A DNA stretch of 64,000 nucleotides from a virus (IMGVR_UViG_3300022915_000001:1-64000), one strand, 5' to 3'. Positions 1 to 64,000 are shown, numbered from the stretch's first letter. Numbers and translations are program-made. Notes: generated by a model from the sequence alone, not told the origin.

Positions 1-1028
1 ATGGCGATCTGGGCGGGTGCACCGGCCGGCTGCTTCTCGCCCTGCACCGGCTGGCTGAGAGCGGCGAGCTTGGCGGCCCTGACCTTCTCGGCGTCCTCGG
101 TCGAACCCGTGGGATTGCGCTCGGCGAGGCACTCTTCCCACGTCACCTCCTCGTTCGACAGGCGGGACCAGACGCCGCGGAGCACGCTGAGCTCGTCGCT
201 CGTGAGGCGATCCAGCGAGTGGCCGAGATAGTGTTCCAGTTCCGTCGAGAGGATCTTCAGGCTCGCGAAGGCATCGATCAGCTTGTTCTTCGCCGCGAGG
301 GGATCTTTGGCATCCTGGTCCTCGGTGACCTGGACCGCCCGCTGGAGCGCGGCCCGAATGATATGCCGCGGCAGGAACTCCTCGGCGGCGGCACGCTTGG
401 CTAAGGCGGTCTGGCGCAACTCTTCCTTGCGAAGCTCGTCCAAGGTCATGCGGCAGATGTAGACTTCTTCACCATCCGTATTCACGCGCGTGCCGAGAAT
501 CTCCCTGCCGGGAGGCGGGTCCACCGTGCCGGTCTGCCGGTTCTGGAAGCCGCGCTTCTCGATCCGCTTCTCGATGGTGAAAGTTCGGACGACGTGGAAA
601 TTGTTTTCATAGTCACTGATCGTCACCGAGCCTATGCGGAAGTCCGGTGTCTCGGTGATGATCATCGGCTCGGCGGTGTTATTCCCAAAGAGCCGGAGCG
701 CCGTCCTCAACAAGTGGATCGAAGGGCCCTTGGCGATCTTCTCCACCCACTTGCCCTGCGCGTTTTTCTCTTTGCCCACGGGTCTGCTGTACTCGCAGAT
801 GGAGGCGAAGTCGGGATTGTCCACCTCCAGCATGAGCTTCGAGCGGAAGAGCCCCTCGTTCCTCGGGCGCTTGAGCGCCATCACGTACCGCGCCTGGACG
901 GTCTGCTGGGCGTAGGCCACCTGGCTTGCTGCGGCCACGTCGATGGCGCTGGTGGTCACCACCTCGCCCATCTCGTTGTAGGCCACCTGGCCGGGGCTAC
1001 GCACCAGAGCTTGATCTTGTTCGGACAT
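1..1028 (-). CDS. Phage protein, partial (runs off window start); putative ssDNA-annealing/recombination protein
   Basis: Hand translation gives an open frame from ATG 1028 to the window edge (MSEQDQALVRSPGQ...QTVQARYVMALKRPRNE...KGPSIHLLRTALRLFGN...). It is absent from the ORF track because no stop falls inside the window. The QARYVMAxxxPR / GPSI / GN pattern recalls a common phage recombination-module family; function is inference. Confidence 0.6.
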   Translation of the reverse strand, partial: MSEQDQALVRSPGQVAYNEMGEVVTTSAIDVAAASQVAYAQQTVQARYVMALKRPRNEGLFRSKLMLEVDNPDFASICEYSRPVGKEKNAQGKWVEKIAKGPSIHLLRTALRLFGNNTAEPMIITETPDFRIGSVTISDYENNFHVVRTFTIEKRIEKRGFQNRQTGTVDPPPGREILGTRVNTDGEEVYICRMTLDELRKEELRQTALAKRAAAEEFLPRHIIRAALQRAVQVTEDQDAKDPLAAKNKLIDAFASLKILSTELEHYLGHSLDRLTSDELSVLRGVWSRLSNEEVTWEECLAERNPTGSTEDAEKVRAAKLAALSQPVQGEKQPAGAPAQIA

Positions 1029-1031
1029 TGA

Positions 1032-1235
1032 TCACCTCGTGTTCCTTCTGCGCTGAATGGTCTGCTGGAGGGCTTCGACGATCCGAGGGTTGACCTCCTT
1101 GGTCACGCCGTGGAAGGTCCGCGACACCGCCGCCGGGGACATGCCGAGCCGCTCTGCTACGCGGCTCAGGAGCCCGGGTTGAGATTTGAGGATGGCGGCA
1201 CGCTCTTGCTCGTTACCAAAGCCGTTGCTTTCCAT
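1032..1235 (-). CDS. Small HTH transcriptional regulator (Cro/XRE-like)
   Basis: LLSRVAERLGMSPAAVSRTFHG is a canonical helix-turn-helix. ATG 1235 lies just downstream of a sigma70-type promoter. Confidence 0.75.
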   Translation of the reverse strand: MESNGFGNEQERAAILKSQPGLLSRVAERLGMSPAAVSRTFHGVTKEVNPRIVEALQQTIQRRRNTR

Positions 1236-1239
1236 GCTT

Positions 1240-1281
1240 TTTGCGCACAACCAATATACGGCTTTGCGCAAAGTGGTGCAA
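1240..1281 (-). promoter_or_regulatory. sigma70-type promoter TTGCAC-N17-TATATT with palindromic operator CTTTGCGCAAAG in the spacer and an imperfect second site downstream
   Basis: -35 at 1276-1281, -10 at 1253-1258, palindrome at 1262-1273, imperfect copy at 1240-1249. Confidence 0.75.
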
Positions 1282-1284
1282 CAG

Positions 1285-1635
1285 CTAAGAAGGGCCGGCG
1301 CCGTTGGGCGAAGCGGTCAGCTTGTCGACGATCGGCTGCAACCAGACGGCGTCCATCACGCGCGTAGGCGCGGCCTCGATTGCCGCCGCCAGCGACTTCC
1401 CCTCGTCGGTTTCGAGGTCCACGGTCTTGGTCCCGTAGTCCTCGCTGGGAAGGCTCCAGCCGTACTGCTGGCCGTTGACGGCGAACTTGCTTTCCAACTG
1501 CTCCTCGTCGGTGAGCCTGAGCTTCTCGATGACGCGCAGACCCACGCTGGCCTCCTTGAGGTTGGGGGCGGCGTGATTGCCTATGATGTTCCACAAAAAC
1601 ACGCGCTGGTAAAACGGCAAGGTCAGGCTTTGCAT
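1285..1635 (-). CDS. Hypothetical protein (end of structural arm; possible fibre chaperone)
   Basis: 116-aa ORF with natural composition, co-directional with the structural operon. Confidence 0.55.
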   Translation of the reverse strand: MQSLTLPFYQRVFLWNIIGNHAAPNLKEASVGLRVIEKLRLTDEEQLESKFAVNGQQYGWSLPSEDYGTKTVDLETDEGKSLAAAIEAAPTRVMDAVWLQPIVDKLTASPNGAGPS

Positions 1636-1642
1636 GAACTCA

Positions 1643-1930
1643 CTACATTAACTTATTAACGACGCCCTCCACCGCAGCCTGGAGAGCCGCGTCAGTGACC
1701 GCCGCGCCGTCCTGCTGGACCGCTGGGTCCATCACAGTGGGCGGCTGAATCTGCCCTGCCACCATCTGCGGGTTCTGCATCGCTTGCGTTGCCCACCGCT
1801 CGCGCGTGTTATGCGCTGGGACTGATGATGCCTCGATCATGATGCTATCGGCGTACTTCAAAACGGCCACTTGGACGCGGCCGCGGAAGTCCTGATTGCT
1901 CATGAGCGCGGCACTTTCTGTGTAAGTCAT
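1643..1930 (-). CDS. Hypothetical virion-associated protein
   Basis: 95-aa ORF directly downstream of the fibre gene. Confidence 0.55.
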   Translation of the reverse strand: MTYTESAALMSNQDFRGRVQVAVLKYADSIMIEASSVPAHNTRERWATQAMQNPQMVAGQIQPPTVMDPAVQQDGAAVTDAALQAAVEGVVNKLM

Positions 1931-1942
1931 CTTAACCTCTTT

Positions 1943-4900
1943 CTATTGACATAAAAAAGCAGCCGATCTTATCACTTGGGTATCGGTTCTTTTGATGTAG
2001 AAATACAAGTAACTGTTCGTATGATTGTAGTAGATCATCATTGTCCCAAGCGGCATATTCGCTGTGTCTGCTCCACCGGGTGCCGAATTCCCCATGACGA
2101 TATTGCCTCCTGACGGGTTCAGGTACAACGTACCTACTCCAGCGGCGTGCCATGCCTGGATGGAGCCACCGTAGAACCCGCCAGCATAGGAGGAGTAGCC
2201 CATTGCCATTCCGTAGCCGGGGTTGGCGGAACCCTCGCAGATGAGCACCTGTTGCTGGGCTTTGGTGAAGTTGGTGGGGTTGGCGGTCGGGACGATCACT
2301 AGCGGGTTGGTGGGGTTGACCCAAGTGGGCTGGGAGACGAGCATTGGGCCAATGTTGCCTATACAGACGTTGCCGCCAAGCGGGTTGATGAACATGGGGC
2401 CGGGGGCGGGGGCGGTTTGCAGGACACTTGACCAGACGGCGTTGATGTAACAGAAGCCCAGGCCCAGACCATAAGCACCATTATTGGATGACTCACCAAT
2501 TCGCACTTGATACCCGGCAGGGGCGAAACTGGTGATCGTGCCTGGGGCAATAATCGAGAGAGTTTGATATGGCGCGCTCATTTGACCGATGCCAACCTGA
2601 CCGCTCGCGTTTATGGTCATGCCGATAGGTCCGCCGCCCGATCTCAATTGGAGTCCGGCTGCGATAGAGCTTATCTCCCAGTGATAGGAGTTGTCCGGGG
2701 GACGGAACATGATGGCACTGCCACCGCGTATCTCCATAGGGCCACCAGAGAGAGTGAGTTTAGAGGTTGGCGTATCTGGGCCGATACCGACTAATTGAGT
2801 CGCCGATATGAGCATGGCCTGAACATTGCCTGTATAGAACTGCAACGGGTGCGCGGTGGCCGTTCCGATGGCGCATGTGGTGTTGCAGTTGAACCGGAAG
2901 TCCACGCCGGGGACAGTCATCCGCGTGAGGTAACCGTTGATATCTAACTTCACGCCGGGAGCGCAGACCATGCCGATGCCGATGCCGCCGTCTTGGTTGA
3001 TCCGCATACGCTCATATGCCGCGCCGCCATAGGTGCCAAAGGCGAGATGGGCCATGCCTGACGCATCGCAGATTGCTTCAACATACGCGCTCAACTGTGG
3101 ATTGGCAATGAACCCGCTATGTGGACCGAGGCGTAACCTCATGCTGGCCCCGTCAGTGGTGCCGATGCTGTTGATAAACGTCGCGGTGGCGGTTGTGGTC
3201 GCGCCGCTCACCATCAAGAAATGCTCGTTGACTGAGGACGCATTGATCGAGATGATGCGCGGATTGAGCAGGTTTTTTTGATTGCCGTCGATGTTCTGTA
3301 GCCACGGGGTCTGGGAGCCGCCGGTACTAAGTGGCACACCGTTGACAAGGTATTGGCCGGTGACGTTGCAGTTACCCACGATGTCGAGCGCATGGCCGGG
3401 GGCAGTTGTGCCGATGCCTACGCCAGCAACGACACCGGAGCCGCCAAATGGCATCAGGTTAATAGTCGTGGCAGTAAGTGTGATGGGAGCAAAGGCACTC
3501 TGGGCAGAGGTGACACCTTCGAGGATTGGGCCGAGGAGGCCGGGAGGGAAGCCAAATGAGGCCGGGTCGCCCCGGATGATGAGCACACGGTCAGTGGCCG
3601 CTTCGACAGTGAAGCGTCCAGAGCTAACGTTGGTGGTGCCAATGCCTACGTTTCCAGACTCTGCGATGGTGAACGGGGCGGTCCAGGTCGTGTCCGATAT
3701 CTTGCGATGCACCACCTGGAATGGACCCACTGCGGTGAAAGAGCCTAGCCACCATTCGAACCCGGCTTCGGCGGTCATACTCACACCGGCAGTACGGTCG
3801 AGGCGGAAGCCCGCCGCGTTAACGTCCTGCGCCCACGGTGTCTGCGGTTGCCCGAGAGCCAGCGGCACACCGTTAACCCGATATACACCTGTCACGTCTG
3901 CGTCACCGGACACTTCCAGCTTGTAGGTGGCTGGTGTTTTGCCGATGCCGACAAGACCCGCCGCCGTGATCCGCATCTTCTCGGTAAGAGGAGAATTGGT
4001 CTGGATCGCCACATAGGTGAGGCCATCGAGGATAAGTGGTTCCCCCTGGCAGCGGAGGGTCTTGGCAGTGCTAGAAGCCAACCGGCATTCGGTCGGCATT
4101 CCCGTCAGGAATCCTATATTAGCGCCCGAGCTAGCAACAACGACTTGGGTTGCGTTGTTCAGCGAGAAGCCCGCGGCGTTGATGTCACTCAGCCAGGGCG
4201 TCTGGGCCGCGCCCACCGGGACTCCCCACGTCGCGTCCTCGCGGAGGAACTTAGTGGAACCCGCCGTCGCTCCTGGCGTGGGCACAGTGCCGCCGCGCCC
4301 CGTCGCGCCGCTGGCGATCATGGGCAGCGCGTTGAGGGTTACATCCGCAGTCAGTGCGCCGCCGCCAGACATGCCGGTCCCGGCGATCACTTGCCTCGAA
4401 GTAGGCACGCCCGCCGCTGGAGCTCCCGTGATCTTGGCATAGGCCAACGAGGAGATCCACGATGGATCGGCGTAAGCGACGATGCTCGAAACCGCATTCG
4501 TAACTTGCCCTGCGGTGTAATCCCCCGCCGCCGCGACGACTGCGCCAGAGCGGCCGAACACGCTTGAGACGCCTACGGCCAGCGGGACACCGTTAACCCT
4601 GTAGGTTCCGGTCACGTCCGCGTCTCCAGCCACCTCCAGCCTGTACGCGCTCGGAATTTTGCCGATGCCTACGCGGCCCGCGATGTCGAGCCGCATCGCC
4701 TCGGCGCTGTTCTGGATGAAGGCCAGTGGACCGAACGTCTCGATGACGGCTATATTCGCCGGTAAGCGGGCCGAACCATAAACCCGGATATTCAGGCCGG
4801 TGCCGAGATCGTTCTGGAAGGAGCAGCCGGGGGCGCCGCTCGGGCTGGCGTTCAACTGCCGGAACCCGTCTTGGAAGCCCGTGCCGTCCACGAAGATGCC

Positions 4901-5590
4901 GATGGTGCTCTGCGCACCCACCGCAGGACCGATGCCGATCCCGCCAACCTTGTTGAGCTTGAAACCCGAGGCGTCGATGTCCTGGAGCCACGGCGTCTGT
5001 CCCGCACCGGCCACGGCGCCAGGGATCGTCACGTCGATCCGGTCGAAGGCGGCGTTGTCGGTGGCAGTCACTCCAGCGCCGACAAAGTTCAGGAAGTTTC
5101 GCGGAGTCCTGGCCGTGCCCTCGTCCTGGACGTTGACGGCTCCGGCTGGGCCTGAGGGCCCCTGGACACCTGGGTCGCCTTTGTCACCTTTCGGGCCTTG
5201 GGCTCCGGTGGCTCCGGTGCTACCAACCGGACCTTGGCTACCGGGAACGCCGGGGTCGCCTTGGGGGCCGGTGGCTCCGGTCGGACCTGTGGCTCCGGTG
5301 CTTCCGGTGCTCCCGGTATCGCCTTTGGGACCTGTGGGACCTGTGGGACCGGGGACCGTGCTGGCAGGGCCAGTGGGCCCGGGTATTCCTTGACTACCTG
5401 GGGGACCGGGGACACCTTGACTACCTGGGGGACCGGCAGGACCGATCGGGCCGGGAATCCCTTGAGGACCGGGGGGGCCTGGAATCGGCGTCCCCGCGGC
5501 GAGCACGGCGGTCATCGCTGGCGGTATGCCGAGCGTCACGCGCAACTGCGGATGATCGAGAGTCGCGATCAGTTCGACGACTTTGGTCAC
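1943..5590 (-). CDS. Collagen-like fibre protein (tail or head fibre)
   Basis: N-terminal run of Gly-X-Y triplets ([22 protein letters not shown]...). Four QTPW-x-x-[DN]-[IV]-[DN] modules and repeated VGIG...YxVNGVPL fibre-shaft motifs follow. Confidence 0.85.
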
Positions 5591-5937
5591 ACCATCACCA
5601 CCTCGGCCCCGGCTTCGCGCGTGATCTCCTCGGTGGCGAGGAGCCGGCCTCGGGCGAGTGTCGTCACCGCCCCGGCGGGACTCTTGATCTGCACGTCCCA
5701 GTAGTAAGGACCGGCGAGCTTGACGGTCTGGGCATTGGTCAACGAGAGCGCGATGACGTTCGCCTGGATGGTGGCGGTGAACTCGGCCACCACCACTCCA
5801 AAGTCAGCCGAGGTCTTGCGCACCTGGGCCTTGGCCACGAACCCAGCGAGGCTCGCGGCCGTGCCGTCAGCGTTCTTCACCGTGACGGTGACCGAGATAT
5901 CGTCGCCCTGGTAGACTTCCAGATCCTCTACGAGCAT
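5587..5937 (-). CDS. Fibre-anchoring protein, BppU-N/LtfC-like Ig fold
   Basis: The pattern LEVYQGDD...AKAQVRK...YYWDVQI...TLARG is typical of small proteins preceding phage fibres. Confidence 0.65.
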
Positions 5938-5947
5938 GGTTTATATC

Positions 5948-6178
5948 CTACCTGCAAAGCGCGTGCAGACCGGCGGCCACGCCGCCCGTCTTGACGATGC
6001 GCGGCACGAACTCGAGCGGCACGCCCGTGACCAGCGTGATCGTGGAGGTGACACCCAGCCGATCCACCACGTTGAGCGTCCCGCCCGTATCGGCCAGGAT
6101 GGCCTCGCACGGGACGTTGATCGGGTTGGTGTCGTGCGGCGTGATCGTGCTGCTTCTCTTGTATGGACCTTGCACCAT
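5948..6178 (-). CDS. Head spike base protein-like (RcGTA Rcc01079 family)
   Basis: ITPHDT...AILADTGGTLNV...GVPLEFVPRIVKTG...LHAL matches the recalled ITPSD/GG.L.V/RV..TG pattern of that family. Confidence 0.6.
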   Translation of the reverse strand: MVQGPYKRSSTITPHDTNPINVPCEAILADTGGTLNVVDRLGVTSTITLVTGVPLEFVPRIVKTGGVAAGLHALCR

Positions 6179-9100
6179 TTACGGTTTCCTCGCTTTCTTG
6201 TACGGCAGTTTGGCGGTCGTGGCCGCAGCCATGATCTCAGATTCCTTCGCTTTGAAGTGCTCGCGCCAGTATGTCTCGGCCTTCTCGAGTTGTTCCTTCT
6301 CCTGGGCGGTGAGCGAGTTCTTGAAGTCCCGCTTCAGGGTAGCGTTGGTCAGCGCCCCCAGCGGATGGAGCCGCTCGATGGACTTCTTCAGGTTCTGCTT
6401 GGTTCCACCGGCTTCCTTGTAGGCTTCGAGCGCCGTCGCCATCGCGGCCTTGTCTTCGTAGCGCACCGCCATGCGGAAATCATAGAGCGCCTCGGCAGAC
6501 TTCTTCACGGAGTAGCCGCCGCCGCCCACGTCCTTGCCGTTCTCGGCGCCCCACTTCGCGACTTTGTCATACCGGAAGCTGTTGTAGTGGACTTCGCCGG
6601 GATCGTACCGATAGATCACGAAGTCCATCAGCTTGTCGAGCGAGAGGAACTTCTCCTGCGGCTTGGCGATGGCCTTCTTATAGAGACCAACCATGCCGAG
6701 CTCGCGGGCGAGGTACTCGCCGCGGTCCCGAATCTCGCGCTGCTTGAACACGTCGGGGAACGCCGTGCGCCCGAACACGTACTCGCCGGTCGTCTTCACA
6801 TACGGCGTGAAGCCCTGCGCGATTTTGTTGACCGCCGACTTCAGCGGGATCGGCTTGCCCCACATGCGGAAGGTCGTCTGCTCCACGAGGTCTTTGAAAT
6901 CCATGCGCCCGTTGAGGTACTCGCGGGCGTAGAAGGGCGCGGCTTCGAGGCCGCCCCACTCGAGAAGGTCGTCCATCGTGCCGAGCCGGTTGAACACGCG
7001 CACCTTGCCGTTGGAATCGCGGCCCAGGATGATATGGGTCGACTTGCGGACGCTCTCGGGAAGATCCTCTTCCTCGTCGTCCATCATGTAGTTGTTCCAC
7101 AACTCGGTCAGCGTCTTGAGCGCCAGAAGCCGCATCGAAGTGGAGGCGAGCTTCATCGCCGTATACGCGCCGATCCGCGCCGCCGCCCCGGCAGTCCCGG
7201 CCAGGGCGTATCCGAGCGCCGCGCCCTGCCGCCCGTCGTGCCAAGCGTTTGCGACGATGCGCTTGTAGGCCCGCGCGTTCTGCTCCTGGAAGCTCCAGAA
7301 GGGGATCAGGTAGCGGCGCATGAACTGACCGCCGGCGCTCACCTCGTCGTAGGCGAGCATCATGTCGTTGGACAGTTTGTAAGCACGGTCGTTGCGGTTG
7401 CGGAGCGCCATCACCTCTTCGCGGCGCGAGGCTCCAAAGTTCTTGGGCCGGCCCCCGTTGGTCGAGATCTGGTTCCGGTACTCGATGAACGTGGCGTAGC
7501 GCAGAATCCCTTCGCGGATATCGGTCCCGGCGCGAGAGACGTTCCAGGTCGCACGCCACAGATTGATGGCCCCGTTGACGCCCTTCTTGCCCAGGTTGGT
7601 ATCGGGATCGAGCAGGAGGTGCTCCAGCTTGCGGAGCTTGTTGACCTCGCCGATCTCGGCCACCTGGAGGTTGGAGTCCATGCCGCCGCGCTCCCACCAT
7701 TCCTTGAACTCGGGACTCGGCATCTTGCCGGTCCTCTTGAACTCGATGATCTCCTTGAGCGCCGTGCCGACATGGGTGACGGCGTGCGGGTTGACCGCCA
7801 GCACGCGCTCCAGATCGCCTGAGAGGTTCCGCAGGTTGTACTTGATCACCGAGCCGGGATGGATGAGCTTGCCCATCTTCCACCACTCGAGCGGCTTCCT
7901 CCCGATCTTGCTGGCCCACTCCTGGGCGGTCCCTGACGGTCCCTGCATGAACTCCCTGAGCGTGGCGGTGACTTCCTTGGGCAGGACCATCTGTCCTTGC
8001 CGCGAACCCTTCGCCATGATCTTGCGGACCTGATCGTGGGTGACCTGGCCCATGCCCTGCGCGGCGATGGCCTCGGCCAGTTTGTCGGGGATCGAAGCGG
8101 CCACGTAGAAGTGCTCGCGCTTGTCCGCGGTGTAGATCTCGTGCGTCTCCGACTTGAAGGTACTGAGCGCCTTCTCGAGGCTCCCCACGTACTCGGCCCC
8201 GGCGAGCCGCTTGGTGACCCGCTTGCGCCAGCCGGGATCTTTCGGCTTCATCCGCATCACGCGCTGGTACATCGACTCGGCGGTCTGCACCGACACGCCG
8301 CGGCCCCGGTTCTTGTTGTTGTAGTACCGCGCCATCCTGGCGAAGATCGGCATGATGGCGGCCTTGTTGTGCGCCGCCGCCTGCTTCATCAGATCCTTGG
8401 CAATGTTGTGGCCCGACTCGTCCTTGAGCCAGCCGATGAAGTTGGCTCGGGCGGTGTCATACATCATCTCCGAGAGCACCTGGAACTCGGCGCGGATGTA
8501 GTCGAGCGAATAGTCGTGCTGGTTGACCTCGGACTTCTTCAGCCAACTCCTCGCCGTGGGCAGCGTGAAGCGCGAGCCGCCGCCCTGCGCCACGGTCTTG
8601 CCGGCCGCTTCCTTGAGTTCCAGGTGCTTCCAGACGCGGTGTCGGAAGTAGTCCTTGCGCGAGATGGCCTTGGAAACGTCGACGCCCGCCTTCTTCATGG
8701 CCGCGACATAGTCCTTGCGGATCTGCGGCCACATTTGCTGGCGCATGTTGAGCGCCGCGGTGACCTTGGGGTTGGCTTGCGCCCGGGCCCGCGCCTCGGC
8801 CCTGAGCGCGGCCAGTTCGTGGGTGTCTGAGATGCCCCACCACAGATCCTTGTCGAGGACCGGATTGCCCTCGGCCACCTGTTTCTTCACGCGCTCCCAC
8901 ATGTCGTTGTAGGTGACGACTTCGATGAACTCGGTGTACTCTTCCTTCGACAGTTTCTCCAGTTGGTCGATGATGGCCTGGGCCGCTTTGTGGACGGAGG
9001 TCCCCTGCGCCTTCGATACGAAGTTGAGGCGCTGGCGCAACTCGGCGAATCGGGCGCCGCTGGCGAGGTGGACGAACTGCCGCCCGAACATGTCGCGGAG

Positions 9101-12100
9101 CTTCAGGAGACCGCCCTTGAACTTCTCCCAGCCGCTCTTGTCGCCTTCCGAGCGCCGCGCCCTCTGCCGGTCGCGGATCTCAAGGAACCGTGTCGAGGGC
9201 TGGCTCGGCGTGCCGCCCAGCGTGGTCGAGCCGGGGACCGGCTGCTGCGTGGTGGTCAGCGCCTGCGGAGCCGCCGATTCCCGCAGGTTGACCGTGCCGG
9301 TCGAGGCGGCGTGCCGGGACGTGGCCTGGGCTTGGCGGTAGACCTGGCGTGCCACGCTCCTTGAGCCGCGCCCGAATCGGTCGACGATCTCGTTGGTGAA
9401 GTTCTTCCCGTCAATGTTCCCCTGCGCCACGTCGATGGCGATCTTCAGCGCCATGTTGCGGATGACTCTCGGATCGGTGAACTGACCGGAGTAGCTCGGG
9501 GAGATGCCCATGCTGCGGAGCCGCGCCTCGGCCTTCGCAGCGGCGTCGAACAAGGTCATCTGCACGGGCTTCGAGAGCGGCTTGGACGGCGTCGATGGCT
9601 TGGCCGGCGCCGTGGTGGTGGTCGTGGGCGGGAACAGTCCCATCTGCGTGGGCCGGGGCGTGGGCGTCCAGACCGGCGCATGGGTAGGATGGCTCGGCGG
9701 GGACGGGGCCGGTGGCGGCTTCGCCGGGGGAGTCGGAGTAGCGGTCGTCGTGGTGGCCGTCCCTTGATTGATATTGCGGAACGTGTTCTTCATGTCCCCC
9801 GGCTGGACATACTGGAACAGGAGAATGTGCGATTCGCCGTGCTTGGCGATGATCGACTCGCGGTAAGTTCTGGCGATCTCGATGCGGTCGGCCTGAGTCA
9901 GAGTCGGGATATTGTCGCCCGCCAGTACCTTCGCGGTGACCTCGGTGAAGATCGTATGTACATCACGGCCCGCATATCCCCCCGCGGTGGTGAGCAGCCA
10001 GTCCCCGGCCTTTTTGAAGACCGGCAGCTTCATGAGACGTTCTTCTTCAGCCGCATCCAGCGGAGCTTTGCGCTGATCGGCGTGGATCAACTCTTCACGG
10101 GCCGTCGATCTTTTCATCGGGAGCCGCTGCCCCGGTATGTTAGGGCCCTTCTGGGCCAGGGTAAATTGCAGCGATTCGGTCGCGTCTTTGGTCTGGTTGA
10201 TCCACTCAACCAGGTCATTCCTAAACTGTCTGAGGTTCGCCTCGGCGCGTGGGCCTACCCGCGCCATCTCCACAGGATTGTGGAGGAAGTCCTTCAAGAT
10301 CTTCTCTGCGACGTTAGTCCACCCCGCCCGGGCCCCGGAGAGGCCGTTGACGCTCTGGAGCTTGGCTACGTGGGAGATCAGGTCGAGACCGGCCCGATTG
10401 AGATAGATCGTGCCGCTGCCTACGTGATAGGCCATGCGCTTAGGCTTGCCGGGGGGAGTGGTCTTCTCCCATCGGAAGATCGCCTTCTCGAAGGCTTGCT
10501 TCTTGGGAGTCTGGGGCGGGTTGGTGTAGTACGTCCCCATCTTCAGATCGCCAGCGGCGCTCTCGGAGAGCTTGGCGTCTGAGTCTGAGGTTGGGGCGGT
10601 TACCTCTCGGTCGCTTCCGGTATGCTCGGATGCCTGAACGGGGGCGGTAGTTCCACTTCGACCTCTATGTCCAGCGGCTTGTCGTGATCGAACGGCTCTC
10701 CCCCTGCGAACACCAGTTCCAGGTACTCCGCTCTCGTCAAGGGATACCCCATCTTCTTCAGATACTTCAGAAGCGGATAACTGTCTTTCAGCTTCTCGAA
10801 ATCTCTCATACTCATCGGACCACTCGGGCGGTATGATGGCTTTTCCGTTGGCTGTGCTTTTTCTGAGGTCATAGATTTCTTCCCGCGCCTGGTCTACTGT
10901 TATTGTACCTGACGCATACTTTTCCCAGATAGCATCGACCCGTCTTTTGTTGTCGACATTCTTCCATGTCTCAGGGAACAGGCCGCGCACGGCTTCCCAG
11001 GTGACCGACTGCATCTCGCGTCCTAGAAGTCCGCGCCGCTGGCCGGCCCGCCTCGTGGCAATCGCATGGATGCCATAGGTCCAAGCCTCGCCGGTCACCG
11101 TGGACGGGGAGCTTAGATTGTCCTTGACGGCTTGATCGGACAGGGCCAGCGGCCGCAAGGTCCCGGCGGCTACGGCATGGGTATCGACGGTGACATGGAG
11201 GTTCGGGTTGTTCGGGTCGACAAGGTTGTTATAGAAGGACCGGACCTTGTGCTGCTTGCCCAGTTGATCGCTGATGTTTTCAAGAGTCGGATTCTCTAGG
11301 ACAGAGATGGCCTTGGCGATCATGTCCAGGGACTGCCAGACTACCTTCGCATCCGTGCCATCGAGCTTTTTGCCTTTGCCGCGGGGTTCGCCCTCGGGCG
11401 TGAGTACATCAAAGGACCGTTCGTTGTTCCCCTCGTCCCACATGCGCAGCCAGAAGGCTTTGAGGGTAGGATCGGTCAGATCGGTCCAGCGTTTCCCCTT
11501 GATCTGATCGTAGCCGTCCTTGAGTTTCGTCGACGGCGTATAGGGCTTGCCCGCCGCCTTGGCGTCCCGCTTCTTCGTGATCTCAGTCCGGTTGTTGGAG
11601 TCGACCATCCTCTGATAGCCGCCCTCCATCTTGTCGTCCCAGACCGAGGACTCGCGCTGCTTCCAGAACATGAGCGTGCGCCGCGCCAGGTCCACGTTCT
11701 GGAACCAGTCCTTCATCGGCGAGAGGGTTGCCATCACTGCGGCAACCTGATGAGCCTCGGAGTCGAACTGCTCGGCGAACCGCTCGGCGATCTTGCGGCC
11801 CCCGTCGTACCAGAGTTTGGACCGCTGGAGGAGATCGCCCCATTCTCGCTTGTAGCGGTCATAGAGCCAGACCAGATTGTCCTCAACGAACTTGGTGAAG
11901 TCGCGGACGATCTTCTTGGGATCGGTCTCCGTGCTGCCCTTGAGGTGCGGGTACTTGAGGATCAGCGGCGCGGCCACCTCGGCGGGCTCGTCGTACTTCT
12001 TGAACCCGTCGCCGGTCAGCGTCAGGTTCTCGGTGGAATCCTCGGTCGCGCTATCCGCGGTGGTGAGGCGCGTCGACATTTCCTCCGGTATGAACCGGAC

Positions 12101-15100
12101 GGGGTTGGCCTTCCACTCCTTGATCTGATCGACAACCTTGGCGGCCTTGGCTCGGTGCTTCTCGCCGTACCTGTCGACGATAGCCTGCTCTACGCTCTTG
12201 ATCCCGATCTTGCCTCGGGCGATATCGCCCATGAACGCCTTGGCCGTATTGTGAACGAAGTCCGCGCTGGTCGGCCCCGTCTTGCTGCGCGAGAACAGCG
12301 TACCCTGGCGCGGCGCATCCTTGTCCCCGAACAGATCCTGCTGCGCGTCCTTGGCCGGTTTGAGCTTGCGCTGCTTCTCCTCGGGCGTAAGCTCGGTGGC
12401 GAAGCCGGCCGTCAGCCGTTCGCCGAGCAGCTTGGCGGCGTCGTCGGGCTGCTCCTGCTTCTCTAGTTCAAGGGCGGTTTGTTCTCCGCGTCTCGGCCCC
12501 ACTGCTTCTTCAGCGAGTCTGCGAACGCCTCGTTCTCGTCCTTCCCTTCCTCCCTCGCCCTCTCGGCCGCCAGTTGGGCCGCGTTGAAGTTCGACACCGC
12601 TTTTCGGCTGAACCCCTTCGGCGCGGCCAGTATCTTTCTTGGTCGTTTCGCTGCCACGGAATGCCTCCTTCACCTCTCCGGGTTTGGCGTACCGGAACAG
12701 GACAATCGCGTCCTCGCCATGCGCGTCGAGCAACGCCTGCCTATATGCTTGCGCAACTTCCACGCGCTCGTCCATCGTGAGGCCGAGCGAGGTCCCCGCG
12801 AGTATCTTGGCGGTGACTTCCTTGAAGTCCTGAATGGGATCTGCCTCGTACCCCATCTCCCTCACCGCCTCGGCGGCCTTGGCGAAGACCGGCGTCTTCA
12901 TCAGGTCTTCCATGACCTGGTCTTTCAATGCAGCCACGCGCTGCGCGGCGTGCATCAACTCTTCGCGGACGGTGTTACGAATGTCGTCCGAGAAGTACTT
13001 CTGGGCGCGAACGAAATTCAAGCCGGCGCCCGGGCCCGCCGTCTCCCGGTACTTGGCTACTTGATCGCGGAGCTTCTCCAGGTTGTCCAGGGCGGCTTTG
13101 CTCAGGCCGTACTTACCGGCTTTGAGGTTTGCCAGTTCGCCGCCGTCGCGGTCCAGCGTCGTCATTAAGGTGACAACGTCAACGTCGTCCATCGAGGAGC
13201 CTTCCACGCGGTCCCCGCCGCCCAAAAGCTGGATGATGTACATGCCGCCCTGGTTCGCATAGACCGTGCGGCTCTGGGCTCCCCTCTTGGGGAAGCGGAA
13301 GGTTGCCGTCCTAAAGTTGTGTTCGGCCTCCCAGAGCGCGGAATCGGGGATTTGGGTTCCCTCGGGCGAGGTAACCGGCCCCGGCTGCTCCTGCTTCTGG
13401 GATCTGCTGAAGAGCGTGCCGCCTTTGCGCTCGGGCGAGGGGACCGCTCCCGGCGCTTCGCGCTCGGCGGCTTGCTGCGAGAGTCCTCCGGTATCCTGGC
13501 GGGGGACCGTCAGCGGTCCATCGGCGGGATCGGCGTTGGTGTCCTCGATCTGCTCCCTGATGGCCGCGCGAACCTTCCCGCCGTGCGCCCTGACCTGGGC
13601 CGGGGTCATCCCGGTGTGCTTCTTGACGAAGTCCACATACTCGGAATCCCGCGCGGATCGCTTCTGCTGCGCCGTGATGTACGCCGCGCGATCTACGTCG
13701 GATTCAAAGTTCAGTTCGTGGGCGCCGTACCGCGGCGCGGCTCCGCTGAGTTCCCTCGGGAGTTTCGGTCCTACTCCAGCGGGGGCGGCTTGAGAGGTTC
13801 CTCGCTGGGGTTGCTGAGTTCCACCTCCCCGTCCGGTATCTGGAGGTGGCCCCCCTCGATCCACTCCCGTAGGTCCGCTAACGTCCGGTTTCGGACCTCC
13901 TCCCCCAGTTTCTCGTATGATGGCTGCCTTGATTGCTGCATAGGTGTCCTCTAATACGGCAGAGAGCTTCTCCCCGCCCTGTATCCTGACCGCGCCGGCA
14001 GTCAGGGCTTTCGAGATATCGCCCGACTTCAGGCTCAGGGCGTTGTAGACTTCCAAAGCCTGAGCGGCATCGGCGGCGATGGCTCGGTTCTGCTCTTCTT
14101 CGATGACGTTGCCGCCACGCGCGAGCGTCTGGCCTACGCCCTTCTTGCCTACCGTGCCAAAGATCCGCTTCTCCTGACCGAGCCGCTTCTTGATAGCATC
14201 GCTGAGGATCGCCTCATGGACTTCCAGGCTCTGGCCCCCGCCGCTCGGGTCTCCGAACATATCCCCGAACAGGCTCCCCTGGTCGTCGCCCTTTTCCTTG
14301 GCCTTGCGAAGCCGTTCACGCTGCTCGTCGGTCAACTCCATCTCGGCGGCCTTGGCCTTGGTGCGTCGGATGAGTTCGGCCAACTGGCCGTCGTTCATGT
14401 CCTTGCCAACCTTGGCAATCGCTACCATGTCTGCTGGGTTGTCCAGACCTTCGCCGATAATGGTGGCCCTGTCGACCTTCAGATCCCCGGCCAGTAGCTC
14501 CTCGAAGAGCGACTCGGGCAGCTTGGCGAGCGCGGTCCCTTGCCGCGCCTTCTCGCCCTTGAGGTGGACGCCGGCCTGCTTTACCTGCTCGGGCGTGTAG
14601 CCCGAATCGCGCAGGAACTTGGCGGCGTCGATGGCGGTCCCCCGGCCCTCGGCGATATTCTGCAACGCGCCCTTGGCTCTGGCTTCCGTCGCGTCCTTGG
14701 CCTGGATGTAGCGAACGTCTACACCGGCCACTCCCATGCGCTTGGCCTTGTCGAGCCGGTGGTGTCCATTGACCACATAGGTCTTGCCGTTCGCTGGATC
14801 TCTCCAGACGGTGAGCACGCCGCCAAGCTCCTCGTTCCAGGGAACGTCTGGGTCCTTGAGTTCGTCACCGACTCCTGCCTTGCCGCCGGTATCGCGCTTG
14901 AACTGGAACCGCACCGGATCGGCTTCGATCTCGTTGGGGTCCATGCGCGTGACGCCACTGTCCATCGCCTTCCTGGCGGGCGGCTCCATGCCTGGGAAAA
15001 GCGAACTCTGGCCTTCCCCGCTGGTGTCCTTCGGCTCCCCTTGATCGACAACCGGAGTTGACGGTTCGACAACCGGAGTTGACGGCTCTGGAGCCGCTGG

Positions 15101-17284
15101 GGCAGTGGGAGGTCCAGGCTGCCCCAATGCTGGCGGCGGTTCTTGTCCTTGTACGTCCTCCTTTCCTTCTGGAACTGGCGGCGGCACGCCGACACGGTCC
15201 TCGCCCTCCTCGCCCTTGAGTTCTGGCGCTGGCGGCGCGGTCCCTACCGGCGGCGGCGCGGCTACCGGCGGCGGCGCTTCAGGCTGATCCTTGACTCGCG
15301 TTCCCTTGGTGACCGGGGACTTCCCGGCTCGATCCTTCTTCAGTGTGAGGTTGACGTAGCTGGTAGTGCCGTCATTCAGCGGCTTGGCCGCGAGGACGCC
15401 GGCCTTCACCATACTGTCGAGCACTTCCTGGGCGGCTTCTGGCGCGACACCAAACATCTGCTGAATGTGGCGCACTTCCACCTGGGACCGGCTGGCGGCA
15501 ACGTCGAATACCGCGCGGTAGAGGTCTTCCCCTTCGAGCGGCGGCGGCTTCTCGGGGGCCTTCTCGTCCGATCCCGGCAGCGTCTCTGGCGTCACCGCAT
15601 CCGGGTCGCCCGTGGGCGGCGGCGCCCCAGGAGGTGGAGGTTGCTGGACCGGAGGGGGCGTGACCGGCGGCGGGGGCGTGACCGGGGGAGGAACAATGGG
15701 TGCGGGGGCCGGCCCGCTGCCAACCTCTACTCCCGGCTGTTGCTGCTCGGGAGCCGCACCGGGGGGAGGAGCTTCGCCGGGAGGAGGCGCTTCGCCCACC
15801 GGAGGAACAAGACCCGGGCCCTCGTCCTGCACTCCAGGTTGCCCCAGCGCCTCGCCGCCGTTAGCCATCCGGTTCTTGTGGTAATTGGTCAGCGCGTCGA
15901 AGTGGTCCCGGTATTCCTTGAGCTTCTTCCCGACATTGATCTCGTCCCGGTGCTCGGCGATCTGGCCTATCGTCACCGAGGGGCCGCTCCCAAGCATCCC
16001 CGCCACGCCTTCGTCGAACATGGCATCGCGGAACTCAGGCCAGGTCGGCCACTTCCCGGTATTCATCCCCTCGGTGAAGATCGCCGCGGCTTTCTGGGCA
16101 GACTCGGTGACGCCCTCCCAGCCGAACTCCTTGGCTCCTTCATAGACACGCCGTTTGATGGACTTCTTGAGTTCTTCCGGTAGCGGGCTGTTCCTGAGTT
16201 TGGAGATGATCCTCCCAGGAACGAGGTAGTCCATCGGCGTAGCCAGGATGGAGCCTTCGACCGCCACCTTCCCGGCTTCAGCCGGATGCATCCCATTCTT
16301 GGTCAGGTCGTTGAACTGCTCCCCGGCGTTTGCCAGGAAGGAGTCTATGACGCCGCCGCCGGGGATCAACAATCCTGCCCCGATAGTCGCCAGCATTTGC
16401 GGCGCGTTTTCCAGAATCGTCTCGCCCGTCCACTGAGCGACGGACCCAAACGTCTTGTTCGGATCGTTCAACAGTTCGGTGGCAGACGGACGCGACATCA
16501 GGTTGACGCCGTGCATCGCCTTCGATTCGACGTACTCCCCGGCCCTGGCGGCGAGATCCGCTCCCGGCATCCCCTTGGCGTCAAGGGGGCGGGCTAGCGC
16601 CTGCAGGCCCTGGCCGCGCCCAGCAATCGTGGTCTGCGCTCCTTGCTTCAAAGACTTCCAGAGGCGGTCGAGCGCCGGGGCATCCGCTTCTGGAGCAGGT
16701 TCATCTGGCTCTGCCAGTCTGGCTTTGAGGGCTTCCGGGGATTCCCGCGTGAGGCCCTGAGCGCCATCGGTCGAGAGGTAGTCGGGAACTTCCGGTGTCG
16801 TGCGCTGGGTCAGCTTCCACTTGGACGGGTCCGATTCCTCCCAGGCGGGAACCCGTGTGTTCTGGGAAGGGGGAGCCGCGGGATCGAACTTGTCCCCGGT
16901 CCAGGTGCGGTTGGGTCCGGTGTACTCGGGCGAGATCCGGTTGAGCGGTTGCCGCTGTGCACCCGCTTCGACCGCAGGGCGGCGCACGGCCCCCGGGCCC
17001 TGGCCGGGACCGCCGAGATCCCAAGGCGTAGCCACCTTCCCCACGCCGGGGAGTCCGGTGAGACCGGCGCCGGGAACGTCGGCGGCGGTGTAGGACGGAC
17101 CTTGTGGGGCGGTGAAGGGCGAGGGGCCAGCCGGGGCCGGGGCGGCGCTCGGGACCGGCGCTCCTACTGCTGGCTTAAAGCCGAGCTCGCGCCACTTCTT
17201 CTCTTCGTCGTCTTCCGGGGGCGGCTGAACCGGCGCCAGCGGCTTGAACCCTAGCGCGGCCCAAGGATCTGATTGGTCTGCCAT
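6179..17284 (-). CDS. Giant (3701 aa) polyvalent virion/ejection protein
   Basis: Sits after three other ejection-type genes. Contains a winged-helix-like segment (~15380-15520), a ParB-like domain (VVNGHHRL, ~14450-14945), two paralogous EELxH zincin-like domains (12655-12990 and 9775-10110), a WY...LSP...KVRSFYNN...VTVDTHA domain (~10900-11830) and an LPD38-like C-terminus (YLIPFWSFQEQN, ~6500-7400). Confidence 0.85.
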   Translation of the reverse strand: MADQSDPWAALGFKPLAPVQPPPEDDEEKKWRELGFKPAVGAPVPSAAPAPAGPSPFTAPQGPSYTAADVPGAGLTGLPGVGKVATPWDLGGPGQGPGAVRRPAVEAGAQRQPLNRISPEYTGPNRTWTGDKFDPAAPPSQNTRVPAWEESDPSKWKLTQRTTPEVPDYLSTDGAQGLTRESPEALKARLAEPDEPAPEADAPALDRLWKSLKQGAQTTIAGRGQGLQALARPLDAKGMPGADLAARAGEYVESKAMHGVNLMSRPSATELLNDPNKTFGSVAQWTGETILENAPQMLATIGAGLLIPGGGVIDSFLANAGEQFNDLTKNGMHPAEAGKVAVEGSILATPMDYLVPGRIISKLRNSPLPEELKKSIKRRVYEGAKEFGWEGVTESAQKAAAIFTEGMNTGKWPTWPEFRDAMFDEGVAGMLGSGPSVTIGQIAEHRDEINVGKKLKEYRDHFDALTNYHKNRMANGGEALGQPGVQDEGPGLVPPVGEAPPPGEAPPPGAAPEQQQPGVEVGSGPAPAPIVPPPVTPPPPVTPPPVQQPPPPGAPPPTGDPDAVTPETLPGSDEKAPEKPPPLEGEDLYRAVFDVAASRSQVEVRHIQQMFGVAPEAAQEVLDSMVKAGVLAAKPLNDGTTSYVNLTLKKDRAGKSPVTKGTRVKDQPEAPPPVAAPPPVGTAPPAPELKGEEGEDRVGVPPPVPEGKEDVQGQEPPPALGQPGPPTAPAAPEPSTPVVEPSTPVVDQGEPKDTSGEGQSSLFPGMEPPARKAMDSGVTRMDPNEIEADPVRFQFKRDTGGKAGVGDELKDPDVPWNEELGGVLTVWRDPANGKTYVVNGHHRLDKAKRMGVAGVDVRYIQAKDATEARAKGALQNIAEGRGTAIDAAKFLRDSGYTPEQVKQAGVHLKGEKARQGTALAKLPESLFEELLAGDLKVDRATIIGEGLDNPADMVAIAKVGKDMNDGQLAELIRRTKAKAAEMELTDEQRERLRKAKEKGDDQGSLFGDMFGDPSGGGQSLEVHEAILSDAIKKRLGQEKRIFGTVGKKGVGQTLARGGNVIEEEQNRAIAADAAQALEVYNALSLKSGDISKALTAGAVRIQGGEKLSAVLEDTYAAIKAAIIRETGGGGPKPDVSGPTGVDRGGPPPDTGRGGGTQQPQRGTSQAAPAGVGPKLPRELSGAAPRYGAHELNFESDVDRAAYITAQQKRSARDSEYVDFVKKHTGMTPAQVRAHGGKVRAAIREQIEDTNADPADGPLTVPRQDTGGLSQQAAEREAPGAVPSPERKGGTLFSRSQKQEQPGPVTSPEGTQIPDSALWEAEHNFRTATFRFPKRGAQSRTVYANQGGMYIIQLLGGGDRVEGSSMDDVDVVTLMTTLDRDGGELANLKAGKYGLSKAALDNLEKLRDQVAKYRETAGPGAGLNFVRAQKYFSDDIRNTVREELMHAAQRVAALKDQVMEDLMKTPVFAKAAEAVREMGYEADPIQDFKEVTAKILAGTSLGLTMDERVEVAQAYRQALLDAHGEDAIVLFRYAKPGEVKEAFRGSETTKKDTGRAEGVQPKSGVELQRGPTGGREGEGGREGRERGVRRLAEEAVGPRRGEQTALELEKQEQPDDAAKLLGERLTAGFATELTPEEKQRKLKPAKDAQQDLFGDKDAPRQGTLFSRSKTGPTSADFVHNTAKAFMGDIARGKIGIKSVEQAIVDRYGEKHRAKAAKVVDQIKEWKANPVRFIPEEMSTRLTTADSATEDSTENLTLTGDGFKKYDEPAEVAAPLILKYPHLKGSTETDPKKIVRDFTKFVEDNLVWLYDRYKREWGDLLQRSKLWYDGGRKIAERFAEQFDSEAHQVAAVMATLSPMKDWFQNVDLARRTLMFWKQRESSVWDDKMEGGYQRMVDSNNRTEITKKRDAKAAGKPYTPSTKLKDGYDQIKGKRWTDLTDPTLKAFWLRMWDEGNNERSFDVLTPEGEPRGKGKKLDGTDAKVVWQSLDMIAKAISVLENPTLENISDQLGKQHKVRSFYNNLVDPNNPNLHVTVDTHAVAAGTLRPLALSDQAVKDNLSSPSTVTGEAWTYGIHAIATRRAGQRRGLLGREMQSVTWEAVRGLFPETWKNVDNKRRVDAIWEKYASGTITVDQAREEIYDLRKSTANGKAIIPPEWSDEYERFREAERQLSASEVSEEDGVSLDESGVPGTGVRRGRAVRSRQAAGHRGRSGTTAPVQASEHTGSDREVTAPTSDSDAKLSESAAGDLKMGTYYTNPPQTPKKQAFEKAIFRWEKTTPPGKPKRMAYHVGSGTIYLNRAGLDLISHVAKLQSVNGLSGARAGWTNVAEKILKDFLHNPVEMARVGPRAEANLRQFRNDLVEWINQTKDATESLQFTLAQKGPNIPGQRLPMKRSTAREELIHADQRKAPLDAAEEERLMKLPVFKKAGDWLLTTAGGYAGRDVHTIFTEVTAKVLAGDNIPTLTQADRIEIARTYRESIIAKHGESHILLFQYVQPGDMKNTFRNINQGTATTTTATPTPPAKPPPAPSPPSHPTHAPVWTPTPRPTQMGLFPPTTTTTAPAKPSTPSKPLSKPVQMTLFDAAAKAEARLRSMGISPSYSGQFTDPRVIRNMALKIAIDVAQGNIDGKNFTNEIVDRFGRGSRSVARQVYRQAQATSRHAASTGTVNLRESAAPQALTTTQQPVPGSTTLGGTPSQPSTRFLEIRDRQRARRSEGDKSGWEKFKGGLLKLRDMFGRQFVHLASGARFAELRQRLNFVSKAQGTSVHKAAQAIIDQLEKLSKEEYTEFIEVVTYNDMWERVKKQVAEGNPVLDKDLWWGISDTHELAALRAEARARAQANPKVTAALNMRQQMWPQIRKDYVAAMKKAGVDVSKAISRKDYFRHRVWKHLELKEAAGKTVAQGGGSRFTLPTARSWLKKSEVNQHDYSLDYIRAEFQVLSEMMYDTARANFIGWLKDESGHNIAKDLMKQAAAHNKAAIMPIFARMARYYNNKNRGRGVSVQTAESMYQRVMRMKPKDPGWRKRVTKRLAGAEYVGSLEKALSTFKSETHEIYTADKREHFYVAASIPDKLAEAIAAQGMGQVTHDQVRKIMAKGSRQGQMVLPKEVTATLREFMQGPSGTAQEWASKIGRKPLEWWKMGKLIHPGSVIKYNLRNLSGDLERVLAVNPHAVTHVGTALKEIIEFKRTGKMPSPEFKEWWERGGMDSNLQVAEIGEVNKLRKLEHLLLDPDTNLGKKGVNGAINLWRATWNVSRAGTDIREGILRYATFIEYRNQISTNGGRPKNFGASRREEVMALRNRNDRAYKLSNDMMLAYDEVSAGGQFMRRYLIPFWSFQEQNARAYKRIVANAWHDGRQGAALGYALAGTAGAAARIGAYTAMKLASTSMRLLALKTLTELWNNYMMDDEEEDLPESVRKSTHIILGRDSNGKVRVFNRLGTMDDLLEWGGLEAAPFYAREYLNGRMDFKDLVEQTTFRMWGKPIPLKSAVNKIAQGFTPYVKTTGEYVFGRTAFPDVFKQREIRDRGEYLARELGMVGLYKKAIAKPQEKFLSLDKLMDFVIYRYDPGEVHYNSFRYDKVAKWGAENGKDVGGGGYSVKKSAEALYDFRMAVRYEDKAAMATALEAYKEAGGTKQNLKKSIERLHPLGALTNATLKRDFKNSLTAQEKEQLEKAETYWREHFKAKESEIMAAATTAKLPYKKARKP
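10600..10872 (-). CDS. Nested (+1 frame) small protein inside the giant gene
   Basis: 90 aa with natural globular composition (YPLLKYLKKMGYPLTRAEYLELVF...ELPPPFR). The overlapping main frame degenerates to an R/G/S-rich linker (GVRRGRAVRSRQAAGHRGRSG), and the region is locally AT-richer. Confidence 0.7.
   Translation of the reverse strand: MTSEKAQPTEKPSYRPSGPMSMRDFEKLKDSYPLLKYLKKMGYPLTRAEYLELVFAGGEPFDHDKPLDIEVEVELPPPFRHPSIPEATER
12463..12657 (-). CDS. Nested (+1 frame) small protein inside the giant gene
   Basis: Perfect SD AAGGAGG 6 nt before GTG. 64 aa: MAAKRPRKILAAPKGFSRKAVSNFNAAQLAAERAREEGKDENEAFADSLKKQWG... The main frame here is a G/R/E linker. Confidence 0.65.
   Translation of the reverse strand: MAAKRPRKILAAPKGFSRKAVSNFNAAQLAAERAREEGKDENEAFADSLKKQWGRDAENKPPLN
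13771..13941 (-). CDS. Nested (+1 frame) small protein inside the giant gene (not in ORF track)
   Basis: AGAGGA-cacct-ATG, then 56 aa MQQSRQPSYEKLGEEVRNRTLADLREWIEGGHLQIPDGEVELSNPSEEPLKPPPLE*. The main frame here is a G/P-rich linker. Confidence 0.6.
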   Translation of the reverse strand: MQQSRQPSYEKLGEEVRNRTLADLREWIEGGHLQIPDGEVELSNPSEEPLKPPPLE

Positions 17285-17290
17285 CGAACA

Positions 17291-18958
17291 CTAGATCCTC
17301 TCAGCGCCCAGCGAGTGGGCTTTCGGCCACATAGACAATGGGATCGTTCCTGTCGAGCCGTCTGGCCTCTTAATCTGGATTTGAGGATCGGGCGGCGTCG
17401 TCGGTGGCCCCTGACCTCGGGAGGTTGCAGCGTGCTGGCCTCGCGGCAATGCCGCTGGCGTGGCGGCCGGCTGCGGCGCTGGCGTGGGAGCAGCCTTCAC
17501 CTCGGGCTTCGCCCCGGCGATCTTGTCCGAGCCAGCCTTGGGCGTTTCGGTCTTCGGCTTCTCAGGCTCCGGTTCCCAAGGCTTCCAGTCGCCTTCGACG
17601 CCCTTCGAGTACGCATCGTACTGTTCGCGCGAGATCTTGCCGTTGTCGAACTTGAACTTGTAGATCTCGCGGAGCTTCGCCCTGATGGCGTTGTACTGCT
17701 CAATGTCGGAGTCGCTGTAGGAGGCGTTGCCCTTCTTGTCCTTACCGGCCTTGATCTTCTCGCCGATCTCCCTCGCCCTCTGGTGGAGTCCTGGGACCGG
17801 CGTCTGGCCGTCAGGGCCGAGCGGGTTGCCCTGCTCCAGCTTGTCGTACTCAGCGGTTTTGGCGTCGATCTTGTCCTGCCGCTGGAGCGTCTGGTACGCC
17901 GTCAAATCATCGCCGGCCCGCCTGCCGCCGCCTTTCTTGGCTCGGGCGGCGAGTCTCTTGTCTTCGACGGCCTGGGCCGCAGCTTTCTGCTCCGGTGTTC
18001 CATGTATGAGCGCCGCTTCGATGGTGTTTGGCTGCTTCTCGTCAGCCGTGGGCTTGATCGAGTTCGGATAGATGCCTTTGTTCCTGGGATTCCAGACCGC
18101 CCAGCCGAGGTTCATGTCGGCCTGCTCTTTGAGTGCCTTTTCCTTGGCGGCGGCGGCGGCGGCGGCGTCGTAGTAGCGGCCGTGCGCCTCCTGTGCTCCG
18201 ATCTGCGCCTCGGTGAGATCCTGTTGACGGATGAACTGCTTCTGCTGCAAGTCGTCCTGGCTCCGCTGGCGCTTCAGGTTGTACTGCTTCTGCATCGAGT
18301 CGATCTGCGAATCGAGGCTCTTGCCCTTGGTCTCCCAGGCATCCATCGCCGCTTCGTATTTCGGGCGCCGCAGGATCTGCTTCTCCGAGATCGGATCGAC
18401 GTGCGTGCGCCGGCCCGCGTTGATGAATCCCGCGAAGGCGTTGGCTCCGGTCATCAGGGCCTTCTGCCACATGGGGCGCTCGTACTCCTGACCGCCGAGC
18501 TTGGGCTTCTCGAGGATATGGGCGTCCCGCTTCGCCGCTGCGGAGTTCCAGTCGGTGACGAACGGGTCCTCGGCGTCGATCCAGTCGCGCTTCATCTTGG
18601 GCGGCGCTGGCATCGGACTCGTCGGAAGCTGGGGCGGCGTCTCCCAGCCGATCGGATCGCTCTGCTCGGGCATGGCCGCTTCTGCCGCCGGGGCCACCGG
18701 GAAGGGAGGCTTCAGGATCGACTCTGCCGGTCGAGCGGCGAGTCTTGCATACGAGTAGGGGTTGTTGTCCTCTGGCAGAGGAGCCCGCATATCGAGCGGG
18801 GGCCGCGCCGGGGCCGGGGCCGGGAGCGGAGGCGTCATGCCGTTCTGCATTTCCCACGGGGTCCGCAGCGGATCGAAGCCGGGACGCTTCGCAGGAAGCG
18901 CGTACATCGCGTCGTCTTCTTCCAGGTCGTCCCAGTAGTTCGGCTGCGGATATGGCAT
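17291..18958 (-). CDS. Putative ejection/internal virion protein
   Basis: 555 aa with Pro-rich termini and a Q/K/E coiled-coil core, located between the pilot-type genes and the giant gene. Confidence 0.6.
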   Translation of the reverse strand: MPYPQPNYWDDLEEDDAMYALPAKRPGFDPLRTPWEMQNGMTPPLPAPAPARPPLDMRAPLPEDNNPYSYARLAARPAESILKPPFPVAPAAEAAMPEQSDPIGWETPPQLPTSPMPAPPKMKRDWIDAEDPFVTDWNSAAAKRDAHILEKPKLGGQEYERPMWQKALMTGANAFAGFINAGRRTHVDPISEKQILRRPKYEAAMDAWETKGKSLDSQIDSMQKQYNLKRQRSQDDLQQKQFIRQQDLTEAQIGAQEAHGRYYDAAAAAAAKEKALKEQADMNLGWAVWNPRNKGIYPNSIKPTADEKQPNTIEAALIHGTPEQKAAAQAVEDKRLAARAKKGGGRRAGDDLTAYQTLQRQDKIDAKTAEYDKLEQGNPLGPDGQTPVPGLHQRAREIGEKIKAGKDKKGNASYSDSDIEQYNAIRAKLREIYKFKFDNGKISREQYDAYSKGVEGDWKPWEPEPEKPKTETPKAGSDKIAGAKPEVKAAPTPAPQPAATPAALPRGQHAATSRGQGPPTTPPDPQIQIKRPDGSTGTIPLSMWPKAHSLGAERI

Positions 18959-18961
18959 GGC

Positions 18962-19939
18962 TTAGTAAGTGGCGGGTCCTCGTCCTCGTCCGTAGGGTCG
19001 GCGCATCATCTGCTGTTGCCGCATCTGCTGCATCAGCCGCTCCCGTCCCATTCCCCGGTCGCCCTGCATCGCCTGAATGCTGCTCTGCGGAGCGGGGGGC
19101 GGGGGGGCCGGCTGATCGGCGGCTTCCTGCTGCTGGTCGGCGGCTCCGCGAGCCACGTCCACTTGCGACAACTGCCGGTCGTACTCACCGGCTTCTGACG
19201 GGACACCGCCAGCGGCGGCTCCGACTCCACCAGCGCCGTCGCCCATGTAGTCGCGCACGCCCATGTCTCCGCGAGTGCTCAACTCCTTCATCTGGGCGGC
19301 CATCCGGTCCCCGTCCACCGGACCCACGCCGTAAGACGCCACGCCCGTGGGCGGCGCCGGTCCCATCTGTTGGCTGCGGCGGTCGTAGGCGTTCCGCTCC
19401 ATCTGCATCGCCCTCGCGTTCGCATCGGGACCGCCCTGAGCAGCCTGCAGGCTGCGTCCACCACCCATGCTTCCTACTGCCATCTGCGCGGCATTCTGCC
19501 ACGCTGGGTTCGCTCCGCCGGGAGGCGCGGCCTGGATACTCGTGCCACCCGCCGGGGCTGGAGCGGCTGGAGCGGCTGGAGGCGGTGCAAAGCGGTTGGC
19601 TTGACCGGCAGCGGACCATGCCTGCGCTGCCGCCGGGGGCGGCGCTCCACCAGCCGGAGGAGGAGAAGCTGGAGCCGGGGGAGCACCGCCTACCGGAGGA
19701 CGGACGGGCCCGCCGCCCATTCCTTGCCACCATCGACCACCGCCGCCGGGAGGGGGAGCGCCGGGAGGAGGAGCGCCAGCCGGTGGTTGACCGCCCATCG
19801 GGGGACCGCCCATCGCGCGTCCCATCGGACGCCGCGGCTGCGCCTGTCCTCCCATCGGGGCTTGCTGCATCCCCATCGGCTTCGGTTGAGCCGGGGCCGC
19901 ACCGGCCGGCTGCATATCGTTGACCCACTCTGATGGCAT
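18962..19939 (-). CDS. Low-complexity G/P/A/M/Q-rich protein, putative internal virion protein
   Basis: 325 aa, predicted disordered from composition, tightly packed in the operon. Confidence 0.55.
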   Translation of the reverse strand: MPSEWVNDMQPAGAAPAQPKPMGMQQAPMGGQAQPRRPMGRAMGGPPMGGQPPAGAPPPGAPPPGGGGRWWQGMGGGPVRPPVGGAPPAPASPPPAGGAPPPAAAQAWSAAGQANRFAPPPAAPAAPAPAGGTSIQAAPPGGANPAWQNAAQMAVGSMGGGRSLQAAQGGPDANARAMQMERNAYDRRSQQMGPAPPTGVASYGVGPVDGDRMAAQMKELSTRGDMGVRDYMGDGAGGVGAAAGGVPSEAGEYDRQLSQVDVARGAADQQQEAADQPAPPPPAPQSSIQAMQGDRGMGRERLMQQMRQQQMMRRPYGRGRGPATY

Positions 19940-19948
19940 ATAAGGTTC

Positions 19949-21475
19949 CTATCTCTTGCCCATCGCCGTCTGGGCTGTTTTCCCGAATGCTCCGAGGCCG
20001 GTGGCGGTTCCAATACCGCCGATTGCCAAACTGCCGAGCTTCTCCCACAGTTTCGGCTGCGATTCTTTCGCCGCCTGTTGCGCGGTGGTTCCCTGCTGCT
20101 GGCCCGCCTGTTGCTGCCAAGCGTTCATCTGCCGGTCGTACTCGCCGCTTTCCTCTTGCGCCGCCTGCTGCTGCGCGGCGTTCATCCACTGACGGCCCTC
20201 TTGCGCATCTGCCGCCCTGCGGTCGGCCACGGTCTGAGCGCCGCGGGTCTTGGCTTGCTGGATGCCCATGCCCTGGCCGTAACGCTGTTCCTGGTTGGCC
20301 CTCGTCTGCGCTTGGCGGTCCATCGTGTTCCCCAGCTTGCGGGACTGCGTGTCGCGCTCGATGCCGGTCGCCATCTCGGTCCCTAGACTCGTGCCGTACT
20401 GGCGCTGCTGCTGGCCGCGCTGGGCCGCGCCTTCTTCGACGCCGATCCCCGCTCGGCCAAGCTCGGAAGCCGCGCCGAGACCGGCCTTGCCGAGCTCTGA
20501 GGCAACCTGGAGCCGCGTGCCTTGCTTCGCCTTCTCGGCGGCGAGCCGCTGGTCCTCCATGCCGAAACGGTTCTGGAATTCAAACCCACCGGCTTCCATC
20601 GCCGCGCGTGCCGCTCGGTCGGAGGCCGACTCTTCGCCGCGCAAGCGGAATTCCTCGGCGGTCCCGGCGCGTCCCGCGCGTGCCGCCCCGGCGGCTACCT
20701 TGGCCCTGAGCATGGCATCGCCGCGGTCCACGGCGCTGCCTCGCTCGAGCCGGTCGCGCATCGCGCCTATGCCGAGCGCACTCGCGCCCGCGGCTCTGGC
20801 ACGCCGAGCCGAATCGTCAGCCGCCGCGCGATAGCCTTCCCCAACTGTGTTCCCCGCCACGTCGAGAGTTTGCTGGTACTCCTCGGGGGACATGCGGATC
20901 GTGTCGAGCGCCCCCGCATCGGCACGCAGGAGCCGGGGATCGACCGCCGCACGCCGGTCAGCGCCGGTCTGCCCGATCGTGGCTTGCTGTTGCGCCGTAT
21001 ACGCGGGATCAATCGACTGGCCCGTCTCGTCGCCGATCGCGCCGGTCATCGAAGTCCGGTAGTCGCCCATCGCGCCGGTCACGTCGCTCCGGTAGCCGCC
21101 CATTGAGCCGCGCACGCGATCACTGTCGCTGGCGGTTTGCGCCTCCATCGCGTCCTTGTCGAAGTAGACCGCGCGGGACCACGGGTCGCCAACGGCATCG
21201 TTCTGCTCTTGCTGCGTGCGGAGGTTGGACTGGTACTCCTCGGGCGTCGTGGCAAGACCGCCGTAGTCGCCCTGGATCGCGGCGGCTTCCTCGGGCGAAT
21301 AGCCGCCCTGGCCCGCGATCATGGGGTTGTAGACTTCTTCCTGCTGTTGCTGTTTCTGGCCGCGCCGCTGGCGCTGGACCCAGGCTCGCTGTTCGGCCTC
21401 GGAGTTGAATCGGTTGCCCCGCTCCTGAGCTAGCTGCCGGTCCTGCTCGTTGTACTTCTCTGACTTGCTTGCCAC
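19949..21475 (-). CDS. Putative DNA-ejection pilot protein
   Basis: A/G/Q/R-rich helical protein with a C-terminal amphipathic GSLAIGGIGTATGLG segment, as in podovirus injection proteins. Confidence 0.6.
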   Translation of the reverse strand: MASKSEKYNEQDRQLAQERGNRFNSEAEQRAWVQRQRRGQKQQQQEEVYNPMIAGQGGYSPEEAAAIQGDYGGLATTPEEYQSNLRTQQEQNDAVGDPWSRAVYFDKDAMEAQTASDSDRVRGSMGGYRSDVTGAMGDYRTSMTGAIGDETGQSIDPAYTAQQQATIGQTGADRRAAVDPRLLRADAGALDTIRMSPEEYQQTLDVAGNTVGEGYRAAADDSARRARAAGASALGIGAMRDRLERGSAVDRGDAMLRAKVAAGAARAGRAGTAEEFRLRGEESASDRAARAAMEAGGFEFQNRFGMEDQRLAAEKAKQGTRLQVASELGKAGLGAASELGRAGIGVEEGAAQRGQQQRQYGTSLGTEMATGIERDTQSRKLGNTMDRQAQTRANQEQRYGQGMGIQQAKTRGAQTVADRRAADAQEGRQWMNAAQQQAAQEESGEYDRQMNAWQQQAGQQQGTTAQQAAKESQPKLWEKLGSLAIGGIGTATGLGAFGKTAQTAMGKR

Positions 21476-21514
21476 GGGCTATTCCTCTTCGTTAAACATT
21501 ACCACCGGGAATTG

Positions 21515-21703
21515 TCATTTGAGCCGGGGAACCGTGCCGCCGGGGAGCAGCCCGAAAACTGAGAGCAGCCAGATGCACAGGAAGAGGATGACCACGATAT
21601 TGAGGATGGTCTTAATCGGCGCTGCCATCGGGACATACGTGTTCACGAGGTAGAGGATCACGCCGATCACTACGATCAGGACCAGCAACTGAATGATTGG
21701 CAT
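21515..21703 (-). CDS. Two-TM small membrane protein (Thivi_2564-like); possible holin
   Basis: LLVLIVVIGVILYLVNTYVPMAAPIKTILNIVVILFLCIWLLSVFG. Strong RBS (AAAGGAA). The holin role is inference only. Confidence 0.65.
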   Translation of the reverse strand: MPIIQLLVLIVVIGVILYLVNTYVPMAAPIKTILNIVVILFLCIWLLSVFGLLPGGTVPRLK

Positions 21704-21822
21704 ACGGGTTCCTTTCTTTTACAGGGCGGCCGGAAGTGTCTGAAGACCGCCCCGCCTCGCTGGTCTGTGCATACGGAGATTAGGAAATACAACCAGCGAG
21801 TTGCCAACAAGTCTACTCCTCG

Positions 21823-22305
21823 CTAAACGGAGAAGCCCGCATCGCGCAGTTCGGCGGTGCGCTGCTCGGTAGCGGCAATTGCACCGTCCTTGTCGTAATC
21901 GAAGGCCCACCATCCCGCGCTGTAGATCTCGTAGAGGTCCGCGCCGTTGGTGACCACGAGCCAGTATTGCGGGACCGTGACGTAGCCGTCAGGCGTGGGA
22001 GCCACGATATCGAAGGTGAGACCGGCCCACTGCGTCTTGGCCCAGTGGAGCACCTGGTCTGCGGTTTCCGGTGTGCAGTAATCGACGGGATTGAGGGGAT
22101 ACACCGGCTGCTCGAAGCCATAGCCCAGGTTGATACTCCAGGGGCGCTCGTAAGTGGAAGGCCCGACTTCCTGGCGCGTGACCGTGTAATAGAGGCGCTT
22201 CGTCCACGGGCTGTAGAGGAAGCCCTTCATCGCCCTGACGAGGATCTTCGAGGGATCGAGCGGCACGGGTTCGGGGGGCGGTGTGTTCTTTGCGGAGGGT
22301 TTCAT
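21823..22305 (-). CDS. Hypothetical protein
   Basis: 160-aa aromatic-rich ORF with RBS AGAAGGAA. Confidence 0.6.
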   Translation of the reverse strand: MKPSAKNTPPPEPVPLDPSKILVRAMKGFLYSPWTKRLYYTVTRQEVGPSTYERPWSINLGYGFEQPVYPLNPVDYCTPETADQVLHWAKTQWAGLTFDIVAPTPDGYVTVPQYWLVVTNGADLYEIYSAGWWAFDYDKDGAIAATEQRTAELRDAGFSV

Positions 22306-22327
22306 GGTTCCTTCTTTCTAATGGTCT

Positions 22328-22738
22328 CTAGAGACCGTTTGCGGACTTTCTCTTGGCGAGGGCCGGCCCCGGCGGCGGGATTGGCGCGTCTTCGCCGGCC
22401 TCGAGCGCGTTGCGGAAGCTCTTGAGGAGCGGCCTGATGAAGCGATCATCGCCGGGGCGGTAGTTCTTCCACTCGGTGAGGAGCGCCACGGCGCGTCGGA
22501 TCTCGGCGGCGGTCAGGTCTACATCGAGGACCGGCGCTTGCGCGATCCGGTCGAGGTGCAGGTACGCGCCGCCCTGCGGAATGGGAGTCTCATAGAGGCC
22601 CAGTTCGTTCTGAGGCAATTCGATCTTGTACAGCAATTCGGTCGCGATCATGCGCTTCTCGTCTTCGAGGCCGCCTGAGTCCTGGCCGATCAGCGCGAGC
22701 AGATAGAGCCGCGCCCGCATCGGAATTTCAATCTGCAT
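22328..22738 (-). CDS. Hypothetical protein (possible tail-assembly chaperone)
   Basis: Start re-picked at ATG 22738 (RBS AGGAGA); lies directly downstream of the tailspike. Confidence 0.55.
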   Translation of the reverse strand: MQIEIPMRARLYLLALIGQDSGGLEDEKRMIATELLYKIELPQNELGLYETPIPQGGAYLHLDRIAQAPVLDVDLTAAEIRRAVALLTEWKNYRPGDDRFIRPLLKSFRNALEAGEDAPIPPPGPALAKRKSANGL

Positions 22739-22746
22739 AAGTTCTC

Positions 22747-25700
22747 CTAAGTTACCTGCCAAATGATGCCGCCCTTGAAGTACATGTAGTTCTTCGGCTG
22801 GCCGTTGAGTTGAAACCCTTGCGGGAAATAGAGAGTATAGTCCTGCCCATAATACCCGCCGCTGATCTGATACGAAGCCGCCACGCAGTTACCGCTCGCG
22901 ATCATGTGACCACTCGTATTGATGCCGCCATATCCGACAAACTGCCGCGAGTTGTTGATCACGTCGCTTCCGCCGATCTGGTACACGCCGTTGCCGCCGC
23001 CGCCCGAACCGGCGTTGAACCCGCCATAGGTTTGAATCGAATTCCTCGCCTGCTGGCCGGTGCAGTTGAACCCACCGGAAGGTCCGGTGGTCGTGATCAC
23101 GCCATACGCGGTGAGATCACCTTGCCCGTTCACCACGAAATTCCCGTTGCTGTTGTTGAACGTGTAACTGTAGCCGCTGTTGGTCGCGGTCCAGGAAGGC
23201 TGCGTCGTCGAAGTGATTCCGCTGAAGGTGCCGGTGGCGATCGTCTGCCAGCCTGAAGAAATGTAGATCTTCGCCACGCCCACGCTGGTGTCGTAGAACA
23301 GACACCCGAATTGCAGGGAATCCCCGCCGGTAAAGGCGATGCCCTGCCCATAATTCTGGCCGATCTGGGTGTATACCGCCGCGCGGTGCGAACGCGCGTA
23401 GGAGCCGCCGTTCCCGGCATTCACCGCGTCGAAGCCAGCATAGGGCGAATAGAACTGGTTGGCCTGCACGGAGCCGCCCGTAACGAGGCGAATCGACGCT
23501 GGGCTGGTATGGCCGTAGATCAGAAATGGAGCATTACCCCCGCTGTAATCAACCCACTGCTGCGAACCATCGGCGCCAGTGCGGAATCCCCACTGGCGCC
23601 AGGGCGAGTTCATCAGGTACTGCCACTCTCCGTCTCCGACATTGGAATAAAATCTCACGGCGCTGATGACGCCGCTGGAACTGACCGAACCCCAGGTGGT
23701 GCCCGTGGCCGTGATGTTCGGCACGGTGAGCGTGTCGGAAGAGTCGTTGTAGTAGAAGGCAGCCTCGGCTCCGAAATAGCCGCTGTTGTTGTACTGCACC
23801 ATCGAGTGCGTGCCGGCCGCGAGGGCGCTGGTCACCAGGGGACCGTAGGGTTGACCGCCCGTCGAGATATACAGCACGCCGTTGGTATTGGCGTAGAGCC
23901 GCACTTGGCCGCCCGTCGAGCGATCCGGTTCCGATCTTTGCAGGAAGAGCAGCGATTCGTTGGCGGCGATCCACCGCGCAGTCACGCCGCCGCTCTGGGC
24001 ATTCACCGCGAGGGCGCTGGCGCTATCGGTAAAGAATCCGCCCTGCGATTGGACCCATCCGCCGGTAACCGTGAGTCCAGGTTGACCGGCATACGTGTTC
24101 AGGTACATCTGGAACGCCGTTTTATGCCAATAGAAGTTGGGATGCCCACCGAAACTGCCGGCATCGTTGTATTGGATGGCTCCGTCTGAACTGGCAGGAA
24201 GCGTCCCGGTCCCAAAAGGCCCCCACGCGGCTCCATTCGACGAGATGTACATCTGCCCGCCCGAACTCGCGTAGAGCCGCACCTGAGGAGGGCTGGCAGT
24301 GGACAATGCGGGAGGCGCACCCAATCCCGTGAAGACCAGCGACTCGCTGGCCCCTAGCCACTTACCGAGAACCGCGCCTTCCGGAGCCTGGATAGCGTTC
24401 CCGGTATTGAACGTCAGGAACCCGCCCTCGCTCTGAATCCAGCCGCCCGAGGTGCTGATCGCCGGGGCCGTTGGCGCACAAGTGATGTAGAGTCGATTCA
24501 CTCCCTCGTCCCAGAAGAAATTGGCGTCCCCGCCGAACTGCCCGCCGCGGTTGTACTGGACGCTGCCTTCCGGGGCGCCGGGGGGCGTGTTCCCGAATGG
24601 CCCGTAGGGAGCGGTATTCGACGAGACGTACAACTGTCCGCTCACGGCGGCATAGATCCGCACCTGTCCAGGACCGGAGACCGGCGGCTGCGTGCGCCCG
24701 ATGAAGATCAGCGAGTCTTGCGCGATCAGCCACTGGCCGGTGACGCCGCCAGCCGGCGCCTGAACAGCGTTCGTCGCGCCGCTCGAAGCCGCGAAGCCGA
24801 GCGCGAAGCAACTCACGTCGACGAGGTCGGTGTTCTGGGTCGCCTGATTGTACTGGCCTGTGCGGAAATTGAAGATCTTGTTCGGGTCGTCGTAGTTGAT
24901 GACGCCGTTATCCAAGAACGTGTCGTTGATCGTGGGAACCGGCGCGGCGTTCGATCCCCAGGTGATGTAGTTCTTGATGGTCGCCGACAGAGCGTACACG
25001 CCGCCGTTTGAAGCCTGGATGGCGTTGTAGGTGGTAGCGGTCGCAGGCATCGCCACGAACCCTTGCGCCGATTGAATGTACCCGCCGGTCACATTGATGC
25101 CGGGCAGTGCCGCAGTGCCGTATATCGTGAGCCGCTTGGCGCTCTCGGTGTAGATGAAATCGGCGCTGCCTCCGAACGCGCCCGCGCGGTTGAACTGCAC
25201 CGAATCCACCGGATCGGCCGGCTTGGCCGTCGAGCCGCCGCCGCCTGCGGAGAAGTCGGTCCAGATCCTCGGCCCCGCCGCGCCGCCGCCTTCGACCGAC
25301 TGTTGCCACTTGGCGAGCAAGCCGTCCCAGCGCAGGAGCGCCCAGCCGTTGGGATGAGTGCTCGGAAGCATATCGGCTTCGACTTCCCAGTACGTCGAAT
25401 CGCCCAGCGCCAGGAACCCGCTCGCCGAAAGGTTACCCGTGGCCATCGCGTTGCCATACGGCAATTGCGTGACGCTGCCGGTGGTGATGCAGCCGCCCTC
25501 GGCCACCACCTCGGGCGGCCCAGGTCCGGTCTCGGAGACGTTGAGCAGGGGACCGCGTGCGCCCTGTGCGCGGTACATGTTCAGCGACATGTGGATGTTT
25601 CCCCACGGGTCACTGTCCTGCGCGTAGAAGCGGAGCGACGAGCCTTCGCCGATTCCTTCCCGCGCGATCCCGTGGCGGGAAGAGTAGCTCGCCACGGCCT

Positions 25701-27363
25701 CGGTGGTGAAGTGAATGGCGCACTTGGTGTCGGTGTTCGGGTCGCGCTTGAACTCGAAGACGTTGGGACCACCCAGGCAGACGTTCTTCACCACGCGATT
25801 CATATCGGCCGGCGTGAAGGGCCGGTACGTGGGATCTTCAAAGATCGCCGGGGCCGGTTGGGCGGGATTGAAGTGAATGCTGTTCTCGGTGACGAGGTTG
25901 TCCCGCGCCACTTGATTCGAGCCGGTGAGCAGACCGCCGATCATGATCGGGTTCTGGCCGGGGGCGTCGGGCGCGATGATCAGGTTATTTTGCGCTTGGC
26001 ACTTGCGTGCGGCGTAGAGGCCGATCGCCGTGCCGCCCAGGTTGTCGCAGAAGTTGCCAGAGATGGTGACGCCGAGGCCGCCTTCCTTATCGGCGGTGTT
26101 ACCGAGCACGATGCCTTGGGACCAGTTCGCCCCCGCGCCGCCGGGGCCGAACCCGGAGCCGATCGAGTCCTCGCTGTACTCCGGTTCGCCGGGGCGCGAG
26201 ACGCGGATCGAGTTGCCGGTGATCGTCCCGTAGGCGAAGCCGTCCCCGTTGATCGCGCCGCCGTTCACGTTGAGGAACGAGTTGTTCGCGTAGTTCACCA
26301 GCTTGACGACGCCTGAGGTGTCGAGTCCGGTCGCGTTGAGATTAGGCAACCACCGCGGCACGCCGGCCGAGGTGTCGTCCGAGCAGATGTAGCCGATCCT
26401 GCGGAACGAGTTGCCGATCGCCGAGCCGCCGATCACGTTGCCAAAGAGGATGCCGTCGAGGCCGCAGTCGAGGAACGAGTTGTAGTCGACGTGGATCTGC
26501 TGGTGGAAGGAGTCAAAGCCGTAGCCGTGCTGCCAGACGCAGTTGCCGGTGTTCCGCTCGAAGCGGTTGTTGGACACGTTGAGGTCGGACACCTTGGTGG
26601 AGGAGCCGCCGGTCGCCTGGTTCTGCCCAAGGATGCCGCCGGTCCAGGAGCCGTAGATCGAGGCGCTGCCGGCGAGGAGTTCGGGGAAGTGCCGCTCCCA
26701 GTCGATCTTGACGCCGCGCACGCGCCGCATCGCGTCCATCATGTCGGCCACCGCCGTGCCGAACGTGTGAGGCCGGTTGTTGCGGAGCATCCCGTGATGG
26801 ATCTTGACGCGCTTCACATTGAGGAGCCGCGCGTCGAGGAGGATCGCGTAGCCGCCCGTGTGCTCGATGTGGACGCCGTTCCATTCGAGGTCTTCGCCGC
26901 CGTGGACCCAGAAGCTCGTGTTCAAGGTGAGCAGCGGGTGCATCGGGTTGCTCGAGAATTCGGAGTAGAGCAGACCCACCGAGGTGGTCGTCGTGCCATC
27001 GACCAGGAAGTTGTGGAAGGAGAGGTTCTTCGCGTTGGAGAGATTGAACAGCGCCTTGTCGGCGGGGAGCGCGGCGCCGCGCGTGACCTTGGAACTGCGG
27101 CCCTGGCCGAGCCACGAGATCGGCACGTCCGAATCGAGTTCGATCGGCGTGTTCAGCTTGTAGCTCATCCCCGGCGTGCCGACTCCGGGGATGGTGATCG
27201 AGCCGCCGCCCTTGCCGACAACGGAGTCATACGCCATCTGGAACGCCGCGCTGCAATCGGCCACGCCGTCCGAGACCGCGCCGAAATCCTTCACCGACAC
27301 CCGCTCGCCGTGCTTGGCCCACGGGTCGCGCTCGATGGAGTCGGGATATACGATGACTGCCAT
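22747..27363 (-). CDS. Tailspike/tail fibre with pectate-lyase-like right-handed beta-helix
   Basis: SVKDFGAVSDGVADCSAAFQ N-terminal motif, N/G-rich beta-helix rungs, then four (S/A)(V/I)Q(Y/F)N.xG.FG(G/A) repeats. Confidence 0.85.
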   Translation of the reverse strand: MAVIVYPDSIERDPWAKHGERVSVKDFGAVSDGVADCSAAFQMAYDSVVGKGGGSITIPGVGTPGMSYKLNTPIELDSDVPISWLGQGRSSKVTRGAALPADKALFNLSNAKNLSFHNFLVDGTTTTSVGLLYSEFSSNPMHPLLTLNTSFWVHGGEDLEWNGVHIEHTGGYAILLDARLLNVKRVKIHHGMLRNNRPHTFGTAVADMMDAMRRVRGVKIDWERHFPELLAGSASIYGSWTGGILGQNQATGGSSTKVSDLNVSNNRFERNTGNCVWQHGYGFDSFHQQIHVDYNSFLDCGLDGILFGNVIGGSAIGNSFRRIGYICSDDTSAGVPRWLPNLNATGLDTSGVVKLVNYANNSFLNVNGGAINGDGFAYGTITGNSIRVSRPGEPEYSEDSIGSGFGPGGAGANWSQGIVLGNTADKEGGLGVTISGNFCDNLGGTAIGLYAARKCQAQNNLIIAPDAPGQNPIMIGGLLTGSNQVARDNLVTENSIHFNPAQPAPAIFEDPTYRPFTPADMNRVVKNVCLGGPNVFEFKRDPNTDTKCAIHFTTEAVASYSSRHGIAREGIGEGSSLRFYAQDSDPWGNIHMSLNMYRAQGARGPLLNVSETGPGPPEVVAEGGCITTGSVTQLPYGNAMATGNLSASGFLALGDSTYWEVEADMLPSTHPNGWALLRWDGLLAKWQQSVEGGGAAGPRIWTDFSAGGGGSTAKPADPVDSVQFNRAGAFGGSADFIYTESAKRLTIYGTAALPGINVTGGYIQSAQGFVAMPATATTYNAIQASNGGVYALSATIKNYITWGSNAAPVPTINDTFLDNGVINYDDPNKIFNFRTGQYNQATQNTDLVDVSCFALGFAASSGATNAVQAPAGGVTGQWLIAQDSLIFIGRTQPPVSGPGQVRIYAAVSGQLYVSSNTAPYGPFGNTPPGAPEGSVQYNRGGQFGGDANFFWDEGVNRLYITCAPTAPAISTSGGWIQSEGGFLTFNTGNAIQAPEGAVLGKWLGASESLVFTGLGAPPALSTASPPQVRLYASSGGQMYISSNGAAWGPFGTGTLPASSDGAIQYNDAGSFGGHPNFYWHKTAFQMYLNTYAGQPGLTVTGGWVQSQGGFFTDSASALAVNAQSGGVTARWIAANESLLFLQRSEPDRSTGGQVRLYANTNGVLYISTGGQPYGPLVTSALAAGTHSMVQYNNSGYFGAEAAFYYNDSSDTLTVPNITATGTTWGSVSSSGVISAVRFYSNVGDGEWQYLMNSPWRQWGFRTGADGSQQWVDYSGGNAPFLIYGHTSPASIRLVTGGSVQANQFYSPYAGFDAVNAGNGGSYARSHRAAVYTQIGQNYGQGIAFTGGDSLQFGCLFYDTSVGVAKIYISSGWQTIATGTFSGITSTTQPSWTATNSGYSYTFNNSNGNFVVNGQGDLTAYGVITTTGPSGGFNCTGQQARNSIQTYGGFNAGSGGGGNGVYQIGGSDVINNSRQFVGYGGINTSGHMIASGNCVAASYQISGGYYGQDYTLYFPQGFQLNGQPKNYMYFKGGIIWQVT

Positions 27364-27366
27364 CGG

Positions 27367-27600
27367 TTATGGCTCCCAGGAAATTCTGCCGGTCGTCGGC
27401 TGAACCGGCGGCGGTTCGCCTGGTTCGTTGATGATGGTGGTCCCGCCCACTTCCAGGTTGTTCACCCAGCCCGCGGTTCGCGCCACGTTTCCGTCGAGGC
27501 GGTCCAAAGCCTCGGCCACCAACGCGAAGGTTCCGCGCGTGCGGATCGAATTCACGTCTGGGCGAATCGACGTGACGATCAGCTTGTCAGCAGCAGCCAT
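27367..27600 (-). CDS. Hypothetical virion protein
   Basis: 77-aa ORF between the nozzle and tailspike genes. Confidence 0.5.
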   Translation of the reverse strand: MAAADKLIVTSIRPDVNSIRTRGTFALVAEALDRLDGNVARTAGWVNNLEVGGTTIINEPGEPPPVQPTTGRISWEP

Positions 27601-27612
27601 TTCTGGATAGTA

Positions 27613-29541
27613 TCAGCGGTTCGTCAACCAAGGCACGTAAAACACCGTGAAGTCGTTGATGTCCATGCGCTCGCCGAGGCCGGTCGTCCTGAACTCCACG
27701 GTCGTGTCATGCGACTCCACGTCGCAGCCCATCTCGATCGAGTCGCGCGGAAGCTCCTGGAGTACGTGCGTGGCGAGTTCCTCGAAGAGATTGCGGCCCT
27801 CTACGTAGACGCGCGAGCGGAGCATTCCCACTCCCTTAACCTTCGCCTCCACGGTCTGGACCTTCATGTCGACCGAGCTTGCGACGTTGCGCCGCTTGAA
27901 GACTTCGCCCGATTCCCAGATCGACACGATCGGCAGGGTCACGTCCGCGAACGCCGTGGGATCTTCCACCTGGATCGGCGTGGGCTGGTTGGGGCCCTGC
28001 CAGAGCCGGGACCGTTCGCTGGTCGCCTCGCGCACCATGCACGCCGAGCCGGCCGGCAGCGTATCCATCGAGAAGTCCACCTGGGTCGGCCCCCGGCCCC
28101 TGGCGTAGGACCACGTAAGCCGGTGCGTGTTCTCGGTGGCTCCGTCCATCGGCGCGTAGACCATCACGCGCTGCCCGATCGGATCGTCGACGATCCAGAG
28201 CGAGAGCCGCGCGATGCCCCAGTTGATGCGCCGCCACTCCGGCTCGTTCATGTCCGAGACCGGGATCGCGTCATACGCGCCGTGGAACTCCCAGAGCCCC
28301 ACTTCGTTGGCAACCCACGCCACGTCGCCGCTCGTATTGACGCAGACGCCGTGAATGGCGGTGGTGCCTTGCGATTGCGAGACGCTGTACGGGGCCGCCC
28401 ACAGAACAGGAACGTCCTCGTTATCCACCGCCGCATACGTCCATTTTGGTCCGAAAAAGTAGTTCACTCCGCGAATGTGGCACGCGGTCACCAGCCACCG
28501 TTCGCCGGGAACCTGCAAGACGTGCTGGCCCTCGCTCACGCGCTCAAAGTCATCCTGGTCCGAGATGTACACATGGTTGCCGACAAAGTAGGCGATGCGC
28601 CGGCCGAGCTGGGCGAGGTTGAAAGGCTGGAACGGTCCCGTGTTGTCGGAGAACCGCGTCATGTAGTTGAAGTTGTCGGTGATCTCGGTGGCGCTCGCTT
28701 CGAGCACTTCATCGGCGATCGAGATATCCAGTTGGACCGGATAGAGCGTCCCCGGCATCACGGCGAGTTCAGTCCCCGGCACGATGAAGAACTTCTCGAG
28801 GTTCTCCACGGTCGTCATGATCGCCGAGACGAAGGCGGCGTCATCGGGCCAGGTGGCCGAGATATTCATGCGGACGGTGGTGTCCCCCGCCGCCGTGAAC
28901 GAGGGCGGCGTGAAGATCGCCGCGGAGTAGGGCGAGGGCTTCAGTTGCGAGCCGCTCCGCGAGGTGACGATGTAGCCGAACTTGTGCAACCCGATCGTCG
29001 TCTCGCCCGCGTATGGCTCGGTGAACGTGGGGACCACCGACATGGGCCCCATGAACGCCTTGTCGATGTTGTCGTAGCCAGCGCCCGCGAACGGATAGAG
29101 GATGCGGACCTCGGTGGCTCCGGTGAAGCCGGTCGTATAGAAGGATACGTAGAGCCGGTCAGCCGCTTCGACGACGGTCGCGCCGTAGGCGCTCGCAATC
29201 GCCTCGGCGGTCGACTCATAGCTGAAGTAGAGGTTGCGGTAGCGGATCTGGCCGTTCTCGAAGGTGATCAGGAAGTTCTGCGGGACGCCGGCCCCCGTGG
29301 TGGTGGTACTGAACGAGAGCCACTGGTACATCATCGTCATCTTGCCGGTCGCCATCAGACCGGCCAGGAACCCGTCGCGCCCGATCACACGGCCCCCGTC
29401 GAAGCGCACGTTGATCGCGTTCGACGCCCGATTGGTGAGATAGGTGTTCTGGGCGCGGCTCCCGTTGGGTTCGGTGCGGGCCCTCGTCCAGGACCCGCGC
29501 AGATCGGTGATGGCGCGTTGCTTGAGTTCGGCGAGGCTCAC
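27613..29541 (-). CDS. Tail nozzle/stabilisation protein (P22 gp10/T7 gp12-like role)
   Basis: 642 aa, beta-rich, located after the adaptor in a podovirus gene order. Confidence 0.65.
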   Translation of the reverse strand: MSLAELKQRAITDLRGSWTRARTEPNGSRAQNTYLTNRASNAINVRFDGGRVIGRDGFLAGLMATGKMTMMYQWLSFSTTTTGAGVPQNFLITFENGQIRYRNLYFSYESTAEAIASAYGATVVEAADRLYVSFYTTGFTGATEVRILYPFAGAGYDNIDKAFMGPMSVVPTFTEPYAGETTIGLHKFGYIVTSRSGSQLKPSPYSAAIFTPPSFTAAGDTTVRMNISATWPDDAAFVSAIMTTVENLEKFFIVPGTELAVMPGTLYPVQLDISIADEVLEASATEITDNFNYMTRFSDNTGPFQPFNLAQLGRRIAYFVGNHVYISDQDDFERVSEGQHVLQVPGERWLVTACHIRGVNYFFGPKWTYAAVDNEDVPVLWAAPYSVSQSQGTTAIHGVCVNTSGDVAWVANEVGLWEFHGAYDAIPVSDMNEPEWRRINWGIARLSLWIVDDPIGQRVMVYAPMDGATENTHRLTWSYARGRGPTQVDFSMDTLPAGSACMVREATSERSRLWQGPNQPTPIQVEDPTAFADVTLPIVSIWESGEVFKRRNVASSVDMKVQTVEAKVKGVGMLRSRVYVEGRNLFEELATHVLQELPRDSIEMGCDVESHDTTVEFRTTGLGERMDINDFTVFYVPWLTNR

Positions 29542-29543
29542 GG

Positions 29544-29963
29544 TTAGGAATCGAAGAGGTACGAGATCACGTAGTCGATGGAAGTGCCGCCGGTCGCCGC
29601 CGCGCCGGTCTTCGCCACTCGCAGGTTAGTGCCGCGCTTGAGCGGAAGCCAGAACGCCGCGGACTTCACGTTCGTGCCGGCGGTCTCGGTGTGCACGATC
29701 GTGTCGCCCATGTTGGCCGCGACAATCGTCACCAGATCCGTGGGCGTCGGAGCCTCGGTGGTTTGCAGGCGCATGTCGGTGAGTCCTGCGAAGGTTCCGT
29801 TCATCTTGAAGCGGAAGCCCAGAAGCTGGGTGGTTCGCGATTCAAAGCCGGGGATCACGAAACCGGCGTTGAGTTGGGCCAGCGTGATGACGCCCTGCGC
29901 GGCTTGCACCGTGCGGGACTTGTAGATCGGCGTGCCGGGAATTTTCTCGGTGGCAAAGGACAT
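29544..29963 (-). CDS. Small virion structural protein
   Basis: 139 aa, T/G/A-rich beta-strand composition (ITLAQLNAG...). Confidence 0.55.
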   Translation of the reverse strand: MSFATEKIPGTPIYKSRTVQAAQGVITLAQLNAGFVIPGFESRTTQLLGFRFKMNGTFAGLTDMRLQTTEAPTPTDLVTIVAANMGDTIVHTETAGTNVKSAAFWLPLKRGTNLRVAKTGAAATGGTSIDYVISYLFDS

Positions 29964-29993
29964 GGGGTCTCCATTTTCTCCAGTACTGTAAAC

Positions 29994-30692
29994 TTACGGT
30001 CCAAAGATCGGGTAGTGGCCGCGCGGTCGTCTCCGGTTGGAGCCGACATGGTAGGCGGCCGGCTGAATGCGGCGCTCCTGCTGCATCCGCAACGAGGGCT
30101 GTATCAGGGCTTGCATGTGATTGGGGTCCACATAGACCTCCCGGCGCATGTTCCTCGGGATCTCGTTCAAGCCCTTGGGCGGGCCGGCAATCGCCGCGGC
30201 GAGCTTTGCGACGACGGTGAGGCAGTTGTCGATGCCCAAGCTGCCGGCGGTCGGCAGTTCCCCGCTTTCGAGGTAGGTGAAGCGGATTTGAATATCAGCC
30301 GTGGCGGCGTTGAAGCTGAAGACGCCCTTGCGCCAGGTGTAGTAGATCAGCCGGTCGGTCGGAGTCCACGGTGCCGGGAGGATCTCGGTGTATTCCACCG
30401 GGAAGAAGGCCACGTTCTGCGAGTTGACCGGACGCTCCTCGAGACGGATCAGCGTGCCGAAATTGGTGATCCCGGCATCGACCGGCTTGAGCGTCAGCGT
30501 CCCTGAGGTGAGCGTGAAGTAGGTGATCAGTTCGACGTGCTGGTCCTGGCACTTGACCATCTCGTCGATCATTTCGCGCCACGCCATCCCCACGGCCTGC
30601 ACCAAATGGGGCGTGGTAAACCGCCGCTTGGTCGTATCGCCGAGATGGAAGGCTGCCTCGTCGATGGCTTGCTCAACAGTGGGGATGGCCAT
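29994..30692 (-). CDS. Head-to-tail adaptor
   Basis: Start re-picked at ATG 30692 (RBS GAGGAG). N-terminal TVEQAIDEAAFHLGD helix and position between capsid and nozzle fit the adaptor role. Confidence 0.65.
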   Translation of the reverse strand: MAIPTVEQAIDEAAFHLGDTTKRRFTTPHLVQAVGMAWREMIDEMVKCQDQHVELITYFTLTSGTLTLKPVDAGITNFGTLIRLEERPVNSQNVAFFPVEYTEILPAPWTPTDRLIYYTWRKGVFSFNAATADIQIRFTYLESGELPTAGSLGIDNCLTVVAKLAAAIAGPPKGLNEIPRNMRREVYVDPNHMQALIQPSLRMQQERRIQPAAYHVGSNRRRPRGHYPIFGP

Positions 30693-30709
30693 AGCGCGTG
30701 TCTCCTCGC

Positions 30710-31375
30710 CTAGCTCGGCTTCGCGGCGGCGGTCAGCGACTTCGGTGGAAATCCTTGGGCCGCCCGAATCTGATTGTACTTCTCGAGGTTTACGATCTCG
30801 CGGCACGTCGAGCACGTCGCCACGCCTATGGTGATCGGCGCATCGCAGTACGGGCAGCGGGTCTTGCCGATCGAGGCTTTGGCATCGAAATCCTGCCACG
30901 GTTCGCCCTGGATGTTGAGGAGCTTCCCCATGAACAGGTGCAGCTTGGTAATGTTGCGCCACTCGTTCGCCGCCGCGAAGAGCCGCGCCTCCCTCACCTT
31001 CGAGGAGGCGAACATCATCTGCTTCTCGCTGAACTCCTTGATCTCCTCGGAGAAGGTGACCTGCTCGAAGGTCGGGTTCTCGGTCGGATGGAGCCAGATG
31101 CCGGGGACGCCCGCGTCATCGGGCATGTTCTTGTGATCGCGCCACTGGCGCACCAGATCGGCGGCGGTCTCGTAGGAAGGGATGGTGATCGTCTGGTGAG
31201 CGCCCTTCCCCATATAGATGTAGTTGTCGTAGTCCTCCACCACCAGCATGGCGGGGATCTCCACCGATCCCGGCTGGAGGACGAAGTGATTCGAGTACGT
31301 GGGCTTCTTGGGCATGTGCAGGGCGCGGTAGGCGATCTCCTGCATGGGCCAGATCGAGACGATGGTTCTACTCAA
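30710..31375 (-). CDS. Hypothetical protein with C-terminal zinc ribbon
   Basis: CPYC-x10-CSTC motif. Confidence 0.6.
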   Translation of the reverse strand: MSRTIVSIWPMQEIAYRALHMPKKPTYSNHFVLQPGSVEIPAMLVVEDYDNYIYMGKGAHQTITIPSYETAADLVRQWRDHKNMPDDAGVPGIWLHPTENPTFEQVTFSEEIKEFSEKQMMFASSKVREARLFAAANEWRNITKLHLFMGKLLNIQGEPWQDFDAKASIGKTRCPYCDAPITIGVATCSTCREIVNLEKYNQIRAAQGFPPKSLTAAAKPS

Positions 31376-31976
31376 CGGTTTGCTCCTGGTGGTTTTCTCG
31401 GAACTCTTTGCTGGGCAGCGACACGTAATCCTTGGCGCCGGGAAGGTGGTCGAACGCGAAGAACGAATCGTGGATCTCGTCCTGCACCGGCCCGCTCTCG
31501 ATGCGCTTCTTCTCTGCGATGCGGACGAGCGCCTCCTGCTCGTGGTCCTCGAGCGACATGCCCAGATGACGCCTGAGGTGATAGATGAGCGCGGTGGTCA
31601 CGTCGTGCGACGGCTCCTCGCCGTCGGGCATGGGACTGCCCACCATGTGGTACTCGCCGCGGCTCGGATAGGGCCAGCCCTCGCCGAATATGGCGAGCCA
31701 CTCGCCGCGCCGCAGGAAGGTCCACTTGGAAAACGCCCAGCGGTTCGGACCCACGATATCCGCGACGGAGAATCGGTCGTACCGCGTTTCGACCGCCCAC
31801 AGTTGTTCGCCGTTCGCGGTGACGACGAGCCGGGGCGCGGCGTGGTCCTTCTTCTCAAAGCCGCCGAGGTCTTGCGTGAGGGACCACTTGTAGTTCGGCT
31901 CTCCAAAGTCGTTGTACCCGAACTCCGCGGCGAGCCGGTTCTGGAGTTCGGCAAGGAGTTTGTGATCCATAGACAT
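31368..31976 (-). CDS. Hypothetical protein
   Basis: Natural-looking ORF directly downstream of the capsid gene; start uncertain (31976 or 32003). Confidence 0.55.
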   Translation of the reverse strand: MSMDHKLLAELQNRLAAEFGYNDFGEPNYKWSLTQDLGGFEKKDHAAPRLVVTANGEQLWAVETRYDRFSVADIVGPNRWAFSKWTFLRRGEWLAIFGEGWPYPSRGEYHMVGSPMPDGEEPSHDVTTALIYHLRRHLGMSLEDHEQEALVRIAEKKRIESGPVQDEIHDSFFAFDHLPGAKDYVSLPSKEFRENHQEQTVE

Positions 31977-32028
31977 GGGTAATTTACGGGACCAGGCTGG
32001 CATATCCCGGTCCCGTTGACCTCAATGG

Positions 32029-33285
32029 CTAATAGGTCGGTTGCGCGAGGTTAAAAATAACCCCGGCGTTCCCAAAATTCTGACACAAGTAGTCGCGCAG
32101 CACATACAGCGCGAACCATGCCGTCGCGGCCGGCGAGCCATCGGTGGCGTAGAGCGGGAACAGCTTGTTGCCGTTCATCTCAAACCATCCGACTGGGTCG
32201 ATCTCGGCGATCGACCAATCCTGCGGAGTGATGTAATCGATGCGGTCGGTGGCCTGGTGCGGGTCCACCCACGCCGGGATTCCCGCAAACATGAAGCGCA
32301 TGTCGACCTTGGGCATCAGGTCCGCATTCACCTTGCCGTTGGACAAATCGTAGTTGGAAATGTCCCACACGTTTTGGCGAATATTGGCTTGCTGCTTCTG
32401 GTTGACTAAGGCCATCATGCCGCTCGGCGTGCCTTGGTCGATCTTCCTGCGCTCGATGATCTGGTGCGCGATCTGCATCCCCATTTGGACTGTGGGAACG
32501 GAAGCGCCGCCGTCGCGCACGTTAACCAAAATCTCCGGTTCGTTCGCGCGGTTCACGCCGTGCGTGGTTCCGGAGGTCGCGGTGTTGTTATGGTATAACA
32601 ACCCTTTTAATCCTGCCGGCGTTGCACCGGACGTGCCTTCAAAGACGATCTTGTCGGTATTGGCCGCGCCGGCAATCGTGACCGCGAAAGTAAGTGCGCG
32701 GGTCTGGTAGTTGATCGAGAGCAGCTTGAAGGGACCGCCCGCTTTCGGAGCCGCGAGCGCGGCGTCGTACACGTTGTACCACTCCCCGCGCCTGAAGCCC
32801 TGCACGCCGTTGGCAGTGTCCATCACATACACGGTCTTGCCGCCAACGGTCGAGAACGAGATGGCCGTGCCGAGCACCGCCGTGCCGTCGCCCATGTGCC
32901 ACGCCCTGTCGATGAAATCGGCAAAGTCGGGGATCATGGTCTTCAGCAATTTCTTGAAGCCTTGCAGCCGGGACTGCTCGGCAGCCGCGGTGGCGCGGGA
33001 CGCCAGTTGCGTGATCTGGCCTCTGAAGCTGAAGGGGAAATAGGTGGTGATCATCACACCGCCTTCCTGCGCCGAACCGAGTCCCAGGCCGCCGCCGTCA
33101 GGATTGTACGTTCCGACTCTGCCCCCATTTGTAGTTAAGTAAGTAGCGCGGAAATCCCGCTCACTTACCTTCTCAACATCCGCTTTGGAGTTGATCATAT
33201 TGACGATCGTGTCGAATCTGCCGAACCAGTCGGGCAGCTTCGGCGCAACCTTTTCCATTTGCGCGAAAACGAGATCTGTGGCCAC
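32029..33285 (-). CDS. Major capsid protein (HK97-fold expected)
   Basis: 418 aa, follows the scaffold, RBS GGGAG before GTG; size, composition and synteny all fit. Confidence 0.8.
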   Translation of the reverse strand: MATDLVFAQMEKVAPKLPDWFGRFDTIVNMINSKADVEKVSERDFRATYLTTNGGRVGTYNPDGGGLGLGSAQEGGVMITTYFPFSFRGQITQLASRATAAAEQSRLQGFKKLLKTMIPDFADFIDRAWHMGDGTAVLGTAISFSTVGGKTVYVMDTANGVQGFRRGEWYNVYDAALAAPKAGGPFKLLSINYQTRALTFAVTIAGAANTDKIVFEGTSGATPAGLKGLLYHNNTATSGTTHGVNRANEPEILVNVRDGGASVPTVQMGMQIAHQIIERRKIDQGTPSGMMALVNQKQQANIRQNVWDISNYDLSNGKVNADLMPKVDMRFMFAGIPAWVDPHQATDRIDYITPQDWSIAEIDPVGWFEMNGNKLFPLYATDGSPAATAWFALYVLRDYLCQNFGNAGVIFNLAQPTY

Positions 33286-33341
33286 GAGTTTCTCCCTGAG
33301 TAACTTGAGTCAGGCCACGCGAAAATGACAGTCGTTAAGGG

Positions 33342-34784
33342 TTAGTTGAAAGCAGCTTCTAACTCGTTCGCCCAGGACTTGGAGTCGAACTTGCTTCCGC
33401 TGGCCGGTGGCGCCGTCGTACCATTCGGGGCGTTGCCCCCCGCTGGTGTTCCGCGTAGCGATTGCGTACCTGCGAGCCGCTTGTGAGTCTGGTCGCTTTT
33501 GGCTTTGATGGCCTGAGCGGACTCGGACAGGATGGCAGGAGCCTTCTCGCGAAGAACCTGTTCTGCCCTAGCGGCATATAACTGCATCACACGCGCACGC
33601 CAACTCTCGCGGACACTTTCGCTTCCGGCAATCGAGGCTTGCTTGAAACATCGCGCCCGCTCGGCCACAAACTTCTGGTCGTTCACAAGCGCATCACGGA
33701 TCTCCTCGCGAAGTCGTATTTCCACGTTCTTGCGAGTCTGGGGAAAATTCTTGAGGGAGGCATCGACCGGCTTGAGGGTTTTGCCAATGGCATCCCACAC
33801 GGTCTGCTCCACCTGGGCATCGGCGGCGTTGTACCAGGCATCCCACTGGGCCCGGGACCGCTCGGCGTCGATGTTATTAAGGTGCTGTTCCCGGTCGGCC
33901 AGTTCCTGGCGCTGGGTGGCGAGCGGATCGGGCGCGGCGGTGGCCGGCTGCCCCAATAGCTCGGACTTCTTCCGGTAGTTGCCGGTCAGGGCGATATCGG
34001 CCCGCTGGACCGAGGAGAGGAGGATCTTGCCCTCGTCGGTGTCGAGGCCGGCCGCGAGCGCCTTCTTATAAAGACCGTCGAAGGTGTGCGCGTTGATCCG
34101 CTGCTCCAGCCCCCGGATCACCTCGGGAGCCTGGACGGACGCCGCATGGAGCAGCGCATCGGCCATCGTCTCTTTCGGATTGTGCGCGGTGTGCTTCTGA
34201 TCCATCGCCTTCTGGGCGGTCGAGAACAGGTAGGCGAACGCCTTGGCCTGCTCGGCGGGATCAGGGGACATGAGGTCGAAATCGATGTTGTCGAGAATCC
34301 GCTTGTCGGACGCCAGCGCCTGGACGGTCTGCTGGGTGACCGGACCAGGAAGGTTCAGTTCCTTGGTGAGCATCTTCGCGGCCTGATAACCGGCGAAGAC
34401 CTCCTTGCCTCTGGCCTCGGGATAGCGAATCCACTTCTTGCCGCGCTGCTCGTACTCTTCGCCGCCGCGCTCGTCCTCGGGGACCTCGGGCGCGGCTTCT
34501 ACCGGCTCCGTGGCGGGCTTGGCGGGATCGGCAACCGCTGGCTCCTCGGTAGTCGAGTCGCTCTCGTAATCAATCGGCGTCTTGGCCTGGACCGTCGAGT
34601 CCTGGGGATTCTTCGCCGTCTCGCTCGGTGCGCTCTCCGTCTCGGCGGGGGAGCTTTCGGTCTCGCTCGAATCGCTGGACGAATCGCTCGTCACATCGGC
34701 GAACATCGAGTCGATTTCGGCGCTGATACTCGTGGCAGCGGGCGTAGAGGACGCTGCGACGGCTCCGGGTTCTTCCATTGCCAT
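33342..34784 (-). CDS. Capsid scaffolding protein
   Basis: Acidic S/E/P-rich N-terminus and helical body, located between portal and capsid. Confidence 0.7.
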   Translation of the reverse strand: MAMEEPGAVAASSTPAATSISAEIDSMFADVTSDSSSDSSETESSPAETESAPSETAKNPQDSTVQAKTPIDYESDSTTEEPAVADPAKPATEPVEAAPEVPEDERGGEEYEQRGKKWIRYPEARGKEVFAGYQAAKMLTKELNLPGPVTQQTVQALASDKRILDNIDFDLMSPDPAEQAKAFAYLFSTAQKAMDQKHTAHNPKETMADALLHAASVQAPEVIRGLEQRINAHTFDGLYKKALAAGLDTDEGKILLSSVQRADIALTGNYRKKSELLGQPATAAPDPLATQRQELADREQHLNNIDAERSRAQWDAWYNAADAQVEQTVWDAIGKTLKPVDASLKNFPQTRKNVEIRLREEIRDALVNDQKFVAERARCFKQASIAGSESVRESWRARVMQLYAARAEQVLREKAPAILSESAQAIKAKSDQTHKRLAGTQSLRGTPAGGNAPNGTTAPPASGSKFDSKSWANELEAAFN

Positions 34785-34800
34785 CTTTTATAACACGGCT

Positions 34801-37065
34801 TTACGCGGGGGGCGCAGCGGCTTCTTCTTCGACGGGGGCCGGCGCTTGCGCCGCCATCATCGCCGCCTGGGCCGCGGCGTCCTGCGCCATGCCGTGCAAT
34901 TTGACGTTCTGGAAATACATCGACGGGTCGGCTTCGGCTTGCTGGCCGGCCGGTGACATGCACCACTCGCGGATGATCGTCGAGATCGTGGCGTGGTCCT
35001 GATCGAGGAAAGGATCGGGCTGCATCGAGCAGGTTTCCTGCATCGGCTGCATGGTCGTCGGGTCCATCTGGGGAGCGCCGGTCATCGGGTCGACCGGCGG
35101 CGGGACCGGCGGCTCGGCGAGGAGTTTCTGGATGCGGTTCATCACCATGATGAAGACGAACTCGCCGGGGGCGTAGAAGTCCTCCACGCCGAAATACGCC
35201 TTGGTCTGCTGCGCGTTGATCGGATGGCCGAGGCCGATCGCCTGGGCCAGTTGCGGCGCTTCCTGCGCGAGGCCCGATAACTTGGTGACCTTCTCGTTGT
35301 AGCTCTGCGGCGCGGTGTCCGCGGCTTCGATATGCCAGCCCACTTCTTCAAGCTCGGCCATGTCGATGGCTTCGCCGATCTCGCCGAACCCTGACGAGGG
35401 GACCGACACCTGGCCCACGCCGTGCCGCGCTCCGAGGCGAATGCCGTCCTCCAAAATGTCGCTCACGAAGTTTTGCATGGACTCAAACGGCAACTGTAGT
35501 CCTTGCAACGCCCCGGCTTTTTGTTGCTGATCCTGGCGCCACGTCGGAGCGGGATCGCCGCCGCCGAAAAGGGCCGGCTGGATGTTATCGGCTTCCCTCG
35601 TGTACTGGCGCATCGCCTCGCCCACCGGCATCAGGCCCTGATGGAGTTGGGCTGTGGGAATAGTTACGAACGCTTTTGACAAGTCGAGGCCGCCCGTGCG
35701 CGTGAACAAAAGCTCGTTGACGGTCCCCGATTTTTTCACGGTCTCGGGGTTCAGGATCTGCGAGTCAACGATGTGTTTTGGAATCCCCCGCATGATAATT
35801 TCATCGGCCATATTCCAAAAATTGTTGATCGAGTCCTGCTGCCCGATAATGTTGTGCGCGAGGCCGGGGCCCATGATGTACGGGTTGGTTCCCGATTTGC
35901 ACGCGCTCCAGTGCTCGGTCATCTTCGACTCGTCGACCGCCACCGGACGCCCGCCCATCCGGTGAATGAGGCAGCCGTCCGCGAAGATCTTCTCGGCAGA
36001 CCGGCGCATGTCGCGCGGCATCCCGTCATACGCTTTCGGGTTGAGCCACCTTCTTCCATACGACACCGTTTCCTGCACGCGATCGATCGTGCGGTCGTTG
36101 GGGTTCTGCACTTCCTCGAGAATGCGCCGCGCCTCGTCGACGTTCTCGTCCACGTCCCAGTCAGCAATCGGGGACAAGTCCTTCTTTGCTGCGTTCAGCC
36201 GCTGCAAGACCAGTTGCGCTTTCTTCTTCGAGAGCGGCAGCGAGTAGTCGAGCCACTCGCAATCGTCATCAATCCACTTGGCCTCGTAGGGGACCATCAC
36301 CTGGATGCAGGAGAGCAACTGAAGCTCGGGCATCCCCTTGGCGTAGGACTGCTCACCGACTTCGACGGTCTGATCCATCATCGGGCCGGGAGTGACCGGG
36401 GACATGGCGGGATCGAGCGGGGAGCCGCAGTTGACGCACGCCTCGCTGCCTTCGGGGTTCTCGGTCATGCCGCACGCTGGGCAGAGCATCGTGCCGAGGC
36501 CCTGCACCTGTTCGATGCCGTAGACCGGCTCCTTGTGATAGCCGTGCTTGCGCCCGTCGACCACATGATCGACGAAGCCGAACACCGGCCCCGTATTCCA
36601 GATGACTTCCGCAATTTCATTCGGGGCCCGCCGTTGCAGCTTCCAATACCTGAGCAGATGCCGCGCCATCGTGTTCGCCTTGCCGGCCGTCTGCGTCTGG
36701 TTGAAGTCCTGGATGTCGTCGGCCACCGCTTTCTGGTTCAGGCGGCGCTGGCCCACCAGGCTGTTGAACTTCTGGCCGTCCGAATAAATGATGTTGTACA
36801 CGTTGGCGAAGACGCGCTGCGTCTCTTCCTTGAAGTCCATCGGAACCCAGTCGAACGAACCCAGGTGCGAGTCCCACTTGAGATGGCCGTACTGCTTGCC
36901 CTCCCAATAGAACAAGGCTCTTTTCGCACGCAGGAGTTGCGCGGTGCGGGCCGCACTGAGCGGCTGGTCGAGATCCTCGCGTATCCACTGGCCGAGCTTC
37001 GACGAATAGACTTTGACGAAGTCTGCCGGCGTCACCACTGTCTTTGAATCGGTATCGGCAATCAC
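34801..37065 (-). CDS. Portal protein
   Basis: 754 aa, downstream of terL, with a Q/P/M-rich C-terminal barrel region as in podovirus portals. Confidence 0.8.
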   Translation of the reverse strand: MIADTDSKTVVTPADFVKVYSSKLGQWIREDLDQPLSAARTAQLLRAKRALFYWEGKQYGHLKWDSHLGSFDWVPMDFKEETQRVFANVYNIIYSDGQKFNSLVGQRRLNQKAVADDIQDFNQTQTAGKANTMARHLLRYWKLQRRAPNEIAEVIWNTGPVFGFVDHVVDGRKHGYHKEPVYGIEQVQGLGTMLCPACGMTENPEGSEACVNCGSPLDPAMSPVTPGPMMDQTVEVGEQSYAKGMPELQLLSCIQVMVPYEAKWIDDDCEWLDYSLPLSKKKAQLVLQRLNAAKKDLSPIADWDVDENVDEARRILEEVQNPNDRTIDRVQETVSYGRRWLNPKAYDGMPRDMRRSAEKIFADGCLIHRMGGRPVAVDESKMTEHWSACKSGTNPYIMGPGLAHNIIGQQDSINNFWNMADEIIMRGIPKHIVDSQILNPETVKKSGTVNELLFTRTGGLDLSKAFVTIPTAQLHQGLMPVGEAMRQYTREADNIQPALFGGGDPAPTWRQDQQQKAGALQGLQLPFESMQNFVSDILEDGIRLGARHGVGQVSVPSSGFGEIGEAIDMAELEEVGWHIEAADTAPQSYNEKVTKLSGLAQEAPQLAQAIGLGHPINAQQTKAYFGVEDFYAPGEFVFIMVMNRIQKLLAEPPVPPPVDPMTGAPQMDPTTMQPMQETCSMQPDPFLDQDHATISTIIREWCMSPAGQQAEADPSMYFQNVKLHGMAQDAAAQAAMMAAQAPAPVEEEAAAPPA

Positions 37066-37068
37066 GAG

Positions 37069-37461
37069 TTAGTCGCTCCCTGCGTTCATCTTTTCCATGT
37101 CGCGGTAGAAGTCCTCGAAAGCCTTCCCCGAACGGCGCGAGACCAGGGCGCTCGCGTTGACCGAATCCGGTTGCACCGCGCCCTCGCGCGGATGGAACTG
37201 CTCGGGCATCCCGCCGATATTCTCGAACTGCTTCTTCCCCCAGGAGTACTGCGAGAATATGTTGATCACCAGCTTGTAGGCGGCGTCTTTGTCCAGGCTC
37301 ATCTGGGCGCGTTCGGTCTCTAACGCTTCCAGCCGTGAGCGCATGGCGAGTATTTCGCCCTGGAAATGCGCCGCCTCCAGCGCCTTCTCCGCAGCAATGT
37401 CGTAGGCCCGCCGCACGCCGGGGATGAGCAGGATGAGCGAGGTCCAGAATCCGGGGCGCAT
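37069..37461 (-). CDS. Hypothetical protein with hydrophobic N-terminus and coiled coil
   Basis: 130-aa ORF in the operon. Confidence 0.5.
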   Translation of the reverse strand: MRPGFWTSLILLIPGVRRAYDIAAEKALEAAHFQGEILAMRSRLEALETERAQMSLDKDAAYKLVINIFSQYSWGKKQFENIGGMPEQFHPREGAVQPDSVNASALVSRRSGKAFEDFYRDMEKMNAGSD

Positions 37462-37463
37462 GG

Positions 37464-37820
37464 TCAGTACGCTTCTTCGAGGTCTTCTTCTTCGGTGTCT
37501 TCGATGCCGAGCATCTCCTCTTCGCCCTCGTCCTCGGGGAGCGTGTCGCCCTCGCCGCCTTCGCCGAGCAGCGTGAAGCTATCGCAGTGGCCCTGCGGTT
37601 CGGCGTCGAAGTTGTGCTTCTTGCACTGCATGGCGTCCTCGTCGAAGTACTCGCAGGTTTCGCAGCGTTCGGCGGCGCTGGTGTAGTTGACCGATTCATG
37701 GGAGGTCTTGGTGGAGCCTCCCTGCCTGACGGGGCCGGCCTGGGCTGATTTCGCGGGCGGCGGCATCGCCTCTTCGGGAGACGGCGGCGGCGCTCCCAAC
37801 TCGTCCATTGATGGGCTCAT
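37464..37820 (-). CDS. HiPIP-like Cys-motif protein
   Basis: VNY...ERCETCEYF...QCKK...EPQGHCDSF: four Cys with the spacing of high-potential iron-sulfur proteins. Acidic tail. Confidence 0.55.
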   Translation of the reverse strand: MSPSMDELGAPPPSPEEAMPPPAKSAQAGPVRQGGSTKTSHESVNYTSAAERCETCEYFDEDAMQCKKHNFDAEPQGHCDSFTLLGEGGEGDTLPEDEGEEEMLGIEDTEEEDLEEAY

Positions 37821-39790
37821 AGCAAACCTTTCCTGGCTAACATCGCGTCACGCAACAGAATACAGGACTCGCTGGCATTGTTTTGCTTATCGTAACGCTG
37901 CTGCGCCAGTTGGGCGATCATGATCTTCATGTTGTAGTCGTTGTCCTGCGGGTTGAGCGCGGCGATCCGGTCGATCTCCTCGCCGATAAAGATCTCGCGC
38001 GGGACCTTACTCTCGAAGTCCTTGAACCCCATGCAGCCGTACCGGAGACTATCGGCGGGATCGTCGCCGATCGTGGTCTCGGACGAGTCGAATTTCTTCA
38101 CGTCCTCGGGGTTGTTCGGGTAATCGGAAACCAGCTTGGGAATAGTTTCGATCAGGATCTGGCACTTGTCGTGGAAGCGGATGCGGGGGAGGATTTCGTC
38201 GTGCTGGCCCGCGAACTTCTCCATGTACTTCTGGTAGGCCACGATCCCGCGCGTCCTCAGGATCATGTCGCCGTAGTCGTGGTCCGGTTCGGCTTTCTTG
38301 ATCAGCGGCTGGTAGCGGAACAAGCCGCGGATGAACTCCCAGCCCGCCTCGCGTGCGCTGTTGGCGCGGGTGAACCAGATGGAAGCGCCGTCCACTTCCG
38401 ATTGCGCGAGGCGTTCTTCGCGCAGCCGCAGGGCGCCCTGCGGGTCGAGCTTCGACACGAGCAGTTCCTGCGGCGTGAACTCCATGATCACCGAGCTTCC
38501 CGGCCCCAGGATGCGCTGCACGCCGTAAGCGATCTGGTCCGAGATCATGTGGTCCTTGTCGCGGACTTGAAAAGCGTCCGGTGAGAGATAGCAGCGGATG
38601 CGCGGCTCCTTCATCCGCTCGAGCCGCTCGATGGAGCGCCGCGCGATCTCCGCGCCGAGCTCGTCGGCGCCCATGCCGGCGATCACCAGTTCGTCTTCGA
38701 CGTGAATGCGCTTGTCGGTGGAGAGCGCGTACCAGTACACCGCGGTGTGATGCTTGTGGCCCCAGTCGCAACTCATCCAGCGGTGACACCAGGAGGGGAT
38801 CGTGTGACTGGGAATGACGTGGTACGCCTCGGGGAATTCCTTGATCTCGGAGGCAATCGCGCGGGGACGGAAGTTCGGGTAGAACATGCCGGCCGAGATA
38901 TCCCAGTCGCCGTCGATCCACGCCTTCCTCCTGGACTCGGGATGCGAGGGATCGTTGAGCCGGTCTGCGTAGTGCGGGTCCTGCTGCAACAACTGCGGAT
39001 TGTCCTTGAGCGGCCCGTGGAGGTAGATCTTGCAGCGCCGCGAGTGCGGGTCGTAGATCGGCGTGCCATACGGGAACAGTTCGCCGTCCTCGTTGCGGCG
39101 CACCTTGACGAACCTGGCTTTCAACCAGTGAGCGCCGGGGCCGTCAGGGTTGGCGGTGAGGAGGATCTGCGGCCTGAGCCCGGGGACCGAGGTGCGGTTC
39201 GATGAGAGGATGGCGGCATAGAGGGCCTCGCTTTTTATCTGCTCCGCTTCCTCGATCACGATGCGGTGGTACTCATGGCCGCGATACTGCTCGAAGGACT
39301 GCTCGTCCTTGAGGTAGCCGGTGTAAATCATTGCTCCTGTCGGGAACAAGAACGACGTGGGATTTCCCTTTTTGACCGCGCCCATCAGCCGGTACATGGC
39401 CCACGCCTTTTCAATCGTCTCCTTCATCGCCTCGTTCGACAAACGAAGGAGCGTCCCCACATACTTGGGGTTGTTGACGTACCCCGCCGCCCAGGCGATC
39501 CCCGCCGCGGTCTTGCCGCCGCCTCTCGGGCCGCCGGCCAATATTTCGTCGCAGATGAACTTGATATTCGGAGGGAGCGGGGAGCGCGTGGCGGGATCGT
39601 AGAAGGTGACGCCCTCGGGGTTACTCCAGAAGAAGATGTTCTCCTGCATTCCGGGGTTGGCCTGCCAGATCAGTTCACCGGACGGGGCGATGAACTTGGT
39701 GCGGTTGTAGGAGCCTACGCGCAGGGCCAACTGCTCGGGGGAAAGACGGACGGCTTCTTCGGGGGCGGTCGGTTTATTGGGGCGGGCCAC
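37817..39790 (-). CDS. terL: Terminase large subunit
   Basis: Walker A GGPRGGGKT, Walker B IVIEEAEQ, coupling motif TANPDGPG, nuclease motifs CDWG and DPADSLRY. Confidence 0.92.
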   Translation of the reverse strand: MARPNKPTAPEEAVRLSPEQLALRVGSYNRTKFIAPSGELIWQANPGMQENIFFWSNPEGVTFYDPATRSPLPPNIKFICDEILAGGPRGGGKTAAGIAWAAGYVNNPKYVGTLLRLSNEAMKETIEKAWAMYRLMGAVKKGNPTSFLFPTGAMIYTGYLKDEQSFEQYRGHEYHRIVIEEAEQIKSEALYAAILSSNRTSVPGLRPQILLTANPDGPGAHWLKARFVKVRRNEDGELFPYGTPIYDPHSRRCKIYLHGPLKDNPQLLQQDPHYADRLNDPSHPESRRKAWIDGDWDISAGMFYPNFRPRAIASEIKEFPEAYHVIPSHTIPSWCHRWMSCDWGHKHHTAVYWYALSTDKRIHVEDELVIAGMGADELGAEIARRSIERLERMKEPRIRCYLSPDAFQVRDKDHMISDQIAYGVQRILGPGSSVIMEFTPQELLVSKLDPQGALRLREERLAQSEVDGASIWFTRANSAREAGWEFIRGLFRYQPLIKKAEPDHDYGDMILRTRGIVAYQKYMEKFAGQHDEILPRIRFHDKCQILIETIPKLVSDYPNNPEDVKKFDSSETTIGDDPADSLRYGCMGFKDFESKVPREIFIGEEIDRIAALNPQDNDYNMKIMIAQLAQQRYDKQNNASESCILLRDAMLARKGLL

Positions 39791-39898
39791 TTACAAGGGA
39801 GTATAAGACCAACGACGCGGCACTCGGTCGTCCGAACGCGAGTGCCGCGCCTCGTATCTGTTGGCCCTGACCGGAAGGAACCTTACCGGCAGGAATCG

Positions 39899-40096
39899 TT
39901 ACGCCGTGGCTTCCACGTCTGCCTCGGGCGGCGGCGGCAGCGGATACTTGAGCATCCAGTTGTCGATGAGGACGGCGGTCTGGAGAGCACCAATGTAGGC
40001 GGCTTCCCTCACCTCAAGGAGGAAGGTGTGCAACTCTTCCAGCGTGGGCGGCGGCAGGACTTCGCGTTCTTCGACAGTCACAGTTTCTTCAGGCAT
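39899..40096 (-). CDS. Hypothetical protein
   Basis: Small ORF coupled to the upstream gene. Confidence 0.45.
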   Translation of the reverse strand: MPEETVTVEEREVLPPPTLEELHTFLLEVREAAYIGALQTAVLIDNWMLKYPLPPPPEADVEATA

Positions 40097-40097
40097 G

Positions 40098-40793
40098 TTA
40101 GGCAACTCCAAACTTATACGGAGGAATCAAGGCGAGCGCGGCGGCTCCGGCAGGCGGATGCTTGCCGTAGGTAACGTCGAGCACCATGTTAGAATCGCCG
40201 CCGGTCAGCGTGCCGCCTACCATGACGAGCATCAGCGGCAGATCAGGCTGGAGCGCGATGCCGGGGAGCGCGGTAAACGCCGCCGTCGAACTCGCCGAAC
40301 CCAGCATGAATCCGCACGAGAGGTCCTCGGACACCACCACGTCGCCGATCTTCATCTGAAGCGCGGCCACGCCGCCCGCATCGACATACGGGAGCGTGCC
40401 GAATGTGAAGGTGACCGCGCACCCGCGGAATTCGAGCGCACTGCCGGCGGGGAACAGCGGCACTACTTCCTTGGGCGTCGTCGAGAGCGTGAGGATCGAG
40501 GCCGAACTGATCGAATTGTTCATGACCGTATCGGGCGGCGGCTCGGCTTCCCCGCCGCCTTCGGGGATGCCATCCGGATAATAGTGGAGGGCGAACTCGT
40601 CGACGATTTCGACGACGCGCCGCGCACTCAAAGGAGCGATGCGCCGAATGGCCGTCAGCAGGGCGCCAATCTGGATGGCGGTCGGAGGGTCGACCACGAG
40701 CGGAGTAATTTCGGGGATCTGCTCGGGGGGCGGCTCTAATCCCCGGTATTCTTCTTGGATTGGGGCGTCCTGGACTGGTGTGTCGTAGGGCAT
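40098..40793 (-). CDS. Putative virion decoration protein
   Basis: The C-terminal ISSASILTLSTTPKEVVP...PY domain resembles a recurring phage structural beta-sandwich. Confidence 0.5.
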   Translation of the reverse strand: MPYDTPVQDAPIQEEYRGLEPPPEQIPEITPLVVDPPTAIQIGALLTAIRRIAPLSARRVVEIVDEFALHYYPDGIPEGGGEAEPPPDTVMNNSISSASILTLSTTPKEVVPLFPAGSALEFRGCAVTFTFGTLPYVDAGGVAALQMKIGDVVVSEDLSCGFMLGSASSTAAFTALPGIALQPDLPLMLVMVGGTLTGGDSNMVLDVTYGKHPPAGAAALALIPPYKFGVA

Positions 40794-41080
40794 TCTGGCT
40801 CCTTCGAAGAAATACTACCATCCGCGAGGAGCGCCCTCACTTCTTTCAAGTCTTCCAGGTAGAGAGCCGACACATGCGGGCCGATCGAGTTGCAGACCGA
40901 ATGGAACCGCGCGTTGAGCACGAAGAGCGCGTTGCGCAACCGCTCCACCTGATCGCGCTCCTTGCCGATCGCCTTCTGGAGCTCAATGTTGGCGCGCACC
41001 GCCATCCGTTCGCTGTGCTTCATCTCGTCGTAGCGGTCGCGCCACTCGGCGATCTGCATGTCGGCCCCGTTGGTTTTCAT
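40736..41080 (-). CDS. Hypothetical coiled-coil protein
   Basis: Start re-picked at MKTNGAD. Confidence 0.45.
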   Translation of the reverse strand: MKTNGADMQIAEWRDRYDEMKHSERMAVRANIELQKAIGKERDQVERLRNALFVLNARFHSVCNSIGPHVSALYLEDLKEVRALLADGSISSKEPECPTTHQSRTPQSKKNTGD

Positions 41081-41583
41081 AGGAACTTCGCCTTTCCGCA
41101 GGGCCCGCACCAGCGCATCTGCCCGCACGGCGAGCCGCACTCGCGGCACTGGTTCTGCGCGACGATGGGTTCGTCGTACTCCTTGGACTCGGCGGTCACG
41201 ATGCGGTCGACCCGGCGCTGGGCGTCCTCAAACGAGTTGGCCTTCATCCAGTGGCGGAAGATTTCTACCGGCGGGCAGCGGTAGCACCAGCCCACGCCGT
41301 CCAGGTGCGCGATCTCGAAGCCGCGGTACTTGAGGACATTGGGGAGCGAGTTGGCCTTGGCCAGCGCGGCGTTGTACCGCGCCTCGCGCTGTTCCCGCGC
41401 CGAGCACGAAAGGCAGAAGATATACCCGTCCGCGATGAAGCGGTGGCGCTGGCCCGCGCAGTTGGGGCATTTCTCGTAGGCCCAGACGCCGGGATTGCCG
41501 AACTGGACGACGTTCCTGGCGATCTCGATTTCCTCGGGCTTGATGCCAAGCTGCTCCAGGAACTTCCGGTCGCTGGCGGTCAT
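41077..41583 (-). CDS. Hypothetical protein with two CxxC zinc motifs
   Basis: CPNC...CLSC and CREC...CGPC; start re-picked at MTASDRKFLEQLG. Confidence 0.55.
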   Translation of the reverse strand: MTASDRKFLEQLGIKPEEIEIARNVVQFGNPGVWAYEKCPNCAGQRHRFIADGYIFCLSCSAREQREARYNAALAKANSLPNVLKYRGFEIAHLDGVGWCYRCPPVEIFRHWMKANSFEDAQRRVDRIVTAESKEYDEPIVAQNQCRECGSPCGQMRWCGPCGKAKFL

Positions 41584-41924
41584 CACTGCACCTTGGAATG
41601 GTCGACGATCTCGTTTTCGTGCGTGTGCTCGCACACTTTCAGGAGCGCCTGGATTTCCACCAGCGTGTCGCGCTCGCACTCCAGGTACATGAAGTAGGCG
41701 GGCGTGACCGGCAGGAGGCGCATGATGTCCGACACCTTGCCGATGGTGCGGACCATGAAGTGGAGGTACTCCTCGGCTTGGCAGGCGGTGCGGCACTCGC
41801 GGTTGATGTACGGCTCCAGCATGTCCCTGAGTTGGCACAGCCCGTTGATGAACATGCCGGCGGTCGCGATGACCTGTTCATGGGTCAGCTTGATCGTGTG
41901 CAGGACGGGCGGGGCCTCTTCCAC
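41583..41924 (-). CDS. Hypothetical protein
   Basis: RBS GAGGTGAA before GTG. Confidence 0.55.
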   Translation of the reverse strand: MEEAPPVLHTIKLTHEQVIATAGMFINGLCQLRDMLEPYINRECRTACQAEEYLHFMVRTIGKVSDIMRLLPVTPAYFMYLECERDTLVEIQALLKVCEHTHENEIVDHSKVQ

Positions 41925-42040
41925 GTTTCACCTCAGAAAATCCACCGCGAATGGGACGGCCGGCGCTGCGCGGCATTGGCGATGGTGCGCTGGCGCCGGC
42001 CTCATCGAGGTGAAGTCGACAATTTGAGCGTAACACGCCC

Positions 42041-42069
42041 TTGCCGCTTTGCGCAAAAGAAAGTAAGAT
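42041..42069 (+). promoter_or_regulatory. sigma70-type promoter TTGCCG-N17-TAAGAT with CTTTGCGCAAA operator in the spacer
   Basis: Read directly; lies 15 nt upstream of ATG 42085. Confidence 0.7.
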
Positions 42070-42084
42070 CCCTTAGAGGGGGCC

Positions 42085-42336
42085 ATGTCAGAGCACTGTC
42101 CCGGCTGTAGGAACTCGGACCCGACTCCGCAGGGCGTCGACCCATTGGGAGTGATGAAGAAGCAGGAAATCGAATTCCGCGATAGCGCGGGACCGGCGAG
42201 CGAAGAACTCTTGTTCAATCCGAGCCACGGGACCATGTCGAAGACGATGGAGCATATCGGACTCGCGCAACTCAAGCAACTCAAGGCGATGATGCGGTTT
42301 CAGGAGTTCCTCAAAGCGAAGGAGAAAAAAGGATAA
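42085..42336 (+). CDS. Hypothetical protein
   Basis: RBS AGAGGGGG; first gene after the promoter. Confidence 0.55.
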   Translation: MSEHCPGCRNSDPTPQGVDPLGVMKKQEIEFRDSAGPASEELLFNPSHGTMSKTMEHIGLAQLKQLKAMMRFQEFLKAKEKKG

Positions 42337-42339
42337 AAA

Positions 42340-42516
42340 ATGAAGTGGCTCTGGTGGACCAGGCTCGGTTGCAGGATCTTCGGCCACTTCCCGGCGTTCG
42401 CGTCGGTGACGGCCCCCGGTAACCACTGCATGTCCTGCAAAGCGCCCATGCTCTGGAACCCCGGCACGGAAGTGTGGGACGTAACGCTGCCCCAGGAGGG
42501 CGGCTCTTTCAAGTAA
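42340..42516 (+). CDS. Small Cys/His protein (CRIFGH motif, DUF1660-like)
   Basis: Hand translation: MKWLWWTRLGCRIFGHFPAFASVTAPGNHCMSCKAPMLW..., 58 aa. Confidence 0.5.
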   Translation: MKWLWWTRLGCRIFGHFPAFASVTAPGNHCMSCKAPMLWNPGTEVWDVTLPQEGGSFK

Positions 42517-42780
42517 ATGATCACCAACCTCACCTGTCCCCGGTGCGGCGAGGAAGCGGTCACGCTGATTCCGGGGACCAGCGAATTCTCGTGCGTCGAG
42601 TGCTGCGCCTCGGGGCGGGCCGGCGCTTTGCCGCCGCACGCCGTCTTCGGGATGCGCAACCAGTACCAACTGATCAGGAGGAAGCTATGCAAGTCTTCGG
42701 CGCCATCGATGTTAAAACCGTCTACACTGAGCAGCCCAACGGCTCGGAATGGCGCGTGGAACTCTCCTCGCCGCCGGTAA
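42517..42780 (+). CDS. Small zinc-ribbon protein
   Basis: CPRC...CVEC; the C-terminal part overlaps the next gene. Confidence 0.45.
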   Translation: MITNLTCPRCGEEAVTLIPGTSEFSCVECCASGRAGALPPHAVFGMRNQYQLIRRKLCKSSAPSMLKPSTLSSPTARNGAWNSPRRR

Positions 42781-42896
42781 ACCTGTCCCTGAACGAAGCG
42801 CGGGACTTCGCCAAGATCCTGCGTCTCCTCTGCGACGATCCCTCGTCGATGCACCGCTCCGAACCCGATCCCACCTTCTGCGAGACGCCGGTATGA
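42687..42896 (+). CDS. Hypothetical protein
   Basis: RBS AGGAGG then MQVFGAIDVKTV... Confidence 0.55.
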   Translation: MQVFGAIDVKTVYTEQPNGSEWRVELSSPPVNLSLNEARDFAKILRLLCDDPSSMHRSEPDPTFCETPV

Positions 42897-43162
42897 GCTT
42901 CGTCCTGCACTACAACACGGCCATCACCGAGGTGTCGATGCCCTTTGAGACCGTCGAGGAGGCCCTCGAATACCTCGCCCACGCCATCCCGCGCAAGATC
43001 AAGGAAGAGTACTCCAACCAGGTCTCGGGCCTTTCGATCCCCTCGCCGCGGATCATCGAGGACACGATCCTCATCATCGAAAAAGGGATGCCGCGCGAGA
43101 ACCAGATGATCGCCATTCGCCTGGAGCGGGTCAAGTGGGCCCGGGACGACGTGAAGGTATGA
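42893..43162 (+). CDS. Hypothetical protein
   Basis: ATGA-coupled start MSFVLHYNT... Confidence 0.55.
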   Translation: MSFVLHYNTAITEVSMPFETVEEALEYLAHAIPRKIKEEYSNQVSGLSIPSPRIIEDTILIIEKGMPRENQMIAIRLERVKWARDDVKV

Positions 43163-43596
43163 GCGAGGACTTCTGCCGGCACATAAACGTGACCGAGGAA
43201 GGATACTGCACCGAATGCGGCGTCCTCGCCCGCGTCCGGTTCCCCCTGGAGAAGAGAAAACCCATGTCCTCAGAAATCAGCTACGCCGTCGAAACCTTCG
43301 AGGAGGCTTGCGACGAGGCCATTGCCAAAATCGGCGAAGAGAACGCCTACCGCATTCTCTGCCAGCGCAAGGAACGCGCCCAGATCATCTTGAGGATGGC
43401 CCCCAAGGAGAAAAACGTCCTCGGCGGCCGCTACTCCAAAGATCCGGGGGATCTGCCCGACTTTAGCCGCCAGATGCGCGGCGTGAGCGAGCAGGAAGCC
43501 GCGCACGCCAAGGCAGAGGCCGAGCGCCAGCAGTACGCCGAGGACATGCAGCACGCCGAGGATATCAAGGCCCTCAACAAGTCAATGGGCCTGTAG
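43159..43596 (+). CDS. Hypothetical protein
   Basis: ATGA-coupled start MSEDFCRH... Confidence 0.5.
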   Translation: MSEDFCRHINVTEEGYCTECGVLARVRFPLEKRKPMSSEISYAVETFEEACDEAIAKIGEENAYRILCQRKERAQIILRMAPKEKNVLGGRYSKDPGDLPDFSRQMRGVSEQEAAHAKAEAERQQYAEDMQHAEDIKALNKSMGL

Positions 43597-43712
43597 TGGA
43601 CGTTTTCCTCACCGCCCTCTTCTTCTTCCTGCTCCTGAACCTGCTCGCGCTCGCGCCCGACTGGCGCGTTCTCTGGCGCAAGTGGCGGTCGCGGTGGAAG
43701 CCGCCGCGCTAA
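43596..43712 (+). CDS. 38-aa single-TM peptide with basic tail
   Basis: MDVFLTALFFFLLLNLLALAPDWRVLWRKWRSRWKPPR*; the GTG overlaps the previous stop. Confidence 0.4.
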   Translation: MDVFLTALFFFLLLNLLALAPDWRVLWRKWRSRWKPPR

Positions 43713-43882
43713 TCGCCGAACAGGGCCACGCGGATGACCGGGGCGTTCTCGAGTCCTGCGTCCACGTCGATCGGGAAGAGCGGAATGTCGTCCACGTCGT
43801 CGAGGTTCTGGATCGAGACCGGCTGGTCCCCGTACAGTTCCATGTGGCGCTGGAGCGCGGCGATCAACTCCGAGATATTCAC
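43709..43882 (-). CDS. Hypothetical protein (57 aa)
   Basis: MNISELIAALQRHMELYGDQPV..., GTGA-coupled; a common phage small-protein pattern. Confidence 0.55.
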   Translation of the reverse strand: MNISELIAALQRHMELYGDQPVSIQNLDDVDDIPLFPIDVDAGLENAPVIRVALFGD

Positions 43883-44109
43883 GGGGCGAGCACCAGTTCC
43901 ATGCCGCGCTTGGTGGCGCGGCTCAGTTCAAGCCTGATATCGGCTTCCTGAAGGACGAGGGCCAGGATGACGCCCATCACCGGCCCCGTCTTCTTGTCTT
44001 CGAGCGGCACGCGCACCCAGACCGTGCGCTCCGCTTCGTCGATCCCGGTCTCGTAGTGCAAACCCGACAGGTCGACGGCTTCCTTCACCTTCCAGAGGCG
44101 CTCACTCAT
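43879..44109 (-). CDS. Hypothetical protein
   Basis: MSERLWKVKEAVDLSG..., directly after the MTase stops. Confidence 0.5.
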   Translation of the reverse strand: MSERLWKVKEAVDLSGLHYETGIDEAERTVWVRVPLEDKKTGPVMGVILALVLQEADIRLELSRATKRGMELVLAP

Positions 44110-46069
44110 CGTCATCGTCTGGCTCCTTCCTCATCTTCTTCGATCCAGGCGCGGAGGAACCACGCCGCCTGCTCGGCATTGATCGCATCGCCCGCACCGC
44201 GCAGTCCCAGAACACGGTAGGCAAGCCTTGGAGCCAGAGGGAAAAGGCTGGGTGCAGTTGGCCGGAGGCTGGGACCGTCGCCCACCCGCTGCGGCCGCGT
44301 AAGAACCCAGTCGGCCCCGGCCCAGAATCCGTTGACGGGGCCGGCCACTGGCACACCTCCTGCGTCACGCGCGACGAGTCGTTGTTCCCGGCGGCGTTGT
44401 AGCCCTTCTGCGACGGCGTCCCCGCCATCGGCGTCGGCCACCCCGTCAACTGCGCTTCGCGGCCCAGGTACGTCGACTCGCTCACGCTCGAATCGTGCTC
44501 CCGCGGCGAGTGGGGCGTCGGCCACCCCGTCAGGCGCGTCTGGTCGATCAGCGTCCAGCCGTCGTGGTGCTCCGACTCCGGGTCGAAGCGGGTGCACGTC
44601 GCGTTGGCCGCGTTGGTCGAGTCCCGCATCGTCGGGGTCGCCCAGCCAGCGAGTTTGGCCTGGTTCTCCAGCCCAATCTGCGCCTTCGAGCCATCCGCTT
44701 TCTTGCCGATATCCTCGGCGTTCCCGCTGATCCTGCCCCCATTCGGCGTATTCGGGGTCGCCCAGCCCGTCAGCATCACCTCGTCGTTCAGGTTCATCAT
44801 CCCGTGGCCCTCTTTGACCTTCGCCGCCACGTATTCCGGTGTGTGCGCCGGGAAGTGGTCCCGCTTCTGCGGCGTCGACCATCCCGCCAGCCTCGTCTGG
44901 GAAGTCAGCGTATCCGAAACGCCCCGGTCGATCCGCTCCCCCGAGCTCTCGCCGTCCTCGCGGGTCGGAGTCGCCCATCCCGCCAACGTCGCCACCTCCG
45001 ACAACGGGCGCGAGTTGTGGTCGAGCGGCACGCCCCCCGTCTCCCCGCTCTTCCAGTCCCTGGACTGCGGAGAGGGCCACCCCGTCAGGTGCGCCGTCAC
45101 CGCCAGCGACGAGCACCTGTCTTCCCTCTGGGCTTCCCTCTCCATCCCGTCCACCGTCAGCCGCGATTTGTTGTCGTCGGCTCCCTGCGGCGTCGGCCAC
45201 CCCGCCAGCGTCACCGCCCCGTCCAAATCCATCCCCCCCTCGTGCCGCTCGGTCGGCGGCTTCACGTTGATCCCGCCCCCCGGCAGCGTCGGCGTGGGCC
45301 ACCCCGCAAGCTGGGCAAAGTTCCGCAGCCGCTGGTCGGTCGTCTTCATCTCGTCGGTCCCCACCCGCGCCTCGGCCAAGGGGCCGTCCCGCTTGTGGTC
45401 CTCGGTCGTCGGCGTCGGCCACCCTGCGAGCATGGCAAAATCCCTCAAATCGCTCGAGTGATCCGGGTCGCCCGCCCTGTGCGCCCTGCCCCCGCCCGAT
45501 CCCTCCGAGGCGTTCGGCGTCGGCCACCCCGCCAACTGCGAAACCACTCCCAGGTCCGTCAGCGAGATCCCCATCTCCGATCCCCGCTCCACGCTCCTCC
45601 GCTTCCGGTCCAAAAACGCCTCGGGGGAGCCGTTCGCCGGTTGGGCGCAGGGCGTAGGCCAGCCCTGCTCCCCAATAGAGCCGCTGGCGGAGATGCGGCG
45701 CCCCCGCCCCCGCTGCGCAGGTATCGAGAACCCCGATGGTGTAATCCGCTGCGTCCAGGTCAGTTCGTACAAGGTCGAGCCAGCCGAGGCCGTCAATCGA
45801 CGATACCTGCTCCCCAAAGACGCAGACAGGTCTTCGTGCTTCGATGAGACGAAAGAAGTCTGGCCAAAGATGGCGCGGATCGTTTTCCGCTTCCCTTTTT
45901 CCCGCCGCTGAGAACGGGCCGCAGGGGCAGCTTCCGGTCCAGCAGGGGAAATCGTCGCTGAAGCCGGCCCGCCTGAGGGCGTAGCTCCAGACTCCGATCC
46001 CGGCGAAGAAGTGGCACTGGGTATATCCGTCGAGATCTCCCGGTTGAACAAGCTGAATTGGCCGCTCAT
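44102..46069 (-). CDS. C5-methyltransferase beta polypeptide in the +1 frame: 12 GWPTP modules plus motif IX
   Basis: Open for 655 aa inside alpha. ATG preceded by GGGGTGG. Carries 12 (L[AT])GW[PAS][TS]P repeats and C-terminal GQLHPAFSLWLQGLP (motif IX-like). Confidence 0.8.
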   Translation of the reverse strand: MSGQFSLFNREISTDIPSATSSPGSESGATPSGGPASATISPAGPEAAPAARSQRREKGKRKTIRAIFGQTSFVSSKHEDLSASLGSRYRRLTASAGSTLYELTWTQRITPSGFSIPAQRGRGRRISASGSIGEQGWPTPCAQPANGSPEAFLDRKRRSVERGSEMGISLTDLGVVSQLAGWPTPNASEGSGGGRAHRAGDPDHSSDLRDFAMLAGWPTPTTEDHKRDGPLAEARVGTDEMKTTDQRLRNFAQLAGWPTPTLPGGGINVKPPTERHEGGMDLDGAVTLAGWPTPQGADDNKSRLTVDGMEREAQREDRCSSLAVTAHLTGWPSPQSRDWKSGETGGVPLDHNSRPLSEVATLAGWATPTREDGESSGERIDRGVSDTLTSQTRLAGWSTPQKRDHFPAHTPEYVAAKVKEGHGMMNLNDEVMLTGWATPNTPNGGRISGNAEDIGKKADGSKAQIGLENQAKLAGWATPTMRDSTNAANATCTRFDPESEHHDGWTLIDQTRLTGWPTPHSPREHDSSVSESTYLGREAQLTGWPTPMAGTPSQKGYNAAGNNDSSRVTQEVCQWPAPSTDSGPGPTGFLRGRSGWATVPASGQLHPAFSLWLQGLPTVFWDCAVRAMRSMPSRRRGSSAPGSKKMRKEPDDDDE

Positions 46070-46157
46070 CGACCACCCCGCGAGCGATCACGTCCGCTTT
46101 CATCAGTTCCCGCAGCCACGCCGCTTTCTGAGAGTCGATCTCGTTGTAGTAAACCAA
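44112..46157 (-). CDS. DNA (cytosine-5) methyltransferase, alpha polypeptide (motifs I-VIII and X)
   Basis: HFFAGIG (I), TGSCPCGPFS (IV, catalytic PC), RHLW, FGEQV (VI), HLRQRLYW (VIII) and C-terminal LRGAGDAI (X-like). About 450 aa between VIII and X look like off-frame filler. TTG start. Confidence 0.85.
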   Translation of the reverse strand: MVYYNEIDSQKAAWLRELMKADVIARGVVDERPIQLVQPGDLDGYTQCHFFAGIGVWSYALRRAGFSDDFPCWTGSCPCGPFSAAGKREAENDPRHLWPDFFRLIEARRPVCVFGEQVSSIDGLGWLDLVRTDLDAADYTIGVLDTCAAGAGAPHLRQRLYWGAGLAYALRPTGERLPRGVFGPEAEERGAGIGDGDLADGPGSGFAVGGVADAERLGGIGRGQGAQGGRPGSLERFEGFCHARRVADADDRGPQAGRPLGRGAGGDRRDEDDRPAAAELCPACGVAHADAAGGRDQREAADRAARGGDGFGRGGDAGGVADAAGSRRQQIAADGGRDGEGSPEGRQVLVAGGDGAPDGVALSAVQGLEERGDGGRAARPQLAPVVGGGDVGGMGDSDPRGRRELGGADRPGRFGYADFPDEAGGMVDAAEAGPLPGAHTGIRGGEGQRGPRDDEPERRGDADGLGDPEYAEWGQDQRERRGYRQESGWLEGADWAGEPGQTRWLGDPDDAGLDQRGQRDVHPLRPGVGAPRRLDADRPDAPDGVADAPLAAGARFERERVDVPGPRSAVDGVADADGGDAVAEGLQRRREQRLVARDAGGVPVAGPVNGFWAGADWVLTRPQRVGDGPSLRPTAPSLFPLAPRLAYRVLGLRGAGDAINAEQAAWFLRAWIEEDEEGARR
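44400..45670 (-). repeat. Tandem array of 12 variable modules (84-135 nt) joined by a conserved ~21-nt junction
   Basis: Plus-strand GGCGTCGGCCACCCCGCCAGC-like junctions near 44410, 44515, 44634, 44754, 44871, 44967, 45069, 45190, 45291, 45411, 45517 and 45651. Confidence 0.85.
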
Positions 46158-46275
46158 GTCCCTTCACCAGCTTCCTTTGCTGCTCCATCGCCTCGCGGAA
46201 TATCTCCCGCGCCACCTCTTCCGCCGCCCGTTTGAACCGCTCCTGGCGCTCGGTCAACTCAACTGCCTTCTTCAC
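46066..46275 (-). CDS. Small helical protein overlapping the alpha start and ATGA-coupled to the beta start
   Basis: MKKAVELTERQERFKRAAEEVAREIF...; RBS AAGGGGA; its TGA (46066-46068) overlaps the beta ATG (46067-46069). Confidence 0.55.
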   Translation of the reverse strand: MKKAVELTERQERFKRAAEEVAREIFREAMEQQRKLVKGLGLLQRDRLSESGVAAGTDESGRDRSRGGR

Positions 46276-46717
46276 CTGTTTCCCCTTGTTTCACAGACGT
46301 TCCACGCTCTTTCGCTTCCTGTTCCACGGAGGGTTCCACGGGAACCCACTCGCCCCCGTAGGACGACTGCCACGCCTCCTCGTCCGTCAGGCTCAGGCGC
46401 CTGCGCTCCGCGGCGGTCAAGCGCCGCAAATGCCGCTCATGATCCGTCGCCGCGCGAGGCAACTGCGAGATCTCGGCCTTCCAGTACGTCCCCGGCAACG
46501 CCTCCCGCCACCGAATCAGCCACTTGTTCTTCCACGCCGCGCAAATGTGCTCCTCGCACGCCCGCCGCGCCAAAGCCGCCGTCTTGAAGTACCTCCCGCC
46601 CGGGCCCGCCATCAGCCGGCCCCTCGGCGGCGGCCCGAATGCCCACACCACATACCCGAAATACCCCGCCCCGTCCTTCACCACTTCCAACTGCCCCAAG
46701 ATCCTCGGCTTCTTCAT
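46259..46717 (-). CDS. Hypothetical protein
   Basis: Start re-picked at MKKPRILGQLEVV (ATGA coupling). Confidence 0.5.
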   Translation of the reverse strand: MKKPRILGQLEVVKDGAGYFGYVVWAFGPPPRGRLMAGPGGRYFKTAALARRACEEHICAAWKNKWLIRWREALPGTYWKAEISQLPRAATDHERHLRRLTAAERRRLSLTDEEAWQSSYGGEWVPVEPSVEQEAKERGTSVKQGETGEEGS

Positions 46718-46941
46718 CGCGCCAGCACCCGTCTCACAATGCGGGACGCCTCCAGCCCGTTGTCCTGCTCCAGATACTCCCCGTCCTTGAGTTGCATCAT
46801 CCCCCGCAGAAGAGAAATCCTCTCCTCGGAGAAATCCCCGCCTACGAACTTCACCGTGCAGATACAACACACCGGCTTCTGCGCCACATACGCGAAAAGG
46901 TCCTTCTCCAGGTCCGTCCCGCAGATTCTGCACTGTTTCAC
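46714..46941 (-). CDS. Small zinc-finger protein
   Basis: CRIC...CCIC; RBS GAGGTGAA before GTG 46941. Confidence 0.55.
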   Translation of the reverse strand: MKQCRICGTDLEKDLFAYVAQKPVCCICTVKFVGGDFSEERISLLRGMMQLKDGEYLEQDNGLEASRIVRRVLAR

Positions 46942-46963
46942 TGCAACTTCACCTCTCCAGGAC

Positions 46964-46992
46964 ATGCTACCTGGTCTTTGCGCAAATCACAA
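46964..46992 (-). promoter_or_regulatory. sigma70-type promoter TTGTGA-N17-TAGCAT with TTTGCGCAAAG operator in the spacer; drives the MTase operon
   Basis: Read directly on the minus strand. Confidence 0.7.
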
Positions 46993-47229
46993 TGCCGTAG
47001 ATCCGCGTAAAGGGATGCCCAGAAACACGAACGCCCCGGCATATCTGATCTGCCAGGGCGAAACGTGCGTTAAATTTTCCTGCGGAACGTCGATTTACGC
47101 CCTGAGCGTATCACGAAGCAACCGTTTTCACCAAATAGAAAAAAACCGCTTGCACTGCAACCGCTTTCGGGAGCAAGATTGGAATCGTTAAATTGCTCTG
47201 CCAGTCCGCTGCTGATCGAGCGTCGATCT

Positions 47230-47811
47230 ATGCCCAAAAACAAGAAGCGCGTAGCCCGTCCAGACGCCTGGAAAACCTTCCTCCGCGACAATCCTGACCG
47301 CTTTCCCAACAACAACCGCCCCGGCCAGCCCAAACTCCCCGATCAGCGCCTCTCCAAGGCCGCCGAACACACGCTCCACCAGCAAATCCAGATTAAACCC
47401 TCTAAATCCCGCCGCCCACCTCGCCGCGGCTCCATGCCCCAAGGCAAAATCGAGGGCAAAAACTGGCGCCTCATCTTCTCGCGCGATGCCGGCCTTGACC
47501 GCCGCGCTCAATTCAACGTACCCTTCATCGAAGTCCCCCAACAAGGGAAATCCGCAGCAGTGACGCCAAAACCGGGAGAACCAGAAATCGAATCCGTCCA
47601 CCCCGGTCCAAGCCCTGCGCCTCATACGGACTCGTGCGGCATGTCGTGCCCGACTGCCGGCGCTTCACTCCAACTCGGGCATTCTGACCCGATCGTCTCC
47701 AGGTCCCTTCCCGCTACCGTCGTAGCAGACCGGGACCGGAGGGCTGCTCCAGGGATGCGGGGAGAAGGAATTTTCCCCGGCGAAAGCCTAAGCGAAAGCG
47801 GCAAGACGTAG
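47230..47811 (+). CDS. Possible basic, disordered protein
   Basis: K/R/P-rich ORF preceded by TTGCAC-N18-CAAGAT; no RBS or family motif. Confidence 0.3.
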   Translation: MPKNKKRVARPDAWKTFLRDNPDRFPNNNRPGQPKLPDQRLSKAAEHTLHQQIQIKPSKSRRPPRRGSMPQGKIEGKNWRLIFSRDAGLDRRAQFNVPFIEVPQQGKSAAVTPKPGEPEIESVHPGPSPAPHTDSCGMSCPTAGASLQLGHSDPIVSRSLPATVVADRDRRAAPGMRGEGIFPGESLSESGKT

Positions 47812-48374
47812 CGCCGCCCGAATCCTGTGACCTCGAGACGCCCTCAAAAGCGTCCCCGAACTCGGACCTCCAGAGAAATACACAGGATTGTCGTGTCAAC
47901 GGGGGGAACGGGGGGATTCCTTCAATAGTCCGTTTTTCCCCTCAAATGCGGATATCTTCTCCCTGGTAGAAAATCCACCCTACCACCCTAAAAAAGGGGA
48001 CCCGCGGCAAAATCGGGTACGGGGTATATAACAGTAAACAGATCTACTTGCACCGATCCGTAAGCTACCTCCCGCGGCAGGGACTGTCGCGGCTGCCCGC
48101 CCCTCAATCCCACTCCCAAAACGGGAAGTGCAGCCGTTCGCTGCAAGTTCGCAGCAGCCAGCAGCAGCACAGCCAGCAAGCGGCAATTGCCACTACCTAC
48201 TCACCCACGGCTTCTTTCACGGACTCCACTCATCAACGGACACACCCCTTGGTCGGTCGCGCGCGGGACCCGCGGACGCGCGGGGCAGGGGGGCAGCCTC
48301 GCGCGTGAGACGCCGGCGTCGTCTCGAGCCACGCACGAGACGAGACGTGGCGTAGACCAGGCCCACGCACGTAG

Positions 48375-49202
48375 CTACCCCTCGCCCACGTCCACGTCAA
48401 GGCCGGTGTCCTCGTCCCGAGGCGTACCCGACAATGCGAGTTGTAGGGTATCCTCACCTACCTCCAGGTCCAGGTCAGTCATCCCCAAGGCCGGTCCTGC
48501 CGGGGTTTCGACCTGAGCCGCTGACGGCGTCACGCGCCTTCGCGGATCGGTGATCCGGTGACGCGCCACTCCCGGCTCCGGTCCCGGCAACGGCTGGAGG
48601 CCCGACGCGAGGACCACCACCAGTGGGCCGTGGACGCTCCCGGCTCCGAACGAACCCTTGCCGGTCTGGGCCAACCACTCGCCGGTTTCGACCGCCGCCG
48701 CCCGTTCCAGCATTCGATCCTCGCAGAGCATGGCGCTATCTATCTCAGCGTCAACGACTTCCTCCCAGACGTGCAGTCCCATCCTCATCGAACGCCTACG
48801 CTTGACCAGGATGCCGGTATGGTCCCCCGGCACGGCGGGATCTGCTGCTGCTGCTCTCGCTTCGCGCACCTCTTCGAGCTTGTCTGCCCGAGCCTGGATG
48901 CGCCTGAGCCGATTCTCAGACTGAGTGATCGCTAATTGCCGAAACCTCGCATCTGATTCATTGGAAAGGGCTTGCTGGTTCCGCATCAGCCTAGCAGGAA
49001 CGCAGTTAGCCTTATGGCGATGGATAACCGAGTCGTCTATCTCGAATTCGCTCTGAAGGGAAGCGTAGGTGCGGTCACCGGCCACGAGCAGGGCGTCGAG
49101 GCGGTCGCGGTCTGGGTGGGAGCAAGCGCCGCAGCGGGGGCCGGGACGGCGGTCAGGCAGACCAAATTTCTCTCCAGACCAGGCGCTATCCTCATGGTTC
49201 AT
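48375..49202 (-). CDS. Putative terminase small subunit
   Basis: CGACSHPDRDRLDALLVAG...IHRHKANC (Zn/HTH-like), then a helical region and TGILVKR...EEVVD...ETGEW, a pattern recalled from phage TerS-like proteins. Confidence 0.5.
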   Translation of the reverse strand: MNHEDSAWSGEKFGLPDRRPGPRCGACSHPDRDRLDALLVAGDRTYASLQSEFEIDDSVIHRHKANCVPARLMRNQQALSNESDARFRQLAITQSENRLRRIQARADKLEEVREARAAAADPAVPGDHTGILVKRRRSMRMGLHVWEEVVDAEIDSAMLCEDRMLERAAAVETGEWLAQTGKGSFGAGSVHGPLVVVLASGLQPLPGPEPGVARHRITDPRRRVTPSAAQVETPAGPALGMTDLDLEVGEDTLQLALSGTPRDEDTGLDVDVGEG

Positions 49203-49330
49203 ATGGTACTTAAAAGAAACTTTCGTTTTTCTTGAAATTCAGTGTAACTTTCTTTCGGGAACTCGCATCTGTACATTCGACCGCCGAAATGGCGAGCCGA
49301 AAAAACCGAGTGGAAGGAACCGAAAGAAGC

Positions 49331-49777
49331 ATGAAACAAGTGAACCGCAAAGTCGAAGGGACCGCAACTGTGATCCGGTTGGGATCGTGGATGAGCGCGA
49401 CGGGGCCGCAGTGGGAAAGCCCGAGCGTGACGTTCGCCATCGCCGGGGAGGATCTGACGTGGAGGGCGAGTGACGAGCACGCCGTAAGGGATCTCATGGA
49501 GGGGGAGGAAGTCTGGATACGTGGCTTCGTCAACGCCGAGGGCCGCATCACACGGGTCAAGTTCTGGCGCGGTCAGCCGGTGGAGGACGGGCCGAGCGCC
49601 GAGCAGAAGGCGGCTCTGGCGAAGTTCGCGGCGGCGAACGGGAGGACGTGGAAGCAAGCTCTGGGGCATTGCTGGATGACGGGCATCTACAGCCGGTCTG
49701 ACGATGCCGGTTACTTGCAGCAGGTCAGGAACCAGTTCGGGCCGTCGTGGCTGATGCGGTACAAGCTCACCAGCTAG
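49331..49777 (+). CDS. Early-region hypothetical protein
   Basis: RBS GGAAGGA. C-terminal EQKAALAKFAAANGRTWK...LQQVRNQFGP recurs in mobile-element proteins. Confidence 0.6.
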   Translation: MKQVNRKVEGTATVIRLGSWMSATGPQWESPSVTFAIAGEDLTWRASDEHAVRDLMEGEEVWIRGFVNAEGRITRVKFWRGQPVEDGPSAEQKAALAKFAAANGRTWKQALGHCWMTGIYSRSDDAGYLQQVRNQFGPSWLMRYKLTS

Positions 49778-49857
49778 TGAAACCGGCGGTGATACGCCGG
49801 TAATCGGGGGATAGCCTCCCCGGTCATGAAGATCAGGCTAGGTGAAGGAAGAGAGCA

Positions 49858-50154
49858 ATGAAGTCGATAATACTGGGGCTGCTCCTTGCAGCGATGATGT
49901 ACGGCGAGGCGGTCCATTTCGGAGCGAACTCGAAGGTGTTTCACACGTCAACGACGTGCAGCGCCAAGGGCGGGAAGCACAAGCTCACGTCAGAGCGCAG
50001 CGTAGCCGAGGCCCACGGGATGCGGCTGTGCAAGCGGTGCGCCGGTCATGCGGCGGCTTGCACGACGGACGCCGACTGCGAGGCCAAGGCGAAGGCGAAG
50101 GCGGCGAAGACGGGCAACGGCAAGTGGGCGCAGGTAGCGCAGGAGGTGAAGTAG
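49858..50154 (+). CDS. Secreted small protein with His/Cys metal-binding motif
   Basis: Signal peptide MKSIILGLLLAAMMYG; FH...C...AEAHGMRLCKRC. Confidence 0.6.
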   Translation: MKSIILGLLLAAMMYGEAVHFGANSKVFHTSTTCSAKGGKHKLTSERSVAEAHGMRLCKRCAGHAAACTTDADCEAKAKAKAAKTGNGKWAQVAQEVK

Positions 50155-50156
50155 TC

Positions 50157-50603
50157 ATGGCGATGACAACGGAAGCGTGGCGCGAGGTGATGATCGCGAT
50201 GCCCCCGGCGCAGTTGGCGGCGGTGAAGGCGGCGATGGAGACGCTGAGGGCGTGGCCCGAGTTCAACCGGGAGTGGGGCTGGACGGGGATCAAGTCGCTG
50301 GAGGTGACGGCGGCTTACGCGATGGAGCACCAGCGCAACGGGGGCCGGGGCTGGATGGATCAGACGCCCGAGGAGCGGCGGCGGTACTACGACGGGGCCG
50401 AGTGGCGGTTCGTCGATCCGCTCCCGGCGGTCAACGTGGACCAGTTGCGTGAGCAATGGGAGGGGGAAGACCTGGAGTTGCTGAACGAGGCGACGAAGGG
50501 CTGTGAGGGGGAGATGACGTGCCGGGAGTTGGCGAGGCGGCTGAACAACGTGGGCGGCGTCATCACCGAGGCAGAGTTGGAGGCGATGACCGGGGCTAGG
50601 TAA
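50157..50603 (+). CDS. Early-region hypothetical protein
   Basis: RBS GGAGGTGA; MAMTTEAWREV... Confidence 0.55.
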   Translation: MAMTTEAWREVMIAMPPAQLAAVKAAMETLRAWPEFNREWGWTGIKSLEVTAAYAMEHQRNGGRGWMDQTPEERRRYYDGAEWRFVDPLPAVNVDQLREQWEGEDLELLNEATKGCEGEMTCRELARRLNNVGGVITEAELEAMTGAR

Positions 50604-50682
50604 GCATCGCGGAGGCGGCTCTGTCGCAGCAGAGCCGTTGCCACTGGGATGATTCCCGAATTCTTGATACGAGGTGAAAGAC

Positions 50683-51228
50683 ATGACTGGATTGTTAGGC
50701 GACGTGAAGCAGTGGGCGCTGGTGCTCGAAGGCGGGGACGGGGGCCGGGGCTTCCCGAGCCGAGTGTACCTGTACCCGAGCCGGGATGCGGCTGAGAAGG
50801 GGTTGCAGGACTACGTGCGGCGCAACGGCGGCTTCGAGGGGTTGGAGGACGACGAGGACAACTTCGACATGGACGACGCGATCCGCGAGTACTTCGACGA
50901 GGAGCGCGAGGACTACTCCATCGGCGTGGTGCTCGAACCGGAGCGCGTGGTGATCGAACCGGCACTGGCGGTCCCGCCGGTAACGTGGGGGCCTGAGAAC
51001 CCCGAGGTTGCGCGGCTGACCCGTGAGGCGCTGGAAGCTGGCCGCTGGTTCTGGCTGAAAGACGCCGTGGGCGAGGAGGCGACGATGAGCGCGTGCCAAC
51101 GGTACGCCTACAGCCGGTTGAACAACGAGCTACTGGCTCTGGGTGCGCCGGTCCCCTCAGGGGACGAGTTGTATGAGTGGGCGTTGGCGAAGTGGGGCAA
51201 GGACCGGCTGCATCCCAAGGGCCGGTAA
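50683..51228 (+). CDS. Acidic early-region hypothetical protein
   Basis: Starts right after leader copy 1. Confidence 0.6.
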   Translation: MTGLLGDVKQWALVLEGGDGGRGFPSRVYLYPSRDAAEKGLQDYVRRNGGFEGLEDDEDNFDMDDAIREYFDEEREDYSIGVVLEPERVVIEPALAVPPVTWGPENPEVARLTREALEAGRWFWLKDAVGEEATMSACQRYAYSRLNNELLALGAPVPSGDELYEWALAKWGKDRLHPKGR

Positions 51229-51295
51229 GTCTCGCGGCGGCGGCTCTGAGTGTGAACAGAGCCGCACACTGGGAAACTTCCCGAGGTGAAAGAAC

Positions 51296-51496
51296 ATGGC
51301 AAAAGCAAAGGCAATCCTTCCGAGCCTGGATCGCGTGATGGCGGCAGTGCGTTCGGACGAGTTCATGGCGTTCTGCGTGGCGTGCGGGGACGAGGCGTAT
51401 GGCCTGGAACCGGACACTCGCGCCGAGCCGTGCGAGGCGTGCGGCAAGAAGGCTGTTTTCGGAGCGCAGGAACTGCTGCTCAGGATGGTGGCGTGA
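51296..51496 (+). CDS. Zinc-ribbon protein
   Basis: FCVACG...EPD...CEACG...VFGA, a recurring phage family; follows leader copy 2. Confidence 0.65.
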   Translation: MAKAKAILPSLDRVMAAVRSDEFMAFCVACGDEAYGLEPDTRAEPCEACGKKAVFGAQELLLRMVA

Positions 51497-51771
51497 TGGC
51501 GGCGGCAACGACGGCAACGCAGATGATCGTGGCCGTGGGCCAGATCGTCCAGTGGAACGTGGGCGGCGTGGCGGTCCAGGTGATCGTGTGCGACGTGAAG
51601 ACGGCGTGGGGCAAGAACCGGCTGCTGATCGAGCCGAAAGCCGGTCACGGGCGCGTCTGGGTCGAACTGTCCAGCGTCTCGCTCCCGGCGGCGGCGGCGT
51701 TCCAGTGCGCGGTCTGCCGTGGCGGGATCGAAGTGAACGGCGCGTGCTGGGAATGCGGGGACGTGCGATGA
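51496..51771 (+). CDS. SH3-like plus zinc-ribbon small protein
   Basis: VCDVKTAWGKNRLLIEP...CAVC...CWEC. Confidence 0.55.
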   Translation: MAAATTATQMIVAVGQIVQWNVGGVAVQVIVCDVKTAWGKNRLLIEPKAGHGRVWVELSSVSLPAAAAFQCAVCRGGIEVNGACWECGDVR

Positions 51772-52085
51772 AGATCCTCGTGACCGGGAACACGTACCCT
51801 CATCGCGTGGCTCTCCGCGCAATGGGCGGCGAGTGGGATGCGGGGAGCAAGGGCTGGAGGTTCGACGAGGCTGACGCCGAGGCGGCTCGTGAGATCGTGG
51901 CCGGTCCCGCACCGGCCAAGCGCGTGACCGGCGGCGGTTCGCGTGGGCGGTTCGGGCGCAAGGGCGGCGGCGGCTCAGGCATGGGCGGGGAGATCATCTA
52001 CACGACGTTTTCCTCAGGGGAGACGGTGTACCGCAACGCCCGAGGGCGATGCGAGGACGCGCCCTGTTGCGGTTGTTGCTCCTGA
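51768..52085 (+). CDS. Small protein ending in RGRCEDAPCCGCCS
   Basis: N-terminal GNTYPHR..LRAMGGEWD...W domain, Gly linker, Cys-rich tail. Confidence 0.65.
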   Translation: MKILVTGNTYPHRVALRAMGGEWDAGSKGWRFDEADAEAAREIVAGPAPAKRVTGGGSRGRFGRKGGGGSGMGGEIIYTTFSSGETVYRNARGRCEDAPCCGCCS

Positions 52086-52165
52086 CTCAGAAAGCATCGC
52101 CGAGGCGGCTGTGACAGAGCCGCACTCTGGGATTCTTCCCGAAATTCAAACCGAGGTGAAACGAG

Positions 52166-52447
52166 ATGGGCATGACGATTGAGAAACGGGTCCAGGTGAC
52201 GCTGGACTACACCGCCGACGAGTGGGAGTTGTACTCTCACCGGCAAGGCGCGGCTGATGCGGCGTATGAGATCAACGTCGCGATTGAGACGGCGGTCAAC
52301 GCCGGTCTGACGCGCCGGGAAGTGGAGACGGCGCTCGATCCGGTGATGCACCGGCACGCCGATCTGGGCGCGTTGGACGGTGAGCCGCTCTCGAAGCTGG
52401 AGCGCATTCTGGACAAGATCTACGGCAAGGAGGCGCGGCGATGGTAG
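52166..52447 (+). CDS. Early-region hypothetical protein
   Basis: Follows leader copy 3. Confidence 0.6.
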   Translation: MGMTIEKRVQVTLDYTADEWELYSHRQGAADAAYEINVAIETAVNAGLTRREVETALDPVMHRHADLGALDGEPLSKLERILDKIYGKEARRW

Positions 52448-52926
52448 GGCTGACGCAGGACGAGACGATGGCGGCGGTTCTCGCCGTCCTGAACCGGCGC
52501 GGCGTGAAATCGACGCTCGAATACCCCGGCTATCTGCAAGTGGGCTTGCAGCAGTACGGCACGACGGGCGAGACGTGGAGCGGGGACGTGTACGAGAGCG
52601 AGAAGGCGTTCCTCGAAGGCGAAGCGCCGATAGAGTGCCTGACCTCCGATATCCCGGTCGAGAGCGCGGACGTGAAGCGCATCGCCGACTGGATTACGTG
52701 CAACCAGTTGCTGCCCAAGCCTGACCGGCAGCGCCAAGCGCGGCGCGAGGCGATGCAAGCCAAGTGGAACACGGCTATGAGCCTCCTGCTCGAATTGGCC
52801 GAGGACGACGACGCCTTCAACGACGCCGTGGACGAGGACCACGGCGGGAAGTACGAACTGGAGGAGTCCTTCGACGAGTGGGTCTTCGCGACGATGGTCA
52901 AGGTGCGGTTCGTCCCGGCGAAGTAG
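52441..52926 (+). CDS. Early-region hypothetical protein
   Basis: Acidic 161-aa ORF. Confidence 0.55.
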   Translation: MVGLTQDETMAAVLAVLNRRGVKSTLEYPGYLQVGLQQYGTTGETWSGDVYESEKAFLEGEAPIECLTSDIPVESADVKRIADWITCNQLLPKPDRQRQARREAMQAKWNTAMSLLLELAEDDDAFNDAVDEDHGGKYELEESFDEWVFATMVKVRFVPAK

Positions 52927-52987
52927 CGCGGCGGCGGCATTCTCGCGAGTGCCGTCCACTGGGAAACTTCCCGAGGTGAAAGAAAGC

Positions 52988-53533
52988 ATGACGAAGAAAG
53001 AAGCGATGACGATGGCGGCTGAACTGGCCGTGGCATTGGGCGCGAAACGGGGCAAGGGGTTCACCGGCCATCGCTGGCTGATGGTCCCCGGCTCCTGCCT
53101 GATTGCCTACGTGACCGGCGGCGATCACGGGCTGCGGTATGTGGTTCGCCACAACGACGGCGAGGACGTGTGCAGCGTGCGGCTGATGAAGGGCGACGGG
53201 CGCATGAAGACGTTTCAGGAGACGGTGATCGGCGAGTCGATCCGGTTTGACCGGCAGTCGATTGTCGAGGCCATCTGGGCGAAGGCGGGAGCGCAGCATG
53301 AACTGCGGACGCCTGACCGCTGGCCCTACCGGCCCATGACCGAGGCAGAGGCCAAGGTCAAGGCGGTCGAGACGGCGGCGCTCAACGAGGGCCGCGAGTT
53401 CCAGGCAGTGCCGGTCAGGTACGGGAGCGGCGAGACCGGCTGGGACGTTTCGCCGGTCGATCTGGACGAGCGCGTGGCGGCGGCACTCCGCGCCGAGCAC
53501 GAGCGCAGCCTGTCGAAGAGGTGGCCCGAATAG
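52988..53533 (+). CDS. Early-region hypothetical protein
   Basis: Follows leader copy 4. Confidence 0.6.
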   Translation: MTKKEAMTMAAELAVALGAKRGKGFTGHRWLMVPGSCLIAYVTGGDHGLRYVVRHNDGEDVCSVRLMKGDGRMKTFQETVIGESIRFDRQSIVEAIWAKAGAQHELRTPDRWPYRPMTEAEAKVKAVETAALNEGREFQAVPVRYGSGETGWDVSPVDLDERVAAALRAEHERSLSKRWPE

Positions 53534-53680
53534 GGCCGCTTCGAGCGCCGGTCACGCGCGGCTGACTCCTGGAGAATCAAGGCCGGCCGGCCTTGGCGGC
53601 CCAGACCAGGCCCACGGGAGAGCTGCGCCTGGTGCGCGAGCGCCGGCAATTTTCCCAAAAAAACAATGTAACCGGCACGA

Positions 53681-53716
53681 ATAAAGTTGCGTCGTTACAT
53701 TTGATCGTGACAGAAT
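53681..53716 (+). promoter_or_regulatory. Early promoter TTGCGT-N18-CAGAAT with A-rich upstream element
   Basis: Near-duplicate of the promoter at 57763-57799. Confidence 0.55.
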
Positions 53717-53738
53717 GAAAGACGAGGTGAAACAAGAC

Positions 53739-54443
53739 ATGGCAAATTTCCGAGACTACTTCGCGTATAACCGCGACACCGATCAGAGCGAACGGATGGC
53801 AATCCCCGAGTGGGCGCTTGCCGCCGGTTTCGAGGACGCTTCCTACTCCAACGACGTGGCGGCGCAGATGACGCTGAAGTCGAACCCGTGGATCGCGCTC
53901 TTTGTGAGCGAAGAGCATCCGCTCAACCGGGAGTACCCCGACGAGCCGCGCTACGGTCTGGGCGTGTTCCCGCTCTACGACGGCGATACCGGCGAGGCTG
54001 AGTTCTTCCTCAAGTCCGACGACGAGGCTGAGATCCTCGCGTTCCTCGCGTCCCCGCCGCCGAGGTTCACGGCGATGGCGGCTCCCGGCGCGGAGGGCGC
54101 GGCTGACCGGCCCAAGCCGATCCGGTGCGCCAGTGAGCACTGCCATCAGGAGGTGCAGCCGGTCCCCGCCGGTCTGGACCCGTCCTTGTGCGCGTTGTGC
54201 AACGCAGAGGCGGCTGAAGAGAAGTTTGAAGCCGAGCGCAAGGCGTGGGCGCGGCGTCACGGCATCGCCCAGCGCATGGTGACGGTGACCGTGGCCTCCG
54301 AGGACGGCGAGGTGCTCGATCAATTCGAGGTGCGCCACTGGCAGGACGAGGACATGGGCGAGGACGCCGAGGGCGTCTGGTCTGGCGCAGCCGAGGGGTT
54401 GCTCACGGCGCGGATACGCCGGTACGTTCACGACGGGCAATAG
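53739..54443 (+). CDS. Early protein, paralogous domain A (IPEWA...GFED.S)
   Basis: Shares its N-terminal domain with 54517 and 55791. Confidence 0.65.
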   Translation: MANFRDYFAYNRDTDQSERMAIPEWALAAGFEDASYSNDVAAQMTLKSNPWIALFVSEEHPLNREYPDEPRYGLGVFPLYDGDTGEAEFFLKSDDEAEILAFLASPPPRFTAMAAPGAEGAADRPKPIRCASEHCHQEVQPVPAGLDPSLCALCNAEAAEEKFEAERKAWARRHGIAQRMVTVTVASEDGEVLDQFEVRHWQDEDMGEDAEGVWSGAAEGLLTARIRRYVHDGQ

Positions 54444-54516
54444 GCTCACAAGGGACCGGCGCACGCCGCCGGTTCAAGTGCGAATCTATCGCAAATTCCG
54501 AGACGAGGTGAAGACA

Positions 54517-55284
54517 ATGACCGAATACGATGCGGCAGAACTGGACCGCGAGATGCAGGGCCACAAGATCCCCATGTGGGCGTGGAAGGCGGGGTTCGAC
54601 TGGAACTGGTTTCGCGACGACGAGATCAACTCCATCGGCGGGACGCGCGGGATGGCGCGGCTCTGGATCGCCGACAAAGGCAAGGAATCGCCCTGCCGCT
54701 ACACGCTGCTGAACAGCGTCATCGACACCGACGAGACGAAGACGTTTCTCAGGACCGACGACGCCGCTGACGTGATCGCCTTCCTGGCCGATCCCCCGGC
54801 TGAGTGGACGGCGTGGGAAGTGGCGAACGAGATCATGCACGATGCAACCGATTTGGGCGGCAAGGGGTTCGCGCTGGCCGAGATCAAGTGCTTCGAGGAT
54901 CTGCACAACCATCTGGACCCGAACGAGTACGGCTCCAGCGCACGGCAAGCGGCTGACGGCACGCCGGGAGCGCCGGGATGGCATCCCGACGAAACGCTCG
55001 ATTGCGCGTACTGGAACGACGTTCACGAGCGCGTCGATCAGTGGATCAGAAACGGCTTCTGCTTCGCACGCATGAGGGCCGAGCAGCGGTACGCCAAGGC
55101 GAAGAAGCTGCTCGCCGAGGCGGTGGAGGCGGGGATGGTGTACGGCGCTGCCGTCCAGACCTTGCAGGACGAGATGCGCGTGGCCTTCTCAGACAACCTG
55201 CTCGTCATCAGCGAAGCCGATATCGAGTACGGCACGACGTTCGATCAGTTGTGCGATGCCGTGGGCGTGGAGGTGTCGAAATGA
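54517..55284 (+). CDS. Early protein, domain A plus C-terminal domain B
   Basis: IPMWAWKAGF...LRTDDAADVIAFLADPP; C-terminus LLAEA...Y..A...L...MRVAFSDN. Confidence 0.65.
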   Translation: MTEYDAAELDREMQGHKIPMWAWKAGFDWNWFRDDEINSIGGTRGMARLWIADKGKESPCRYTLLNSVIDTDETKTFLRTDDAADVIAFLADPPAEWTAWEVANEIMHDATDLGGKGFALAEIKCFEDLHNHLDPNEYGSSARQAADGTPGAPGWHPDETLDCAYWNDVHERVDQWIRNGFCFARMRAEQRYAKAKKLLAEAVEAGMVYGAAVQTLQDEMRVAFSDNLLVISEADIEYGTTFDQLCDAVGVEVSK

Positions 55285-55724
55285 CGGCGCTCTCGCCCGA
55301 GGCCATCGCCGAGACCATCTACGTCAAGGCGTGCGAGGCCAAGCGCGGCTGGAATCCCACGGTGACGCCGCCGCGCCTGACCAACGACCAGAAGTGGGCG
55401 GCGGCGGTGATCGCGTGGGGGCAGTTCCGCGCCGATTACCGCCGGTCTTTGAAGCGCCACGGCGAGTGGCACGAGGTCTGCGAGGGCATGGACGCCAAGA
55501 TCCAGGCGTATGCCTTGGAGGGCGGCGACGGCGGCGTGTCGGTCTGGGCCGACTACTGCGACGACTTCCAGTACGTCTGGGACGTGCTGGAGGCTATGGG
55601 CGCGGTCTGGGAGATACCGGACGAGGCGCAGGACGAGGACGACTGGCAGTGCGGCGGCGGCGAGACCGACGCCATCGAAGAGGTCATGGACATGGTGAAC
55701 AGTCCCGGCTTCGAGCGCCGGTAG
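55281..55724 (+). CDS. Acidic early-region hypothetical protein
   Basis: ATGA-coupled. Confidence 0.55.
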   Translation: MTALSPEAIAETIYVKACEAKRGWNPTVTPPRLTNDQKWAAAVIAWGQFRADYRRSLKRHGEWHEVCEGMDAKIQAYALEGGDGGVSVWADYCDDFQYVWDVLEAMGAVWEIPDEAQDEDDWQCGGGETDAIEEVMDMVNSPGFERR

Positions 55725-55790
55725 AGTGTCGCGGAGGGCGCAGTGACAGTGCGCCACGCTGGGATACTTTCCCGAGAAGAGGTGAAGGCA

Positions 55791-56330
55791 ATGGCAAAGT
55801 TTCAGGATTACTACGACCAGGAGATTCCCCAGTGGGCGCTGGACATGGGGTTCAGCGACTGGAGTTGGCACGGCGATCTGGCCGCGATCATGAAGTGGGA
55901 CCGGCATACCGGCGTGGGCGCGGAGAACGGCGTGTCGCTCTGGGTAGGCTTCGAGATCGACAGCGACTACTTCGCTGGCTGCGAGAAGCAGCCGCGCTTC
56001 CAGGTGACGGTCGAAATCGGCCACTCGTCCACGACGTACCTGGAGACCGAGGACGAGGACGAGGTGCGCCGGTTCCTCCAGGAGCCGAGCGGCGCATTCC
56101 GGGCGGCGCTGGACGAGGCGAGGGCGGCTGAGGGGTACAACGGCGTGGCGGCGATGCTCTCCGACGCCAAGGCGGCACAGGAGATCTACTGGAGGGCGCT
56201 GGACGAGTTGGCGAAGCAGATGCGCTTTGCCTTCGACAACGACTCGATCACGCTGGAGCGCACCAAGGGCGCGGCGCTGCCGAGCCTTCCCGCGCTGGTG
56301 CAGCTGTACGAACTCCACGAGGAGCGGTAA
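55791..56330 (+). CDS. Early protein, domain A plus domain B
   Basis: IPQWALDMGFSDWS...LETEDEDEVRRFLQEP...MLSDA...YWRALDELAKQMRFAFDND. Confidence 0.65.
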   Translation: MAKFQDYYDQEIPQWALDMGFSDWSWHGDLAAIMKWDRHTGVGAENGVSLWVGFEIDSDYFAGCEKQPRFQVTVEIGHSSTTYLETEDEDEVRRFLQEPSGAFRAALDEARAAEGYNGVAAMLSDAKAAQEIYWRALDELAKQMRFAFDNDSITLERTKGAALPSLPALVQLYELHEER

Positions 56331-56396
56331 GCATCGCGGAGGGCGCACCGGCAAACTGTGCGCCGCTCTGGGATTCTTTCCCCTGAGGTGAAGACG

Positions 56397-56645
56397 ATGA
56401 AGTACAGAAGAACGGCTGAGAACCGGGAACGCGCGGCGCGAGCCGAGGGCGTGCTGCTCTCCTATGCCAAGTGGTGCAACGAGGAGGCCATCTCCGATTC
56501 GACCGTGCGTGACCTGATCCAGGACATTATGCACTGGGAGGCTTGCGAGAACAAGCTGACCGGCGACAAGGCGCGGGACTCCGTTTCGGCGGCGTGCGAG
56601 ACGGCGTGGTGGGACTTCGCCAACGAGACGGGAGGGCGGTCATGA
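56397..56645 (+). CDS. Small helical phage protein
   Basis: NRERAARA..VL..Y...DLIQDIMH pattern; follows a leader copy. Confidence 0.6.
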   Translation: MKYRRTAENRERAARAEGVLLSYAKWCNEEAISDSTVRDLIQDIMHWEACENKLTGDKARDSVSAACETAWWDFANETGGRS

Positions 56646-56857
56646 CCGTGCGCGAGGTCTTCTTCGTAGAGGAGGTGCGGCGCGTCCGGTCCCGCTCGAA
56701 GGTGCGCGACGTGTTCATGACCGTGGCCGAGGCTGCGGACGCGATCAAGGCGTGGGAGCGCGACGACGCCTTCGCGCTGGGGCCGTACAAGGCGGCGAAG
56801 ATTCGCCGCCATATCGTGCGCGGCGTGGCCGAGATGCTTGAGGAGGTGTCCTGGTGA
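56642..56857 (+). CDS. Hypothetical protein
   Basis: ATGA-coupled. Confidence 0.5.
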   Translation: MTVREVFFVEEVRRVRSRSKVRDVFMTVAEAADAIKAWERDDAFALGPYKAAKIRRHIVRGVAEMLEEVSW

Positions 56858-57153
56858 GGCGGCGCTGGCGCGAGGCGCTGGTACTGGCGGCTGGACCGGC
56901 GGCGGTCCTCGCCGCCCTGCTCTGGGCCTGGTCACCAGGCGCGGACCAGGCGCACAAGGCCGGCCGCGAAATCGCCGGCGACTGGCCGGCAGCCCTCGAG
57001 ACCGACGCCGCGGCGAACGCGGCCGGCCTTGCCGGTTGCGTGACCGACTGGGAGTGCGAGCTCGCCGAACGGGCGGCTATCGCCGCTTTCGAGATCCTAT
57101 GCTTCGAGGGGAAGGTTCCCTGCATCGACCGCAGGAAAGAGGTGAAGAAATGA
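56854..57153 (+). CDS. Membrane-anchored small protein
   Basis: Basic N-terminus plus hydrophobic segment. Confidence 0.45.
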   Translation: MRRRWREALVLAAGPAAVLAALLWAWSPGADQAHKAGREIAGDWPAALETDAAANAAGLAGCVTDWECELAERAAIAAFEILCFEGKVPCIDRRKEVKK

Positions 57154-57527
57154 TGACAACGAAACGGGCGTGGACGCTGATGTACCGCGCCATGCGGACG
57201 GGCCGGTCCTGCCAGACGGCTGCCGGGGATTACCGGGAGTGGTGTGCGCGGGACTTCTACGGGAACCGGCCCGAGGGCGTGAGCGAGGAGGCGTGGCGTG
57301 CCTTCTGCGACTACGCCGAGGAGGAGGCCGACTGTGCGCGGCGCGGCGTCAGGCGGCTGCTCTGGAAGGCCACGTACCTGAACGCCGGGGGCAAGGTGCT
57401 CTCGCGCTACGGCCAGTGGTACAGCGTGTCCGATTATCTGGGAGCGCCCGAGCGGCATCTCAGGATCGAGGCGAGCTTCGCCCAGCGGCTCAAGCGGTGC
57501 GCCGAGATCGCACGGGAGATCCAGTGA
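57150..57527 (+). CDS. Hypothetical protein
   Basis: RBS GAGGTGAA. Confidence 0.55.
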   Translation: MMTTKRAWTLMYRAMRTGRSCQTAAGDYREWCARDFYGNRPEGVSEEAWRAFCDYAEEEADCARRGVRRLLWKATYLNAGGKVLSRYGQWYSVSDYLGAPERHLRIEASFAQRLKRCAEIAREIQ

Positions 57528-57748
57528 TGGACGCCCACGATTCCCGGCAGGACTACGGCACGCCCGAGGAGATCATGGCGTGGGTCATGGCGAAGCCGGT
57601 CAACCGGCGCGTGCGCGTGCGGTGCGGCTCCTGCTACGCGCAGGATCTGGAGACGTGCGCTCACCAGCCTGACCGAGTCAGGTGCGGCTACTGCTACGCC
57701 CGAGGGGAGCAGCACTGTCCGCACGCAGGCGCACTCACGGGCGGCTGA
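57527..57748 (+). CDS. Cys-rich small protein with tandem RVRCGxCYA
   Basis: Two RVRCG[SY]CYA motifs. Confidence 0.5.
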   Translation: MDAHDSRQDYGTPEEIMAWVMAKPVNRRVRVRCGSCYAQDLETCAHQPDRVRCGYCYARGEQHCPHAGALTGG

Positions 57749-57762
57749 ATGATCGTGCCGCA

Positions 57763-57799
57763 AATAAAAGTTGCGGCGGGTATTTGAAAGTGTCATCAT
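57763..57799 (+). promoter_or_regulatory. Early promoter TTGCGG-N17-CATCAT; -35 lies within inverted repeat GCCGCAA-N7-TTGCGGC
   Basis: Read directly; paralogous to the promoter at 53681. Confidence 0.55.
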
Positions 57800-57817
57800 C
57801 ATAGAGAGGTGAAGTTC

Positions 57818-57994
57818 ATGTTTGGAAAACGGTTCGACAAATTCTCCGAGGCCGAGCAGACGCTGATCGCGTCCGCGCTGGGCATCGCGATTTCGTATTG
57901 GCAGATCGATGCGGCTGCCGCGCCGGTCCTGGCCGAGAGTTTCGGCAAGTTTACCGGCGAGGCCCAGAAGCTCCGCGAAGAGTTGGGGTACTAG
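57818..57994 (+). CDS. Hypothetical protein
   Basis: RBS GAGGTGAA then ATG 57818. Confidence 0.55.
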   Translation: MFGKRFDKFSEAEQTLIASALGIAISYWQIDAAAAPVLAESFGKFTGEAQKLREELGY

Positions 57995-57998
57995 GGCG

Positions 57999-58238
57999 AT
58001 GGCGAAGCGCACCTATGTACATGGCGAGTGCTTTGGGAGCGTGTTCCGCTTCTCGCAGACCAAGTGGCGGCTCATGCTGAAGGAAGTGGCCGCTGGCCGG
58101 GACGTGGACTACGCCAAGTACGGCGTCGAAGTGGCCGTGATCGATCACCACATAACGGACCTCTGGCAGGAGGACGCCGTCGAACTCCTGAAGGATTCGA
58201 CCATGCGGCTGACCAAGAAACAGAGGCGCGGCGAGTAG
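57999..58238 (+). CDS. Hypothetical protein
   Basis: MAKRTYVHGECFG... Confidence 0.5.
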   Translation: MAKRTYVHGECFGSVFRFSQTKWRLMLKEVAAGRDVDYAKYGVEVAVIDHHITDLWQEDAVELLKDSTMRLTKKQRRGE

Positions 58239-58312
58239 GAAAGCATCGCGCGTGCGGCACTGATTCGGACAGTGCCAATCGCGGGACATTTTCCCGAGGT
58301 GAAACAACAGCA

Positions 58313-58600
58313 ATGGTATTGACGATTTTGCAATGGAGGGCTTACGGAGACGACGAGGACTGCCTCAGTGTCGCGCTCTACAACGACGACGCGAGCACCG
58401 ATCACGGGTTCGATCAGGCGCGGCGTCTGGCGAAGCGGGAAGCCAAGCAGCACGGGCTGCGCTACGATCCCGACGCCGAGAACATGGGCGATGAACCGGA
58501 CGATCTGATCTTCATCAACTCGCTGACCTACGACGACGGCGAAGTGCTGAAGGCCAACAACGGCAAGAAGTACAAGATCCGTTTCGAGGAGGTGCAGTGA
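58313..58600 (+). CDS. Acidic hypothetical protein
   Basis: Follows a leader copy. Confidence 0.55.
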   Translation: MVLTILQWRAYGDDEDCLSVALYNDDASTDHGFDQARRLAKREAKQHGLRYDPDAENMGDEPDDLIFINSLTYDDGEVLKANNGKKYKIRFEEVQ

Positions 58601-59055
58601 TGGACAGGCAAAGATACCTGACGCGCAAGGACGAGAACGTGGGCGTGGGCGAGTTCGACAGTATCGCGTGGGCCTTCGAGGTCCACGTCAAGCAGCCAGA
58701 CCGGCCCGAGCTTCAGTTCGCCGTGATGCACGGCCACAACGAGGACGCGCCCGACTACATCGACTTCTACCAGCAAGCCGAGCCGTCGTACTTCGACGTA
58801 CCGGCCTTGACCTGGCGTGCCGAGGCGGCCAAGATCCTCGCAGGCGACGAAGGGGACGATCCGCTGGCCGAGTGCCGGCGGCTCCTGGAGGCGGCGCAGG
58901 ACGCGCAGTACGCCTACGAAGATGCGCTGGGCCGTCTCGAGCGCGGCATGGAGAAGGTATTCGGCGAATCGCTCGAGATCGAGGGCGAGGATATCTCCGA
59001 GGGCGTGGACCTCGAAGACCTGATCGCGCAGCACGGACTGGAGATGCCCAAATGA
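58597..59055 (+). CDS. Early protein with C-terminal domain B
   Basis: LLEAAQDAQYAYEDALGRLERGMEKVFGESLEIEGEDI, similar to the C-termini of 54517 and 55791. Confidence 0.6.
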   Translation: MMDRQRYLTRKDENVGVGEFDSIAWAFEVHVKQPDRPELQFAVMHGHNEDAPDYIDFYQQAEPSYFDVPALTWRAEAAKILAGDEGDDPLAECRRLLEAAQDAQYAYEDALGRLERGMEKVFGESLEIEGEDISEGVDLEDLIAQHGLEMPK

Positions 59056-59648
59056 GCGCGACGAAGGAGTGGCATTTCTTCTACGATCACGCGCCGTTCT
59101 CGTTCAACCGCGCCAAGGAGACGCAACTCGAAGGCAGGATGCGGTGCGCCAACGAACTGATGATGGCCGAGGAGTACGCCAAGGAGTCCGACTGGGAGTA
59201 CGACTGGGATATCGATCCCGACGCCGAGCCGGTCGATCCCGCCGACAAGGACGAGGCCGGGGAGGCGCTCTACTGCCGGTTGGTAAACCGCCACGGTCTG
59301 GTGCTCGAATCGCTCTACGGGATCTGGGAGCCGACGAAGGAGTACCGGCGCGTCGTGGAAGCCGAGCTTGCGCTGGAGGCGATGGCACGCGAACTGGGAA
59401 TGGCGCGGCCCTGCGGGCAATGCGGCCGGCCGGTTTCCAAAGGGCCGGTTGGCTACGACGAGGAGTGCCGGTGCGCCGAGCACGGCGGCGAGACGACGCC
59501 GGTCCCGCTGACCGACGACGATCTGTGCCTGCTGATTACCGGCTGCGACGATCACGAGGGCCAGGAGTGCTTCGAGGAACTGGGGAGGCGCTTACGGGCG
59601 GCTCGCGTCGAGTTCCGCGTGCGCCGCCGGGGAGCGTTGAAGCGGTAA
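59052..59648 (+). CDS. Hypothetical protein with zinc ribbon
   Basis: SLYGI...YRRVVEAELA recurring phage motif; CGQC...CRC. Confidence 0.6.
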   Translation: MSATKEWHFFYDHAPFSFNRAKETQLEGRMRCANELMMAEEYAKESDWEYDWDIDPDAEPVDPADKDEAGEALYCRLVNRHGLVLESLYGIWEPTKEYRRVVEAELALEAMARELGMARPCGQCGRPVSKGPVGYDEECRCAEHGGETTPVPLTDDDLCLLITGCDDHEGQECFEELGRRLRAARVEFRVRRRGALKR

Positions 59649-59716
59649 GAGAGTCGCGGAGGGCGCACTCGCGGTGAGTGCGCTCCGCTGGGATTCTTTC
59701 CCGTTGAGGTGAAGAC

Positions 59717-60100
59717 ATGAATGAGAAGAGACTCGCCGAGGCGGTGCTCGATTGGATGGCGAACAACCAGCCAGCGGAACGCAAGAAGCAGTGCGCCCAT
59801 TGCGCGAACACTGCCGCGCAAGGCAGCGCGTTGTGCGACGACTGCATCGCCGCCAAGCTGGGACCGGACGTGAGCGTGGGGGCCTGGTCCAGGATTTCCG
59901 AGATGCCGCCCAAGGACTGGCGGCTGCGCTGCGCCATGTGCGGCGCTCTGGACGGCCTCGCGCACCACGATGCCATGCAGAACGGCGTCGTCGTGGCGCT
60001 GCGCCGCAGCCGGTTGCGGAACCGCTGGGAGTGCCAGCCCTGCAACGCCGGGATGGCGGCGCTCAGGCGCGACGAGAAGCGAAAGAAGGCGGCGAGATGA
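59717..60100 (+). CDS. Double zinc-finger protein
   Basis: CAHC...CDDC and CAMC...CQPC. Confidence 0.6.
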   Translation: MNEKRLAEAVLDWMANNQPAERKKQCAHCANTAAQGSALCDDCIAAKLGPDVSVGAWSRISEMPPKDWRLRCAMCGALDGLAHHDAMQNGVVVALRRSRLRNRWECQPCNAGMAALRRDEKRKKAAR

Positions 60101-60339
60101 CGGTGAAGTGCGAGTGCGGCGAAGTCTACGGCTTCGCCTGCGCTTGGGAAGGGCCGGTGGACGAGACGTGCGTCGTCGAGTGGATGCCCGAGTACCTGCG
60201 GGCGAACCATGAGAACGCCGGGAACCCCGGCGTGTACCCGATGAATGGCTCGATCCGTATGCGGGTCGAAGAGGAGTGCGCGGAGAATATCCTGCGCGAC
60301 GATCCCGAGTGGGCGGCCATCGTGGAGGAGAAGTCATGA
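60097..60339 (+). CDS. Hypothetical Cys-containing protein
   Basis: VVEWMPEYLRANH..AGN.GVYP.NG. Confidence 0.55.
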   Translation: MTVKCECGEVYGFACAWEGPVDETCVVEWMPEYLRANHENAGNPGVYPMNGSIRMRVEEECAENILRDDPEWAAIVEEKS

Positions 60340-60569
60340 CGACGATTGACAGACGGCTGGTGCGCGAGACGGCGGTATACAAGCGGGACGGCGGGCGCTC
60401 ACGGGCGCTGGTGATCGAACTCTACCCGACGCACCTGGCATTGCGCGGCAAGGGTTCGCCGCGGCGGCTGCGCGTGCCATACGACGCGATCTATGACCTC
60501 GCGTCGAAGCTCCTCGCCAGGGCCGAGCGTGCCGAGAAGGCAGAGAAGAAGAAGGGAGGAAAGCGATGA
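60336..60569 (+). CDS. Small basic phage protein
   Basis: LVIELYP..LALRGKG...VPYDAIY...AERAEK. Confidence 0.55.
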   Translation: MTTIDRRLVRETAVYKRDGGRSRALVIELYPTHLALRGKGSPRRLRVPYDAIYDLASKLLARAERAEKAEKKKGGKR

Positions 60570-60763
60570 CCTACTGGCTCAATATCCACTGGGCAGACGG
60601 GACCGAGTCCAACTACAGCGATTCTCAGACGCCGGTCTACAAGACACGGGCGGCTGCCCTGAAGAACGGCGCCGAGTGGAGCGAAGCGACCGGCTGCCCA
60701 GTCTACGTGATCGGGGAAGGCACGGTAGTGGCCGAGTTCCGCGAGGGAAAGGAGGTGCGATGA
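60566..60763 (+). CDS. Hypothetical protein
   Basis: ATGA-coupled. Confidence 0.5.
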   Translation: MTYWLNIHWADGTESNYSDSQTPVYKTRAAALKNGAEWSEATGCPVYVIGEGTVVAEFREGKEVR

Positions 60764-60933
60764 GCACCAGGAAAGCGAAGCCTAAGAAGCGGGGACGCAA
60801 GAAGGGAGATCCCACGAACAAGGGGAGACCGGCGGGACTGACGGTCCCGTGCTGGTGGGGATGCGGCGAGGTGATCAGCGGCGTGACGCTGCGGCCTCAC
60901 TGGCGCAACTGCCCCAACCGGCCAGCGAGTTAG
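60760..60933 (+). CDS. AT-hook-like plus zinc-knuckle small protein
   Basis: KKRGRKK, KGRP, CWWGC...H..NC; RBS GGAGGTG. Confidence 0.55.
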   Translation: MSTRKAKPKKRGRKKGDPTNKGRPAGLTVPCWWGCGEVISGVTLRPHWRNCPNRPAS

Positions 60934-60979
60934 AAAAACAAAAAGGACGGCGGCCCAGCGAGGGTATCACGCCGTCCTT
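60934..60979 (-). terminator. Intrinsic terminator (minus strand)
   Basis: 10-bp stem AAGGACGGCG/CGCCGTCCTT followed on the minus strand by TTTTTGTTTTT. Confidence 0.6.
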
Positions 60980-61026
60980 CGTTGTTATGTGGAAGTCCGC
61001 TCAGTGTACAACAAAAGGAGAAGGAC

Positions 61027-61209
61027 ATGGCACAGAAGAAGAAAGACCTGGAGGTTCTGCGCGAGTTCATCGAAGAGGCGGCTGTTTCGAGGGAGCAGTT
61101 GAACGACGATCCTGCCCCGGCCTCCGAGCGCGTCCAGGACACCGCCTGGTCCGATGCCTTCTGCGCCGGTTGCGGCCGGCCTTGGGTGAATTGCGATTGC
61201 GACAGGTAA
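61027..61209 (+). CDS. Small protein with C-terminal CxxC...CxC
   Basis: RBS AGGAGAAGGA. Confidence 0.5.
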   Translation: MAQKKKDLEVLREFIEEAAVSREQLNDDPAPASERVQDTAWSDAFCAGCGRPWVNCDCDR

Positions 61210-61218
61210 GATAGCGGG

Positions 61219-61518
61219 ATGCCTACCAGTCTCACGCTCACGCTCCGCTGCCAGAACAAGTCGCTCTCGCCGTCGATTCCGGTGACCGGCACGCCCAGTG
61301 CCGAGGGCGTGAACGTGCAGTTGCAACTGATGAGCGCCGGCGCCGTGGCAACGGCGGCGTCCGTCCAGATCACCGTGCCGATGGTGAGCGACACCTTCGT
61401 GATGGGCGGCTACTACGCCGTGAACATCATCGACGGCGCGGCCCCGAGCGGCGCTAGCGTGTGTCCTGATCCTGTCCCACAAGCAGCGGCGGCGAAGGCC
61501 CCTCCCCCGGCAAAATAA
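61219..61518 (+). CDS. Hypothetical beta-rich protein
   Basis: 99 aa; overlaps the 3' end of the convergent MBL gene. Confidence 0.45.
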   Translation: MPTSLTLTLRCQNKSLSPSIPVTGTPSAEGVNVQLQLMSAGAVATAASVQITVPMVSDTFVMGGYYAVNIIDGAAPSGASVCPDPVPQAAAAKAPPPAK

Positions 61519-62266
61519 CCGTCACCACGGGCGGCTGGTCGAAGACACGCGCGGCGATGGCCTGGTCTGCCATGAGGCGCACGATATTCGGATCGTTGGT
61601 AGTGGTGGAGAGGTGGCCGAGGTAGAGGTTGTGCGTGCGCGAACTCATGTGATCGGTGATCCACTGACAGGCGGCTGAGTTGGACAGGTGGAACTTCGAG
61701 ATGCGCTGCTTGAGCGTGTAGGCGTATGGGCCGGCAGCCAGCATATCGGGATCGTGATTGGATTCGAGGAGCAGGAAGTCGGCCATCGCGAGGTACTCGC
61801 CGAGGTGCGAGTCGATCTCGCCGAGGTCCAAGGCGAACGTGGCGCGGTTCCCCTCCCTGTCCGCGACAGTGAACCCCAGGGGATCGCCGCAGTCGTGCTT
61901 CACCGTGAACGTCTCGCAGTGGAACGCGCCTACCTCGAAGGTGTCGAACTGCGCGACGTTCCGATACCAGTGCGGCGAGATGCCCTTCTTCAGCGCATCG
62001 TAGGTGCGCCACGTACAGTAGACCGGCACGAGCCGGCCGGCACGCCGCCAGTGCCTGACGAGGTTGGCGAGGCCCCCGGCGTGATCGAGGTGCGGATGCG
62101 TGACGAGGACCGCGCTGATCTCGTCGAGGTCTTCGCCGATGGCTTTCAGGCGGGCCCGGGTATCGGCTACCGACAGACCGGCGTCGATCAACAGGCGGGT
62201 GCCATCGCTCGAGACGAAGGTCGAATTGCCGGCGCTGGACGTGGCGAGGACGGAGATCTTCATCAT
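61454..62266 (-). CDS. MBL-fold metallo-hydrolase (YycJ/WalJ-like)
   Basis: SSAGNS, LLIDAG, THPHLDH (HxHxDH), KHD, LESNHD, HLSN and HLS motifs. Confidence 0.88.
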   Translation of the reverse strand: MMKISVLATSSAGNSTFVSSDGTRLLIDAGLSVADTRARLKAIGEDLDEISAVLVTHPHLDHAGGLANLVRHWRRAGRLVPVYCTWRTYDALKKGISPHWYRNVAQFDTFEVGAFHCETFTVKHDCGDPLGFTVADREGNRATFALDLGEIDSHLGEYLAMADFLLLESNHDPDMLAAGPYAYTLKQRISKFHLSNSAACQWITDHMSSRTHNLYLGHLSTTTNDPNIVRLMADQAIAARVFDQPPVVTVILPGEGPSPPLLVGQDQDTR

Positions 62267-62469
62267 CCTCCAATGTTCCTGATGACGCCGATGCGCGTGC
62301 GGCTCTCCTCGATCAGGCGGCTGCCGCGCTCGTCGTATTCGCTCTGGGTGATCCTGCCTCCGCGCAACTCCCAATAGAGTCGGGCCAGCGCGGCGGCCAC
62401 GTCGTCGGGCATGAAGTAGAGCGTGTTCGACGAGATCGTCGGATCGGTTGCAATCTTGGGGAAGTCCAT
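62263..62469 (-). CDS. Hypothetical protein
   Basis: RBS GAGGTGAA. Confidence 0.5.
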   Translation of the reverse strand: MDFPKIATDPTISSNTLYFMPDDVAAALARLYWELRGGRITQSEYDERGSRLIEESRTRIGVIRNIGG

Positions 62470-62572
62470 CTTTCACCTCTAAAACGGGAGGCGTGCGCGA
62501 AACTGGAACGGGTCCGCGCACGCCCTGGTGACGCGCAGCCCTCCTCCGAGACGGCTGTGCGGCATATCGATA

Positions 62573-62719
62573 TTACCAGTGCTCCGCATTGTCGTGGCAC
62601 ACGCGCGAACAGTAGCCGCGGTGACTGCCCGAGAAGTGCCAGCGGGGGCAGCCGATACACGGCTGGTAAGGGAACCACCGCAGGTATCGGCGCCAGAACA
62701 GGCGGCTGAGGTGTCTCAT
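62573..62719 (-). CDS. 48-aa zinc-ribbon peptide
   Basis: Hand translation MRHLSRLFWRRYLRWFPYQPCIGC...YCSRVCHDNAEHW*; ATGA-coupled. Confidence 0.4.
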   Translation of the reverse strand: MRHLSRLFWRRYLRWFPYQPCIGCPRWHFSGSHRGYCSRVCHDNAEHW

Positions 62720-63039
62720 GCCGCCGCTTTCTGAAGCGCCGCGATCAGCGCCTCAGGGGTAGCCTCCGGGTTGGCGCTCATCATCCACTCGCCGCCGTGG
62801 CCGTCGATCACGCCATACGGCCATCTCCAGAAGAAGACCACGATGGTGAACGGCGGCACGCTATCGATGGCTTCGCGGTGCGGGTTCAGTTCCAGGCTCC
62901 AGTTCTTGTCCAGCCGGTGCTTCCAGATGCCGGGGAACTGGTTGAGCGGAGCCGCGCCGAGCTTGGCGGTCAGCTTGGCTATCGCCTCCCAGACCAGCCA
63001 GTGATTGGAGTGCCCCTCAGGCGGCTGTTCCGGGTCCAT
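62716..63039 (-). CDS. Hypothetical protein
   Basis: Trp-rich 107-aa ORF with natural composition. Confidence 0.55.
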   Translation of the reverse strand: MDPEQPPEGHSNHWLVWEAIAKLTAKLGAAPLNQFPGIWKHRLDKNWSLELNPHREAIDSVPPFTIVVFFWRWPYGVIDGHGGEWMMSANPEATPEALIAALQKAAA

Positions 63040-63472
63040 TCTTCTTCCTCAGGGCGGCGAGTTCCTGCTTGAGCTTCTTGCGCTTCTCGTCCTTGGGCAT
63101 CAGGTCGTCGATCTCGGCCTGCATCGCTTTCTCCTTCTCGATCAGCCTGAGCTTGTTCTTTTCGACGACGGCCACGAGGAGCTTGCGGTTGGCCTCGCCG
63201 AGCCACGGCGGCAGATCGATCTCGTGCGAGGCGTAGTGCTGGGAGAGCATGTTCGCCGCGCACTCCAGTTCCATCACCTCGTCGAGCGTGAAGCGCGAAG
63301 TGTCGATGTTCTTGAGGATTGAGGTGTCCATAATGTCCTTCCTGACGTACTTGAATCCGGTCCCGAAACAGGTATCGCAGTGACCGGCGATCTGCGAACG
63401 GCACGCTGGCTTGCACCATTCGTTCGACCGGACGAACTGGCCTTTGGGTGACGAGTAGCTGCTGGGTGTCAC
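63017..63472 (-). CDS. Hypothetical coiled-coil protein
   Basis: GTG 63472 (RBS AAAGGA) or internal ATG 63331 (RBS GGAAGGA). Confidence 0.5.
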   Translation of the reverse strand: MTPSSYSSPKGQFVRSNEWCKPACRSQIAGHCDTCFGTGFKYVRKDIMDTSILKNIDTSRFTLDEVMELECAANMLSQHYASHEIDLPPWLGEANRKLLVAVVEKNKLRLIEKEKAMQAEIDDLMPKDEKRKKLKQELAALRKKNGPGTAA

Positions 63473-63702
63473 GCCTGGTGTCCTTTCTGATGCTTCACGA
63501 ATGCCGCCGCCGAGATCTGCTCCCCGCACACGGGGCAGGGCGCGGTGACTGGCCGGCGGCCTACCGGCCGGCGGTACGGCTCATGGCCGAGTTGCCCCCG
63601 CAGGTAGTCGCTCATCGAGAGCGAGACGGTCTTGGCCCTCTCGCGCAAGTCGCTCAATTCTTCGTCTGTGAGTATCACCGATATATTCGGCATTGCATTC
63701 AC
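63469..63702 (-). CDS. Ribbon-helix-helix (CopG/MobC-like) regulator with C-terminal zinc finger
   Basis: ISVILTDEELSDLRERAKTVSLSMSDYLR; CPVC...H...H. Confidence 0.65.
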   Translation of the reverse strand: MNAMPNISVILTDEELSDLRERAKTVSLSMSDYLRGQLGHEPYRRPVGRRPVTAPCPVCGEQISAAAFVKHQKGHQA

Positions 63703-63725
63703 CAGTTTACTATACGCACGTTACC

Positions 63726-63755
63726 TTGCCAATGTACATCGAATTACCGTAGAAT
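63726..63755 (+). promoter_or_regulatory. sigma70-type promoter TTGCCA-N18-TAGAAT
   Basis: Followed by RBS GAGGTGAA. Confidence 0.5.
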
Positions 63756-63775
63756 CTTAAGTGAGGTGAAACCGA

Positions 63776-63961
63776 TTGATTATACTGACGATTCCCGATG
63801 AAGTGCGGATGCCTGCCTTCGAGGCGGTCCTGCACGAGGACGGCTCGGTCGAGGTGACGGCGCCCGATCTGAGGATACGCCTGACCGACAAGCTCTCCCG
63901 GCCCGAGCAGATCCTGGCGCGGCTCATGCTCAGTCTCGGCCTCAGGCGGCTGGCACGGTGA
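63776..63961 (+). CDS. Hypothetical protein
   Basis: TTG start after GAGGTGAA. The next ORF begins at GTG 63958 and leaves the window. Confidence 0.45.
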   Translation: MIILTIPDEVRMPAFEAVLHEDGSVEVTAPDLRIRLTDKLSRPEQILARLMLSLGLRRLAR

Positions 63962-64000
63962 GCCGCCGCAAGTTCAACGTCTGGCGCGACGGGTACGTGC

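Follow-up and report, generated by a model that had tools for sequence, protein, structure and literature searches.

What, if anything, is encoded by three small open reading frames (ORFs) that lie in the +1 frame of a single giant phage gene, each directly after an effector-like domain of the giant protein? The question arises in a 64,000-nt stretch of a 73-kb soil phage (the window), in which one minus-strand ORF of the late/structural region (positions 6179–17284) encodes a 3701-aa multidomain protein of the 'polyvalent' type. A preliminary description of the window had proposed that this gene grew by read-through fusion of cassettes, each made of an enzyme and a small partner, and that the partners were kept. 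Direct examination of coordinates and frames confirmed the three +1 ORFs on which that proposal was built.

Relatives of the giant protein are 2083–5056 aa long and contain DUF7178 together with other Pfam domains (PF18760, PF18857, PF18834, PF18838 and PF02195), the first four of which we take to be part of the polyvalent-protein domain set. DUF7178 is the only Pfam match in the window's own giant protein; seven of its segments gave no match against Pfam, the protein and its ParB-like and EELxH parts gave none against PDB sequences, and megablast against phage genomes found no close relative of the window. The domain labels of the preliminary description fared unequally. The domain named after its KVRSFYNN motif (10820–11926, minus strand, giant aa 1787–2155) was identified by Pfam as DUF7178 (PF23802, E = 1.4e-19), with frame-0 homology reaching aa ~2155. 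For the putative ParB-like region (13979–14953, minus strand, aa 778–1102), the label rests only on a match to PHROG 21 (C-terminal part, E = 5.8e-54) and a GHHR motif, and Pfam and PDB sequence searches returned no match; the first EELxH domain (12659–13417, minus strand, aa ~1290–1542) has no family match. A paralogous second EELxH domain (aa ~2290–2503) carries no nested ORF. The AF2 model of DUF7178 (pLDDT 91.3) resembles the fold of HhH-GPD DNA glycosylases: in VIA-align such glycosylases or QNG1 made up 22 of the top 24 rows, the Z scores for glycosylases running from 9.2 to 5.4, which is middling for a helical protein.

The three ORFs, hereafter A, B and C, lie wholly within the giant ORF on the minus strand at an offset of +1, which is the architecture of embedded genes, and correspond to giant residues 1115–1172, 1543–1608 and 2138–2229, respectively. 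Each opens where a globular domain ends and continues beneath a stretch where the giant protein turns into G/R/P-rich low-complexity sequence, as had been claimed, and the reported RBS-like sites were found upstream of all three. ORF A (13771–13941, minus strand) encodes an acidic protein of 56 aa (pI 4.6) and begins in the last codons of its upstream partner, the ParB-like region; its ATG is formed by the frame-0 codons TAT-GCA and follows AGAGGA at a spacing of N5 (13947–13952, minus strand). ORF B (12463–12657, minus strand; 64 aa, basic, pI 10) begins at the end of its partner, the first EELxH domain, with a GTG formed by the frame-0 Arg codon CGT and the following G, CGT being rare in this phage (6% of Arg codons), and it is preceded by a strong AAGGAGG site at N6 (12664–12670, minus strand). 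ORF C (10600–10872, minus strand; 90 aa, ATG) overlaps the end of DUF7178 by its first ~18 codons, and its upstream site, GGGAAG-N6-ATG, is weak.

ORF length was rejected as evidence for a gene: the +1 frame of the giant ORF holds 7 ORFs of at least 56 aa, synonymous-codon shuffles yield 9.9, and in 47–67% of shuffles the spans of A, B and C remain free of stops, since +1 stops cannot arise from linkers with few hydrophobic residues. Frame-0 GC3 within A, B and C is 0.38–0.47, compared with 0.82–0.83 expected from the amino-acid make-up (z = −9.4, −7.4 and −10.6, respectively), and a codon model preferred +1 over frame 0 at four sites of the giant gene, three of which are A, B and C. The fourth (giant aa 681–760, ORF 14719–15195) was dropped, its translation being R-rich junk. 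A GC3 dip alone is not diagnostic, because some linkers show one although their +1 reading yields no convincing protein, that at aa 681–760 among them.

Conservation among relatives likewise goes beyond what chance gives. ORF B is kept in five phages (the window, G001, G003/L064, L061 and L062/L045), and the arrangement AAGGAG[GA]-N6-GTG together with the CGT codon is invariant across them. Nucleotide identity of ORF B is 81% where the flanks share 33% protein identity, and frame-0 'synonymous' divergence is 0.27 over ORF B versus 0.585 in the flanking domain. A match to ORF B in L047 was spurious, and genome-contig scans for B and C gave no match.

ORF C is a member of a small-protein family with the core PLTR..YL and ELPPPF; phmmer with ORF C retrieved seven small proteins of 74–149 aa (E = 1.4e-9 to 4.9e-4), and the family is mostly acidic. 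DUF7178 has at least 570 matching stretches in IMG/VR, and of 74 viral DUF7178 loci, 71 have a +1 peptide that matches the C-family HMM. In 73 of these 74 loci the +1 frame stays open for at least 55 codons, as the +2 frame does in 7. Frame 0 ends with the domain in 18 loci and ~60 codons further on in 37; in 17 it extends more than 200 codons beyond the motif or as far as the end of the locus. The cassette thus occurs unfused, tail-embedded and fully fused, a series that fits the proposed read-through growth with partners kept, and the unfused cassettes, some with their own SD (L067, L042 and L056), provide for C the stand-alone homologues beside the same domain that this proposal would lead one to expect. 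Gene callers list C-family ORFs as separate genes, with the copies in L067, L042 and L057 starting at an ATG behind an SD; across relatives the ATG is present and the SD ranges from weak to strong. C stays with DUF7178 while the genes downstream vary, and one family member (P0029) has no DUF7178 nearby.

A second small-ORF family occupies the same site as C, with a start formed by frame-0 AAT/GAT-G. That the two are one family was rejected, the profile comparison (E = 0.09) not being significant and a wider profile matching only the N-terminal part that frame 0 forces (E = 0.005); they are treated here as two families in one position. The AF2 model of ORF C has three helices (pLDDT about 90). 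Foldseek gave no match below E 0.39 with this model or with that of DUF7178, the ESM Atlas gave no usable match for B or C, and sigma-factor-like rows for C in that atlas were weak and not trusted. The A, B and C peptides had no match in Pfam, PHROGs or NCBIfam, BLAST of the +1 peptides against a first set of distant relatives gave nothing significant, and family, fold and defence-library searches returned no match pointing to a function of the nested proteins.

ORF A has one homologue, in phage G003, where it follows a homologous ParB-like domain (23 of 49 residues identical, pairwise BLASTP E = 4e-9) and keeps both the ATG (TAT-GCC) and an SD (AGGGAG). Neither a word-based protein search nor scans of viral contigs with the single sequence and with the two-sequence alignment found further ORF A homologues; G001 contains neither a match to the ParB-like region of the window nor a clear homologue of A. 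Stops in the +1 frame of relatives, named in the preliminary description as evidence against such genes, leave at least 55 codons open in all but one of the DUF7178 loci but do occur at the site of A in L054, which is related to the domain that follows A. With its one homologue, ORF A has weaker sequence support as a gene than B and C.

The conserved starts bear on the possibility that the ORFs are reached by programmed +1 ribosomal frameshifting and encode alternative C-terminal tails, a reading that predicts a nested series of shortened polyproteins, each terminating behind the ParB-like, EELxH or DUF7178 domain. All three ORFs are indeed in +1 and coincide with domain ends, B is closely preceded by a strong SD-like site, such sites stimulate +1 shifting in prfB, and the small ORF over the 3′ end of unfused DUF7178 genes recalls the layout of the tail-chaperone genes G/GT. 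We nevertheless consider frameshifting improbable, because the conserved starts made from rare frame-0 codons (CGT-G in B, TAT-G in A and AAT/GAT-G in the second family) would be needless for shifting, inspection by eye revealed no shared slippery or stop-adjacent shift site, and C-family ORFs are called separately, those of L067, L042 and L057 with an ATG and SD of their own. Compared with a prfB-type shift, the nested-ORF sites hold no in-frame stop.

Next, selection was compared between frames. As expected for embedded genes, pN/pS was lower in +1 than in frame 0 for ORF B (0.56 versus 1.04), for ORF A in the window–G003 pair (0.58 versus 0.97) and for the second family found where C lies (0.38 versus 1.54), these being pairwise values that are non-independent and come from short sequences. 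In the closest pair for ORF B, pN was 0.04 and pS 0.33 in the +1 frame. A strain variant was present in soil run X13. Of its 21 single-nucleotide polymorphisms (SNPs) outside A, B and C, 20 occupy third positions of frame 0 and 20 are synonymous; of the 6 within A, B and C, none is on a frame-0 third position and 5 are on +1 third positions (p about 2e-5 for the contrast). No RNA run is listed as containing the stretch from this uncultured phage. Purifying selection on the embedded frame was thus found for B, for A (in one pair) and for the second family, and the SNPs are concordant.

The same data bear on whether the ORFs are relics, that is, once-separate genes swallowed by read-through fusion that are now non-functional and slowly decaying. 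The frame-0 linkers resemble off-frame junk, codon usage retains the older frame and relatives of ORF A are few, all in keeping with decay; even so, we regard this reading as very improbable, given that open frames, starts and SDs are kept although the host domains are only 35–60% identical, that pN/pS stays under 1 for the +1 reading and reaches roughly 1 or more for frame 0, and that the +1 frame remains open in 73 of 74 DUF7178 loci. The least probable explanation, chance ORFs in G/R/P linkers that lack +1 stops and use rare A/T-ending codons (for pausing between domains, for example), agrees with the shuffled spans, the absence of a surplus of long +1 ORFs and the GC3 dips in several linkers, one with an R-rich junk +1 reading, but it is already contradicted for B and C and fails to explain the family matches, the unfused homologues, the conserved start codons, the +1 peptide conserved above frame 0 and the SNPs on +1 wobble sites.

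Together, these sequence comparisons make it quite likely that A, B and C encode conserved small proteins from within the giant gene, each forming a cassette with its upstream domain. ORF C is almost certainly a real gene and ORF B very probably one, and for ORF A the balance leans towards a gene. Each small gene lies directly after an enzyme-like domain and is co-inherited with it. This linkage is seen in G003, where the additional domains have entered behind A and behind B, in G001, where the ParB-like match and a clear A are both missing, and in the C cassette, which keeps DUF7178 while its downstream genes change.

The evidence strongly supports two-gene cassettes within the giant gene (ParB-like plus A, EELxH plus B, and glycosylase-like DUF7178 plus C). 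In each, the small gene starts a few codons short of the end of the globular domain, at a start codon supplied by a rare frame-0 codon, and is predicted to be translated by means of an internal ribosome-binding site. Because the C cassette is unfused in other phages, the giant gene may be understood as reading through retained partner genes, and from the gene evidence on A, B and C we infer that its G/R/P-rich 'linkers' are the product of that read-through, each being the off-frame reading of a small gene. On this model, part of the low-complexity sequence of the giant gene would be a by-product of another gene, and stop-codon loss followed by read-through across a retained neighbour would be a possible route of giant-gene growth. 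DUF7178 with its small overlapping gene is a widespread two-gene module.

As to function, we suggest only tentatively that each small protein may bind the domain upstream of it, which would then stay inactive or folded during synthesis and packaging of the giant protein. An obligate immunity role fits poorly, because no B-like partner accompanies the second EELxH domain. Were the inhibitor view true, C would be an inhibitor of a DNA-glycosylase-like effector, and small proteins that silence their domains would be a source of specific enzyme inhibitors. More speculative still is the general rule that 'linkers' of polyvalent and DarB-like proteins are read-through across small partners, each a cognate inhibitor or chaperone, with the C family as new DNA-glycosylase inhibitors; if true, it would imply a hidden layer of unannotated genes in hundreds of phages.

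Several known systems share features with this locus. The tail assembly chaperone genes G/GT, like other programmed frameshifts, resemble it in that another reading frame becomes available towards a gene's 3′ end; the G/GT shift is a −1 shift at a slippery site with no independent start codon, whereas here the starts and SDs of the nested genes are conserved. Ugi and p56 are small (56–84 aa) acidic phage proteins that block the host UDG DNA glycosylase, and C-family members are likewise small (74–90 aa), mostly acidic and found beside a glycosylase-like domain, but they have no sequence or fold similarity to Ugi or p56, whose target is host UDG and not a phage enzyme. We therefore treat this likeness as a resemblance only. 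Enzyme-like modules that are each directly followed by a small cognate gene also recall polymorphic toxin–immunity cassettes, whose immunity genes, unlike A, B and C, are located outside the ORF of the toxin.

By architecture and size, the giant multidomain protein is close to the polyvalent class (Iyer et al. 2017, PMC5512222); that paper does not use the word 'overlapping', and its passages on reading frames or embedding that were consulted describe no gene nested in another frame. Passages of the JC1 genome paper on embedded, overlapping or nested features likewise describe no gene nested in the DarB-like gene. A similar, unannotated nested ORF of 107 aa is found in DarB-like genes, namely Bcep22 gp75 (Burkholderia) and its relatives in Ralstonia phages, which offer cultured cases for testing; the nested ORF lies at L053:4416–4739 and, in Bcep22, at L073:1501–1824, and cultured carriers include Burkholderia phages Bcep22 and JC1 and Ralstonia phage Cimandef. 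Last, embedded phage genes have a classic example in Rz1, and the Rz/Rz1 spanin genes occur in embedded, overlapped and separated architectures (PMC6139136, PMC5295617). The likeness lies in a small +1 gene placed wholly inside another, with its own start and with separated, overlapped and embedded relatives, and the products of Rz and Rz1 are thought to act together. The nested proteins described here differ in having no lipoprotein or membrane signals, and their host is an 11-kb multidomain virion-protein gene with three nested genes under its inter-domain linkers. Partner genes arrayed in this way beneath the linkers between domains of a giant injected protein seem to be new to the literature.

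A layout of overprinted partner genes fused by read-through in the giant gene (6179–17284, minus strand; 3701 aa), as the preliminary description proposed for three nested ORFs, is well supported for ORF C and ORF B and plausible for ORF A. The viral record that contains the window is 73,209 bp long and rated complete; the window has a G+C content of about 63% and also carries genes for the large terminase (37817–39790) and a tail fibre (1943–5590). DUF7178, at aa 1820–1903, is the sole Pfam match in the 3701-aa protein, and aa 778–1102 match the C-terminal part of PHROG 21 in PHROGs. Relatives of the giant protein in a large protein set are multidomain (2083–5056 aa), with about 35% identity across the DUF7178 region; among deposited phage genomes, a close relative of the window phage was not found. 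Elsewhere in the window, two same-strand ORFs of 655 and 681 aa (44102–46157, minus strand) lie in different frames and overlap almost fully.

ORFs A (13771–13941; 56 aa), B (12463–12657; 64 aa) and C (10600–10872; 90 aa), all on the minus strand, lie where they were first placed: in the +1 frame relative to the giant frame (frame 0), starting at the ends of globular stretches, with G/R/P-rich sequence above them. ORF length was dropped as an argument for genes, as synonymous shuffles yield 9.9 +1 ORFs of at least 56 aa and the giant gene, whose +1 frame holds 107 stops, has 7. The spans of A, B and C remain stop-free in 47–67% of the shuffles; they are often open by chance because a +1 stop requires T in codon position 2 and the linkers are poor in hydrophobic residues. 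A codon model trained on the phage's other genes and run on 183 windows of the giant gene favoured frame 0 in 173, and the 10 exceptions cluster at four places, three of which are ORFs A, B and C. Frame-0 GC3 under these ORFs is 0.38–0.47, whereas the encoded amino acids would predict 0.82–0.83 (z = −9.4, −7.4 and −10.6), a drop due to the rare codons GGA, CGA and AGA. The dip alone is no proof of a gene, because other linkers of the giant gene show milder GC3 dips and the +1 reading of the fourth place looks like junk. At 174 codons, the longest open stretch in +1 (14719–15243, minus strand; giant aa 681–854) is R/Q/S-rich junk and probably not a gene; its GC3 dip in frame 0 is milder (z about −5.5).

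A HMMER search of 1.84 billion representatives with ORF C recovered ORF C itself, which some source had annotated as a gene, and matched seven small proteins (74–149 aa; E = 1.4e-9 to 4.9e-4); PLTR..YL and ELPPPF cores are common to the family. In the contigs of these matches the site is the same each time, in the +1 frame over the 3′ end of the DUF7178 reading frame. At one relative's locus (L067), the DUF7178 protein (713 aa) ends exactly at the domain end, and the small gene, with a GAGGAG site in front, overlaps the DUF7178 gene by 44 nt; loci L042 and L056 have a similar, unfused layout. At L065, frame 0 extends about 50 codons beyond the small ORF, and in the window, the relative phages G001 and G003 (locus L064) and L037 it proceeds into more domains past the C site.

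Scanning with a DUF7178 domain alignment gave at least 570 viral stretches, of which the best 80 were taken and 74 were analysable. Among these 74 loci, drawn from the best 80 of at least 570, the +1 frame was open for at least 55 codons in 73 and +2 in 7, and the C-family HMM matched the +1 peptide in 71 (64 distinct sequences; 23 clusters at 70% identity). In 18 loci, frame 0 ends with the domain; in 37 it ends about 60 codons further on, and in 17 it continues for more than 200 codons, a figure that also takes in loci with no stop before the locus runs out. Across the analysed loci, GC3 averages 0.33 for frame 0 beneath the small ORF, 0.63 for the +1 frame and 0.54 for the domain. A distinct clade of giant proteins (L001–L034) has another small ORF at the C site, with an invariant ATG and a pN/pS of 0.38 in +1 versus 1.54 in frame 0; its kinship with the C family was not demonstrable outside the part forced by frame 0. 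Near locus position 7233, the giant frame of L002 ends just past this small ORF, whereas that of the near-identical L001 has 1000 more codons beyond the L002 stop, a natural split/fusion variant at the C-site linker. Separately, the C-family protein P0029 (L059:8001–8450; 149 aa) has two tandem cores and lies among small ORFs on a bacterial-looking contig, with no DUF7178 in its L059 surroundings.

Searching with ORF B returned one 63-aa protein at 71% identity. ORF B is present in the contig of this match and in four further phages, in +1 and immediately past the EELxH domain end. DNA identity over this region reaches 81%, against about 33% protein identity in the flank. AAGGAG[GA]-N6-GTG is retained in all five phages, the GTG being supplied by a frame-0 CGT, which makes up 6% of arginine codons here. 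For the ten pairs compared, pN/pS was 0.56 for the +1 frame, 1.04 for frame 0 and 0.51 for the flanking domain. Divergence counted as 'synonymous' in frame 0 amounts to 0.27 beneath ORF B versus 0.585 in the flank, and differences in the closest pair are almost confined to +1 synonymous sites. G003 has an additional domain of about 330 aa after B (L064:1270–2330), in the giant frame and absent from the window; B therefore remains with its upstream domain.

For ORF A, first protein and viral-contig searches gave no homologue. The ParB-like region of G003 is 61% identical to that of the window, and at the ORF A point it has a 49-aa +1 ORF (23/49 residues identical; pairwise E = 4e-9), with an ATG from the same TAT-GCN codons, AGGGAG upstream and a local GC3 dip. 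For this one pair, pN/pS is again lower in +1 (0.58) than in frame 0 (0.97). About 120 additional residues follow A in G003, and therefore A too remains with its upstream domain. Judged from sequence, ORF A is likely a real gene, yet less secure than B and C, because it has a single homologue, in G003, because G001 lacks both a match to the window's ParB-like region and a convincing ORF A, and because +1 stops are present in L054, a relative of the domain downstream of A. G001 also has a 97-codon +1 open stretch under a linker (L051:8451–8744; giant aa ~1125–1222; GC3 dip z = −6.5), protein-like only in its last ~33 codons and without significant resemblance to ORF A.

The window phage was found in many soil and leaf-litter runs, and at least 17 such public runs (2017–2021) contain at least half of the words sampled from 10500–14000. 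Two wastewater runs labelled RNA-Seq contain about a fifth of these words. Contigs from one soil run (X13; depth ~8) represent a variant strain with 27 differing sites in this interval. Of the 21 changes outside the ORFs, 20 fall on third positions of frame 0, and 20 are synonymous; of the 6 inside, none falls on a frame-0 third position and 5 fall on +1 third positions, a split with a chance of about 2e-5 by our arithmetic.

Constant linkage to the upstream domain is compatible with a domain-specific partner. The small proteins may act as a putative inhibitor or chaperone of that domain, and the immunity role suggested for the products of A, B and C is a putative one, offered as a hypothesis. 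Most C-family proteins are acidic, as is A; B is basic. The ORF C model has three short helices (pLDDT ~90) and no fold match. For the DUF7178 model (pLDDT 91.3), HhH-GPD DNA glycosylases and a related queuine-salvage enzyme gave the best alignments and 22 of the 24 top rows (best Z = 9.2); the predicted likeness to HhH-GPD DNA glycosylases is a lead only, because such Z scores are unremarkable for proteins built of helices and Foldseek returned no match.

Some cultured phages have a nested ORF in DarB-like genes. In the portions consulted of the polyvalent-protein paper (PMC5512222) and the JC1 genome paper, no small gene within a second frame of these giant genes is mentioned. Ralstonia phage Cimandef carries, inside its DarB-like gene (4545 aa), a 107-aa +1 ORF (L053:4416–4739) with a strong SD (AGGAGG-N6-ATG), a junk-like overlying linker and a GC3 dip (z = −8.5). 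With tblastn it matched 31 Ralstonia and 9 Burkholderia phage records, at 40% identity between the two groups, and among the matches listed the annotation under it is the giant CDS or 'hypothetical protein' only. In gp75 of Burkholderia phage Bcep22 (L073:1501–1824), the sole record checked by frame, the 107-aa ORF is again in +1, and GC3 there is 0.50 in frame 0 versus 0.82 in +1, with 0.87 overall.

Follow-up and report, generated by a model that had tools for sequence, protein, structure and literature searches.

The accessory-gene island

The window, a stretch of 64,000 nucleotides, belongs to a 73-kb phage genome from a soil habitat and contains a 10-kb island of hyperplastic ORFans whose gene order is unlike between relatives. 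The terminase shares only ~25% identity with those of cultured phages, and a host search of the atlas returned viruses only. The phage looks temperate on the basis of an integrase and host-type promoters, and a tyrosine recombinase gene that is kept in all relatives lies 5 kb downstream of the array. The structural genes of the relatives are colinear at 70 to 78% identity, and the island survives between them only as scattered, re-ordered shared pieces. No Pfam match was found for 19 of 20 island and neighboring proteins, and the remaining one gave a weak match below the cut-off (DUF4307). The initial annotation spoke of early genes, a label that it presupposed and that we treat as an assumption.

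Gene junctions in the island follow a strict rule: either the genes overlap or almost touch (12 junctions) or they are separated by a true spacer of more than 6 nt. The 12 spacers comprise eight copies of a repeated module, two variant double hairpins and two host-type promoters (Table 1). Both promoter spacers are without a copy, and thus the copies sit within operons, of which there look to be three. Six promoters are recognisable in the phage, with a TTGCNN -35 element and a (T/C)AnnAT -10 element, the latter placed 6 to 9 nt before the Shine-Dalgarno sequence (SD). The promoter at 53687 was read by eye against the five others, as its -35 element is too weak for the promoter scan. A 3701-aa open reading frame had raised the suspicion of an N4-like phage with hairpin promoters, but the only matches of that frame were DUF7178 and a portion of a portal PHROG, and the hairpins favor the sense strand rather than the template strand.

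Table 1. Intercistronic modules, variant spacers and internal promoters of the island
Feature	Position	Strand	Parts	Start codon	E value	z
Copy 1	50602..50678	+	stop 50601-50603; box 50602-50610; variable upper stem; GGGA-N4-TCCC 50646-50657; 13-nt spacer; SD 50671-50678	ATG 50683	1.1e-9	-3.5
Copy 2	51227..51290	+	box 51227-51235; stem 2 51271-51282; SD 51283-51290	ATG 51296	5e-11	-4.0
Copy 3	52092..52160	+	box 52092-52100; stem 2 52129-52140; 12-nt spacer; SD 52153-52160	ATG 52166	3e-11	-2.3
Copy 4	52921..52980	+	box 52921-52929 (includes upstream TAG stop); stem 2 52961-52972; SD 52973-52980	ATG 52988	6e-11	-3.3
Copy 5	55724..55786	+	box 55724-55732; stem 2 55761-55773; SD 55779-55786	ATG 55791	9e-10	-2.7
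Copy 6	56329..56392	+	box 56329-56337; stem 2 56370-56382; SD 56385-56392	ATG 56397	7e-12	-3.0
Copy 7	58241..58303	+	box 58241-58249; outer helix CGCG/CGCG; stem 2 58283-58295; SD 58296-58303	ATG 58313	5e-12	-2.2
Copy 8	59649..59713	+	box 59649-59657; stem 2 59690-59702; SD 59706-59713	ATG 59717	4e-11	-4.2
Variant before first, conserved island gene	49778..49857	+	two hairpins, then AGGTGAAGG	ATG 49858		-3.3
Variant	54444..54516	+	two hairpins; SD 54505-54512	ATG 54517		-2.7
Host-type promoter, island-internal	53687..53731	+	-35 TTGCGT 53687-53692; 18-bp spacer; -10 CAGAAT 53711-53716; SD 53724-53731; no copy			
Second internal promoter	57771..57813	+	-35 TTGCGG 57771-57776; 17-bp spacer; -10 CATCAT 57794-57799; SD 57806-57813; no copy			

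A family of covarying modules

Eight copies had been annotated between a stop codon and GAGGTGAA plus an ATG start codon, and all eight were found there. Each module is 55 to 75 bases long and consists of a long hairpin followed by the ribosome-binding site; all copies lie on the coding strand, with the stop codon inside the 5' box or no more than ~16 nt upstream of it. There are 20 occurrences of the GAGGTGAA motif in the window, where 1.65 would be expected, and two stem-2 patterns gave 7 and 9 matches against ~2 expected. A covariance model (R1) recognised the eight copies at E values of 1e-9 to 5e-12 and gave no further sense-strand match in three genomes scanned whole, including that of this phage. 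Moreover, every copy folds better than its dinucleotide shuffles (z of -2.2 to -4.2). The two odd copies, annotated at 49778 and 54441, are true double hairpins before an SD as claimed and have the stem ACCGGCG/CGCCGGT in common, which forms the first hairpin of the 54441 variant. The 49778 variant was matched by neither R1 nor R2, and its position is taken by a canonical copy in relative L295; the 54441 variant was likewise not recognised by the covariance model.

The covariance model found 23 more copies in six related uncultured soil phages, reached through protein searches, for a family of 31 copies in seven lineages. Scanning viral and bacterial collections for the motif yielded mainly isolated chance matches that the covariance model rejected, and 80 bacterial loci with the short motif included no full copy among the matches listed. 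No Rfam family reached its gathering score in the window, and only chance-level matches were obtained elsewhere in 49500-60000, in line with the annotation's suspicion that the consensus was new. Judged by sequence, this is a new family, of putative function, within an already known sort of phage gene punctuation.

The anatomy is richer than two hairpins in a row. The stem-1 pairs listed by the initial annotation are correct, and no U-tract follows stem 1. A conserved 5' block is present as well, but it is longer than the TCGCGG[AC]G first described, reading (A/G)AGNNUCGC and often overlapping the stop codon. An outer helix forms between the TCGCGG block and the ACNCT spacer, and the 5' box has its complement in GGGA together with the loop of stem 2. 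The two-hairpin picture was therefore incomplete: stem 2 competes with a longer predicted fold, a single irregular hairpin of 13 to 21 bp with a 5' arm of 15 to 25 nt and a free energy of -21 to -38 kcal/mol. Because the box can pair with GGGA and the stem-2 loop, the long hairpin excludes stem 2, and the two folds compete. Of 26 copies, 17 are predicted to adopt mainly the long fold and 9 mainly stem 2. The conserved ends of the element are AAGCAUCGC and CUGGGA...UCCC; wherever the GGGA stem is kept, stem 2 and the U preceding UCCC do not vary, save for a single variant copy (GGGC). A T-containing insert of ~12 bases follows stem 2 in copies 50602 and 52092 and in three copies of relative G002.

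The initial annotation proposed a structured element with compensatory changes, and the 31 copies bear this out. Paired cells amounted to 82.9% versus 68.4% in shuffles, the covariation score was 0.412 versus 0.185, and none of 500 shuffles reached either value, although the copies are mutually related and such controls therefore overstate significance. Slid registers left 32 to 50% of cells paired, and a 26-copy set gave the same picture of pairing and covariation. RNAalifold on the model-fitted alignment recovered only the hairpin base because the upper stems differ in length. Pairing of the lower stem reaches 79% of cells and is confined to one register; the lower stem alone gave no significant covariation (79.0% versus 77.3% in shuffles, 45/500). 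Box position 4 and loop position 2 form U-A (8 copies), A-U (5) or C-G (1) and are unpaired in 17 of 31, and the G006 type has CCC in place of CGC opposite GGG. Stem 2 never varies, so that both folds of the conserved part are still predictions.

The constraint favors one strand. In 20 of 26 copies the sense strand folds more stably (Wilcoxon p 1.3e-4), and the upper stems hold 34 G.U pairs on the sense strand versus 7 on the antisense strand, an excess which argues that the constraint acts on RNA and which fits the RNA signal of the initial annotation. The copies are a family of structured, covarying elements of fixed strand and position. The SD is predicted to be free in both folds. Exposure of the SD and start codon was 0.576 versus 0.524 in shuffles and 0.547 in foreign spacers (p 0.004 and 0.014), a small effect. 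Masking of the true SD by an anti-SD was considered and dropped, as only ~5 copies carry CCUCC.

Candidate roles: processing, switching or shuffling

We tentatively favor, as plausible if short of probable, a signal for mRNA processing and stability between cistrons, comparable to the T7 RNase III sites, with conserved flanks that also serve as recombination joints. The copies would be cis-acting RNA modules inside the polycistronic messages of a hypervariable accessory-gene island. Immediately after the upstream stop, the RNA would fold into one long irregular hairpin whose lower stem pairs the 5' box with GGGA and the stem-2 loop and whose upper stem is free in sequence. A host RNase III-type double-strand endoribonuclease, or another endonuclease at the box, might then cut the conserved lower part, such that the upstream cistron would end in the stable upper hairpin and 3' exonucleases would be blocked. 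The freed GGGA strand could re-pair with UCCC as stem 2, a small hairpin capping the downstream message at its 5' end, immediately ahead of the SD. Each cassette would thereby gain a defined, context-independent message end and start, and as a by-product the 15 to 30 nt that are near-identical on both sides of the variable stem would offer homology for cassette swapping. Cleavage, refolding, stabilization and recombination at the copies are steps that we infer.

The T7 early RNA carries five RNase III signals (R0.3, R0.5, R1, R1.1 and R1.3); cellular substrates of the enzyme have helices of ~20 bp or less, and a substrate with an internal loop receives single-strand cuts that leave a stabilising 3' hairpin (PMC3867540). 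Like the copies, the T7 signals are irregular hairpins of about two turns between cistrons of one phage transcript, their lower part is conserved, and the expected product is an upstream message with a protective 3' hairpin (PMC3867540). The copies lie between stop and SD, on the coding strand and away from the promoter spacers, in what is predicted to be a polycistronic message, and the modeled long fold of 13 to 21 bp agrees with an irregular helix of about two turns (≤20 bp) with an internal loop. The module differs from the T7 signals in several ways: its sequence is unlike theirs, RNase III cleavage is conjectural here, one strand of the lower stem is contested by another small hairpin that lies directly against the SD, upper stems change from copy to copy with few exceptions, and the phage looks temperate. 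No RNase III gene is encoded in the phages, and neither RAYT, RNase III, Csy4 nor sigma-70 region 2 was found in three phage genomes. Moreover, the invariance of GGGA...UUCCC across lineages exceeds what RNase III needs, which hints at a sequence-specific partner.

That hint also bears on an unlikely alternative, in which the module acts without cleavage as a translational switch or insulator that controls how the following cistron is translated, or does no more than leave the SD of that cistron free regardless of the cassette upstream. On reaching the upstream stop codon, a ribosome might cover the box, melt the lower stem and flip GGGA into stem 2, or a conserved phage or host protein might bind the invariant GGGA-loop-UUCCC hairpin. 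The proximity of stop codon and box, the two near-equal predicted folds, the invariant stem 2 with its U, suggestive of sequence-specific recognition, and the slightly raised SD exposure are consistent with such a switch. The exposure effect is small, however, an SD predicted free in both folds gives no obvious on/off logic, and no RNA-binding protein appears among the conserved small proteins, which lack Pfam matches. Rather improbable is a transcription cassette like the promoter-early stem-loops (PeSLs) of T4-like phages, in which the variable hairpin would attenuate or terminate and GGGANNNT with its preceding TG would be an extended -10 that restarts transcription, making each cassette its own unit. 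PeSLs share the layout of stop, stem-loop, SD and ATG in repeated cassettes of hyperplastic ORFan regions (PMC2839356, PMC4122927), and gene gains and losses there are likewise bounded by copies. CTGGGANNNT is compatible with TGn followed by GANNNT, whose A at position 2 and T at position 6 hardly vary, and the G.U pairs would also suit a terminator hairpin acting in RNA. What defines PeSLs, however, is a strong sigma-70 promoter whose upstream part is AT-rich, and the copies have none: they lack a -35 element, their hexamer begins with G, unlike the six phage promoters, and the promoter scan found no promoter-like site in any copy. Moreover, the hairpin lacks a downstream U-tract, three genomes yielded no phage sigma domain, and in about one-fifth of the copies the SD follows UCCC directly and the transcript start would fall inside it. 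In the search for a single-subunit RNA polymerase, the control itself matched in no genome.

Other candidates place the function in DNA. The start-associated sequences (SAS and ESAS) of cluster K mycobacteriophages are also one-orientation repeats, confined to the nonstructural half and lying just before start codons (PMC3203893), with an inverted repeat and a variable spacer upstream. The 13-bp SAS consensus, sought 3 to 8 bp before starts, gave one two-mismatch match versus 2.07 expected, outside the island. Departures within the 17-bp ESAS inverted repeats, which have a fixed consensus, reportedly do not support RNA pairing, and a DNA-binding site was favored (PMC3203893), whereas here the sequence is free, pairing is kept and the repeats covary. 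It is very unlikely that the module is mainly a recombination joint, its flanks persisting as homology to insert, delete or swap cassettes and its hairpin being secondary. Some gene gains and swaps between relatives are bounded by copies, and island pieces are scattered and re-ordered beside colinear structural genes. Where G000 reads A-copy-B, L296 reads A'-copy-X-copy-B'; over the first six copies of L296, copy and single gene alternate; and one upper stem and loop, 20 identical nt, lies between unrelated genes in G000 (50602) and L296 (17389). A homology anchor needs no pairing, however, and yet the variable stem pairs through many compensatory changes and favors the sense strand. Several breakpoints fall at overlapping stop-start junctions or inside genes, and a close strain variant, ~97% identical over the aligned parts, has the same copy order. 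One strain variant replaces 58603-58801, at a gene boundary, not at a copy. Contigs of four public runs gave no usable ends and no well-supported joint at a copy; two runs presumed to be RNA contained small shares, and the one that was aligned was classed as probably DNA. Least probable, and by our estimate remote, is a DNA-level site, either an analog of integron attC sites on which the phage tyrosine recombinase would act or a mobile palindrome of the REP type. Like attC, the copies have conserved complementary ends around a variable, structure-keeping palindrome in an array of same-sense promoterless cassettes, and the recombinase gene lies 5 kb downstream and is kept in all relatives. That recombinase, however, is generic and Xer-like, with best matches also below their own cut-offs, and scored 37.2 bits against the integron integrase model (TIGR02249; cut-off 265). 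Unlike attC, the copies lack core sites (their ends are not RYYYAAC/GTTRRRY), each is tied to the SD of the next gene, and it is the sense strand that folds better rather than the bottom strand. REP and BIME elements with RAYT would come with a Y1 transposase and be numerous in the host chromosome; no Y1 transposase (PF01797) was found in three phage genomes, and no full copy in the 80 bacterial loci among the matches listed.

Phage accessory regions hold many fast-swapped unknown genes, and how these are expressed correctly in new neighborhoods is poorly understood. If the processing or insulating role is true, the module would parallel, in nature, the RNA insulators of synthetic operons and provide a compact part for high-GC hosts. 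We speculate further, with low expectation, that the module might be a two-state RNA device. A dedicated, as yet unrecognised nuclease or binding protein would read the invariant GGGA-loop-UUCCC and take the long fold as its substrate, a cut or the arrival of a ribosome would flip the RNA to stem 2, every shuffled ORFan cassette would receive the same message ends and translation start, and the flanks would be crossover points. Such a device, if true, would be a phage counterpart of the integron with its logic at the RNA level. The family is an unusually clean case, with 31 copies, seven lineages, a freely varying stem that always pairs and invariant flanks, and could be put forward as a new Rfam family as it stands.

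Covariation across a family of RNA modules

Where the initial annotation placed repeated leaders, eight copies of an RNA module are indeed present in the window, each flanked by a stop codon and by GAGGTGAA plus ATG. A copy spans 55 to 75 bases and comprises a 5' box, a variable upper stem and a second stem (stem 2, GGGA/UCCC) ahead of the SD. Their motif counts are far above chance, and every one of the eight folds better than its own shuffles (z of -2.2 to -4.2).

The upper stem is different in sequence in almost all copies and its pairing is always kept, with 9 to 13 Watson-Crick and 0 to 3 G.U pairs per copy. The compensatory change originally proposed for this stem was borne out in a 31-copy alignment, in which 82.9% of cells were paired (68.4% in shuffles) and the covariation score was 0.412 (0.185 in shuffles), values that none of 500 shuffles reached, although these controls overstate the significance of covariation because the copies are kin. 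Independent of that kinship are the number of pair types and the slid-register control, in which just 32 to 50% of cells paired. A 26-copy set gave the same result. Between lineages the outer helix varies by compensation (CGG/CUG, CAGGGAG/CUCCUG, CGCG/CGCG, CCGG/CCGG, CGCA/UGCG and CCCAU/GUGGG), and related copies with an unchanged loop provide clean swaps, for example GGCUCUG/CAGAGCC versus GGCACUG/CAGUGCC.

A covariance model (R1) built from 22 copies, a check that the initial annotation had proposed, recovered eight copies in the genome of the window's phage, nine in G001 and seven in G002, both related uncultured soil phages; the only further matches in these three genomes were weak mirror matches on the opposite strand. 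Additional lineages, found via the terminase and the conserved first island gene, also carry copies (L295, G005, G006, G008/G009 and G010), and with a second model, R2, 31 sense-strand copies could be aligned across seven lineages at E below 1e-4. The model rejects the short-motif matches listed from other viral and bacterial DNA, which were set aside as chance. No Rfam family matches the element, and the known-family match named beforehand as counting against the proposal is thus absent. We note that the G001 record (L058) differs from the near-identical metagenome contig L296 (8454-20231) mostly by about 127 single-base indels. They disrupt the small ORFs of the G001 record and resemble errors of assembly, whereas L296 gives the G001 sequence in clean form.

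Predicted competing folds and the constrained strand

When box-to-stem-2 segments were folded, the 5' box paired with GGGA and the stem-2 loop, lengthening the hairpin downwards. The double-hairpin anatomy first described is incomplete, as stem 2 is excluded whenever this lower stem forms. The lower stem is paired in 79% of cells, in one register only, and alone shows no significant covariation because its columns hardly vary. Sequence hints in its favour are pair exchanges between box position 4 and loop position 2 (U-A in 8 copies, A-U in 5 and C-G in 1, with 17 of 31 copies unpaired there) and the G006 type, which has CCC in place of CGC opposite GGG. Moreover, the lower stem would account for three odd invariants: the box, Y-U at the loop end and the U before UCCC. 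The resulting long fold, a single irregular hairpin, has 13 to 21 bp and -21 to -38 kcal/mol. It is the predicted dominant fold in context for 17 of 26 copies, and stem 2, which is invariant but for one variant copy (GGGC), for the other 9. The conserved part may adopt both the long fold and stem 2, neither of which is proven.

Folding each strand gave 34 G.U pairs in the upper region of the sense strand and 7 in the antisense, and the sense strand was the more stable in 20 of 26 copies (mean 2.15 kcal/mol, p 1.3e-4). These predicted biases indicate a constraint on the sense strand, most simply one on the transcript. Such a constraint speaks against a cruciform, against a hairpin promoter on the template strand and against a bottom-strand site like attC, and the copies also lack the defining features of integron attC.

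Gene junctions and candidate function

The accessory ORFan island has 24 gene junctions from 49777 to 60100, in two classes: at 12 the genes overlap or lie within a few bases of each other (-7 to +4 nt), and 12 are spacers of 61 to 205 nt, holding eight canonical copies, two variant double hairpins and two host-type promoters. The spacer at 53534-53686, before an internal promoter, contains several GC-rich palindromes, a short T run and CTCCTGGAG, which is similar to the 3' side of a copy; the first operon may end here. In some copies of different genomes a short insert separates stem 2 from the SD; in copies without one, the SD comes straight after stem 2.

Features of the window and of a relative's contig
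Feature	Positions	Remark
Canonical copies (starts)	50602, 51227, 52092, 52921, 55724, 56329, 58241 (copy 7), 59649	
Variant double hairpins	spacers at 49778 and 54444	one stem common to both
Host-type promoters in island spacers	53687-53716, 57771-57799	
Six host-type promoters (the two in island spacers included)	1200-1330, 42020-42080, 46940-47010, 53687-53731, 57771-57813, 63726-63770	
Insert of the type GAAATTCTTG	50658-50670, 52141-52152; L059 (relative's contig) copies at 12753, 13659, 14537	

We favour reading the copies as signals, of the T7 RNase III kind, for processing and stability between cistrons. In size and shape the long fold matches RNase III substrates, in which cutting within an internal loop leaves a 3' hairpin that protects the message (PMC3867540). 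A cut in the internal loop of the long fold would do the same, and the freed GGGA strand could refold as stem 2, capping the next message just 5' of the SD. Predicted exposure of the SD is slightly higher than when the spacer is shuffled or foreign, in line with an insulating role. A switch between folds driven by the ribosome or a protein is a rival account, as is a site acting at the level of DNA. A PeSL-like terminator-promoter unit is another, but the copies have no promoter like the phage's own. Six promoters can be recognised in the phage, and all have a TTGCNN -35, a 17-18-bp spacer, a (T/C)AnnAT -10 and an SD 6 to 9 nt beyond the -10. The TTGCNN -35 is absent from the copies, and in about one-fifth of them the SD comes straight after UCCC; judged by sequence, they are not such promoters. 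We note that messages from the six promoters would begin almost at the SD, and that no sigma-70 domain scored above threshold in three phage genomes.

The copies could instead be pure recombination joints. Structural genes of relatives are colinear at 70 to 78% identity, whereas the island, hyperplastic by this comparison, shares only short, re-ordered pieces. The first six copies of L296 alternate with single genes, and A-copy-B in the window's phage (G000) corresponds to A'-copy-X-copy-B' in L296. Copy 7 and the gene downstream of it move together between G000 and G002, and an identical upper stem and loop in G000 (50602) and L296 (17389) has unrelated genes on both sides. Other breakpoints, however, fall at overlapping junctions or within genes, and copy order is unchanged in a close strain variant, both of which count against copy-bounded shuffling. 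In one soil run, a strain variant has 197 nt at 58603-58801 swapped for 412 others; this replaces the start of gene 58597-59055, and on the left the swap begins at the gene boundary rather than at a copy.

Among the closest analogues, T7 RNase III signals have structural features that the copies show as well, and cleavage of the copies is predicted. PeSL cassettes (PMC2839356, PMC4122927) are set apart by their promoter, and SAS/ESAS repeats (PMC3203893) by the SAS consensus, absent here, and by the covariation of the copies. The sequence family and the two-fold design appear to be undescribed.

Genome layout

The source IMG/VR record is 73,209 bp and rated complete, the window being its bases 1-64000, with a G+C content of about 64%. 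Between about 6 and 42 kb the minus strand carries structural genes, terminase among them. Numerous small genes occupy the plus strand from about 49.8 kb, those of the island matching no Pfam family, and a Xer-like tyrosine recombinase gene lies at 64781-65626. A 3701-aa ORF (6179-17284, minus strand) has DUF7178 and the end of a portal PHROG as its only matches; the idea that it might be an N4-type virion RNA polymerase found no support in any search made. DNA of the phage is also found across many soil and leaf-litter metagenomes.

The first island gene (49858-50154) has a 98-aa product, whose N-terminus is hydrophobic and in which His/Cys positions are conserved; its kin head the island in five lineages. 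Finally, in both G001 and G006 the island lies beside the ends of the record; the G001 ends overlap each other by about 760 nt when placed on L296, and G006 is listed in IMG/VR as carrying direct terminal repeats.
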